From: Ylistrum balloti
Taxonomy: Eukaryota
Length of the DNA: 64,000 bases
Reading direction: 5' to 3'
NCBI RefSeq assembly: GCF_031769215.1
Contig: NW_026782001.1
Coordinates: 1,426,001-1,490,000, forward strand
Shown: positions 1 through 64,000 of the stretch, in pieces
Position numbering within the stretch: the first letter of the stretch is position 1
How the letters are laid out: every line of letters begins with the position of its first letter
The notes under the pieces: generated by a model
The model's database searches: none
Seen by the model: the letters and a program-made list of their open reading frames with translations, nothing else
What the model was told of the DNA's origin: nothing
Translations under genes and position numbers: made by a program

Positions 1-493
1 AAGACACATCATCGATATTTATTTTATTTAGAAATGAAACATTTTAGGTATCATAATGACATATTTATATACCGCTCTTCCTCAAAGATGTTATCGCCTT
101 TAGCCTCGCAGTATCGTTGGAACACCCCACTTTGGAAAAGTTCGGTGCTAATGTGAAGCTGCCATATGTTAAACAACACAGTCACTGTTCGTTATGTTGT
201 GGATGTCATACCTAATCACAGCGACTTCTCTCTGCTGAGCATTGGTGTTTACAGACTGCACTAAGAGTTTCGAAAGTGTCACGTGCATGTTCAAACATGT
301 GCAGGAAAAATGGACGCTGGTTTTTTTTTTTACCAAAATACATCATTTCGGAAAAGAAACGAAAAGATGACTTAAAGTTTAGTTTAAAGATTGCAATATT
401 TGGATCAATAATTCAACAACATTACATATACATATATTATATCAGAAGTGAGAAACAAGTTTAAAAACTTACAAGTCATTTCCCTAACACAAG

Positions 494-800
494 GTTAGTG
501 GTTCACTACCTAATGAGCACAGGTTATGTCTCTAATGAAGCTTAGACCGTTCAGTGCTCTCATCGTCGTGTCCTTGAGAAAACCACTTTACCCCAATTTC
601 TTTGGATGGCATGCTGTGGGCCTCCCTCATATTCAGTGAAGTAGCCTCCAATTACAACCAGTAGCCCTGCCATCTGTTCGTGTGTCTATAACCACTAAAG
701 ATAAACCAACCATAAGCTATTTGAGCATCCAGTCAGGGATAGATTTGGGATGCTATGTACTTATTGCGAAGCATTGTCTGGGCCGAAATAGCACAATCAC
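494..800 (+). mobile_element. Degenerate SINE-like fragment
   Basis: GTCGTGTCCTTGAGAAAACCACTTTACCCC (about 565-595) resembles the GTGTCCTTGRGCAAGRCACTT central domain shared by CORE/V/Meta-type SINEs. It is preceded by a decayed tRNA-like head (GGTTAGTGGTT...). Boundaries are approximate. Confidence 0.4.
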
Positions 801-1486
801 TTTCAGCTCATAAACCAAATTGTACTAAAGGAACATGCATTGACTGTAATAGAGGACTAGCACCATTTAACGATATCGGGACAGTGCGTAAAATCAAGAA
901 CAATTGAGACGGATGGGTCATGTGTTAACATTGCAACCAATCAGACTTGCCGATCTATGGATATTATAAAACGCAGTCAATGAATTAAAATGTCCTCGAC
1001 GATACGTCATTTGATGCATATCATATAGAACTTCTTTCGCTAAGTTTACGAGGAAATGACTATGAACGGAGAATTTTTGTAAATGTTATTTAAGATAAAT
1101 GTAGATTTTTCTGATTCCCATTTGAATTCGCCAAATTATGGTTTAACAAATGTCTACCTTCGGTTTTTGGATATCATCATTCTCATTTGGTATGCCCACA
1201 AGGAAATGTATAATTTGCACCACAGCGTCAACACATGTGATGAAAATATTTTGTTTAGATGCAATACAAAGGAGTGCAAATAAGATAGAATAATAAATGG
1301 GAGCAGAATATCATGTTGTACAATGACTACTGCAAACTAAATCAACACATGGGTGTGGGATAAAACAGAGCATCACTCAGGAATGAAAAAGTACCATGAG
1401 GCAATACATATGAACAAATTGTTCTTAACTGCAACACACAAGGACAAAGTAGATAAGGTTAGAGTAAAATACAGGTGTAAAAAACG

Positions 1487-2230
1487 TTAGGGTAATACAC
1501 AGGGGCGAAATAACCCAAATAGAGACACGCGGGGCAAACTTTACCATCGGACATCACACTAGGGAAAAACAATAAGCACCAGGGCAATACACAAGGACGA
1601 AATAATGTTAGGACAATAAACAGGGACGAAATAATGTTAGGGCAATACACAGGGACGAAATAACGTTAGGGCAATATACATGGGCGAGATGACCCAAATG
1701 GATACACGCAGGGGCAAACTTAACAATCAGACATTACACTAAAGTAAAACAATAAACACCTTGGCAATACCATGGGGAGGGGGCGAAATAAAACAAATGG
1801 AAACATACAGGGGCAAACTTTACCATCAGACATCAACGGCAATACACAGGGGCGAAATAAACGTTAGGGCAATACACTAGGGCGAAATAAACGTTAGGGC
1901 AATACACTAGGGCGAAATAAACGTTAGGACAATACACTAGGGCGAAAGAAATCAAATGGAGACATACAGGGGCAAACTTTACCATCAGGCATCAACGGCA
2001 ATACACAGGGGCGAAATAAACGTTAAGGCAATACCTTAGGGCGAAAGAAATCAAATGGAGACATACAGGGGTAAACTTTACGATCAGGCATCAACGGCAA
2101 TACACAGGGGCGAAATAAACGTTAGAGCAATGTTCACAGTGACGAAACAAGTCAAACGGCATCACAAAGAGGGAAGCTTTACCATCAGGCAACACATAAG
2201 GACCAGAACATAAACGTTAGAGGGGGCAAT
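1487..2230. repeat. Compound degenerate minisatellite (about 30-bp units plus an interspersed module)
   Basis: Recurrent GGGCAATACAC(A/T)(G/A)GGGCGAAATAAACGTTA units, near perfect at about 1838-1945, alternate with a CAAATGGAGACATACAGGGGCAAACTTTACCATCAG module. Confidence 0.85.
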
Positions 2231-3906
2231 GTAAACCTTAGTACAATACAAAGTGACGTATACCATACCACAGAGCAACACACATGAAAAGTACTGGGTA
2301 ACAAATATGGCCAATATTTCACATCACGGGACAACGTACATTGGTAAAATCGGCACAAAACATCGACAGGAAATTTTAAAACATTGAAAGTTAAGGACAG
2401 ACAACAAAACCCATTCCGAAACAATACAAAAGCAGAGAAAGTTTGTCTGTTGGGGGCAACTGTGTTGGCCTTAACGACATTGGACATTCCTTTGTGTGGT
2501 GGAGTACAGCGTACTGACCGCGACAAATCACGTCTATCTAACATACGGTACGGATTGGTGAGTGACACATTAGGACAAGGATGCGGAGACGTATCAATCC
2601 GTCAATATTGAGTGATTGCCGCTACGTCGGGGCACCCTCAGGGCTTACCACAATGGGTCATTCTGATCACCAAGGTGGATGAATGGATCGCTAAATTACT
2701 GTAGTCAACGGTACGCATGTTTGAAGTCGTTCCGGAGACCATCCTTCCCTTGGAGACGTCGGTGTTTCTTTTACAAAGCTATTCTGTGTTGCCTAGTCGC
2801 TAGGTCATTGTAATATCGGCGCCTGTTAGCTAGCATTATTTATTTATACACCCGTTCCCGACTCTGAAGGGACGAGAATTAAACTTCTCTCGTTCAGTAG
2901 TATTCTCAGAAGCTTTTTTTCTGTTTGACTGGAATTTTTCTTTATGGTTTTTCTATATCTCTCTCCAATATTATCGAGTGGTACAGACTACAGGAAGTTG
3001 AGAACACGGACTATATATCGGATCATACTGTCGTTCGTATGAGGTAAGTGATTGTTCTGATAATAAATTTGCATTCTGAAATTACAGACTCATTCCTAAT
3101 ATTCTTGAAATTAAGCATAACCCTGTTCATACATGTTTCAGTAAGATTGAACGCGTTTGGAATAAAGGAATTACGTTATACCAACGATGAAAGAATGATA
3201 ATATTTACCTTAAATTGCTACTGCCAAAAAACAACGTTAGCGAGTCAAACTCATATAAGAGGAATTAGAAGATTTCAACGCTTGCACAAACAAAAATCAG
3301 TTCTACCCTATAATATTCGATGAGGCTGTCTGATTGAGTCTGTTCGAAGCCATCGATTTTTTGCCACGTTAACCTAATGTTCATTTTAGGAGATTTAGTT
3401 TTTTCTGGGCCGGTAATTATTGATTTTTGTCCAAGTTGTACCAAATCGGTGCCGACATATATTTGTCTCTCATGGCTGCGAGGAAGGCAAGCATAGGGGA
3501 GACGTACCAGGCAAGGAACGGGATATACGGGCCTGTAGACGTCTAAATAACCTAACCGTTATCTTTGGAAACATTTATATATGTGTGTGTATCTTTAACT
3601 GTTTTATGGATGAAAAGATTTTAAATATTCTTCAATGTGTAATAACGGTCCTCAAACTTAAGCACACTTCCGTGATATCGTCTAATCTCGTGTAAACCGA
3701 TTTTTTTACTTTTATTTTTAAAAGTTAAAATCTTAGCTATACATAAAGACCTTGTTAGATTGGTTTAGAATATCTGTTAGAAATATACTAGTACTTTTGT
3801 TTTGATGTCTGTGGTTTGGTATGTACAAAATGTGCATTATACAAAATTAACATGATTTATCAATGGCTTTATCAGCAACAAAACGTCTCCACATTTAATA
3901 TTTCAG

Positions 3907-4106
3907 CGAAACCTTCATTTATATCAGATGGATCTTACCAAAATATCACTGTATATGATTTAAATGAGTGCCGCAAATGTACTTCTGGTCCTTGTCAGAA
4001 AGCGTCTCAATCAGGTTTTATATGTGATTTGTATATGCTGAGGATATCTTGCGATAAATATAGAACATGTAAACAAAACAGCATTTGTTGTATCTATATC
4101 AAATAA
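3907..4106 (+). other. Candidate Cys-rich exon (PAN/apple-like spacing), unassigned
   Basis: After a TTTCAG acceptor the frame reads AKPSFISDGSYQNITVYDLNECRKCTSGPCQKASQSGFICDLYMLRISCDKYRTC. It could not be joined to in-phase neighbouring exons. Confidence 0.2.
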
Positions 4107-4244
4107 CAAAATCGTGCCATTGATTGCAGACGAATTGACTACATTTGTCGTAACTGTCTATTATTGTGAGTGAATATATAAATCATGTTGTACTTTCTGG
4201 ACTATGGACTCAGCTTGGCCCAAGGGACAAGCAACAAATTGTAT

Positions 4245-4740
4245 GATCCCGTGTTTTGTGTGGTTTTGATGCATCACAAACGGACCATCAGATTGGGAAT
4301 TCATGTCCATTGTCCGATCCCGTGATCTGTATGGTTTTGCTACATCACAAACGGACCATCAGGTTGGGAATTCATGTCCATTGTCCGATCCCGTGATCTG
4401 TATGGTTTTGATACATCACAAACGGACCGTCAGGTTGGGAATTCATGTCCATTGTCCGATCCCGTGATCTGTATGGTTTTGATACATCACACACGGACCA
4501 TCAGGTTGGGAATTCATGTCCATTGTCCGATCCCGTGATCTGTGTGGTTTTGCTACATCACACACGGACCATCAGGTTGGGAATTCATGTCCATTGTCCG
4601 ATCCCGTGATCTGTGTGGTTTTGCTACATCACACACGGACCATCAGGTTGGGAATTCATGTCCATTGTCCGATCCCGTGATCTGTATGGTTTTGATACAT
4701 CACACACGGACCATCAGGTTGGGAATTTATGTCCCTGATC
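4245..4740. repeat. 71-bp tandem repeat, 7 copies
   Basis: Unit ATCCCGTGATCTGTATGGTTTTGCTACATCACAAACGGACCATCAGGTTGGGAATTCATGTCCATTGTCCG. GATCCC recurs at 4245, 4316, 4387 and onward at a 71-bp period. Confidence 0.97.
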
Positions 4741-7396
4741 TTTTTTAACATTGTTTCTTAGCAAAAAGAAAAAGAGCAAATTCTTTATTGTTGTTGATAT
4801 AAATCAGTCCATGTTACAATACTTCTGTATATACACACTACTAACTGAAGGTAAGTACAATACCTTTATATGTGTGATATCTGTCAAGGTCTGTTTTCAC
4901 TTTGATGTCAACAAATCTTAGTTAATATCTATGTCATACACAAACTTTTATGGAACTTTTTATTGAGTCATCAAAGTTCTGCACAATAGATAGCATAAAT
5001 TACGTTGTCAGCTTTCCCACCGCCTTCTATCCCCAAGGTACGGTTTTTCTAGGGTACAAAACACATCACACAGAATATATATAGGTGAAACAAAATGTAG
5101 CTTACGGCACAACAACTTTTTTTCGATTATTTTGTTCTGGTCATTAAACGCAGAATAATTTTAATCCAAATAAAAATTAACTTTACCGCGTGCATTCCAT
5201 TACTGAACTAACCAACCCCCCAATCCCCCCACACCCTCCCCTCTCCCCACCCCCCATCAACCCCCTCCCCCGACTTCATCTCGATTACGAACGAATATGC
5301 ATTCTTGCAAAACATCATTATTTATTGAAGTGGTTTTCACGTAAAGTTCAGTCACGTATCAGGTAGTGATGGAATGCTTTCAATATCACGATTATCAACA
5401 CACAACATGTACCACGAATGACCACAGCGGTCTGTCAGCCCCTAACAATTTTAACTTGATAACTTGTTTAGTTTAAACGATATTTTATTTCAATAATCAA
5501 CAATTTGACATATAGAGATAATTTGATGGAAGCTTTTAGAGCTTATATTAATAACTTGTTTCTCGCGATTGTTGCATTAAACCCGTTTTGTTCTCACATT
5601 ATCTCGTTGTAGGACTGTTTATCTCATTCATGTTTTTTTTAAGTTTTAGACATGACTTTTTTTTTTATCATGTGCGATATTTTATCTCACTCTTACGAAT
5701 TACATTTTCCGTTCGAACAAGTGGACCGAGGAAACTTTCTTTCTTATGCTGTCAAGAATGTTAACATTAGATATCAGTCGTTAAGTATAATTCAATAACA
5801 ACAACGATACAATGAGTACAGATGTTGATGTGTATACATGTACCTACCGTGTGCATGCACAGTTGAGTGCACGTGACCTTTCGACTCCTCTTCCTGTTTA
5901 TCTTTACCTAAGTGGGGGTCATACATACATAAGTAAGCATTCATCACGACACACCTACTGCAGAATCCGGAACATAAGGTTAATCGGAGAGTTAAAAGGA
6001 CAGAACAGGATATGAAGACGAGGCTCATGTTTTCAGGTAGGGAAGAGTTCAAGGACAACAGCATGTTTGTACAATTTGTTTTTAAGGTAGGGTGTTTTAA
6101 TCTATCTCATCATTTTTTAAAGCTACAATGTGTTAGAAATTTATCTTCATTACTTAAATATAAATATTATGTATTTTTATTTGTATCACGGAGAAGTGAT
6201 ATGTAGGAATAAAAGTACTTCTTGTGGTATTTGAGTATAATTTACTCCCCCCCCAACCTACCCTCCAACTTCAACAACTAGCCCCTTGTTTCTGCTATAC
6301 AACCCATACTCTCGCGAGGTATGCTGTATACTATATAAAACATTGACTTGTCTATGGACATTCGAGATGTAGCTATTGTATCGTGTACATTTTCATATTA
6401 CTGACATTCTACAAACACATAATTGCTCTCTTGGCCTTCGAGGAATTCCGACCGGCGTGCTCGTCCCTCCCAATACTTTATTACATTAATATTGCCCATA
6501 ATTTAACCAACGTCCCTGGAATGACCCTCTTTCTCCGGCAATTGTCTCCCCATTTCCATGGAGTAATTGATGGTTTCCGAGCTTCTGTTTGTGTCTGTTT
6601 AGTTATAACAGTACGCTACAGTACGACAATCAACTTAACTTCCTAGTGATACCCCCGAATTTCCGTGGTAAGTCACATGCGTGTCAATTATCCGTCGTTA
6701 GACATTCGGCGATCCATGTTTACATGTGTACGTTGCTACACTGGTCTGATACATAACAACAATATCTCAATGTGTAGACGTCGTCAAGGTTCTTCCTCTT
6801 AATTAGATAGAGTGGATTATAATGGCGTCGTTAAAATTAATTGATTAAATCAAATATACTTGTCTTGTTCCTTTGATTCTTAATAAGAGAATTTAGATGA
6901 AAAAGTTCAGTTGTATGTACGTCATAAAAGAATACACCGGATTCAACAAAAATGAAGATGGGTTCATGGTAATTACGTGTATTTCAATTTTACTCTGTGT
7001 GGCTCGGCTGACACACCACCTGTTGTGCGTTGACAGTATGGAAACTACCAAAAGATTGTACTGAATCATTGTACATGTATAGACGTTTGTCTAGATGAAT
7101 CAGATTACGGACAATGTGATGTGGATATTTTCTATGTGTTGCGTAAGCAGTCATAAATATACGACTGATTTATCATCAATTTCATTTCATCATCAATATT
7201 CATCGATACGCGTGACTGTGACGTCATTCTCCTTATAACTCGTGCATAACATCCTTTCTTTTTATCTGAAGCACGCCTATCGTCAATGGTTCCGTGTCGA
7301 TAACAAATCTATGTTCTTTGTAAACACTGGAGGGTCATCTTACCGGACATGAGTTCACGCCTTAGTTAAACTGTGTATCAGTTCCTGTGCTTGGAA

Positions 7397-7417
7397 ATAT
7401 ATATATATATATATATA
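7397..7417. repeat. (AT)n microsatellite
   Basis: About 10 AT units seen directly. Confidence 0.9.
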
Positions 7418-8318
7418 AGTTCAAATTCGGCACAGTCTAAATAATTTATCATATATTGTGTATTAATGAAGAAAGATTGATCACCTGAAGCGGCAGAACT
7501 TTTACATGATACAACCATCAGGTAGCAGTATTTCGTTATTCTTTCATGTTTTTATCCATCAGCTTGATTTTACTTGTATGACTTTTGTCTCTTTCCTTCC
7601 GCACCAGATAGCCACCATAAAGATTACCATATCTCCCTATTCATCAGACAACAAGGTTATATCTGTTTGGGTTTTTTTTAAACTCTGTTCCTGATTACCA
7701 TTAACTGCCGCCCTTTTCTCCTTCTGTACCCGATAACCACGTTTTAAATGGTTTCGTCCATCTCTTCTGCGCGACCAGATGTACTATAGATATTCTCTAA
7801 CGGAATTCATTTCTCTAACAGATATTACAAAATTTTCATTTTTTCACGCTGTTCCGATTTTTTTATGTTGTTGTTCGTTTAAGAATAATTTGCGATTATT
7901 AGAAAATGAATGATTGTGTTGCTGATGGAAACAAAGATAATGCTGGTTTTAAAACGTACCGTTCTGCACAGGCTCATAAAGATTTCTTGTGATAATGACA
8001 GTATTTTCGGGTTAACAAACAGTCAATTTGATGGCCAATAGACTCGTTACAGTGAAGGTGTCATATTACAAAATTAAAGAAATCCTGATTGTATCTAAGC
8101 CGACGACGATTAACAGACAAGGCTATGTAGGCAATAATTGTATACATTAGCTGGAAGAACTCTATTAGACATCATAACGGGAGCGGATTCTGTGATAATT
8201 ACCAGCCATGTTAATTGCCTGAAGCTCATTCCCTTTACCTTATCGTCGAAAAAATCGTGCAGACGAAACGAAACGAGAAAAGTCACTCATCACTCCTGAT
8301 GAGGTGTAACGTCAATAT

Positions 8319-8328
8319 GTCACGTGAC
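8319..8328. promoter_or_regulatory. Perfect CLEAR-type E-box (GTCACGTGAC) upstream of DRAM paralog 1
   Basis: Exact 10-bp palindrome about 3.6 kb upstream of the ATG at 11907. Function is inferred only. Confidence 0.35.
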
Positions 8329-9526
8329 TCGTCAATTATTTGTCTTGTCAAATCATTAATGGCCGCGAAGTGTCTCATTGATCGAAATCCCAATCTTTAT
8401 CACTCTGACGCTTGAAGCGACGTATCCGATGGTACAAAGATATTCACATAACGCGTTTTTACCGTTAAATCTCCGTATCTGTCAAGCGTATCAAGTTACG
8501 CTGATAAAATCAGGAGCCAAGAACTATATTTTGAGTCAGTGTTGGTCGTAATGTTATTAATACTATCACTCATATATGTACTTACAAGTTTATTTTCAAA
8601 CTTAAGTAGTTATGTGATAACTGTGCACAATTGTATTGCCAATGGTATTTATTTCAAACGTTGACTCATCAGTATTTAAAAACATGTACGCATTCAATGC
8701 GGTGAAGACCAGGCTATCCACGCGCAAGAGGACATAAACTGAATATAGAAATTCCAAATACTTACAAAACTAACTCAGAAAGGCGCCATGATATCACGCT
8801 TTATTAAGCACAAGACTAGAAGACTGACCATGTGTTTATCAACAGACAACTTCAGTTAAATATGTGCTGTGTCACCATAACCTGATGGCTACCACTACTG
8901 ACGACATTAAATAACTCTACAAACAAAATTCCAATGACATGATTTTCATGTAGAAGGCAATACGCTATTGTTTTGTTTTTTATAATTTGTTTTTAAAATG
9001 TAGACCATTGTAGATTGAAATAAACCTCTGCGTGATAAAATACATTATCTACATACAGTATATAGAACCACGGACCATTGTTATGAAATATCATCCAAAT
9101 CTTGTTAATTTTCTTCATCAAACGAAGTGATTTATTTATGTAAGTGCATTAAGTTGTTTTAAAGAATAGGCGCTAGTTGTTTATGAGTATGTTTTAAACA
9201 TATTCACGTGATTAAATTCTGCACGTGCATACTTTCGTTACAGGTATTTTGATTGTATAGCACTGTTAAAAAACTGAGAGTGTTTGTTTCCATGTCACGT
9301 GTTAACATGCAATCTATTCAAGACATGAATATATCTCAATTTCGTGTGTCATTGTAAGTACAAAGTGATTCTGGTTTCCTGGTTAGTTACAAGAATCGGT
9401 GTAAATCAAGGCATATTTTGGTAAATAATGATTATTTATTTCTATACGTAAATGTGATAAAGTAATAATCATACATTTGGAAGGATACACCATTCTACAT
9501 CTAACAAATATTTACGTTATATATAG

Positions 9527-9706
9527 GATAATCGGTCAGTTGGGTCAAATGGTCAGTCGAGTAGACGGTCAGCTGACGAACATGACGTTTATGATCGAAC
9601 TGACCTGTTTGTCATCAGAGGTGCCGTTAATGATACTGGTGATGATTTATATACTCAACACAATCACCTATTATCACACGTCACAAGCTGGTCGATCGAT
9701 TTCTAA
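9527..9706 (+). other. Candidate terminal coding exon of an unassembled gene
   Basis: After an ATATAG acceptor the frame is open for 59 codons to TAA: DNRSVGSNGQSSRRSADEHDVYDRTDLFVIRGAVNDTGDDLYTQHNHLLSHVTSWSIDF. It is GC-richer than its flanks and resembles a receptor cytoplasmic tail. Confidence 0.3.
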
Positions 9707-11579
9707 TTGACCTGTCTCTTAGGACACCGAGGCCACCGTAATTATCTTTATTTAACTGACGTGCAAAAGGGTTATCAAGGTTCGATATACAGTAAACACA
9801 CATTTAAAAGCGTTTAATGTTTTGTTTTTGTTTAATTTGGAATCTTTTAAAAGAACTTTACAAATTGAAGTAAAAAACTTAACAGGAGTCTTTTTTCCCG
9901 AACTGTTTCTGTTATACAAACAATTGACTGTTTATTTCTTTATTTGTGATGTTATCCACGTACATATGTACGTACTGTAAAAAACACTGTCACCGACAAA
10001 GATAATGAGTAAACGTACCTGGTAATTACAATGTTTACCAATGAAGCATCGCAGTAAGCGTTATTCGAAAATACGAAAACCCCCGAAAATCCCATATCTT
10101 ACGTAATTCGAACTCTTTCTGAACCCAAGAAAAGTACAAGTACACGATAAACACAGAAAATGTCACGTGTTAAAAATGTAGCTGTAAATCATTTTCTGTC
10201 ACACGTGGCTTCAGTCAATCGCTGAGATAAGGAGGGTTTTAACGTGAGACTAATCACCAGACGATACTTTCATGACAATAGTTCGAGGACTGCATCATTA
10301 TTCTTTTAATCACTCCTGCATATTTTTTGTTCAAGCGATGTTTGAAACGTTTCGGCAGCTTTAACATCTCAAAGCTTTCTAACGATCGTTATGTCCCTCA
10401 ACACCCTGTTTTGTATTCCCGAGTGGCGACCGGAATAAAACACTGTTTATAAAATGTATACCGTGGACAGAATTTCTTTGAAAGCTATCCACCATGTACA
10501 CGCACACACGTACATTGCTTAATGGGGCAATCAGTCAAATTGTATGGTCAATGTGGTTTCTATCACAGGAGAGTTCCGTCACCAGCCACTGTGTAATTAG
10601 GAGATATCCTATCGCCATTTTATCGTTTTACGTACGTGATTAGGCGGAAGAAACTCCGATTACGTAAAGGAGTCCCATTTAATGGTTTGACATCAAACAA
10701 ATGTCGGAATGAACAAACAAAATTACTAACATAGTTTGAAATTTTATATTGAATAACTGAAAGAGTATGAATAGGTCCAAGAATGAAATAGCCTCGGAGT
10801 AAAATTTTTATGTTATACCGAGATAAAATGTTTTATAGGTCATTGAGAGCTCTTTGAAGATTTGTTACAACGTCGTTATATTTATCATCAAATAGAACCA
10901 GTAGCTCATCCGTATCAACTAAACACAAAAGACATGTGCAGAATTTGACACGGGAGGGATGAATCTCGAAAATGTTTAATTTTGCCTGTTTTGAATAAGA
11001 TTCAACAATATTCTATTGCTGAAGCTAACTTTGCGGATTTTTGCAATAGGATTGATATATTTGAAGCACAGAATGCATATACTATCAATATCGGGAGCTC
11101 TTCAAGGTATTATGGGAGGCACAAACTGCCTGCCTATCTTAGCCTTGTGGTTCATTGTAGGGAAGACAGCTAACATTATTTACACAGATGCATGCCCAGT
11201 ATGTTTATACAGTAGAGTGCATTTTTTGTTATATTTTGTTTTTCCTGTCTGTTTTTGTGCTGAGAAGAAATCCGACTAAAGTGTGGAGACCTGATAAGGG
11301 GGCTTAATGAATTTTTCAGAGATTAAAAAATAGCATTACAATGTATTCACAAAGTTCTTGTAAAGTCAAATGCTAGAGAAAAGAGAAAAGTTTTTACTCC
11401 GTAAATCGTATAATTCTTCGTGAACTGAAAAAATATATATATATCATGCATAAGTAAATCCTCGCGAAAAAGAAAACACCGCGTAATGTATTAATATTTC
11501 AGTATGTACGTATTATACATGTGTACATTTATTGTATATATCGATACACGATGATCAATTTCTCCTGCCGTCTTCAGCG

Positions 11580-11670
11580 TTCGAACCCCGCTGCTTCGGT
11601 GGGTGGCCTCCATTCCTTGACTATTCTATCCATATGCAATCCTAGTTGATGATTGACCCAGCTGTTCAAT
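11580..11670 (-). mobile_element. Possible tRNA-derived SINE head
   Basis: The minus strand reads ...TAGTCAAGGAATGGAGGC...GCGGGGTTCGAACGC, with a Pol III B-box-like GGTTCGAAC. Confidence 0.3.
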
Positions 11671-11906
11671 CATTGAACTCTTCCACAAGTATCATATTCA
11701 CAGGGACCGCTGCGTCGAATGGGATTTTGTGGTAACAGATCTTTTAATAACCACACGATATCAACCGACCAGATGATATACCAAACTGGATTTACACCAA
11801 GTAACCCTGTTTTTGAAAAGTATAAGTTTAACATCGAATTTGAAAAAGTATTCATTTTTATTTTTACAGACTTGAAGTAACAGAGGTTAACGAAATACGC
11901 GGTGTC

Positions 11907-14900
11907 ATGAGTCTAGCCTGTCTGGTGTGTCTGCGCAGACGCCTGTATCTACTTCCGCTCATCACGACAATATGGATTATCATGTCACTATTCGTATCGT
12001 AAGTCGTTTTAAACATTCATTTCAGTTTTTTGTTATATCGTTTGTCTCCTTTTAAAAGATAAAAAAAGAAACAGAGACGAGAAAGGCAAAACAAAACGAA
12101 AAAAGAAGAAAGTTAGAATTATTGACCGCGCTAGTAAACTGCAATGTATAACAGCGAACAGTATTATTTTTTCAGAGACCTGTACATCTCATATTAAGGT
12201 ATTGCGGTGAGCAAGCTGTTTGTTGTATAGATCGTATAATGCAGATATAACTAAGTTTATATATTATACTAATCATTTTCCAACAATATATTAGAATGCC
12301 ACCTGTGTTTAAGTGAACATTTCATGTTTATTCTATGCAAACAAGTGAGTGCAAATTTTAACTGAATAAGCGTAGTATTAATTAACTATCATATCTACCA
12401 TGTGTATATAATGGAAAGTCTGTAATGTATTGAAGACTACAATCAATACAAACCTCATATAGAACAGGATCTCATCGGTACTTTTGTGATCTTTTCTTTT
12501 TCTTTTGAAATGTGGCACCTGTTCCGATCTAACATACACTGCACGTGGTGATACTTAATCTTATTTCAAATATGCACCAAAATTAATATTGTAGTGAGTC
12601 ATTTTACACTTTGGTAAATGGATATTAGTTTAGGCGATTTTTCCTCTAATTCCAAGCATGATTTCCAAATTATAAGATCGCCATCACTCAACAGCTCTAG
12701 TAAGACGTAACTGATATAGTGATGCAGTTTGATTGTTTTTTCTATTATATTGCTTATGATACGTGTACGTATATTAAATAATGCTGTTTCATTGGTAATT
12801 CAGTAGTATGTAGTGAATGATTTTCACCAGGTTTGTATATTTACATGTAGACGAGGTCAAGGTTGTAGATAATCAATTACATGCATGTACCTGTATATAT
12901 ACATATGTTCTGGAAATAATCTCACGGGGGAGAATACAAATATTTAACAAACGGTTTCATAAAGCCAATACGACAGGACCTCACGGGGGAAATAGCTGGA
13001 CAAGATAGCGAGTTAAGAGTGGGGGTTTGGGAAGGGGGAATACTGATTCGGTAATTGAAGTGTGTAGCTATGGGAGAGAGAAGTGGGGGTGACATTTCCA
13101 TCATAAATATATATACATGTACATTCTTTTATTTGTAGATATGGAATAGCTGTAGGTTATGGTCACACCGAGCCAGATTTCCCTTATATCAGGTAATGAT
13201 TTATACCAAGTTATCATTCTGTCGGATTCTAAAAAAAAAGTCACCAACGAATTAAAAATGTTTAACAATTTGTTAAATATTTCAGATTTCATCGTGTCAT
13301 GTACACACTTTTAAATCATGATAGGAAAAGTTGTATACAGGATCTAACATACTGCTATAACAAATATATAAAGTGCCATTGTTATTTCTTCATCTAGTCA
13401 CACAGCAATAGAAGCACCAGAACGTTGTGTCTTTGGTCAACTGGTCAATATAGGAGCAGTCATGCGTGAGTTACCGTTTTATATATTTTTTTCTTATTCA
13501 TTGTTTGTGTAAAATGAATAAAAACACAAACAAATAGATAACTGCAACTGGAATGTTGACCGGATGTTAACCCGATGGGTGAGGATATTCCAATTAAATT
13601 AAATTAATTTAAAGTCCCCCCTCCCCTTCCTTTCTTATTTTACCTTATCTTTTTCAGTATCACAGTATGAAAGCAATTCCGATGCATTCCAACAATTACT
13701 TGTAAATCTGCCGTGAAATGTTTCTAGCGGTCCGTTTTCGTTGGTTTAACGTGACATTTCTAGGCTTCCTAACAGAAATTTACAGGATCAGATCTAGAGC
13801 AATATGTCAATATTTCTGTAGGACCACGTCTGTATACGTAATAATAATTGATACACGTGATGCTGTGGAGTGTCCCCTTCTCTCTATTGACGTTTTAAGA
13901 GGCCGTACAAGTTTCTAATGGACAAACCAGAAAGATATTAGAACAGACACAATTAACAGGCTATATTAGGAATAGAAAGCCACGTAAAGTTGTATATTCA
14001 ATAAATTTGTTGAAAAAGAGGGTTCCGTAAAATGAAATATCAGTTTGGTCTTCATTTTTTCAAATTAAGGTGAACTATATATGTCTTTACTATTAAGGAC
14101 AATGTTAATGTAACAGTCTTCACCTACTTAAGGATTGTGTACAAAAGGAATCTCGTAAAGAAAAAGACACGACCTTTTTGACATTTCAGTATATGTTGTG
14201 ATAGTTGCCTGGGTATCACAAGTAAGCCATATCTAATATCGAGAATGCTATATATAGACGTTTTGTCAGGTTGTCAGTTGTCAAATTATCTGATCTGTAA
14301 GTGGTCCGATGAAGAAAAATTACACTGGAATGTGGTCAATCTATAATCTATCAACTCCATTTTGTATGTATATAGATGTGTCCTATGAAAAGGAAACGAA
14401 AACAAGATTTTTTCGTTTAAAGTGTCGTCGTTACCTATTGCTATTTTAAACAGGAATCGGTTCTACAGATTAACTTAACTTTTTTTCTTTTGATAATTGT
14501 ACTTGTGTTTGATGGCTTTTATTAGTTGAAATAACTCTTGCTTAAACTTTACCAGCAAAAGCAAATTTGTCGAAACCAAACTCGTTCGTGAATAGATATT
14601 TTCGGAGAATGTATGAGATTTTTGACGAGTTAGACACTGAGAGGGAGTTCTGATTTACAGAAGTGCTGTAGATAACCCCCCCCCCCCCCCCCCCCCCCCT
14701 TGATTTTGTAGTCCTGAATGTGTTAAATATTCCAATTCAGTCCCTCGCCAGGAATCCTAAGTACTAGCACAGTGTATTTAATACCCTGTCGTCTGCTTGA
14801 AACACGATCAGGTTGCCTAAGATCCATTGTAATTAGTTGTCGAAACTCTATATACTCAATTCGCGCTTATTTTTGGAGTATAACACTGATGATATCAAGG

Positions 14901-17900
14901 GTTATCTGCAAAGTTGAAAAAAGGAACATTAGATTTAAATTTATTTTCAAAAACAGCAAAATGCTATTCGCAGCTTTTAATGAATTCTTTCGTAGATTTA
15001 TACTCTTCGAGGTTTCCCGAGGTCTGTAAGAAACTCAAGGTTACAACGTAACTAGATAATTAATTCGGATGAGCAGACGTGAAGTATGTATGTTCAGAAA
15101 CCGTATCTCAGGGTCACAGGCTAATGTCAGATCGTTTTTCTGTAATACTCGAAATTAGATTATCGAAGATTGTCGAGATCAAGGAAGTAAAGAGTACCCA
15201 ATATATACTTAATATGGCTACAATGAATATCGTTCTAAAGATTGATATTAAATATGTATTTATTTCTTACACCTATTGATATGGATGGCCACCTAAATCG
15301 TGTTTATTAATAACGAAACACAGTAAAATTGAAACAAACATGTTAAGACAAATGGTCTGTTCTTGCCTACATAATCATATATGACTTTGTTTTTACAATC
15401 AATTTTGATTTACCCAATATCACTGCACAGGAATGTATATCGTATGTTTATTATTTATTTTGTAATACTTCACTTAAGTGTAATTAAATATGGTTAATTT
15501 CACTTAATTGAAATGTTGAGTTTCGTATTTTATAGAACTTGTATAGATGCTTCTGATAACTGACAAGAAATACACAGTTAACGAAGATGACATCAGAATC
15601 TGATAAATTCTCATGAACTTGATTCTGAATATAACAATTAAGATTCAATCATTATTTATTGCAGTCGTGATGAACGTGCTTGTTAGATATCTATTCCTGA
15701 AGGAAATATTCAAGCACAAGAAAATGCAAAATGTGCAGCAGTGGCAGAATGGCAACATTGCTGGTGTAGTAATCGGGGTCTTATCAGCGCTTGGAATGAG
15801 TATGGTTGCAAACTTCCAGGTAACGCAGATTTTGTATATTTAGTATATAATCATTTAACTTACTTTGAACAAGTGTTAAGACCGATATGAAATGTATTAT
15901 ATGAGGAAATAATCATTTTTAAATTAAAGAATATGTTATCTTTGACACATCTAGATCTTATGTGGAACACATATATCCGTAAAGTATTTCCAAAACCACA
16001 AGTCGATTACCAATTGAAGTGTTCTGTTTGATTTATGCCAGAACTACTTATAAACATGGTTGGGATTTTGAAAATGATGGTCGCTTTTTAAGTATTGCTA
16101 TTATCAAGTTTACATAAATGATGAAAGTTCTGCAAACTCAATGAGAACCATTTCATTAAGATCCGATTACCATTTTAAACACTGAATAATTAATAATGAC
16201 AAAATGTTCATTACCTGTAAAAAAAAACACAAAATTTGATGATGCTTTTTAGTTCAACGATTCCAGACATGTTGAAATTGATGAGTCAGATGGATCAATT
16301 ATTTCAAATGCTGGTAGGCTGCAGGAAACAGAGATGATAAATTGAATTTTATTGTTGTCTCGTGTTCTTTTACGTTGATAAAATTTCCATTAAAATGGTA
16401 CAAATTCACCATGCCTCAAGGGAATTTGTAGTCAAGTGTGCTGCCAAGTAAGGCTGTTTGCTAACATCGAAGTAATTTTTGCATGTATTTTTTTAAATCA
16501 GAAAATTGTTATCTCCCTAATTTCTCAGTAAGAATGAAGAATTCAGATTTATCATCCATCAGCCTAAGAGATCCTTTACTCATTATTGTTTGCTTTATAA
16601 GAAGCTGTCTTTTGAAAGGAGATTTTTAACGAAATTAAGATGCGATTAACATATAGCATCGACACAGTTTATACAATGTATCACGTAAGCACAACCTTTA
16701 TATATCGTTAAATTTTGATATCTAAAATGTTTTGTGCAATTGATCATTTCTTGTTTGTGGAGGGTATCGTCTGACAACTACTTTAATTGCATGTTTTAAG
16801 TAACAATTTGATTTAAATGGCAAATTGTTTTTTTACTGTACTTGAAGCTGTATTTAGTTGCTGGTTTTTCTGCTTTGTAATTATTGCTCTCATTTTTTTT
16901 CACACTTATTATCGTTCTTATTTCTTTTCTACATAGACGGAAGTACAGAGGGGTCCACACTACGCAGGCGCAGGTCTAGCCTTCGTCATGGGTACATCCT
17001 ACACGTGGCTGCAGACGCACATCACGTGGCGTTTACGTCGAGAAGGTCTTGGGAACAAGTTTTTGGCCGCAGTGCGATTCGTCAACTGCTTTTTACTCAC
17101 GTGCTTCCTAATAATTTGTATCCTTTATGAAGATTCACATATGAAAAATGACATTTTTCTGACGTTATAACCGATAACTTCCGGTGTGGTTTAGATAACA
17201 TATCGTAGGGATATCTACATCGCCTAAAATGTTACTCTGCACGTGCCTTATGTTTGTTATAGTCGATCCTTTGTGATTAACATGTCTAGTGGTATACAAA
17301 GTTCCATTGTCATTCGACACCTGGAAGTTCCCTACAACATCTTGTATATACTTCAACTAATATCGAGTATTGGATAAGAAAATCTAATATTAATCTATTA
17401 TGCCATCACGTACGACATCTCTTTGTTTTTCATGTATAATATCAGTATGAAACAAATAAAAATGGAAGTTAAGTATCTTCTGATTAGTATTGGACTAGAA
17501 TGTCTAAGATTGGTAGTTCCTCTCACGTGTGACGCCCCAGTGTTTCTAGTAGTCTAGTATGGGACTAGAATATTTAAGCAGCTCTATTTACGTGTGACGC
17601 CCCAGTGTTTCTAGTAGTCTAGTATGGGACTAGAATATTTAAGCAGCTCTATTTACGTGTGACGCCCCAGTGTTTCTAGTAGTCTAGTATGGGACGAGAA
17701 TATTTAAGCAGCTCTATTTACGTGTGACGCCCCAGTGTTTCTAGTAGTCTAGTATGGGACGAGAATATTTAAGCAGCTCTATTTACGAATGACGCCCTGG
17801 TGTTTCTAGTAGTCTAGTATGGGACGAGAATATTTAAGTAGCTCTATTTACGTGTGACGCCCTAGTGTTTCTAGAAGTCTAGTATGGGACGAGAATATAT

Positions 17901-20900
17901 AAGTAGCTCTATTTACGTGTGACGCCCCAGTGTTTCTAGTAGTCTAGTATTGGACGAGAATATTTAAGTAGCTCTATTTACGTGTGACGCCCTAGTGTTT
18001 CTAGAAGTCTAGTATGGGACGAGGATATATAAGTAGCTCTATTTACGTGTGACGCCCCAGTGTTTCTAGTAGTCTAGTATGGGACGAGAATATTTAAGTA
18101 GTCCTATTTACGTGTGACGCCCCAGTGTTTCTAGTAGTCTAGTATGGGACGAGAATATTTAAGTAGCTCTATTTACGTGTGACGCCCCAGTGTTTCTAGT
18201 AGTCTAGTATGGGACGAGGATATTTAAGTAGTCCTATTTACGTGTGACGCCCAAGTGTTTCTAGTAGTCTAGTATGGGACGAGAATATTTAAGTAGCTCT
18301 ATTTACGTGTGACACCCCAGTGTTTCTAGTAGTCTAGTATGGGACGAGAATATTTAAGTAGTTCTATTTACGTGTTTCTACTATTAAAATATTGGACGAG
18401 AATTCCTATCAGTCAATTACTGAACTTCGAAATCTAGCACTACATCTCATAGTTTTTACTGGAAATTTCTTGTAGTTTGTCATTAAGTTATTGTAATGTT
18501 TAACTGCTGTAATCAAACATCGAACTCAGATTATGTACAACGTATTCTGTGTAGCACATTCAGATATTTAAATGTGTTGCCATATAGAACCTAGTCCTCG
18601 ACCCTACTGCCTTTGTACTATAGTTGAGTATAGATATTTGTGTGTATTTTTGAGAGCAATTAGTGGAAATACATATTCAGTGACATGTTAAGTAGATTGT
18701 TAATCACAAGACGGAGTAGATACTGACTGACAATGATGATAAAGCATCTCAGTAGCAAACATTACAGAAAATGTTAATTTAGTGTAAACACTTTGAACGT
18801 GATCAGAAATCTTCAGCGTGGATATTTTAATATCTTTTATCACACTTGAAATTTTATCAAATTATACATTTAGTTTCTTTAACATTTCACAGTCACTATA
18901 TCGAAAACCTATTACAAAATAAAGGAGTACCGTGGCGAGGGTACAAAATACGTAAGTGTTTTTACCTGCATGTAATATCAAATATACAGTGTATGAATTT
19001 TATGGAAGTTATGTCAGCGTTGAAACATAGTTTATTAAAAGTTATCTCCCTTGGTATAAAGAAATAGACGCCGGCATGTGATTGACATAATGCATTGAAT
19101 CTTATCTGTCCAATATATCTCATAATGGAAGAAAATGTCTGAAAAGGAAGTGCTGATTGAATCAGCATGGTAATACATAATAAGGTGAGGTATTAGATAA
19201 TAAAACTACATGTTAATTCCTTTGCTGTACAAAGGCTAGTCATGATCAGGCTCTTCAACACACTTTACTATCTCTTATTTTTCCCCTTTCTCTCAGTTTT
19301 ATAACTTGATTTACTTTCTCTGGCCTCCGTGACACGTTTGCAGTATGCGCAGTTTCTATCGTGAGCACTCTCGTGCTGTTTTATCATTGAAGGACCGATA
19401 CGGGTCTCTCTAGAACGCGATGTCTTTTGACGTGTAATACCAGGAAGATAACAAGCTTCAATACTTAGACGTTGTAATTTACTCTCAAGGGTCGGTTAAG
19501 GAAGATTTCTGTTTTATCCGTGTTTTAGATTATGTCATGCAAACATAACTGAAACACGTAACTGGTGTCAGATCACATTGAGTAACACACGTACACTCGT
19601 ACTTTAACCATTGATACCTTTTCAGAAAATGAGGCATTTTACACTCTGAACCTATACATTGGATTTCACTTTTAAGACATCAACCCTTATTATCCCCAGC
19701 TAAACTAAATTATACACTCTTTACCTTAATCCTGTGGCCAAAAATTCGATTAACGACAAATTCCACGCATATTTGATGTGGCTGCCGTTTCTTGATAGAC
19801 TGATTTCTTTAATCACTCTATGATAAATCTTTCTGCATATTATCTTGTGAAGGAATAATCAGATTTTTGGAAGCTTGCTTTGTAGGCTTGTTACCTTAAT
19901 TCCTTGTTCAAGTTTGGTTATCGGCAAATTCTGCGCATATTTACATGTAATTAGGCTGCTGTGACCTGAATGGCTGTTATCTTATTCAATTTTCCATGTT
20001 GCTCACTTTAAATGTATACATTTTACAAATGAACATGGGCGGGGGAGGGGGTGTCTTGATGACCATGTCCTTGTTTATACTTATATGCACATGTTTGTCT
20101 CTTGTAAAATGTTAAAGATTGCAGGTGGTAGACACTGTTTGTGGTCTTCAAGTCCCGAAGTTTGTAGTAACCTGTATGCCACGTTTTGATTTCTTCAAAC
20201 AAAGACACAGTTCATAATATACACACGTATTTGACGTTCTTCTAAACTTATCAGATATAAGTCTTGATTTTGACATTTGTATAACCGTTGTATTTAACAA
20301 TGCTATCCTTTTGTTTTAAATATATCGATCACTAATGTCATGTAGTACTTTTCACACCCAATATTTCCCTGTAAACGGAAGTTAGCGTTCATCATGTGGA
20401 TTAAAGTCAATCACTCATACGTCCGGTATACAGTCAATAATTTCTTGTGAGGAAACAGGATCTTCCTTACTCTCCATGGCTGTAGTGTTTCTTCAATATA
20501 TCGCTATTACGTCCGGGATTAACTATCATCGTTCATAGCAAAACAAAACAACAGGGATCGTATCTAAAGTACACGTGCGGGTTACTAACCATGTACATGC
20601 CGTTTCGCTTTTTATTAGATAATTAACAAATAAATAACTTTCTCCATTAAAATTGAAATAGCATCGCAACAATATATATAATATTAATTATTTCATACCA
20701 CTTTGATGTCATTGCTAATTTGATACTGATGAAAAACAATTCGTCGCGTTGTTTAGTGTCTAAATTATCTATGCTCCGTCTTTATTTTTCACCGTTCCTA
20801 TATCGATACGCGGCCAGTCTTTATAGTTATAAGAGAGTGTCATTGTATATATGATATGTCCTTTATAATTTTCTATATTGTGTTGTACCGTCAATGACAT

Positions 20901-21531
20901 GCCTGACAGTGTGTTTTGGGATACATACAACATTTTTAAGTTTACATATACATGTATCTGTACATTAACCTAGTTTTATATGTCCTACAGGATACGCTAA
21001 GAGGGGTCTATCTCACCTCTACCATTTCCGAGTGGCTAGTCGCTGGCTCCATTCTGGCTTATACACTCTCCTTCACATGGGACTTCCGGTCAATCGTCCT
21101 TGAAAGTCCGAAGGTGAAGTTAAATTTCCAACAATTAGAAAATGTAAGTAGAAAAGTTAAATATTTGAAGTTTCATTATTAAATATTACATATTAAGTTG
21201 TGGTTATTTGTTGCGTGCTATGAACTAATGATAACATTTCAAATTATGAGAGTGTGTATTGAGTTTTATTTAAAATCATTAGTTTAGAAGGAAGAATGGC
21301 TGTCAGGGTGTAAGGTAATTTGAACTTGCATTAAAAGAAAGAAATATTCTGACTTATAGAAATAAAAATAAGCGATGCAATACATTTTAAAGATGTCATA
21401 AATATCGATATGTTGATGTTAGTAGACATGGAATTGTTATAATTGCTATATGATTCCCTTATCAGGGTAATAATAATAACAGAGCCTCGGCGGAAATGGA
21501 ATCGAGACAAAGGGGAACAACTCCAGTGTGA
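11907..21531 (+). CDS. DRAM: DRAM/TMEM150 (Frag1/DRAM/Sfk1) family multipass membrane protein, paralog 1, 275 aa, 8 coding exons
   Basis: Exons 11907-11998, 13139-13192, 13398-13465, 15665-15819, 16937-17117, 18893-18951, 20991-21143, 21466-21531. All junctions are GT-AG and phase-compatible (828 nt). Family motifs: YGIAVGYGHTEPDFPYISHTAIEAPERCVFG, LGMSMVANFQ, PHYAGAGLAF, STISEWL. About six hydrophobic segments. The symbol is family-level; orthology was not tested. Confidence 0.92.
14676..14699. repeat. Poly-C tract (24 C) in intron 3 of DRAM paralog 1
   Basis: Homopolymer seen directly. Confidence 0.9.
17118..18892 (+). other. U12-type (minor spliceosome) GT-AG intron of DRAM paralog 1
   Basis: 5' splice site GTATCCTTT (17118-17126) is the U12 consensus. 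Branch point TTTCTTTAAC (18874-18883) lies 9 nt before the end of the CAG acceptor. The flanking exons join in phase 1. Confidence 0.88.
17485..18403. repeat. 65-bp minisatellite, about 13.5 copies, inside the U12 intron
   Basis: Unit TTACGTGTGACGCCCCAGTGTTTCTAGTAGTCTAGTATGGGACGAGAATATTTAAGCAGCTCTAT. CGTGTGAC recurs at 17526, 17591, 17656 and onward. Confidence 0.97.
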
Positions 21532-24500
21532 TGCGGACGCTCACGGGTCGAGACCGGAAATCCGTTCACGAGTCTTTCAGATAGTATCCAGGACAAAGAC
21601 AGCTGTCCGGCTTGGCTTGCCTCACCAAGGGCAGCTTTCAGCGATACAAGTGCCAACGACATATATTTAACATTCAAACTCCGTTGTAAAAACGGGAATG
21701 GTTTCTCCTGTACTAAAGGAAGCAGAAATATGCATTCGATATTGAATCGGAAAGTGCTGCTATAGTGTGCATCAATGATAGACAAACATTAAAAGGAAAC
21801 CTATGAAAGTGATATATATTTCACAAATTTATAAATTGACTATTAATTAGGTATTCACGACAAGTTTACCTTCTGCCGTAAACAATTCTTCAAACTTAAA
21901 AGTGTATACAGGTGTTTTTTTACAATCAGCTCCAAGTTTTACCTTGAGTTCAAATAGATATTGTCAAGGAGTTTTGGACACATCTCTAGTACAATCCTGA
22001 GCGCGTGCAAATTTAGCGACCGTGTCAGTAAATATGATGGGAACAAGTACACATACAATGAGTTACGGGTTGGCTACAATTTATTTTCATGGCAGTGGTC
22101 TGATCAGTGTGCCATGTGGATGTGTTTTTACAAACACCGTCTAATGTAATGCATTGACTATGTGTTTAATGTCGTGGGTTTCGTGGTTAAATTATTAAAT
22201 GTACCAGTGTGTACAATATCGATATTTTCAGATGTCTAATTAATCAAGCATGAGCATTCTGAAAATATGTACAAACTAAACTACATACGTCTAAAGTTTG
22301 GAAAATTATAGCACATCTTTGTTTTGAGTACTGTAAAATCATATATTTTCTTGGGGCTTAAAATTTTCATGGTTAAAAAATCTCGGATACTTGATTTCGT
22401 GGATGAATACAACTGAATTGATCTATTTTCATATGTCATACTCATTTCATAAGTTCGTGGACAAGGAGTATTCATGACATCAAGGAAAATAAATTCCCAA
22501 CGAAAATTAATGATCCTACAGTGTTTGATCATAAAGGAAAAAACGTCACCCTCCTGGTAGACAAATGATGGGAGAATCGATGGCGGTATCAAAGGAAACA
22601 GATTAATGAAATAACACTCTCCTGTAACAAAATATGTTTATATTCATTTACCTTTTCAATCATCGATGTTTACTGTGTGTGAGAATGCTGTTTGAGTAAA
22701 AGGTCAAGAACGAGAGAGAAAACGGAGGACTGAAACATTTTGTCAATTTTATCATTTGCGAGTCCGAATAGATTCGATTTTCATTTTAATTTTTGTATAT
22801 TAATATAATTATACTTTAAGTTGACAGTAAAGAGAGAAAGACTGAGAGAGGAAAATGATTTCATTAGTGTTTAGTTTAAATATAACTTGGAGAAAGGATA
22901 ATATATTTGTTTATTTATTTTTGTCTTTTTTACTTCTATATGTATCATGATTATTGTCTCATATGAATCTAACGAACCAGCCTAAGGTTGTGAACGTTTT
23001 AAATGATAAAAGTCTAGTCATTGGATAATGACCTTTTATGGTTTATTGTACATGTATTTGATGGTAGATTCTAAGACGTAAAATTCAACAAGTTTTGGCT
23101 GTGCTTTTAGTAAAACAACGTAAATAATCGTTGAAAATAACGTTAATTTATCTTTAGGAAAATTAAAAGGAAAATCGCCGAATAAGCTTTAACGACCTTT
23201 GCTTTGAGCAAAAATAAGAAACCTAAAGTAAAAAAAAATCTTGTACAAATTCTGGCTTGGAACTTTGGTTTCTTAATTGTACGAACATAATAACGTTCGT
23301 TCTCTAACGGACGGACAATTAGGAATACCACATGATCGTCTTTTAAGTACAGTCAATTTGTCAACGTACATTGAACATGTACACGTAGGTATAAGTCAAG
23401 GAGAAAGGTTATGTTGTGTTTACAGTCTTAAAAGATACATCTTAAATTGTATGAATTGTGAATATGTTTCTGATGTTATTAGCAATCAATAACACGAAGA
23501 AACATTTTCAGTCCTGTCATTTTGATATTACATGTTCAAGGAAAGATTATTTCATTTTTCATGTGGTATATAGAAAATTATTGTTCGAACTCTGGATTAG
23601 GGTTTGGAATATATGATAAATTTCTGATCTGGTGACGTTAAAGAATTCATTTTAATATTTGAGGCCTGTGGGTGTCCTTGTTATTTAAATATTGATATAT
23701 ATGTAATACTGCGAGAACATTTAATATATACTATAGGGTGAAGATACGCGAGTGGTGAAGGGCAGACAATTAAAAAAAAGAAAGCCCATTTTTACAAACA
23801 AATAAAACAATGAAGCTGGAGAAAAAGACAGAAGACTCACGGTTCTACACCTCTAACAAAAGCCACACCATTCAATCGCGGAGAACTTTTATAATTTCTG
23901 TTTTTGTTACAAGTATAGATAATAGGTGATAATTTTAACCAAGGTCAAACGCATCTTTATAAAGACATACTACGCAACCTTAAAAACCGTGTTTCCATGT
24001 ATATATAAAGAACATATGAGATGAAGCAAATGGGATAATGAGTTGATTTACTGCACGATATTTTTCCACTTATCAAACCCACTTATCTGTTATATTTTTA
24101 ATAGATCTCATTTGGACTGTAGACACAAGTCTTCTGCAGTTGGGTGATTTGCTGTTACGAGAACTACAAAAAACTTCCTTATCGAATATTTATCGTACAC
24201 GTAATTTTCATTTATAAATGTTGTAGTTTGAACTAAACAGAAATTTATGACAAATTCCTATGGATAATTGTACAATTTAGCTTGTAAACAGAACGCTGAT
24301 ATACGTAATACACATAGAAACAAAACGGTGCTGGACAAGGAATGCAATTAACATTTTATTGTAATTTTATTTTGGGAAATGTTTATTTAGAAATAAGATA
24401 TAGCTCATTTTGACGTTGTGAAGGTATTTAATATTTTGTAATTATTGTTGTAATGTATGATTAGTGTGTTTGTATGGTGTTGTAAAGCGTGCGTGTGTTT

Positions 24501-27500
24501 CGACATATTTAAGCATCCGTTTCCCTGGGGGTGTGTAGCCTTATTCATTATCAGAAAATGTTGTAACTATAACTAAATATGTTGTGACACACTCACAGTA
24601 AATTAATAAAATACGTTTTTTAGCGTAAAACACTGCGTTTGTTATATTGAAACATGTATGATTTTTAATATCACAGCTAAGTATAACAGGGCGTATTGAT
24701 AATTCCTTAGATCAAAGTTGTACCTGTTGTAACCATACCACTTTTTGCGTCCTAAGCATGATGTGACAATACGTTTTTGACAATGGTGTAGCGCCTCTGT
24801 CAAAGCTAAAATGGTTATGCCCAAAACAAATAAAAATGTACCAAAATAGTGGTATATTGCATCATTGCTTGACATTTGGCTTGAAATGAATGGCAAGAAC
24901 TGGATGTTTTGCTGCCAGTATGTCAGGTGTCAGTTAACAAATTTTCCCGATCTGTGAATGTTCTTAGTTTTAGACTATGAAAGTTATGACGTCACACATT
25001 TGTTACGTGACACAAATTACAGTGTTACAGAACTAAAAATTTTGCCCACATCTCAACATTTACAATTTCATGTATAGACCTGATAAAAAAAATTAAAGCC
25101 AACCTATGATAATTTGATAAAGTATGCTCCCTCATTTCTCATTCTAGCCCTCTAGAAAACGGAACAAAATGTGACTGCACATACATTTGTATTCCATAGC
25201 TCCGTACAGGAACATTAAATAGGACAAGCTTGGCATAGTTCTCGTTGAAAATGTTCACCATACTTGCTTCAGTGTGTTAGAACAGTGAATGCCCAAAAGG
25301 TGAAACTCCAACCCATCTTATTATTTTTTAATGTTAATCCCTGTGAAGGGATGCACGGGCAAAGTAGTTATGTCTTTCGCTGTATAGCTTCATGCTAATG
25401 TATAATGTATATAAGTAGTGCGAATGATAGGACAAGGCTTTAAACTCATACTACAGTCGTGTTTACTTTAAGGTTTTTGATACAACAAAACGTCAGAAAC
25501 ATTAAAACAGACACTTTGGCCGTTACATCAATACAAAAATACTGATGACCATTATCTTCAATAATTTTATATCAATCGAACTTGATGTATATTAAATCGT
25601 CCATTATTTTCAAGTTTTTGACTTAGACAAACCATATCCATCATTTCCATGCAAGTCTTTCCGCACCGTGAATAATATGAACATGTTCTAGATTTCAAGA
25701 GTTATTGTTAAAACCGAGGATAAATGTTCTTTCAGATGTTCTTTTCTCATTTAGAGAAACAGTGTAGTTGATAATGTAAATTCATCTGGTGTGTAAGCTG
25801 ATATTTGTACTCAAACTACAGAAAACATTATTTAGTTAGCCGATAAACTATTTTAACAGAAAGCGTATTTGTCTCCATTTTCTGCCCTTGATAAAGAAAA
25901 GGTCATATCAGAGTCGAATCTATTTCTCAAAGTAGAGGATAAGAGGATGAAACAAGGATGAAACAAAACATGAACTGTATGGCGGGCTTCTTTATATACA
26001 CCCATTATCAATTGTTTTGACTAGAAAAACCAGAAACATGTTACATGAAGTTGCCCTTCCTGTTGTCCTCAAATATCGTTACATGATCAAACAAATGTTA
26101 CTTCACACTTCATTTATTTATTTTGTACCTTCCCCTAGGTTAGAAGTCGTTTCAGAAATTGATTTGATACTGATGCTTTGCGTCTTCATATTGAAATAAA
26201 AAGTACATATGGATAAAGGAAGACACAATAGAAATGCTATGTATGTTAATCAAAGGGTGTTGTTATTTTTAAATTGAAGAAAATTGTCCTATAATTGACC
26301 AGGACTTTTTCAGTGACCAACAAATGGTTTGTTCAAACTGAAAACCTATACATCGTATGATGAGACATTATTGACAAAAACAATATACATTGAAACACAA
26401 GAAAGCCTGCGAGCTTGTTGGAATTTAGTGATTGCAGCTCTGTGAACAGTATCTTTTGCATGCAATGTTAACTCCCATGCATAATGGATGTAAACATTTA
26501 ACAAATACCTATCATTATATTTACATATATGGTTTCTCTAAATATAACGCTATGATCTATCTTCCTGTATCATATAATGAATCGGTTTACTAACCTATTT
26601 CTAACATATTATATAATATTCCGTAGTTTTACAAAGTATAAGGCTTTCCAGATTTAAAGTATTCTACTTGTCACACCAACGCAAAATGAACATTATCATA
26701 TGACCTAAAGAAATTATTGTTCAGGGAAAAGGTTTTGTCGTCCTACCAGTTAAATGGTACGATAAGAGAGTGTACTTCCGTTTTGTCATATCTGATCCAC
26801 CAATGATAGATTTGTTTATTTCATGACGAAATACATCATAGTTTAACAAGTGTATGATAAATACAATGACACAGAAATAAATCAAAAACGACCAGGAGAA
26901 AATATACGTATGAAAAACTAAGGGGACGAATCTGCAAAGAAAGAAAAAAATCAAAGGCTACGCAAAACAGAATGGAAAATAAGTATATGCTGCGGATAGG
27001 TATTGGATTCCTGAGCTGTCATAGATTAATGGAAATAGGCCCTAATGTTGATATCAACAACGATTGTCTGCTTATTTCATCTTTGTAAGGATTGATAATT
27101 TGGTATTTAATTGTCATTTTAAAATTCGTAGTATCAACACGTTGCTATGATATCACAGCAGTTGTACTTTCATTACCTACGTAAACTAACCACAATTACA
27201 AAATTTATCTGACTACTAACCCCTAAACTTTGGAAAGAACATCTCAACTGCACTTGGCTGATTGTTTATCCATCTTTTGTTTAACGAGGTATATCCAGGA
27301 GATCAACGTTTTCAGTCATCGTTGTGAATTCAAGATTATACAAGGGTCAGTATAAATTGACAAAAGAGCCAAATATTGGATTAGTTGTCAAATCTAAATT
27401 CACTATTCACCACATCAGCTTCCCAAAAAATGGGTATGGGAGGGAGCCACCATGGGGTAGTTATGGGGTTTCAATATTGAATATTAGTTTTTCTCAGTAT

Positions 27501-27650
27501 GACCAAAGTATTCAAATCATCTCTTATAACCTTACTATTCAGGTCGATGATCCATTGAGACCACATTCATTCGCAAGATCAGTATTGTCCATCTTGAAGC
27601 CACATGACCAAGTCATCTGATACAGAATACTTGGAAAACCAAGTGTGAAT

Positions 27651-27660
27651 GTCACGTGAC
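27651..27660. promoter_or_regulatory. Perfect CLEAR-type E-box (GTCACGTGAC) upstream of DRAM paralog 2
   Basis: Exact palindrome followed by CATAAAAG (TATA-like, about 27673) and a GTAAGT donor at about 27760, suggesting a promoter and an untranslated first exon. Confidence 0.4.
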
Positions 27661-30600
27661 ATTGATTTGTGACATAAAAGTCAAACAATTCATACTAATC
27701 ACATACATCATTTAGGAAGAGGAGCCTGTTATGATTGTCCAAAATCGTCAACAGCGTTTGTAAGTGATTTATATACTGTCCTTATGTAGTACTTCAACGT
27801 TAAAGCATAACATACTCAGACTAAACATACACATACTCAAATATATACCATTTTAATCATGACATATAAAAATTACTGATTTTATTGGGAAGAAAGCGTG
27901 CAAATATGAGATACATTAAAAGTTTCATTTTTTTAAAATGCATCTTAATTTTAACTGAAACGAATTATAAATATTTATATATCACGTGCTGTTTTGAGAT
28001 AGAATTATTTCAAACAGCTTCCTATGTCAATCTCATAGCATGCCAATTATATCGTACTATTATCAATGACGTCATAAACCATTCTTAGAAACAACATTTC
28101 AATGAGAATTTATTAAGTACAATGTATTTCTATCTTTTTTATGCAAATGTTGATACTTGATGTAAACATAGTCGGAATAATTCATTTAACATACAATTGA
28201 CCCGATTCATATGTAGAATATGTATTACAATGTCTGACAGTAGTGTGTATTAGGAATTAAAACATCCTTATTAGGTGTATGCGTACGATAAAACTCTCAA
28301 GTTCCTATTACAATGCATTTTATGGTTGAATCGTACAGCGATTTACGTGTAGTGTTTATTGATTCATGCTCGTGATGACGATAGGAAGTGAGGTCAAGCA
28401 GGACTGGTTTAGTAAGGTTAGCTGTATCCCTTTCACGTTTACATACCCTCATACCAGACATTCACTCACTCACTTTTGATGAATAGGAACTCCACACACA
28501 TATTTACGATTACCCAGGACTTCGCTATGGATGCGTTTCATTACACAAGGTAAGTTAGTCTCGTTTGTCCGTGTTAGTTTAGATATCGCTTGCATATAAA
28601 TCTTCTTAAAACATATAGAAATATTAGCTTTCAGCAAACAACAACATATCAAAGTTATCTTCAATACATGTAGGTATTTTGAGGTTTTCTCCTTACATTG
28701 TCTGGATAGAGGTTTTTTACGTATTATGATTGATCATTACACATCGAATTCCAATCCTGAATGTGATGTTCATCATACTCTGTTTGATTTGTCAGCACCT
28801 AAATTATGTGTTTATATAAGGTATGGAAATATAAAATAATACACACATGGAGAAGGTTACCGCTAAAGTCTTTACGTACTGACAAATCACATAGGCATTA
28901 ACATTTCTGAATAAGTACATTTATATACAGCAGTGATGATCATTGCTTGTATTGTAAGATATAAATATGTGCAAGAAGTATACATAGATATTTTACGCAG
29001 ACGAAAAGGGGACTTTTTCAATAGCATTATAGTGACAACTAACATGTCGATTTTGTTAAAAGAATGACATTAGTTGAATAATGATATTTCTTCAATCTGA
29101 ATACTTAGCTTATGTATGTAATGTAAGATGTATCTTTTTAGAATCAAATTCATAAGGCAATTGAACTCATTGTCAAACACAAAACAAAATCAATATTGAA
29201 GAAATCGGGTCACAAAACCAATTACATATATACTCAACACACATTTTCCAAGTTGAAAGATAATTCTTTTAAACAAAGTTAAACAAACGAATTTAAATAC
29301 GTGAGAGATCCGATGTGTTGTTTACGTAAAAACGAGCCAATATGCAAAAGCCTTTCACACATAATTATCAACCATCATGCAAGATGATCGAGTAGTTTTT
29401 AATTATTCATATCCACTCTGAAATAAACAAAAGCACATGTCTTGTTGCTAACCAATTATCGATCATTTAAAAAGCTGAAGAATATTTTACTGTGTATTTA
29501 TTTCCACGGCAGATGTTCTTACACTCGCAATAAAAATTGTTGTCGCAAATTGATAACAATTGGTTTTATACAAGTATCTTGTGAAATTGGCAATGGAAAA
29601 TAAATTTGCCATTGTAAACAGCCTATCACGAATAATTGTAGAAATGAGCTCGTTTGATGTGTAAAATAGCAATATCGATCATGGTAAAGACATTACCCTC
29701 AAAGGAATTTTTACACTGACTTTCACCGTTACATAGGTTATTTTTCAGAAACATTCAGAAAGCTGATAGCAGTTGCTGAAACCTTACATCAAACCGAGAA
29801 GAAAAATATACTTGTGAAATATTTAGAAAATGTTTCACCACGAAACCAATTTAAATATACATATATATATATAAAGTTAATTTCACACTTGGATGAAATC
29901 TGCTTTAAAGCATGCATTGTCTGCCTTATTTATTGATTGTTTATATATATATAGACGTACTTGTCAATGTTACAATCTGCATAGCATATGTACACGATCA
30001 AATCAACCGTGAAGACACAATGTCCTCAAACAATATACCATTGAATGAAAATATAAACGGTTCAACAAAGTATTGTTGTAACACTATTTTAATAATTATC
30101 ATATATAATGTATATATAAAGGAATAATACGTATGCCGTAACAACCCATTTCCATATTTACAATTTAGACAATGGCATGTACCTATAATATAGCATTAGA
30201 TGGGGTCAACGACTACATATCTATATATCACTATATCCGATACATGCCGTGCTGGAATTATTCGGAAACAAATTAGTCATTCGGAAATGTTAAATGTTAT
30301 TATAAACATGTTTTGAACCACAAACCGCGATCTATTTTGAAGTAATAAAACTAGCAAACATGAAATACCAACAAACCAAAATGCAGTGTTGAGTTCCCTA
30401 AGGTTCTTATCTGAAGGCGTGTTTAGTGTTTAGATAAAGAATTGGGACAAAGCGATATAATTTTAAACATAATACCATTCGGAAATTACTTTTAGCATAC
30501 ACTTATTTAGCCACTTTGAGTGTTTCCCTTATCTAGGACATATCTATATAAATTCATACATATTACGTTTTATTGACAGTCACATGGGTAGGTTTAAATA

Positions 30601-30686
30601 TAGGTATACGATTCACTGTAAATCCACACGTCAACACAAGTGAATACAGGCACATACGGCAATACCAGGCTATTAATAGTTGAGTT

Positions 30687-33600
30687 ATGGAGGAGGACAC
30701 TTGTTGTCTTCCACATACGTCAAATCATTCTATGGGTGACGGGTAAGTTTGCCTTCGTAAACTAATGATAGATTTAATATCTATGGTATCTATTATGTAT
30801 GCGAATCGACGGTACTATTTAACTCTTTAATGGGAGCTGTACACATATATACATAACGTAAAAATCAACAAATGTTTCCTATATAATACTTGACTTCAAC
30901 GTAACCATGTTTACTCTTTACACCATAACTAACTCCTAAATAACAGTATTTTGGTGGGCGTATAATCGTACACCTTTTCGCTGTATTCGTGTGTTGTACC
31001 TGTGAATGTATTAAGTAGGTCAACCACTTTGAGATAAATACCCATTAGACACATGCATACCTCTACACCTTAACTCCAATAGAAATGTCTATGTTTCGGT
31101 GATAAAAACAGCTCCTCCGCTCTCTTTGTTCCTGATATATTGTAACACCGCTGTTGGTATATCCGCATACATTATGAGAAATTGAGAATTGAAAGTTCTA
31201 GAATATATCCATATTGTGATTTACTTGAATAGCAGCTGTGTCAACGATTTGATAAACCATCCACGTTCTTAACTAAATATTTGTTTTAGCGATTGATTGT
31301 ACATGTGTTGGGTTTTACTCTATATATGTGCTACACACATATACACTTGCGTGCTCCGTTCTTGTGTGATTGAATACTAAACTCGACTTTTGTTTCGATA
31401 TTAAGCACGGACAGGCTGGACACTGACATTGCTACAAAGACACCAGGCTGTTTAGGATGCCTACAGAGACGGCCATGGATCTTATCTTTAATCACGTCGT
31501 TATGGTTATTTTTCTCCATCTTTATCACGTAAGTACATGTCTATTGTATCTTTTCTTATAGAGACTATTCTAATTAAAGATATGACACACCAAATTGTAT
31601 AACATACGAAATCTTCTTAATTACTAGAAAATATATGAATTTCCCTGTTCCTTTGTAAAACATAATTCGATCACTAATATCATGATACTATGTGGAAAAT
31701 ATAAACCAAAGGTATGGCAAGTCTTGACATTAGTTCGTAACAGGACGGGACTGCTATGTTCATTTTTGATTTGGTCTTATTTATATCAGGTGATTTGAGA
31801 TATCTATTTATAACAGGAAATCCTCTAGAAATAATTATAGAACCTTTGTCATCATGTTCTTACTCATTATACAAACCACGTTTCTTATCTTTTTATTTGG
31901 AAAAACCATATGATAAGCATAACACATGAGTTTCTGCTGTTGAATGTAACCAAAATAAACTGAGACCTGATAGCAATTATATGAAATTCTACTATTGTGT
32001 TTGTGCCATGGTCAGAATGGGTTACGTAAACATACATTTACAGACTGCGATAATCCTCTAACTGCGCGCCATTATAATTAGTTATGTGAGAACCATTATA
32101 TTTTCCAATAACCATTTTCGCTGCATTAACTTTAAACTGACTGTATGTGTGTATTTAACATACCAATGCGTATGACGTGAAGACGATTATATATATGCCA
32201 TTCAAATTTTAATTTAACTTGTGACTCTTTGCAGCTTGAAATATATACACAACTGAAATGTATTCTCAGTGGAATGATTAAACCCATTTGCTTATTCAAC
32301 GAATTGTATCTAATTCTCATATTTTTGTGTATAAAATCAAATAGACTTTGTAATGGAATAAACGTGTTAAACACTATTTCCTTTCTTTATATCTGATATT
32401 GAAATTTCTAACCATTACTGTCTGCTTTTATTGCGTTGACAGTAATATTTTCCAAAATTAGGTCTCCCTCCTTAGTTATTGTTCATTTCATGGTAATTGA
32501 ATACGCGTTATTTTAGGAACTAAACCATAGAGTAGTGTCATTTTCCGATGTCAAGATGTTTTTAAAGTAATTAATTACTAAAAAACGATAGAATAGCCAA
32601 GGAAAAGAGCTTGAAATGATCATTGTACAAATGTAAATATTAAATCGTCTTATATCGGTGTGTACAAAAATTGGGACTCCAACTGTCCCATTCAAGTAAG
32701 GTACCGAAGGCCGTGTTACACACTGCGCTAACAGGTTGTTTATTATTTTTATCTAGTTCAGTCGAGATGATATACGGTGTCACCATGATCTCTTTCTATC
32801 TCATTAGTGCAATGATATATTCGATTTTGCTTTTATATAATTCTAAGTTATACACTCCAATTACGTGGTTTATCCCTTAAAGGTATGTTAATACCGTAAG
32901 AAAATGTAATCCTATTTATGTATCGATCTAATAATCCTATTACTTCAGATACCTAATCGGGGTCGTACTGGGCCATATATCCACCAACAACTTTCCATAT
33001 ATCAGGTAAGTATGACCTCAATTAAATGATATTATTATCTTTATTGAACTCTGTACATTTTTCGAGAAATACTTTTTCGCCGGCAGAATTCACCGATGAT
33101 TCCAGTATATCACAATATCCTATATTTCTATACACTTATCATGTTATGTTACTACGATAAATGTTACTATAACAAATGTTACATGGTGCTATATGATAAA
33201 TATTAAATGTTACTATGATGAATTTTAAATATCACTATGATAAATGTTTAATATACAACTTTTTTATTTTAATCTTTACCTGTAGTCACACTGCAATTGA
33301 GGACCCAGAGAGGGCAATATTTGGCCAGTGTATCAACATAGGTGCTGTTCTACGTAAGTACGATTTCCATTCAGAAACATTGATTTAATCCCAGTAGATG
33401 TTAATCTGATTTCAGCATAACAATAATTCAATCTCAAAGTAAATTCAAAGTATTTACTACTTTTCATCCCTATATGGTCCGCGTAATTCCCCCCATGAAA
33501 ATAATTATACATATAAACATGTATATTCATTTAATTTGAATATTCCTATCACCGAAAAATGACCATTGCTGTTGCACAACAATATCTATATCAGGAAATT

Positions 33601-36600
33601 GATTTATAACATTACTCAGGTACAGAGATGCAATCCCTTCCAGAATATTTTTCTCACGACTCCTGTATGTGTGATAAATGATATCATGGCCGGAATCACA
33701 AGATCTTAAAAATCACACTTATTACCTAATCATAAACTTCTATTTTCATATCTTTTTGTAATATCATTATATATTCATTTACATACACATATACTCTGTG
33801 TGTATGTGTTTATTGACGATAAACGTATTTATTTACAGTTGGTTTAAACGATGTTATCAGATATCTATATCTGAAGCATATGCTTTACCTGTCTAACGTG
33901 TCACGCAGTTGGCACAGGTGTAATATCGCTTCATGTGTCATCGGTATCATCTCATCATTTGGACTCAGCATGGTGGCAAATTTCCAGGTAGGATGTTTTA
34001 AGTACCAGCATATACAAGATGTATCCAGGAGGTATATGATTGAGATAAAGAAATATATTTAAACTGATTGATAGCGAGACCATGTAATGTCTTATATCCT
34101 AATTCACTATCTTTTGTTGACTGAAATAAAAGACCGTTTAATAATCCTGATACACATTCAAGCATAAATTTAGATATGTCTTTCGGTTCACAACTTACTA
34201 TGAACTATCTGCAAATTTTTATATAATAAAAAAACTACATCGTTGCCTAATCAGGATATAGCAAAGTCGTACAATGTAACATTTTGTCATATCGGCCTAT
34301 AAATTACAGCAAAGGATAACACCATCCAATCACTAACGTTGTATTACTCTGTTTTGAATTGTTGCACGGGATATCATCGGAATTCTTCCTGTTTCATGAA
34401 TTTGTACCGATATCCTTGTTCCTATTAAATGCTTATAAGGTGACGACCGAGCTTCAACAGAATATGTTTAACGTCCTTCGGATAACTCTAAATACTGGGA
34501 ATCGTATCTCTATCCACTTGTTGTATCCTTCTTTAACAGATGTACCTAATGAGTGTCCTGGGATTAATGAGTTCCCAGGGAGTGTCCTGGGATATTTTTT
34601 GCACACAAGAGTTCATCTATTTAGAATGTTTTAATAATTCTTTAGTTTTAGAAAGTTGACATCCATGGCTAATAACATGCATACAATGATTCTGATTGAC
34701 TGACTTATAAGTATTGCGATGCACCGTTGAAGTTAATGCGTAGCTTATACACTTACACAATACACCATGTAGGAGTGAGTCTCCTGTGATTTTTTTTCGC
34801 ACGCCTGGCAATTCGTTAAGAAATCTCAATTAATGAAATGCTTGGCGTAAAAATGTCCCAGGACACTCACACATTCATCCCAGGACACTCACACATTCAT
34901 CCCAGGACACTCATTAGGTAGGAATTCCGTATCATATATAATGTGTTTAATGAATAAGACTCCTATCCGTGTCGTGATTTTGTTAATCTGTCACATATAT
35001 CGTTTACGTCAATATTTAGTCATTCCCCTCCAGTAATATACTTACGTACTCTTATATAAGTTTATCCACATCCTTAATGATACATTACTCATAATCATTA
35101 TATTGTAGATACATATCGAACAATTGCTTGAGAAATCCGATAAACCATCACAGGTTATCTCCCTTTGATCTTCCAGCGTGTACAGTAATAGGAATACAGA
35201 TGCGTTCAATCTCGTTTACAATAATAGTGTAAATACTGTTGAAATCGAACGAAATGGTTTCCGAAATAATTAATATCATTGTTATGTCAAGAGGGACAAA
35301 AACATTTGGTTGGTTACTACATGATGTAGACAGTTATAAGAAATAAGTAAAAGGATTTTGACATACTATCTATATTGTGCCTGATCACAAAGCTTCAAGA
35401 ACTTTATACTATTCCCATTTTATAACACAACCAACATTCCTAACTATAACACAAAAAGCATGTGCTAAGTCATTACTTTCTTATCTACAATGTGTGTAGT
35501 ACAGTGCTTTGAACATTTTGAGCTTTTCTTATTTCTGTATATTTTTATTGTGATATGGGAAAAGAAATGTTACTTCTAGAGGTTTTATGACCATAAATGC
35601 AGGTGCTGTCAGTGAAGTTTTTGAATAGCAGGCCTTAATTCCGTACTTTATCAGGAGTTTCCGTGTCCGTGTAAATTTTGTTAATATTTTGTCAACTTTT
35701 CAACAATTTTGGTTTTGACTAACTATTTTGTTAACATCTCAGTATTTTCATATAAATTATGATTGTATGATTATATGTCGATAAAAAGGCAGAAATAAGT
35801 CGGCATATATAAATGGTATATAGTTATGAATGTTTGACATAACATGACAAATAATTATCCCAGCCTATAGTATCCTTTTTAGTCCATCATATCTTATACG
35901 GGGTAGATCCGAGCTGTTACTCTCGCGTTTCTTATTAGCTTTCTAAGACGTTTCGATGGCACTGTTAATCTGTTACTTTAGTGGCTGACGCTAGGTGGCG
36001 TGGTTACTACACTCGAAACAAACACGTTAATTAAATTTGTTAATGACGTGCTCCGTTACTAAAAATATAAGGTGTTGTTATTGGGATAGTAAAAATGTTA
36101 ATCTCATCTAATTTAATTTAATAAACTGTTGCAGATATGAGACATTTCTTTAGAACTTCTGGGTAAAGTTTCACGAAAATTCTTAAGTACGTTCTCATGC
36201 TCAAATTTGAGAACAGCCAATCAGAAATGACGTTATATGCTCTAACGTCATTTCTGACTGGTTATTCTCAAATTTGAGCACGAGAACGTACTTAAGATTA
36301 TTCATGAAACCCGACCCTGTAACAGTTCATAAGGATCCGACCTTACAAAATCACAGTGGTTCAGCATTAAGTGTTAAATGTTCTTTGCACTGGTCTGATT
36401 GATTGATATTCTTGTTTTATTTGACAAATGTGGAAAGAAACTGTAATTTGTATTTCGTTTTTTACAGACTGAGCTTCACAAGCCACCCCATTATGTAGGA
36501 GCAGCCCTGGCATTTGCAGGAGGGACAATATATTGCTGGATGCAAACAGTCTTGTCCAGGAAGTTGATGATAAAAAGAGGAGGAAGCCGTTCAGTTTTCA

Positions 36601-37817
36601 TATTTCAGGCAATCGTTAGCCTATTTATGACAATTTCCCTTATCATATGTATCCTTTTTCTACAATTTATTAATAGAGATAACCTTTTGTAGATGCATTC
36701 GTACAATGAAACATTATTCTTTATTACCTTATTTGGTCATGCAGTTTCCTTAATGGTTTGCAGTTGGCGCAACAAAATTATCATACAAACTATTAGAAAC
36801 ATCAGGTGACAGAAAGATAATTACGGTAAGTGGATGTCAATTAAGAAAAACCTTACCCCTGTATGAATGCTACTTTTAAGTGGAAATGAATCTTACCTTT
36901 TCTAGAAAATTGATATTTTCCTTTTGATGCGTCATTGCAGTGGATACATTGCTGTTGAAAGAATCAACAATGGAAGAAGAGCATTTATCGAATGTTTGTT
37001 ATCTGTCATACCAATCTAAGTTATCCAATGTCTTACTATTAAAGTAATATAATATTGAGTTAACTAATGCGAATATATCTTAGAAATAAATGATGGATTC
37101 AATAATAAAGGAACGAAATTCATAAATGTATTAAGGAGAAATGATTGTTTATTTTTATACAAAGTGTTTTTCAGTTAGAACGTAGACTCGATTTTACATA
37201 ATGCGATATTTGTCCATTTCCGTCGTCATTGATGAAACCAAGGTTTATATATAGATATGTATTGTTATATTTCCTTAGCCGTAATCCACTGATAATAATG
37301 TCGCTTCATTAAGATATAGATAATTTTGTATATACTATTTGTTGAAGCTTTCACTGAAAGGAAAGTCTTCTTATTGACTTATTTTTACTGTTTCAGCCGT
37401 CACTGATGGGACTTTATCTGACGTCCACTGTATCAGAATGGCTACTTGCCCTGTCTGTTTCCTGTTTCCTCCTCACCTACATACCTCATTTCAGGAAAAT
37501 ACAATTAAAATCACCTCGGATACATAACAAATTCAGCAATGTCGTCAGCCCTGTAAGTCTATTTTATTTCTGATATGTTTGTGTTTCGTTGCATTAAATT
37601 GATTAATATATCATCAAGAGGATATTAAATACGACGAAAAAAACGAAATAATGTATAATATGACGAATAATAGGGACAAAAAACCTTAAATTCAATTGAA
37701 CAAAATCAAACCTACAGCCGGATTTGACATCATGTGAAAAGTCATGCATCTTTTGCCGACGATGTATTTTTTCTCTTACAGGTAACACCTTGTTTTATTG
37801 GTCCGAATGCTACCTGA
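30687..37817 (+). CDS. DRAM: DRAM/TMEM150 family multipass membrane protein, paralog 2, about 295 aa, 9 coding exons
   Basis: Exons 30687-30742 (tentative start exon), 31406-31528 (alternative acceptor 31415), 32949-33005, 33286-33353, 33839-33987, 36468-36648, 36764-36825, 37397-37552, 37782-37817 (tentative last exon). Motifs: LGHISTNNFPYISHTAIEDPERAIFG, FGLSMVANFQ, PHYVGAALAF, TSTVSEWLL. Exon phases match paralog 1, with identical 68-nt and 181-nt exons. Confidence 0.88.
33140..33250. repeat. Short degenerate AT-rich tandem repeat (ATGTTACTATGATAAAT-like)
   Basis: About 6 diverged copies in the intron between exons 33005 and 33286. Confidence 0.6.
34545..34918. mobile_element. 374-bp MITE with TIRs, subterminal repeats and TA flanks (Tc1/mariner-like)
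   Basis: The left end CCTAATGAGTGTCCTGGGA is the reverse complement of the right end TCCCAGGACACTCATTAGG. TA lies on both sides (34543-44, 34919-20). GAGTGTCCTGGGA is reiterated subterminally. Confidence 0.85.
36161..36317. mobile_element. Palindromic fold-back MITE (about 157 bp)
   Basis: Arms of about 67 bp (TTTCACGAAAATTCTTAAGTACGTTCTC...GAAATGACGTTA and its reverse complement) flank a 7-nt loop TATGCTC, with few mismatches. Confidence 0.88.
36649..36763 (+). other. U12-type GT-AG intron of DRAM paralog 2 (115 nt)
   Basis: Donor GTATCCTTT (36649-36657) and branch point TTTCCTTAAT (36745-36754) 9 nt before the end of CAG. Same position and phase as in paralog 1. Confidence 0.92.
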
Positions 37818-39486
37818 AGCAGTCGTTACAACTGTACGAACTGATGAGTAGATATAAAGATTCCTACAGTATTCGTGTATAACGGACGGTGCTTATCTGT
37901 GATAACATCCTATATTATTTCATTTCATTCAGTCATATTTCTTACCATCACATATCTATTTATTCTTAGATTAGGTATTTTTATACATGTAAATGTCATA
38001 TTGTAATACTGTATACTTGTTTTGGTCAGCAAATCTACGCATATTGTTTTCATGTTATAGGTCTTGTTCTGATTCGTTTCAATAAATTGATTTATTTCAA
38101 GTGAATTCTACATCATGTCAACCCGGCTACAAATTCACAAATAAATGTTATTGTTTTTTAAATTGAGGATTTAGAGCTTCTTGATTAAAATCGGTTATTG
38201 CTACTGACTCACCAAACATTGGTGTCTTCATATGTGTTTTTCCGGTAGGGTTTAGTTGACCTGGATATATTTTGTATGTGCTGAAGTTTCAAATATTTCA
38301 GGTACATTTCAAATTTGTATGTTATTTTTATATGAAATGCTTGGCCAAATTTCTTGACGTAGCCATATTCGTTCCTGCCTAAATACTCTTAAATGACGAA
38401 CATCACTTGAATTTTAAATAGTGCTGTTTTGCTCTAAAACACCAAAGAAACTTGAACGATCACAACTCGTCGATGTCTAAATGATTGCCTGGCGTAGGTA
38501 TCATTTAAACTACATTTACAAGCAATACGTTATTTTAGGACGTATTTTCATTCAGCTTCTTTACCTATGTTGTATTTTCATATGTTGTTTGATAATTCAT
38601 ATAGTATTGATAAGTTAGAGTCGAGAGTTGTTTGATATCATTAGCTGCAATGGAAATACATGGTTCAGGACTACGAAAATGACTTAAAACTGATACAATC
38701 TATATAAATGTAATGAATAGAATATAAATCTGATTTTATTATTAAAACAAATGAAGAAATTGTTTTGTGTTTTTATTAAATTTGTAAGAAATGTTCTCCA
38801 TACAACAAACAAGTTACATGTCCTATTGTTAACACTTAAGCCTGAAGAAAGGATCTTTATATAAAATCTTCATTTTTACACCTTATGAGTCTATGGAATC
38901 CTACCTACAGTTCATCTCGAAGCGCACAAAATACTACATCTTTAAATAAAGTAAAGCAGTTTTATCATGTATTACGCTTTTTGCATTCAATATACTTTCC
39001 GGTGCATTTCATATATTGCTTTTGGCAGTCGTATGGAAAGCTAGCAAGTGATGTAATTATACATACGAATAAAGATAGATAAGTGAGAATGGGCGTGATA
39101 AAGGGAAGTGTATATTTAATTTTCAAAATTTCAAAATATCAATTACGCTGTAAATCGAACGTCATAGCAGTGGTATTATGAAGTGTAAAGATTTAAGCCA
39201 TAAGCATTGTCACGTACGAATAAGTAAACAGTTTCTTTCTGTACAGCCTACTGCTTTGTACTATATTCGATTAACAAATGTTATACTATTATACATCAAA
39301 AAGGCGAATTACAATAGTACTTCTTGATAAATACTGTGTATGCATCCACATTGAGACTTAACTCTGAAGGAGGACTGTCGTGTTCAATTCGATCTGATTG
39401 AAATTTCTCAAACATGACAAACACTACCCAGTTCTTAATGATCAACTGCTAAAGACAAATTTTAGTTGGAGTTGATCAAGAGGATG

Positions 39487-40496
39487 TCAGAGTATAGATG
39501 ACACAGTTATGGAACCAAACATATTCCATAACACTTGAAGAAAAGACGCATGTGCATCTATTGATTCTGGTGAATCTGTTGTTGTATTGTTATTGTCATT
39601 GTTGTCAAATATGAACCCGCTTAACACGGAGCTACGGGTACTGGTGTCTACATTTTCTGTTTCATCTCTCATGGAGATAGCTCGGGCAGTAGCTTCAAAA
39701 CCTTTACCAGAATCCCGAGCATTACTTTTAAAAGTTAGAATAGCAAGAGTTCCCTCAGAAATCAAGGTTTTGTTCATCAGGGAGGAACCACAATGTCTGA
39801 AATATAAACATAGTAACCACTTAGATGTTTATGTTGAATAAGCGATTATCACATTAATCATTAATCGGAACATTAATGACAGTTGCCGTATTTATACCTG
39901 TCTTATAATTATACATGTAGTACCTGCAATGAAAATTGTTTTATACAACAGATATTTATATATGTATGATATATCAAACATTTACTATTTATTGATAATT
40001 TCTATCAAATATCAAGCTTTATATGTGAAAGACAAAACTAATGCACTTTCAACATTTATACTTACATTTGACCTCGCTCAGTTATATTGCTTGTCAAGTG
40101 AACCTCTAAGTAATCGTTTCCACAATTGGTTGATTCTAAAATATCAAACTCGTCTATAACGATCTCAAGCTTCATCCCACTGTTCGCCTGGAATGAAGAA
40201 TACAAAAACATGTATCTGATTCAATCATGAAAACTTCAAATCTTTTTTTTCAAAAAGCAAATAATCAAAACTATTCTAATGACTTTAGTTCTAACATATA
40301 AGATATATTTAATCAATCCGTTAGGTTATGCTTGGTAATAGATTCTTGATGTCAGTTTTATTTATCATTATTCGACATGTACCTACCTGCAGAACATACT
40401 GACATGTCGTGGAAGAAGGGTAGCCATCAGGAAACCCGGGAGATTTTATAGATACAGAGGCTGAAGTCAATCGATAACGTCCTCCACAATCTGCAT
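39487..40496 (-). CDS. CUB domain, N/T/S-rich linker and hydrophobic C-terminus (part of the astacin gene)
   Basis: DCGGRY..KSPGFPDGYPSSTTCQYVLQ / ..FDILESTNCGNDYLEV / HCG...LTFKSNARDSGKGFEATA, then DNNDNNNTTTDS and ASFLQVLWNMFGSITVSSIL*. Confidence 0.88.
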
Positions 40497-43400
40497 CTAA
40501 GATAGTATATATATCATCCACATTAATACAGTTACATATGTAGGAACTATCAATCTAATATACCAATTAATCAAGAACCACATATCTGAAGCGATACTCT
40601 TACACCATGAACCATGTATCATGCCTACTTATTATCCTGTTATAATGTAATCAGAATCTGTAATCCAAACCGTACAGAGTCCGATTGCAGACAATGTACA
40701 CATGGTTTATATATAAACTTACATCTACATCTAAATGCGTGTTTGTACCAGGTGTGAAGTTGATAAAGGTCCATTTGTCGTAATATTTCATTTTATCTTA
40801 TTGTGCAGGTGACGTTAATGTTCCGATTTATAACTGATATTTCCCCTTGTCTTAAGTGTTAGGAAAGTATATCTCACATCAATCAATATTTGATACCCTT
40901 GTCAAGAGAACGTCAATTTACTATATTCAAGAAAAAATAGGTTCATATACTAGTTTTATGACATTTCCCTTACCGAATGTTTTCATACAGATTACACCGT
41001 TGTCCGATTTCATATCACAGCTTCCTACGATCAGGGATTGGCCATTAGTGGTAGCGCATCCATCTGCGTCACTGGTGCCCATCTCGTGAAGTGGCCTTCA
41101 CAGATTTAGCAAATTAAACAGATCATCAAAAGTATTTGGTAAAATTAAATATAAATTGAGAAACAAAATACGTTAATACCATCACGATCCACTATGTTTA
41201 CGACGCAGTGTTTGCTTTTGGTTTTGTGGTAACCGTGAGGCATGATTAATATTTACATTACTATTATTATTGTTATGGATAAGGTCCAACGACGGACAAT
41301 AATACCTTAAAATTCTTGTGAAATAGTTATAAGACAAATTCGACCCATAAAAAGGTCAGCATACTACCTTGGTGCAACACTCACATGAGGCTTGCATCAA
41401 ATAAGGAGCCATCAGGAAGGAGGTAGGCTGTATCACCAGTCTTACGTTTAACTCCTGCCCAGAAACTTGTAACTGACGACATCAGAAAATTCTCTTCTAT
41501 TCTAGTAGTGAGCCATTTCTGATGAAGATGGGATAAGCAACAAATCTTTAGTGTTTAGTCCATATCACACAACAGCCTGTGTTTGCTATAAGTGTAATCA
41601 TCGCAGCGGTTTCTTTTCTTTAAATACAAGTTAAATGTTGTAGAAAACATAACAGTACTATGTAACTATTGTAAAGTATGTTCAGTTGACATTAAAATAC
41701 AGGAAACTTACACCAGAGTGCCACAGTATCGTAATTATGTTTGCTAACTATAAAAACAGTTATGTTTTTGTGATATAGCAGGAATACGATATTGAAATGA
41801 CCATATGGTTCCAGATATTAGAAAATGTATTTATAAACACAACTATTCAGTCCAAAATTGAAAAAACGTATTCTTCGTTATAATGTTCTATTTAGTAGTT
41901 CAAGAATGAAATGAGAAATAATTCTGCTTAAATATGGTAAACCGAATATACTTCTTACAACATAGAGTTACGATCACACAGCTTTAGATCATACAATAAG
42001 TATACGGTAGAGTAAACCTTACCACTTCTTCAGAACTTTTAAACGATACTACGTTTCCACCATGGTTGGCACATAGATCTGTAGCTATGTCATAATCTAC
42101 AGATACGGACGGGAAAAACTGATAGCAGTTACCATTAGCGTAGTCCCAAGATGTTCCACAATCCCATTTCACGACTTCAAATAAAATTAGATCCGATCAG
42201 AGTAAAAGGAAGTGATAATAAGTATGGTATATACCAACCAAATAAAGAACAGTAATTTTTAAAAGTTTACATTACATTTAAAATGACAATTTGTAGATTG
42301 TTTTCAATTCTTTAAAATGTATCGGGACTTGACTAGGTCGATCGTCGGCAAACAGGTAGTAGCTAAAGTAATACAGTGTCTTTTGCTAGAGTTAGGAGCG
42401 TCTCGGGTTCGAACCCGGTCTAGCTATGCATTTTTCCGCTCCTGTTACAAAGTGTCATGGAAAATAATGGAAGAGTTGATCACGTCGTAAATTACTACCA
42501 TAAAAAGATACTCTTATACACCAGAAATGTTATCAAAAATAAATTAAAACCATATAACACTGAAGAAGTCAAATACCGCCCATGACATGAATCAGGGATA
42601 ACATGTTAATCAGTAAAGAAGAAGGGAATCGCTATCACGAGCTCCCATTTAAGTTACAAAGAAACCAAACAGAAAAGCGTCTCTTTCACACATGTGACAC
42701 TCAGAAAACCAGAAAGATAATGTAGGTTATAACGTAATGTCTAATTCAAGACAAGACAGTGTAATGCTGTGATTTTGTCACAAATCATTTAGTATTTGTG
42801 ATATGGATTTATATGTACTGACTGTGTTGATATCCCGGTACAGGTGTCTGACAGAATTCTCCCATGAAGCCGTCCGGACATAAACAAAAACACTTCCTGT
42901 CTGATGTGGCGCCAACTACTCCACCGTTTTCACAGCTTAGATTTTGAGACTCACACCTTTCTGGAAAAAACAAAAGGAACTAAGACTATGAATCATATAA
43001 ATTATCAAAAATAAAGAAAACGACTAGAATAATTTGATGATAATGAAAACAATACGAGCCATTAAAACTGCAAAGAATATAATAATATAGTTGATGTAAA
43101 CCACTCGATGAACACTGAACATATCATGTAAACATTTTTCTTGTCCTGGGCTTCATTGTGTGCAAAAAAGTACGATAAATGATGTGAAAGAATAAAAAAT
43201 ATTAGATAACATCCAGGACAATTTGATGACATTCTGTTTACGACTTATAGATCAATTGTTTTCAATTGTGGAGTGTTGTAGTTTTTCAAACAATAGAGTA
43301 TGTGCCTGTCTATCTATAAGGACATTTACGCCTAAACATCACAACTATGATGACCTACCTGTACATTTGTAAGCACGATTTACAAAGACGGCGTCATAGT

Positions 43401-46400
43401 AGCTGATCGTCTTGGCCTTACCTATAGGAATACACGCTTTAGTTCATGTTTCTATGACAAGGTCAACTGTAACAATATCCCCTGCGTAACGTACAAGGAT
43501 TACGTAAACACAGATGGAACAATATCATATCTTATATTGTATATCTTACAGAATCTTGTTATGAAAAATCTCCATTCATCTATCTTATAACAAACAGATA
43601 TCTATTCCAGGGCTAATTATTTTCACTTTCACTATTCGATCAGTCCGCATCAAGAATATCAAAACACAAGCACAAATTCATAAACAAATTTAATAAAATT
43701 CATTGTTTTATAGAACTTCCTAGATATCTAACTCGTCTTATCAAAAGTGTTTCTCTTTTTAATTCAGGGCAGTATATAAATTCATGTTATATAAATATTT
43801 TCTCAACTGAATACTGAAATTACTTGACTGGTGTAGACCTTAGGTAGTTTAAACGCCCCCTCTTACCTATGACAGACTGGTAGGCTGGGTCTGTTGTCAG
43901 CATGGCGGGCTTCCCATTAACAGACCAGTACTGCAAATAGCAATACCTCCATATCTACAAGTTCTTAGTAAACTGACGTAATGAGAGCTATTTTAACATA
44001 CTATAAGTCTATGAAGATATAAATATCAACATGTGCTTGTTTTTGTTTTCTTTATTAGATACGAAAACAAGGAAACATATATATATATATTACCTTAGGG
44101 AATGACTTTCTCTCGATCATCATACCCAGTAAATAAGTCTTAATGCATTTGCTTTTCAATTAACCTATATTAATCTGTAATACAGAGTGTGTAAGTATGT
44201 GAAGATATATACTTGTATGGAAAATATAAACAATATTTTGTAGTATTATAGATAAATGAGGTCCATGTTTCATTTCGTTAACAGCATAACATACAAGTTC
44301 AGAAATATTATACAGAGGTGTCTTAATCCACCAAAAACTTAAGTGTAGGAGTTACCTATGACGAGACTCATTAACCAATGTGAACTCACTTTTGGTCCAT
44401 AGTGCATAATACTTTTATAATCATAAGGCGTGCCATGATAGGGGTATGTTCGGCCCTTCATGGCGACCGTGTCGTAGTTCCAACGGGAGTCAGGATTGAT
44501 ATTCTCGTACTGGACTGTGATATACGTGTCTCTGTCATTCCGTTCCATTGTATGTAACATCCCTATAGCATGACCCAGCTCGTGAATAATCATGTCCATC
44601 TGTAGTATAGCACAGTAAGTACACAGATTCGGCTTAAATGGTTATTTGTGATACGTTCCTTCTACGATCAATATGATCCTAATGGAATCAACAAGATGCA
44701 CTTATGGAAAATACATAATGTAGTCCGTGGTACGATTTTATCGAGTGTTGTTTTTGTTGTTTTTAAACTGTTAATTAGGAAATTGAAAAGTTAAAAAATT
44801 GGGCAATTATCTTTATAATAAGCATAACACTCACTATCGTGTAGTGTATCATACAAGTTGACTACTTACACCCATGCAGTTGGCTCCTATAGAGATGGGC
44901 TGAGGCTGAAGAGGGAACATACCATATCGGGAAAAACATCTAAAAGATAAACAAGATAAGTAGGTGTATTGTAATACTTCATTAGAGGGTGTCTCTCTAT
45001 CAATTCCAATTGTACACCTGATCAGAAACGTTCGAACTCACGTTATGCCGTTGATAAACGTTAGGTAACGGGTTGCTCCCAACTGTTGTTGCATGTCACT
45101 AGTCCACGGTACAAATTTGATACATGTCTGTTGTTCCCAGCGAGCCATGCCAACTCGTATGCTGTTCCGCTGGTCATCAGCTACATTACATAAATGTGTT
45201 ATAAATTAGATAAAAACGATAATGACATATTGGTAATAAAATTAAATCTCGACAAAAAATAGACATTTTATTTATTTGATACAATAATTCAATGAAATCA
45301 TTAAGTTTGTTTCTCTGTGTCCCTCCTTATCTAATCTCCTTTCTTCCAGTAGGCAATCGTATGTCCTGTTTTTAACATTTATGATTCTTCGATAGTGGAC
45401 ACCAACATCTGTTTTAATCAACATTATTAGGAGAAAATAGTCGCCCGATAGATCATATTACTAAACAATGATTATCAGGTTATTGCACCTGTGTAACTGC
45501 AACTATTAGAATTAAGAAAATAAATAAATCTTACTATAAGTTGATGGAAAGGTATAAGGAATGACTCCGTCTGGCCAATATGACACGCCATCAGGACTGG
45601 CAACATCTTGTCGTCGGAATCTGGTTCTGGCATTCACCTGGTGCGAGTGGCATATGGTAGAAAAATGGTTTGAATGACAATGAAACCTACTGGGGAAAAT
45701 GACGAAAAGTATGCAGAAGGAATTACGTATACTGTAAACACATCTGGATATAGCAAGAATTTGATAGGAATCAATCCGCCTTTCCATTGGGAATAGACGC
45801 GCACAACGGCCAAGTCATGTTGGGTAAAAATGTCACAATTTGCTAAAGTCATTTTCGACATATAGTTCTCGAGTCATTGTAGGCGGATGCACCTATATAT
45901 TGTTTAGAGACAACTTCCTATATCATGAGACCAGAAAATGGTGGGGAAAGCCATCAGGATAATTGGTTTGAAGTTTACTCAACACCCCTCGAAAAGTTTT
46001 AAAATGTCACCCACGAATGGCGATATCGCTGTTCACATCACATGGAAGTTATACTCTCATTTTCTTGGGGGATAGTACACTGTTATTCTGAGAAAAAGTT
46101 ACAACCCGCCATAGGATTGTGTTATGGCTTCAAGTTGAGAAGTCATATCAAGACACACTTCATAGGTCATTTATGATGGTAAGATAGAGTCAATTCACCA
46201 AAACAGTTTACAGTAGTTTATGAATGGAAAATGGGCGAGAGAAAAACAAAATCACATCTTTGTGATGAAGACTTTAACCCTAGGGATAACATAATATTTG
46301 TTTTGCTTTCTACGTAACTCCATGCTATATACATGTTTATAGAAGTTTTGTAATAATACTATTTCCATTAGACAGAAGTAAAGTTTATGCAAAACGATTT

Positions 46401-46757
46401 TAACCACTTAACACTGATTTTAATCTTGTTTCAAGTTATAGAGATGACCAACTGTTATTTTCTGCATTCGAACATATGATCCTATCGCAATATATATAAT
46501 AGATCTACCTAGAAAACATTGTTTCGTTTGAGCATATGGTGATATGATCATGGTGTTATATAATCTACAATCATATAGAGACAGCAATAAACATGTTATT
46601 TCATTATCTGGTGATGTGATAAATCAGCCATAATTTCAGGAAATGGTTATTATAAAATGGTTACCTGCTGAACTCCACTTCCCACCAAAACCGCTAGCAC
46701 CAGTCGAGCCACAAATCCAGTCCCTAATGGCGTCGCGTTCTTACACTGCGACATCAT
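39487..46757 (-). CDS. Astacin (M12A) zinc metalloprotease with EGF, C-type lectin and CUB domains and a probable GPI signal, 609 aa, 14 exons
   Basis: Minus-strand exons 46757-46665, 45637-45535, 45180-45042, 44939-44870, 44599-44390, 43930-43867, 43421-43359, 42960-42823, 42174-42023, 41518-41385, 41095-40974, 40496-40387, 40187-40066, 39796-39487. All are GT-AG and in phase (1830 nt). Motifs: RFRR|..YWPDGVIPY, TCIKF, HELGHAIGMLH..RNDRD, SIMHYG Met-turn, EGF CENGG..CLCPDGFMGEFC, CTL CYQF..C..HGGNVVS..FWAG, CUB CGG..SPGFPDGYP..C..DYL. Confidence 0.92.
40974..42174 (-). CDS. C-type lectin-like domain exons (part of the astacin gene)
   Basis: Three exons read WDCGTSWDYANGNCYQFF...CANHGGNVVSFKSSEEV / KWLTTRIEE...FWAGVKRK...LPDGS / ...DGCATTNGQSLIVGSCDMKSDNGVICMK. 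Confidence 0.85.
42355..42450 (+). mobile_element. tRNA-derived SINE remnant in an astacin intron
   Basis: Decayed A-box (GGTAGTAGCTAAAGT), B-box GGGTTCGAACCCGG and tail TTTTTCCGCTCCTGTTACA. It does not fold as an intact tRNA. Confidence 0.7.
43359..45637 (-). CDS. Astacin catalytic domain exons (part of the astacin gene)
   Basis: Zn motif HELGHAIGMLH and Met-turn SIMHY lie in exon 44599-44390. The four canonical Cys are present (TCIKF, CFSRYG, GANC, YKC). Confidence 0.95.
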
Positions 46758-47399
46758 TTTTGTCCATTTCCCTAACGCAAATATAAATACCTGACGCTAA
46801 ATATAGCCACCGTTATCGTGTTAAAGCAAACATTTTACAATCTGATATGAAAAGTATATAATATGGAAATTAAAGTAAATATTATACAGGTGATCTGTCA
46901 ACTTTACACATCTGTATCGTTCATTAAATACTTGCACACTAAAGGTAGGAGTAATTTATCAGACGAGAGTTAGAAATGACTGATCTAGCGCATAAATAGA
47001 TATTTAGTTGCATGACATTTAGATTTCAGTTTAAAATTGTTAATTCCGGCGTCACGTGATAGGTAAACGTGGAATGCGCATAGGTAAGAGAGTTTTTTTA
47101 TAGACAATGTAAGGTAATTAAGACATCTACTTCATATCATGATTTACTACTTCCGGTTTTAACTTCTTGGAAACATTAGAACAATATGAATACGATCATT
47201 TGTGGTTTATCAGCTACATACTTGATAACACGAATTTATCTGTTTGAGCTATAAAAATGCGTCCTTCACAATCGCTAATGACGTAATAAATCAGTATCCG
47301 GGAGTAAATACATAACTTGTATCACGGAGAAATTTTACGGATGTTTTAATGATTTCCCTTTGGGATATGAAGATGGGTGTGCTTGATGCTCGTCAGCGT

Positions 47400-47700
47400 A
47401 CCCTCTGGTTCATCTGGGAACGTTACATCACTTACTGTGATTTACCAAAATTCACATGGCGGATGTCGCCGATGAAGCAGAAGACGTTTACTCTTCCGGA
47501 ACACTTTGTCCAGGTCTAATCCTCCTGCTCTTTTTCAGTTTCCACGTGAACCCATCCTGTGCTCATATTTTGCCTTAGTTTCGATGACCTTGAGTTGGAA
47601 TTTAGACTGTCGGTACTAAATGTTCTTTGGAAATCTTTCGTCATTGATGATTTATCAATTTTTTGTTAAAATTTAGGTTTTGACCTTTATTTTGGTTTTC
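47400..47700 (+). mobile_element. 3' fragment of a Penelope-like retroelement family
   Basis: Shares the exact 14-mer ACATGGCGGATGTC (47454-47467) with the 3' end of the RT fragment at 62561-62574, followed by TTTACTCTTCCGGAACAC. Family assignment is from recalled similarity. Confidence 0.5.
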
Positions 47701-50700
47701 CCCTTTCGTGTGTTAGATTTCAATCAAGCAGGTCCTTACCACAACTGGCGAGTACTATATAAATTGTGTGATTTGGTCAAATTCCTCGTTTATCTAATCT
47801 GGTTTGAAATGGTTTTACCATCCAATAAACTTTAATTAACTATGTATCAACACTTCGTTACATGCTGAGGTGTGCTAATTCTAAACAATAGAAATCGCTA
47901 AACCGTAATTCCCTAATAGAATGTTAAATTGGGAAATATAGATACTACGCTCATATACGATTCTACACAGATAAGGAGTGTTCTATATTCCAAAAAGCCG
48001 TATACATTTATTAATTTGTAAAGGATATTTGTAATATACAAGACAGTTTACAGTAAGGCTGGGAGCTGTCTTTATACGTAAATGTGAGATAGGGAAGTAC
48101 AGAATTGTTACATAATATTTCTTAAAACCGACAATTCATCACGATAAGGTGTTATCATCATGTCTTCCTTATGTCAATATCAATTTACATTGATGCGACT
48201 TTTTTCTGAATTTCGCGGAAAATGTCAAGATGAGTGGAAGAAGATAAAAAGATTTCTGAGCGACATAGTAAACATTATAGGATACGTGATACTTGTATCG
48301 ACTTATCTTCATCATATGGTGTCTATCCGTTACAACAAATGTATGACTCCAGTAATGTACTTAACATTGTACAGAACAAAATTCATAAACAGAGTTTTGG
48401 TAATAATGTTCCCATCTGACCTTTTCAAATCCAATATATGAATAATTGAAAATGGCAAATTAGTCAAGGATAACTCTGATGTTGAGTTTGTTGACATTAT
48501 ACCGTTACTCAAAGACTACTATTGACATATCTTCTAAATCAATTATAATTGGTCAAGGAAATATAAATAAAGCACCTGTACTACAATACCGAGCTATTCT
48601 CCAGAACACAAAAAAGTTTTGTTAATAGATATTATACAAAGTAAATAAATTTTCCTTTGCCCTGATTTCCACTTCCGGTTTTGTTAACCTATCGTACTGA
48701 TCTTAATACCTCTGTGTAGGTATAATGAGACAGTTTATTTACATGATCAACTATATGACCTAACAGGATGCCCTCTACATATATCTATCCTGAACGTTCA
48801 TTCAACCACCTGGCGGTGTAATGGTTTCATGTAAATCAATTATATCGATTTGAAAACATGTCTGTCACTTGGTCATCGGTCCATATATACCTCGTTGGTA
48901 AATTGTCGGACAATAAGCACATCTATTGTACACTTTGACTATAAATCTATCTGTGGTATCTAAGGATCTATCGTTATGACCAATATACAGATAAAATATT
49001 GATGAAGACAATTTTTTCATCAATGCATTTCTTTTAATATTTCATACATTTCCCAGTGTTATTGCTTATCTTTTTTCAATAAAGTGTAAGATTTATGTCA
49101 TGAACCAAATTCATTAATATGTATAATTAATAGTGTAATTTTGAGAATGGCTGGGTTTCATATAGTTATATCGATGAGGCGGATATTTAGTGACCGACTA
49201 CATGATGAGTCGGTCACAAGATGGAATGAAAGACAGGCTTATTGATATCTAACATTCTGCTGTCCACCATCAGACTCATCTTATCACAGACAGGACTCTC
49301 AACAATAAATCTCAACCATTTGTCCTATTACCTTATGCAAGAAACAAGTTTTTTTTTGCAACATTGAATAATAATAAAATCATTACAAAGCCTCATCGAG
49401 GCAACCTTGACCGATTTACAGATGTTAAGACAAGCAGAACGTTAAAATATTTGTACTTACCATACCGTCTATGCAAAGTCCAGAGCTACGGTACACGAGC
49501 CAAACGATTCTGACACAATCTTCTGTCGTTTGTTACTGATCAATATCTCTACGATTCAGCTTCGAACTGACTTGGTGTCCATTTCTATTTGTTGATTGTT
49601 TCCGGAATTGTATTTGGCGTGTTCTTGACATAATATAATTAGATTTTCCTGCGATAAAATAAGTGTAACGCGCATCCTTCATTGTTCGTAGTCAATATTC
49701 ACGTCTCCTTATTTCTGTGTATTGGGGATTAACTCCGTCCTTCTCGTAATAAGTAACCACCAGACAATTACTGTAATCGAATTACGACGATCGGTACAGC
49801 TTAATTTGTACGTTCTCAAGTATGGTCCCAGACGGTGTCGCATTGTTCTTCAGAATACTCTCCAAGACTTAGAGCTCGTGTCAGTGGACACTCTATTCTG
49901 AGACAGTCAAGGATTAGTATATTACTAGGTGGAGAATATGTTCTAAGACGAGAATTCATTTGTAACTAAAATTACAGTACTAGTAGACTATTAGCAAAAA
50001 GTGTTAATGGAGAATTCAAAATGGTCATTTGTTCAGTAATGTTTTAGATCAGTTTAATACCAATTAATGCCGTAGAGGTACATATGTTCGAGAATTTCTG
50101 TATTTCGGTATTTTCGTAGATAAAACCAGAAGTCCCGGCAAGAAAAATGCATCCATTGTGTTTCAAACGTTTGGTAAAACAGCGGAAATTTCTACCATGG
50201 AAAAATTGTATTGAGTATGGAAATAACAACATAAAATGTACGTATACAGTATATATCTATTTATGTCATATAAGCCATATTTTATACAAAATACGACAGA
50301 CAATAAGTAAAAAACGACATATATTGAACACTATAACAGTTAACAACGAACCAGTAAAATGTATTAAACAGAATTACAAAACTAGTTACACAGTATTGCA
50401 AACATGGCTGTGCAAGTATATACACTGCAACTAAAAAAAGTACACGTGTACCATAAATAACATTGACTTAAATGGAAATGTGTTTTTCTAAATATTTGTT
50501 GTGATATATTGCTACATACGTGGTACCGAGGACTGAGGTATGCCATTATCAGATAGCGGAGCAATGGGGTTTCTACAGTAACGTGTCAACCATAGATAGC
50601 AAAGGCCAACGGGGTCATTCATTCAGTGATAAAACGCGGATGTGTTTGTAAAAACAAAATGTGTATGATGAATTAGGTTACTGTCTAATACAGGCACATG

Positions 50701-51240
50701 GATCTTTCGAAATCAACAGGAACGTCAGCCTTAGGGATGGATAAAATTCAGGTAAGAACACGTATCACCTTAATGTACTATCTAGAAAGAAAACATTGTT
50801 GAAGTTTAAAACTGTGTTCATCATATATCTACATAATATATTAAACACATATCAAAGGGAGGCGACAGACGACGATTGATGGTCCAGCCGCCATTAGCCT
50901 GGTGGTGTTTATCCTATGAGTCAGTGTTTGATATGCTCTCATTATATCAGTTCTATGATAGCAAAACATGCTAGTGACTAGATTACCGAGAATGAAACGT
51001 ATTTACGATGATGTAACCTAGACAAGTGTCTGCTACAATTATATCGGGACTTTTAAGATTGCCTTCCGGCAAACAAATGACGATACCAATAAAGGACAAT
51101 GTCTAGTTGAACTCTTATTACGAGGAGAAAATAAATACAAGTTTTGTGTATAGCAAACACTGATGTTGTGATATTCTGACGTAAGCGACTTGTGTAAGGA
51201 CTAAATTTGTCATCCGTAACAGCAAGAAGGAAACCGGCTC

Positions 51241-52242
51241 GATATCAGTGGTTAGGTCAATACAGGGCCAGTTATTTGTAGTGAAAGGGACACAGGTTTT
51301 AATATATGTGGTTAGGTAGATACAGAGTCAGTTTTCTGTAGTAAAAGGGACACAGGTTGTTGATATTTGTAGTTAGGTTGATACAGGGCCAGTTATCTGT
51401 AGTGAAAGGGACACAGGTTGTTGATATTTGTAGTTAGGTTGATACAGGACCAGTTATCTGTAGTGAAAGGGACACATGTTTTGATATCCATGGTTAGGTA
51501 GATACAGGGCCAGTTATCTGTAGTGAAAGGGACACAGGTTATGATATCTGTGGCTAGGTACATACAGGGCCAGTTATCTGTAGTGAAAGGGAAACAGGTT
51601 ATGATATCTGTGGCTAGGTACATACAGGGCCAGTTATCTGTAGTGAAAGGGACACAGGTTATGATATCTGTGGCTAGGTACATACAGGGCCAGTTATCTG
51701 TAGTGAAAGGGAAACAGGTTTTGATATCTGTGGCTAGGTACATACAGGGCCAGTTATCTGTAGTGAAAGGGACACAGGTTATGATATCTGTGGCTAGGTA
51801 CATACAGGGTCAGTTATCTGTAGTGAAAGGGACACAGGTTATGATATCTGTGGCTAGGTACATACAGGGCCAGTTATCTGTAGTGAAAGGGACACAGGTT
51901 ATGATATCTGTGGCTAGGTACATACAGGGCCAGTTATCTGTAGTGAAAGCGACACAGGTTATGATATCTGTGGCTAGGTACATACAGGGCCAGTTATCTG
52001 TAGTGAAAGGGACACAGGTTATATCTGTGGCTAGGTACATACAGGGCCAGTTATCTGTAGTGAAAGCGACACAGGTTTTGATATCTGTGGCTAGGTACAT
52101 ACAGGGCCAGTTATCTGTAGTGAAAGCGACACAGGTTATGATATCTGTGGCTAGGTACATACAGGGCCAGTTATCTGTAGTGAAAGGGACACAGGTTATG
52201 ATATCTGTGGCTAGGTACATACAGGGCCAGTTATCTGTAGTG
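51241..52242. repeat. 60-bp minisatellite, about 16.7 copies (dimer of diverged 30-mers)
   Basis: Unit ATGATATCTGTGGCTAGGTACATACAGGGCCAGTTATCTGTAGTGAAAGGGACACAGGTT. Both halves contain TATCTGTRG. It produces the repetitive ORFs in the track. Confidence 0.97.
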
Positions 52243-53450
52243 ATAGTAAAACAGACTCTGTAGTATGAGGCAAGAATATTGTAAGCATTATTATCTTTGG
52301 GGAAGTAATAATTTCCCTTTCATCTGTGGTGAGGGTGATTCTGGCCCTGTTACACAAATGAGTAATATTGGGGATGTTAACTGTGTCAAGCGTGATGCAG
52401 GACATGTTTTCTGTGGTAAGAGTGATTCTGGTTCTGTTTTCTGTGGTAAGATTGACTCTGGTATGGCTTTCTGTGGTAAGAGTACTCTAGTTCTGTTTTC
52501 TGTGGTAAGAGTGACTCTGTGTCTGTTTTCTGTGCTAAAAGTGACTCTGTGTCTGTATTCTGTGATAAGAGTAATATTTGGCCTGTTGGGGCTGACATCA
52601 GTGGTGAGTGGTTCTGTGCTTGTTATCTGTGGTGAGAATAACATTGTTGCTGACATCAGTGGTGAATGGTTCAGAGCCTATTATCTGTGGTGAAAGCACC
52701 ATTGGGGCTGACATCAGTGTTGAGTGGTACAGAGCTGTTATCTTTGGCGAGAGTAACATAGGGGCTGATCTCAGTGGTGAGTCGTATAGAGCCTGTTATC
52801 TGTTGTGGAAGCACCAATGTGGCTGCCATCAGTGGTGAGTAGTATAGAACTTGTTATCTGTGATGAGAGTAACATTATGGCTGTCATCAGTGGTGAGTGG
52901 TATAGATGCTGTTATCTGTGGTGATTGTAACATCGGGGCTGACATCAATAGTAAGTGGTTCAGGGCATGTTATCTGTGATGAGAGTAACATTTGGGCTAT
53001 CATCAGTGGTGAGCGGTATAGAGCCAGTTATCTGTGATGAGAATACCATTGGGACTGACATCAATGGTGAGTGGTACAGGGCATGTTATCCTGTTATCCA
53101 TGGTGCGAGTGATACATATTGTTATCAGTGGTGAGTAAAATGCAATGTTTGTTTCAAATGAGAGATGGCTGCAAAAGTTGTTGTCAGTGAGAAAAGGGAT
53201 ACACAGACTGTTGTCGGTGGTCAGGAGGTACCGACTGCTATCAATGGTCAGAGAGATACAGGCTGGTTCCAGTGGTCAGTGGAATATAGACTGTTGTCTT
53301 AGGTCATGGGAATACAGGTTCATCGTTGAAAAGAAAATTGGTGGTGGTGGAGGTAGAGACTATTATCAATGGGCAGCGGGATATGGAATGTCATCTTTAA
53401 TCAAATCGATACAGGATATTATCAGTATAGCCAGGTGAGAGAAGGGATGT
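52243..53450. repeat. Related degenerate minisatellite blocks (30-bp then 58-bp period)
   Basis: TTCTGTGGTAAGAGTGACTCTG units at about 52400-52570. GCTGACATCAGTGGTGAG recurs at 52591, 52649, 52707, 52764, 52822, 52880, 52938, 52996 (about 58-bp period) and decays towards 53450. Confidence 0.85.
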
Positions 53451-54480
53451 TATCCTTGGGAAAGTTACAGGCTGCTATAAGTGTTCAAAAACATACCAAC
53501 CGGTACCCATGGTTGGAGGATAAGGGTTGATATGAGAAATCAAATAGATGGAGAAGTTATAGAAAAGGAAGAAATATCATATCAGTTGTCAGGAAAAAAG
53601 CTGGTCTATAATCCTTATCCTTATGATCCTTATCCTCAGTAATGTTGAAGAACACATGTATTGATCCATGTGAACTTCCGTTATTGTACCTATCCAGTTT
53701 TCATACTCTCAACTTACTAAATATTGGTATTAGTATTCCATCCGTACAAGGTTTAGGAAATTGCATATTGTTGGAAGTTGGCAAAGTGCTGTGACTTGAA
53801 ATGATGTGTGTCTGGGTTGAAATAGAAAAAAGATAAATTATTAATGACAAATGTACAATGTAGATTCAGATGGTAGTCAACGCTCAAAATTAGTTTCGAG
53901 GACTAACAGCATTGTGACAGAAGCTATCGACTTACATAAAGGATCAACTCTTCGTGTGGTTGACACATGCTTTCTGATTGATATAGACCTTCATAAACCC
54001 CTGTTTACCTTACACAGGAGGACTGCACCTTTGTAAAGAGACCTGTCATACTTAGAACGAGTCTGAATTTTCAGGAAACAAGATTATTGATCTTTGACGT
54101 GAATTGTAATGTCAATCTCCTGTTTATACATATTATGATGCAGATAATAATTAACATTAACACATCTATTGTAAGTCAATGTAAGAGCACATTATGATTT
54201 CACTTTACGTTCTGAAAGGGACAAGAGTGTTAAATTCTTCATTTTCAGTTCCCTTTATTGAAATTCCATATTCAGTTATTTCGTGTTCGTTTCAATATAA
54301 AGGTTCATTAAATAACGAGATATTCTGAAAGTTTGAGCACACTCTTCCGAGACGTTCGGGTTCATGAAGACGACAGATTATTTAGGTTATCTTGTTGTTT
54401 TGTTGTTTCTATATTGTTAAAAACGTAATATCCCTTAAAATGGCATACATTTCGGATATCGCAGATAAAGGAGAAGACAG

Positions 54481-54500
54481 ATATATATATATATATATAT
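54481..54500. repeat. (AT)10 microsatellite
   Basis: Seen directly. Confidence 0.9.
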
Positions 54501-56327
54501 TTTGCAGTAGTGTTCGTGGCAATCTTTTGTAGTTTTATGGATTTTTTAAAATTTCGGTGTTCTTAATTTTTCACTGTCAGCATCTTTTTCAGTCTGCATG
54601 AAAATAACGTTAATTTGTTTCTAATTAGTTTTAATGTGCTCATAGTCACATGTGCCAGAACGGTAGATCCTAAGTTATATCTAGAATTTCACCTGGAATG
54701 ATAGCTTCGTAAAGTAACGGCTATGAATTAAATTCTATCAAAATGACTAGAATAAGTAATTCAATTATGAATGGAAGAAACGACCCATGATAGAACCTGA
54801 ATACACTTGAAAAACTACAAAGAAAATACGACGTCGTCATCCAAAGAGAAAAAATATAATTTATTTCATCGAACAAATTCGCTGTATATAATGATACATC
54901 TTGAACATACTTTAAATGACGTCATACACTTAAAAGGAGTTCGACGACAGTGATAATTGGAAATTGATAATCAGAATCTAACACAAAAAACAGAAAGCAT
55001 GTTAATTCCTCTTCATTTTTAATTGTATACCAGTAACATGCATCACAAGGAGTAATATTCACTATTTTGATCATATTTAATAATATTCAAAGAGATTTGA
55101 TTATATCGGTCGACCTTCACAGTTTTGTTAGCGTACAACGTGTACATCCTTGTACATCATATAACCTGCATAACGGAAATTGTTCGAAGGTTTTGTTGTC
55201 TTTGTGACAAAAATACCATCCAATTCATAGGCATTCAGACATAAGAATGATATTATTACTTATTCAAGGATTTGTTAACCCTTGCTTTGATGTCGTAAAT
55301 ACAAAACACAAATTCTGCAGTCAAGTATGATGTGAAGTGACAAATTGATGTCATGCGTAAAGAAATGATCATTCAATTGATTATGTTTTGATCTGTTTCA
55401 AGTAATGTATAATTTATTTAAACTGGAATTTCTGTCAACCATGAAGAGGATTTAATTATATCTCTGCATACAATGTTTGTTGTCTTTAGTTGTCTTTAGT
55501 CATTAGTAATATCACTATGTCTTCTCATGGTAATACTGTATCATCAAAACTTACAATAACAATACCTATTGTTACAATCATACACCATAACAAAGGTATT
55601 AAATCTCATTGTCATAAACAATCTCAAACAACAGCTGATTGAAGTCAAAGACCACGTGACGAGGTGGCGATAGTGTTAACAAGATCTGATAATGTCTTTG
55701 ATATGTCTTTGACAGTTGATCCTTAGGGTCAATATTTCTAAAGCTAAATCACTGTTTTTGGTTTGTGTTTCCCGATTTAAGTGTCAATAGGAAACACAGT
55801 GGTAATGAACATTATATTAAATTTGATTGTTAAAAATATAATTAATGTGATGTTGATAGTGTTTTATGTTCCATGTATACTAACAGGTTACTCACCACGA
55901 TATTGGTCCGTTATAGAGTTAGCAAAAGGAGGTGAATTTCAATTTTTCAATTGCAACTGAAATTCTAGAATTAACATGATTTATTTCTTAATGTCTTATG
56001 CTGCCAGTGACTTATATTATAAGTGTTAAACATATCATCATTGTGGTAGGTATATAAGGCAGGTAAGATACCTGTATCCGTATAACAACAAACAGCTACA
56101 GTTAAAGCGCGAGTCAATCGATAAAGTGTCTATGCAACATTGATGACAGTTTGTATATTGTGTACAACTCCAATCAGAGATACAGCAACGGATATATCCT
56201 TAATTGATGTATACCAACTTTCACTGTGTCGTATTTGGCAAACAATGGCTAACCGTAGTGTTGGGTTACTGACATTTCAGCACTGTTAATAGCACACCTG
56301 TTTGGAATCAACCAAACGATACACAAC

Positions 56328-59300
56328 ATGGCTGATGATGATATAGTTAAGCAGGCAGCAATGAGGAGAGAAAGGAACAAATCCAAAAACCGGATCGGCG
56401 ATGACTTGTTTACAGATAGTCCAAGGACTCCCATGTCAACTCCAAGACAGGTATGTGTGTTATGTAGAAGATTACACTACCGGTAGTGGCAGAGTGTGTA
56501 TCATGTTGAAACATTTCTAGTTCTATTTTTACTATACTGTTATGCGGAATCTAGGACAAAGTCGATATATTCCATGAGATACATTTACTTATCAGTCCAA
56601 ACAAATCAAACATGCCAACCTCTTCCAATCAACTGAGTACAAACAAGTCGTGTGTTTGAAGTCGATCCGCATATATCAAGATACTTTTGCTCCATTAAAA
56701 CATAATTGTAATGCTCGGCTGACATGGGGAAACCATGATATCTAAATTAGTACAAAGATAAATATGATTGTAGAAATAACAGAATATCCAAGACCTCTGT
56801 AAGAAGTATTTTCAGGGTAAGCTTTCTGTCGAGGGTGTAGAAAAACATTATTAACATTTGCACATCAAAAAATGGCAAAAAGCAGTAAATATTCCCTTTT
56901 ATCACGTTAAAGCCAAATTATGATGACATTGGAGACTGCATTGTATAACTAAGTGAACTATCTCGTGAATAGTCTGTTTATATATATTTTTTTACACGTA
57001 GCCTAAATACCTGTTCTCTATATGAGAGAAAATATCGTTCATAAACACCGAATGTCACCTAGCTGTAATTCCTAACCTAGGGTTCTTTATACCACATATC
57101 GATTAATGGAAGGAAAAGCAAGTGAACTCGATGTCTAAACAGCCGAGATGTTCCAGGTAGAAATCAATTAATCACTTGATGAATTATTGATTACAAAGAG
57201 ACAGATATCTGTTTAATTATATCTTTTACGTTAGAGCTACCTTCGTTGCATTTTACTCTGTATCTTTATTTGTAATTGATGTACGAAAATGTACAATTTT
57301 TTTACATTTTGAAGTAGACTCCAATTAACATCCTGTCATTTTGATGGTTGACCTGCATATGCCCTGTAGGTCTCATTAGATTTGAAGACCTGTTTCTGTT
57401 AAAGCTAAATTTCTAAAAAGGCGATGGCAAGATAGAGCAACTGCTTTTATCCAGAGGTTTGTGTTGGTAAATGATGTTTTCCATTTATCCTCTGATACAG
57501 TCGAACCTCGTGATCTCGAACTCGGTCAGACCATTGGAAAACTTCGATGTAACTGAGTTTTGTATTCAAGTGAAGTAAAAGTAAGGCAGGAAACGACAGA
57601 ATGCTTCGAATTAAATGGGGTTTTCGAGGTATTCAAGTTCGAGATAAAGAGGTTCGACTATTTTCTATAATTGATCGTGTATTCAATCTTGTACACCGCA
57701 GTCGATATCCAACAGGATTTAACGACATCCTCGGTCTTCTTTGATGTGGATAAAAATATCGGGTTTGGTATTGATTTATTTCCGCAGTTAAAATTGATTT
57801 GTCAATAGCTTTGATATTATTATAAACGCAATGTTTAATCAGAAAGATCAACAGCCAACATATCGACCTGACGAAGTATTAGCAAAGAAGTACGATTCAT
57901 CAGCTGTTTTTTTACAATGCCATACAAAATGTCTATATATTTTTTTAACCTATGACAAATTATAATTTCAGTTATAGCATTCTTCTCGTCTATTTTTCAT
58001 TGGGTGATATGGATGTTGTTTGTGTTTCTCCGGATCTTGCGTTTGTTTTTCGGGTTTGACCATGTGAGCTTGTTTGCACTTATGTAGAAAAGAAGTGCGT
58101 AAAGCATTCATAGCAAAACTGTTTATGGCATCTAATCAAAAGGTAATAACCCCTTTGCAATAAACAGTTAAAGAAATAAACATTATTGTGTTTGGCGATT
58201 GCAGCTATGGCTTTGTCATCAAGAGGTTAGGTGTTTGTACAGTGAAAATGAATAGATGGCTGTGACAAAAAGATGTCAATAAGTTTTTTTTTTTTTTATC
58301 GGGAACATTTGAATAGTTGTAATTTCATAACAATACACACATACACTGGACACACTGGACGTGAAGCAGCCTAGCAACTGCCTTGCAAATTTGAATGGCA
58401 AGAAAGTGTTTTATAGGACGGTCCATAACATCAGCCTCATCCAAGGCTACAACGTCTTCAAACGGAAAATGATAAAGTCATGACAATTTAGATGGTTGAT
58501 AATGTAATACCTGACAATACTTAAATAAAAATATCGACGGAAAGGAATTTTCATTTACTTACACTGTTAACAGGGCTTGACATAATCGATATTTGAAATG
58601 CCATAATTAATTATGGATATTTTCATGTTCATGCTAACTTTCTTGAGTTACAGCAGAACCGTTCAGATATTTTAGCTTTGGAAGGCAAATGCTCTCTTTT
58701 ACCTGTGCATGATACAAATGTATATTTATTGCATGGGTAATTGTTTGGTGGAGGAAATCATTTAGTAGTGACAAAGACCAGATTAATTTTTTACTGTTTT
58801 TTGTTATTTTTGTTGTTTTGTTTTTGTTTTACTGAATATTGTAGACAATAGATAAGAAAATGAATGTTAAGGACGTGATAAATGACTGTGATTTAAAGCA
58901 AAGTTATGTTCCTGGATACCATTTTATTCTCCGAAATACCATATAATTTCTTGTCCTGGTAGATGAGATTATGACTTACATGAACATAATATTCAGCTCT
59001 GTATCTCAAATATCCATACACAGCTGTTCCTTGTTTTAATGTTTTTTCTATCATGTTGTTTTAGGAACATACAGGACGAAGATCACATTTAGGGACAGAT
59101 ATTGCGGTAACTGATATTACCGACCATGAACAAACAAAAGTTGACCGGGATCTACTCATCCCAAGGCGTATGAATACTCATCGACGTAGTCATGGTAACA
59201 TTGAGAAGACGATAAAGCGACCTGTTGGAGACACGCCTTGTCTGCCCTTTATAGAATGCAAGGTATTAACAAATTATGTATTACTTATATATGTAAATAT

Positions 59301-62300
59301 ATGATAATTAGTATGTTTCTATGTTGAAATAATGCTTGGTCCCAGTTTAAGCACATTAGCTTGTCCCTCGGATGGACTGATTCACTCATTGAAACATCTC
59401 CGAGGTGTTGACAAGATGTTCTTTCATCTGAAATAGACACGTGATTTTGTCTCACCTTTCTTTGATGTGGCTTTGGTACATTAACGGCTGGAAACATTCA
59501 CAGTATTTGCAGTGAACTGTGTAGACATTTTTGTTTTGATCTTATTTTCCTTATTCCCCGCTTAATCCAGATTTTTATTCATTTTAACAGATATTTTCTT
59601 TCAATCTAACTCATTTTGTAAAATAGGTTATGATATAAATTGATTTTTTTTCTCCCTTCCTTTGTGTTTTTCATTTTTATATGAATGAAACATAATGAAG
59701 GTAATGCACTTAGTTATGTGTACATATTATACGTTTTCCAACTTATTATCAAAATATATATAGAAAATCCCCGGGATTCATAAAAACAGTATTGTATCTT
59801 AAACAGTTGATTAATATAACCTATTCATTATAGATAAACATGCAAAAGATGCACTATGATAGGGTGAAATGGCGTTTTGAGAAATGCGACTGCAATGATA
59901 AGAAGCCTAGTTACGTTTTCCTTTTTCCAACAATTCGTTGCATTTTACTACACCAGGGTGATCGGAAGTCTTGATCGACAAGTGAATTGCACGCCATAGA
60001 CTCTAAATATGGCCATAACTCAAATAATTATTTATGAGAAGTCTATATATAGACCTCACACCTGTATACAATATATTGGTACTGATGCAAAACAAGTGTA
60101 AACAATACAGGTTGCTGTGATGTTTTTTATGTAATCTATTCACCAATGATGCACGTGTATGGATATAGAACTTAGTCACGTTTATTAAACACGCAAGGTT
60201 TACTGCAATGAAGTATAAATGAGTTTTCTATGTATATTATATTTCCAATGAATAAATCCATAGTTCAGACGATTACCAGTGTATGACATATCTGTGTGTG
60301 TATCGTTATAAGTTACACTGCTTTATTCAGTAAGTAACTAGTTATATACATATTTATATTTATTTTTACAACCAATGCAAAAAAGTATAAAGTAATCACA
60401 CTTGCAAGCTATGCAAGGGGTTTTACTATGGTAGGAAACCAGCGTCTCCAGGATAGACCCACGTGTTCGGGCAGGTGGTCCTATGGTATCTTCACGTCTG
60501 AAAGAGGAATAGAACCCGGGTTATAGTTATGAAAGATAACTTGTACATCGTAACGGCGATGGCCCTGATATCAGCAACAAAAAAGCATTTAACGTTTCAA
60601 TCTGTTGACTTTACATTGTAAAGCCATAGCGGTTGTCCCAATAAAGATCCCATGACAATGTGTGGAAGTAATATCATAATCCTATGGTAAAACGCCTCTA
60701 TTCGTCCTATTTCTATTACCGAGCTTAAAATCTTAAAATAATTGTTTGGAAGAAAATTTCTAAGGTTCCCCGCCATTGATCAATTTTTGGAGCCCTTACC
60801 GACTTTCTAATTTCTAATTAACTTTTGGCGTCTACTTAGTTTTTCCTAGTCCCATAGTCTTGTGTTGCCTGTAAGTTGTGTGTTTGTAATGAGATTTCGA
60901 ACATTTACTTACTTGCACAATTATTAAAAAGATCATAAATACGTATTTATAATTTTAAGGCTAATGTTTTCCAGTATCCAAAAAGCAAATCACATCATTT
61001 CATAGTTACGACCATCATGGTGTCAGGTTCCAACCATAATGTAATACTCGGATGTAACATATGTAGTCTTCTGTATAGCACGAAGACGGTTCCTTCTGTG
61101 TATAAAAATTGATCTCAACACAACATTAATGAAAATTGCCAGAATAAATGTTTCTGTATCTTAATCTATGTGCATCCACTTAACAATGTGTTGAACACTA
61201 ACTACGAATTACAGTCATTACTGAAAACATTAATTTTGTTTAATGGGTTATATCGGGTGTTTAAAGTTAGACGTCAGAGTAATAATGGTTTGTTAGCTAC
61301 GGATGTGTCACAAATGCTTTTATTGTACAATTGTTTATCATATAACCAGTTCATTAGTTTGATACCACAGGGCACACTTCTGAATATTGACCGAAAGTGA
61401 AATAACAGGGTTTTTTTTTACCCGGTCAATGATTGTGAAATGCTACTTGGTTTTACCGGAGGCAACACCTTGGCATGATTGTGTCCTTATGTGTAATGTT
61501 TGTTTTAAATATACATTTTATTTTACAGTTAAATGGTAAGAGTGTGAAGGCATTAATAAACACGTGTGTGATGTCTTCAATTATAAACAGACACCTGTAC
61601 CAACACATGTAAGTTTTAATAAGATGTCTTATCATGTCGTAATAAATCAAGACTGACTTTGAAAAAAGCTGTATAGTAAAGAAATGGCTAAAAAATGTGA
61701 TACATGAACATTAATATTTGGTGGCGAACGTCTATACACCAGAGTGCAACTAAGTAATTGTCTCGAGAAAAAGACCATGCTTTTCTGGGTCGAAGTAATT
61801 CTTCCACGTAACAATTTAAAGTGCTTGAATTTGATATTGTACTATTAAGCCTTCTTAATAAGTCGTTATAGTCTTTCGTCGAGTTTGGTGGTAAGATCTT
61901 CCAACAGATTATTGGCATACCAATGGGAATTAACCTTGCCTACCTTTGGCTGACATTTTTTGTTTTCATACAAGGTTGAATTTATCTGAGAGCTATTCAA
62001 AACAAGTCACAAAGACCTTTCAAAGTCGTCTTTTTTCACATTCAGATATACTGATTACATCTTGTCTTTAAATAACGATAAAATCATTAACCACGTCAAT
62101 TCTTTATGCCACCAGAACTGGATATCAGAGACAAGACAGACTTCTCCATTAGCTGCTTATCTCGGTTTGTTACTACAACGAAACCAATATGGACAGCTTT
62201 CCACCAAGCTGTATGATAAGCGTGATGATTTCAACTTCCCTATTTTCAATGTTCCATTTCTGGATAGCAACATTCCTGCAAGCTCCTACCTATGGTGTTT

Positions 62301-63786
62301 ATATGTTTTCCGTTATCACGATTTTTAGTGCAAGAAGTCGACAACTGACGGACGAACCCGTAATGCAGGAAACCAAAAGATGCAAGTCGATAAAAATTAG
62401 AAGTTTTACGGTCGTCTTAGTAATCTCAAAATATTCTATTTCCTTGTACGATAGGAAACTTGGCGTGTTCGATGATCGTTAGTTTGCCATTGGTTCCGTT
62501 GTTGAATACCTTGTTCTCATTTGAGAACGTGAAATTGCGTAGTTGGATTGAGCAAGATTTACATGGCGGATGTCCGGCCGCAACACATCAACTCTCGATG
62601 AATCAGAATCACCGCTTATCTACTAATTATCCAGCTTTGTCGATCAGCCTACAACAACTGCCTTGTTTCAATGTTCAGCTTAATTAACCACTACTTATGT
62701 ACTTTTCCTGGTGGTTGATTTCGTAGAATTCATTGCGAAAAAATATCCGTAAATGAGACAAAAACGATTCGAGTTATCTCATCGCTTTGTTGCATTGACG
62801 CATTGAATGGGATGCCATTTCGATGAAAAATGGCAAAAATCAACCATCACAACTCGTTAATCATATTCCTTCATTTTGTGACTATCCAACCATTGTTTTC
62901 GGTTTACAACTGAATTTTATATTTTAAAACACAATATCTCAATATTCTGTCTCAATGTATTTATAATCATAGAAGTAAATTGTTTTGACAGTTTCGGCTC
63001 AGATGAGAATATGGGATTTATGGGCGACATGGCTATCGGTGTTCCAATTATGGTAGAGACGAGGACGTTACAATTTGATTTCCACACTAGAGGTAGTTCT
63101 TTCGTCAATTATATTTACATTTAGAATACAATCTGAAGGCTCTGACTATCAATTCGAGATTTTGTTTTTGTATTTGTCATGGTCGATCACCTGAATTGCA
63201 CCCATATAAAAACTACAATTTCAGTGATCCCTACAAGGGTCGGTGTACATGCATATCTTTATGCCTGTTTCTATAAACAATTCTGTCTATTACCTATCGA
63301 CGTTTGGACCAATGCGTCTAGACTTAGTCCCTTTCACCATTTTTTAATTATTCGCTGGTCTTCTTAATTGATTGACTCCATTATTTTCAACGATATGAAG
63401 TGTCCTGTCATTCGACCTGTTTTTTATCTAATAGTTGACTTGAAACCTCGAAATAAACAGTGTTCTAAGTGAGTTTAAGATAAATGATAAATGAAAAGAA
63501 TATATACACTTATCTTCCACTGAAATATCTTTTTTATTTCTCAACATCCTTTCAAAAGCATTATTATTGATTTAAAATAATGCTGTACTGTTGCTTAACT
63601 TTCATTTTCAAATCTAAGAAATACGAAAAGAAAACGTACAAAGTCATCAAATTATTACGATCCTAAATGAAAGTTTATTGACTAAACAGGTGCATGAATA
63701 TCAGCTGTCTACAACCAGATATGTATGTATTTCCAGGTGATATTCCGGATGTGGTATTAGGACTAGATTTCCTCATGTCGTTTAAG
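56328..63786 (+). CDS. DDI1/NRIP-type retroviral-like aspartyl protease-fold protein with a degenerate active site, 3' incomplete
   Basis: Exons 56328-56450, 59065-59262, 61529-61608, 62992-63092, 63737-63786, all GT-AG and in phase. The protein reads ...PCLPFIECK|LNGKSVKALINTCVMSSII...GDMAIGVPIMVETRTLQFDFHTRGDIPDVVLGLDFLMSFK. This aligns with DDI-family LYINCKVNGHPxKAFVDSGAQ...MLLGLDML. There is no stop within the window. Confidence 0.8.
57498..57660. mobile_element. Tc1/mariner (pogo/Tigger-like) MITE, 163 bp
   Basis: TA followed by CAGTCGAACCTCGTGATCTCGAAC at the left end and GTTCGAGATAAAGAGGTTCGACTA at the right end form imperfect TIRs. It lies in intron 1 of the retropepsin-like gene. 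Confidence 0.85.
61690..62600 (+). mobile_element. Decayed Penelope-like retroelement reverse transcriptase fragment
   Basis: Frameshifted RT motifs: FVEFGGKIFQQIIGIPMG (GIPMG at 61914-61928), FRYTDY for FRYIDD (62041-62058), STKLYDKRDDFNFP..PFLDSNIP..PTYGVY (about 62200-62300) and SFYGR-like sequence at about 62400. It lies inside an intron of the retropepsin-like gene. Confidence 0.88.
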
Positions 63787-64000
63787 GTAAGTTTTGTATT
63801 AACAGATTCGTTGTGGATACATTTATTTATTTTGAAATTATCAGATATATATTAGAATTATGAAATTTATTTAATTATAAGGCTGGTGGGCCTAATGGCC
63901 TTGTGGAACTCCTCATCACTAATTAGACATTTATTTCGATTAAGTTTGGTTTTCCTCTCTCTGAAGTCCTTTTCATCACTGGCGAGTCCCTGCTGGAGAT

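What the first reader, a model, noticed from the sequence alone, without database searches (positions are those of the whole stretch)
56328..63786. Spliced host gene encoding a catalytically dead DDI1-like retropepsin (DSG to NTC)
The exons reconstruct a retroviral-type aspartic protease fold (LPFIECK|LNGKSVKALI...VVLGLDFL). The invariant D-[S/T]-G is N-T-C (codons 61559-61567), and the flap region looks shortened relative to DDI's Gly-rich flap. The frame, splice sites and hydrophobic core are intact across five exons, arguing for a maintained pseudoprotease rather than a pseudogene. Retropepsins are obligate dimers, so it might act as a scaffold or as a dominant-negative partner of active DDI1 (a ubiquitin-chain-dependent protease that activates Nrf1/SKN-1A in animals). 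The new Cys could alternatively give redox sensitivity or different chemistry. This is the most novel-looking gene in the window.
Basis: partly seen in the sequence, partly recalled or inferred. Interest (0 to 1): 0.7.

Follow-up and report, generated by a model that had tools for sequence, protein, structure and literature searches.

The report
Protease-dead NRIP3 relative in molluscs, worms
This intact six-exon scallop gene encodes a protein predicted to have the fold of a retrovirus-type protease but lacking its cutting residues; it is likely the counterpart of vertebrate NRIP2/NRIP3, and because relatives in clams, snails, worms and a brachiopod also lack the normal cutting motif yet keep the protein, it likely works as a non-cutting, paired adaptor.

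Summary
Observation confirmed: five GT-AG exons give an open frame with N-T-C in place of D-S/T-G; a sixth exon 0.7 kb past the window completes a 229-aa protein, identical to an 'uncharacterized' Ylistrum balloti model. The predicted fold matches the DDI1 protease domain, about 13 flap residues are missing, and a homodimer is predicted. The interpretation needs correcting. The gene is likely not a DDI1 copy but the ortholog of NRIP2/NRIP3 (NIX-1 subfamily): it shares their N-terminal helix, C-terminal tail and lack of UBL/HDD/UBA, and the genome has a separate DSG-bearing Ddi1. The domain tree favours this without proving it (94/88, falling to 51/47; AU p 0.08-0.11). None of 19 mollusc, annelid, nemertean, brachiopod and unnamed orthologs keeps D-[ST]-G (Gly lost in 19, Asp in 16); amphioxus NRIP3 keeps DTG. 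Cys occurs in only 9 of 19, so new chemistry is unlikely. Best reading: an old, constrained, non-catalytic dimeric adaptor; its partner, activity and any heterodimer with Ddi1 are untested. Nine literature searches found no description. The scan earlier noted an analogous dead Ddi1 paralog in a yeast (other DNA, not checked). New variant of a known kind; interest 0.42.

The parts
56328..63786 (+). NRIP2/3-like pseudoprotease gene, exons 1-5 of 6. Exon 6 (residues 185-229: last dimer strands and conserved tail) lies outside the window at G000:C144:1490671-1490808
56328..56450 (+). Exon 1 (residues 1-41), with the start codon
   Evidence: 20/20, 20/20 and 18/20 identical over residues 1-20 in three other scallop rows
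56337..56378 (+). Conserved basic N-terminal helix, residues 4-17, shared with NRIP3-named proteins
   Evidence: helix 4-17 in the model; family profile scores four amphioxus NRIP3 rows above 200 of 200 shuffles
59065..59262 (+). Exon 2 (residues 42-107): variable, low-confidence linker plus first strand of the protease-like domain; skipped in frame in one Mizuhopecten isoform model (P0005)
61529..61608 (+). Exon 3 (residues 108-134) with the degenerate active-site loop
61559..61567 (+). N118-T119-C120 in place of D-[S/T]-G; Thr kept and predicted at the dimer axis
62992..63092 (+). Exon 4 (residues 134-168): flap region shortened by about 12-13 residues against DDI1, then core strands
63737..63786 (+). 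Exon 5 (residues 168-184): P-D-x-x-x-G-x-D-F motif and helix; D172 and G176 invariant in 19 of 19 family rows

Best explanation
The gene encodes an intact retropepsin-like protein that lacks the catalytic Asp and Gly and part of the flap; it is likely the single lophotrochozoan ortholog of NRIP2/NRIP3 and likely acts as a non-cutting adaptor in which the domain is predicted to pair with a second copy and the conserved N-terminal helix and C-terminal tail would bind partner proteins. Shown: exons, frame, N-T-C, flap deletion, conservation pattern, separate intact Ddi1. Predicted: fold and homodimer. Inferred: no proteolysis (D-to-N is the inactivating change used in yeast Ddi1), orthology, adaptor role. 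The likeliest named partner is Ddi1 in an associating, supportive role, by analogy with human NRIP3 (about 0.3; untested).
For: Triad: 0 of 19 family rows has D-[ST]-G; position 1 is N in 14, D in 3, S in 2; position 2 is T/S in 18; position 3 is never G; on the tree Gly loss needs 1 change, Asp 3. Ddi1 D220N is called a catalytically inactive mutant in PMC11012796 (passage). Constraint: against three scallop rows the domain is 104-109/118 identical, the tail 13-14/14, the linker 54-66/77; against a Mytilus row 56/118, 9/14 and 9/77. Fold: AF2 pLDDT about 80-94 over residues 101-220; Foldseek best human DDI1 3s8i, E 8e-11, rmsd 2.3; VIA Z 16.2, rmsd 1.7 over 110 residues to Toxoplasma Ddi1, next row Z 10.0. 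Homodimer: score 0.76, best of 3 controls 0.00, runs agree in at least 70% of contacts, pLDDT at least 79; T119-T119 and strand 184-191 at the axis; mark reached by 21 of 30 solved pairs and 0 of 23 single chains (microbes), 17 of 29 and 0 of 30 in eukaryotes. Predicted interface positions are more conserved than the rest (0.59 v 0.44). NRIP identity: the profile search of 1.84 billion proteins returns, among 40 hits, amphioxus and horseshoe-crab proteins named NRIP3; Atlas best cluster for the whole protein is NRIP3, 0.95, 177 of 256 features; N-helix pattern in 16/19 family, 4/4 NRIP3, 0/9 DDI rows, tail pattern in 17/19, 3/4, 0/9, RPRT in 6/19, 3/4, 0/9; domain tree puts 19 family + 4 NRIP3 rows on one side at 94/88 in roughly species order. 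Host Ddi1 with DSG is on another contig and shares only 1 of the 4 domain introns. Seven full-length family proteins come from Logan contigs of 1.0-1.6 kb, too short for an 8.5-kb gene, so they are likely spliced transcripts. Human NRIP2/3 lack the HDD and cannot replace DDI2 (PMC9120136 section 13); NRIP3 co-immunoprecipitates with DDI1 (PMC7445249).
Against: No activity or binding was measured. The domain tree is not decisive: support falls to 51/47 with the 5 long rows removed, and a family+DDI1 grouping is not rejected (AU p 0.084 and 0.112). Pairwise profile scores to amphioxus NRIP3 and to a DDI1 are close (73 v 68) and domain identity is 29 v 26 of 118. No vertebrate NRIP sequence was in hand; the bridge is automatically named amphioxus and horseshoe-crab proteins. 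The Atlas call skipped clusters with PF08284, PF00077 or PF12384, which may have removed DDI1 clusters. The motif patterns were written after seeing the alignment and several DDI rows are partial. The dimer pass may be memory of solved Ddi1 dimers and the AF2 alignment held DDI1-like rows. The tail is not among the confident interface residues and its last residues have pLDDT under 50. Three orthologs keep the Asp (DTS, DSS, DST).
Confidence: 0.68

Rival explanations
1. Dominant-negative regulator: it forms heterodimers with Ddi1, giving a one-Asp active site that lowers Ddi1 cleavage of ubiquitinated substrates such as Nrf1.
For: Host has an intact Ddi1; 15 of 26 predicted interface positions are similar and 7 identical to host Ddi1; human NRIP3 binds DDI1 (PMC7445249).
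Against: In that paper NRIP3 raises DDI1 and speeds RTF2 removal, the opposite sign. Family-specific interface residues differ from Ddi1 (P102 in 16 of 19 v Leu; Phe at 189 in 14 of 19 v Leu). Conserved terminal motifs outside the domain are not needed for poisoning.
Confidence: 0.12
2. Nuclear-receptor cofactor like murine NIX1/NRIP2, repressing a receptor by binding its ligand-binding domain.
For: NIX1 binds the RORbeta ligand-binding domain (PMC5282884 discussion passage); the protein has basic stretches that could be nuclear signals (sequence, inference). Compatible with the adaptor reading but with another partner.
Against: No LxxLL in the scallop protein; 1 of 19 family rows and 0 of 4 NRIP3-named rows have one. 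That NIX1 uses LxxLL is recalled; the original paper was not held.
Confidence: 0.12
3. An independent, old DDI1 duplicate that lost UBL/HDD/UBA and catalysis, resembling NRIP only by convergence or long-branch effects.
For: AU tests do not reject family+DDI1 (p 0.084, 0.112); best solved relatives are DDI1/2, though no NRIP chain appeared in those searches to compete; last intron shared with host Ddi1.
Against: N-helix, RPRT linker motif and tail shared with NRIP3-named rows and absent from 9 of 9 DDI rows; 3 of 4 domain introns differ from host Ddi1; a one-residue amphioxus isoform difference falls 8-9 residues before the motif Gly, where intron 4 lies here (8) (inferred from proteins only).
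Confidence: 0.1
4. The Cys gives new catalytic chemistry or a redox switch across the dimer axis.
For: NTC invariant in 8 of 8 pteriomorph-type rows; C120 is predicted to touch C120 and N118 of the other copy.
Against: Cys in only 9 of 19 orthologs; the position also takes S, T, A, L, V, the pattern of a relaxed site; no conserved His among family positions conserved at 80% or more; flap deleted.
Confidence: 0.05
5. Decaying pseudogene or assembly error.
For: None found beyond the broken triad.
Against: Six clean exons; orthologs in four phyla; domain conserved above linker; 2 exonic differences in a second haplotype are both synonymous (weak, P 0.11).
Confidence: 0.01

Closest known systems
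NRIP2/NRIP3 (NIX-1 subfamily of single-domain non-viral clan AA peptidases; PMC2642776 passages)
   Same: About 200-270 aa, C-terminal DDI-related domain, no UBL/HDD/UBA; shared N-terminal helix, RPRT linker motif and tail with NRIP3-named amphioxus proteins; best Atlas cluster.
   Different: Amphioxus NRIP3 keeps DTG and a full-length flap region (75 residues v 58 here); the scallop protein has NTC, a shorter N-terminal region and an S-hydrophobic C-terminus (18 of 19 family rows, 0 of 4 NRIP3 rows). That vertebrate NRIP2/3 keep DTG is recalled, not tested.
Ddi1 / DDI1 / DDI2 retroviral-like protease domain (Pfam PF09668)
   Same: Fold (3s8i E 8e-11; 7d66 Z 16.2), predicted dimer geometry with Thr and C-terminal strands at the axis, one intron position, E-L-P end of the domain.
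   Different: No catalytic Asp or Gly, flap shortened by 13 residues, no UBL, HDD or UBA/UIM; Pfam score 15.7 v cut-off 26; the genome has its own intact Ddi1.
Gag-pol proteases of LTR retroelements
   Same: Same clan AA fold; many copies in this genome match the family profile; nearest Atlas clusters for the domain alone.
   Different: This gene has five introns, no long polyprotein frame, one locus found, and orthologs in roughly species order.
Dead Ddi1 paralog in a yeast (scan note e1-7785609, unchecked)
   Same: A retained retropepsin lacking the catalytic residue beside an intact DDI1.
   Different: Described there as a nearby Ddi1 copy in yeasts; a separate event on other DNA.

Membership tests
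Clan AA retropepsin fold | Single-domain retroviral-protease fold | tested here: met
   Model pLDDT about 80-94 over 101-220; Foldseek E 8e-11 to DDI1; VIA Z 16.2, rmsd 1.7, 110 aligned
Clan AA retropepsin fold | Homodimer with the Thr/Ser of the triad at the axis | tested here: inconclusive
   Predicted, 0.76 v best control 0.00, T119-T119 contact; may be memory of solved Ddi1 dimers; not measured
Active retropepsin | D-[S/T]-G triad | tested here: not met
   N-T-C; 0 of 19 family rows have it
Active retropepsin | Full-length flap | tested here: not met
   58 v 71 residues; no flap hairpin between helix 128-135 and strand 147-155 in the model
Active retropepsin | Proteolytic activity | not testable with these tools
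   needs an assay
Ddi1/DDI1/DDI2 | UBL and HDD before, UBA/UIM after the domain | tested here: not met
   97-residue N-terminal part is one helix plus low-confidence linker; 14-residue tail; no such Pfam hit at E up to 1
Ddi1/DDI1/DDI2 | Falls inside the DDI1 clade | tested here: not met
   9 DDI rows form their own starred branch (96/82; 96/90) without the family; a sister position is not rejected
NRIP2/NRIP3 (NIX-1) | About 250 aa, DDI-related domain at the C-terminus, no ubiquitin-related domains | tested here: met
   229 aa; definition from PMC2642776 and PMC5282884 passages
NRIP2/NRIP3 (NIX-1) | Shared motifs outside the domain with NRIP3-named proteins | tested here: met
   N-helix profile above 200 of 200 shuffles for 4 amphioxus rows, 199 of 200 for the horseshoe crab; best of 22 other proteins -0.1 bits; patterns. 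Bridge proteins are automatically named; no vertebrate sequence in hand
NRIP2/NRIP3 (NIX-1) | One clade with NRIP3 on the domain tree | tested here: inconclusive
   94/88 with 41 rows, 51/47 with 36 rows; AU p 0.084 and 0.112 for the alternative
NRIP2/NRIP3 (NIX-1) | Shared intron positions or synteny with chordate NRIP genes | tested here: inconclusive
   Only a protein-level hint from two amphioxus isoforms at intron 4; no chordate DNA available
NRIP2/NRIP3 (NIX-1) | Binds nuclear receptors or DDI1 | not testable with these tools
   No LxxLL in the protein; no heterodimer job was run
LTR retroelement protease | Intronless part of a gag-pol frame | tested here: not met
   Five introns; longest stop-to-stop frame within 56328-63786 is 112 aa

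The most novel reading that the evidence does not exclude
The ancestral bilaterian NRIP gene lost its protease motif once at the base of Lophotrochozoa (Gly first, then Asp and the flap in several lines) and has been kept since as a dimeric pseudoprotease whose new S-hydrophobic C-terminus and basic N-helix recruit a partner, plausibly tuning Ddi1; this would show that the conserved job of the whole NRIP2/3 family is non-catalytic and give a natural separation-of-function allele for human NRIP3.
Probability: 0.35. Interest if true: 0.62.

Novelty: new variant of a known kind. Interest (0 to 1): 0.42.

Why it matters
NRIP2 and NRIP3 are listed as aspartic proteases (PMC2714152, passages) but the papers read here show binding roles and failure to replace DDI2, not cleavage. 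An ortholog group that has lacked the triad across molluscs, annelids, nemerteans and brachiopods (lineages that split over 500 million years ago; date recalled) while keeping the dimer surface and two terminal motifs points to what the family is kept for and makes a direct test possible: catalytic-site versus terminal-motif mutants of human NRIP3, and rescue by the mollusc protein. It also gives a family name to proteins labelled uncharacterized or hypothetical in NCBI for about 20 invertebrate species. Pseudoenzymes are common, and no mechanism is shown, so the surprise is moderate.

Tried and rejected
Pfam on 4 single exons gave no protease hit at E up to 1; whole proteins gave only sub-threshold aspartyl-protease hits. 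Atlas on the domain alone returned retroelement-type clusters with low shared-feature counts (157 or fewer of 256), not used for identity. RNA search: no RNA holder listed for this species; no evidence either way. Metagenome scan for ortholog DNA: 322 pattern matches, none confirmed, so dN/dS between species could not be computed; the one-haplotype polymorphism test is weak (0 non-synonymous seen, 2.2 expected, P 0.11). Own-genome search with amphioxus NRIP3 gave 9 weak matches in long or unspliced frames and missed this locus, so it cannot exclude a second NRIP gene; the family profile hit 5 exons of this locus among 72 matches, the rest mostly domain-length unspliced matches typical of retroelements; a few short matches (C228, C312, C1144, C140, C950) were not examined. 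Neighbours (Frag1/DRAM-type, astacin-CUB, Mab-21, 150 frames chosen by GC content from 955) were not tested for synteny. No heterodimer job: the single job went to the homodimer. Second structure job not used. Literature: 9 searches found no description of an invertebrate or catalytically dead NRIP; one search was too loose to be informative; the library lacks most subscription journals; Greiner 2000 and Puente 2004 were not held and Krylov and Koonin 2001 was seen only as a reference; the supplement of PMC2642776 gave only the count of 5 NIX-1 sequences, not their species. Scan notes: none by sequence, one analogous yeast case by words.
Full report
Observation. A sixth exon at C144:1490671-1490808 adds 45 residues and the stop. 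The 229-aa product is held in NCBI as uncharacterized LOC132545424 of Ylistrum balloti. A second haplotype in a DNA run shows no listed difference at the triad (40 of 42 differences shown) and two exonic differences, both synonymous.

Fold. Pfam gives only sub-threshold aspartyl-protease hits (15.7 bits v cut-off 26). PDB sequence searches give human DDI1 and DDI2 first (E 8e-5 for the single protein, 2e-5 for a 7-row profile). The AlphaFold2 model, made with a 32-row alignment that included DDI1-like rows, has a helix at 4-17, a low-confidence linker and a confident domain at about 101-220. Foldseek ranks DDI1/Ddi1 domains first (3s8i, E 8e-11, rmsd 2.3) and VIA-align gives Toxoplasma Ddi1 Z 16.2, rmsd 1.7 over 110 residues, with XMRV protease next at Z 10.0. 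From the catalytic position to the motif Gly there are 58 residues against 71 in 9 of 9 DDI rows and 73-75 in 4 NRIP3-named rows; the family ranges from 51 to 70. A two-copy prediction of residues 92-229 scored 0.76 against 0.00 for the best of 3 controls (runs agree in at least 70% of contacts, pLDDT at least 79), with T119-T119, C120-C120 and strand 184-191 at the axis; the mark was reached by 21 of 30 solved pairs and 0 of 23 single chains in microbes, 17 of 29 and 0 of 30 in eukaryotes, and the pass may be memory of solved Ddi1 dimers.

Relatives. Word-seeded searches found scallop, mussel and unnamed Logan proteins. The profile search of 1.84 billion representatives gave 40 hits at E up to 0.001; look-ups of 27 proteins named Pecten, Mizuhopecten, Argopecten, Mytilus species, Pinctada, Solemya, Mercenaria, Mya, Haliotis, Gigantopelta, Owenia, Lamellibrachia, Tubulanus, Lineus and Lingula proteins as uncharacterized or hypothetical, and Branchiostoma and Tachypleus proteins as NRIP3 or NRIP3-like. 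Seven full-length family proteins come from Logan contigs of 1,036-1,585 bases, which cannot hold an 8.5-kb six-exon gene and are likely spliced transcripts (inference). For the tree I used 41 of the 63 proteins then in hand, leaving out fragments, near-duplicates and four multi-domain proteins.

Which family. The genome has a separate Ddi1 with DSG on contig C177; its domain introns lie after DS-G (phase 1), HL-G (phase 1) and RHQ (phase 0), of which only the last matches this gene. The domain tree puts the 19 family rows and 4 NRIP3-named rows on one side (94/88), roughly in species order, and 9 DDI rows on their own branch (96/82). This is not decisive: without the five long rows support is 51/47, and holding the family with DDI1 is not rejected (AU p 0.084, 0.112); pairwise profile scores are close (73 v 68). 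The stronger evidence lies outside the domain. A profile of the first 26 residues of 18 family rows scores four amphioxus NRIP3 rows above 200 of 200 shuffles each and the horseshoe-crab row above 199, while the best of 22 other proteins scores -0.1 bits. Patterns written after seeing the alignment find the N-helix in 16/19 family, 4/4 NRIP3 and 0/9 DDI rows, the tail in 17/19, 3/4 and 0/9, and RPRT in 6/19, 3/4 and 0/9 (several DDI rows are partial). The Atlas ranks an NRIP3 cluster first for the whole protein (0.95, 177 of 256 features; clusters with three retroviral-protease families were skipped) and NRIP3/NRIP2 clusters first for the amphioxus protein without any filter. Two amphioxus isoforms differ by one Glu 8-9 residues before the motif Gly, where intron 4 lies here (a hint from proteins only). 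I put orthology with NRIP2/3 at about 0.85. No vertebrate NRIP sequence was available.

Loss of the triad. In 19 family rows the triad reads NTC (8), NTS (2), NPS, NTA, NTL, NTV, STS, STC, DTS, DSS, DST: none is D-[ST]-G; the Gly is gone in 19, the Asp in 16, the Thr/Ser kept in 18. Amphioxus has DTG and the horseshoe crab NTG. On the tree the Gly needs one change and the Asp three. D-to-N is the substitution of the inactive yeast mutant Ddi1 D220N (PMC11012796, passage). Cys is in 9 of 19 rows, so it looks like a relaxed position fixed in one bivalve group rather than a new nucleophile. The rest of the protein is constrained: among scallops the domain and both termini are 88-100% identical and the linker 70-86%; against Mytilus 47%, 50-64% and 12%. 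Best-conserved positions are P102, F103, C106, A115, T119, S124, P171, D172, G176, D178, F179, C185, and predicted interface positions are more conserved than the rest (0.59 v 0.44). The chain ends in Ser plus a hydrophobic residue in 18 of 19 family rows and in none of the 4 NRIP3-named rows.

Mechanism. Most likely the domain serves as a dimerisation core without catalysis, displaying two basic N-terminal helices on flexible linkers and two conserved tails as binding elements (confidence 0.68; fold and dimer predicted, the rest inferred). By analogy the likeliest named partner is Ddi1: human NRIP3 co-immunoprecipitates with DDI1, raises its level and speeds RTF2 removal (PMC7445249, abstract and passages), and NRIP2/3 cannot replace DDI2 for NRF1 cleavage (PMC9120136, section 13). 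A nuclear-receptor role as for NIX1/NRIP2 (PMC5282884, passage) is possible, but the protein has no LxxLL.

Comparison and novelty. It works like a pseudoprotease scaffold; it is not an active retropepsin, not a Ddi1 and not a retroelement protease by the features tested, and is probably a member of the NIX-1/NRIP subfamily defined in PMC2642776 (passages). Nine searches of the held library found no description of an invertebrate or triad-less NRIP; subscription journals and curated protease databases were not searchable, so prior listing as a non-peptidase homologue is not excluded. Papers were seen as passages (PMC7445249, PMC5282884, PMC2642776, PMC11012796, PMC2714152), one section (PMC9120136) or listings only. 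The scan holds one analogous, unchecked note on a dead Ddi1 paralog in a yeast and none on this sequence.

Verdict. A real, old, constrained gene; a new catalytically dead variant of a known small family, with the partner unknown. Interest 0.42; 0.62 if the non-catalytic role of the whole NRIP family and a link to Ddi1 were shown.

Noticed in passing
window 61875-62600 (intron 3): High-copy repeat: summed contig depth up to 11,000 against about 8 beside it; a 112-aa frame at 61990-62325 holds a KLYDKRDDF motif, recalled as typical of a non-LTR retroelement remnant; no Pfam hit.
   Followed up: partly
L002:2987-5026, minus strand (G000:C144:1492487-1494526): Single 680-residue open frame with Mab-21 and Mab-21_C domains, tail to tail about 1.7 kb after the stop codon; likely one of the bivalve cGAS-like receptors (recalled family expansion).
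   Followed up: partly
window 15607-21179 and 33823-36689, plus strand: Two sets of exons matching Frag1/DRAM/Sfk1 (PF10277), likely two tandem genes.
   Followed up: no
window 40324-45205, minus strand: Exons matching Astacin and CUB: a tolloid/astacin-type metalloprotease gene, divergent from the gene studied.
   Followed up: no
window 51241-53090: G-rich tandem arrays (periods 60, 30 and 58) that explain the GC skew and the long open frames at 51393-52693; further arrays at 4238-4734 and 17525-18375.
   Followed up: partly
G000:C177:~102100-103900, minus strand (L009): Canonical Ddi1 with DSG; three introns in the protease domain.
   Followed up: yes
P0026, P0032, P0033, P0044 (unnamed ENA proteins): Proteins with two to four tandem Ddi1-like protease domains, some with degenerate triads: single-chain multi-domain retropepsins of unknown origin.
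   Followed up: no
P0005 (Mizuhopecten isoform X2): Model that skips exon 2 in frame, removing the linker and the first strand of the domain; if real it would alter the dimer interface.
   Followed up: no
L004:7966-9614 (G000:C144:~1517500-1519100): Overlapping open frames of 500+ residues in a repetitive stretch without Pfam hit, next to a tandem array; probably repeat-derived.
   Followed up: no
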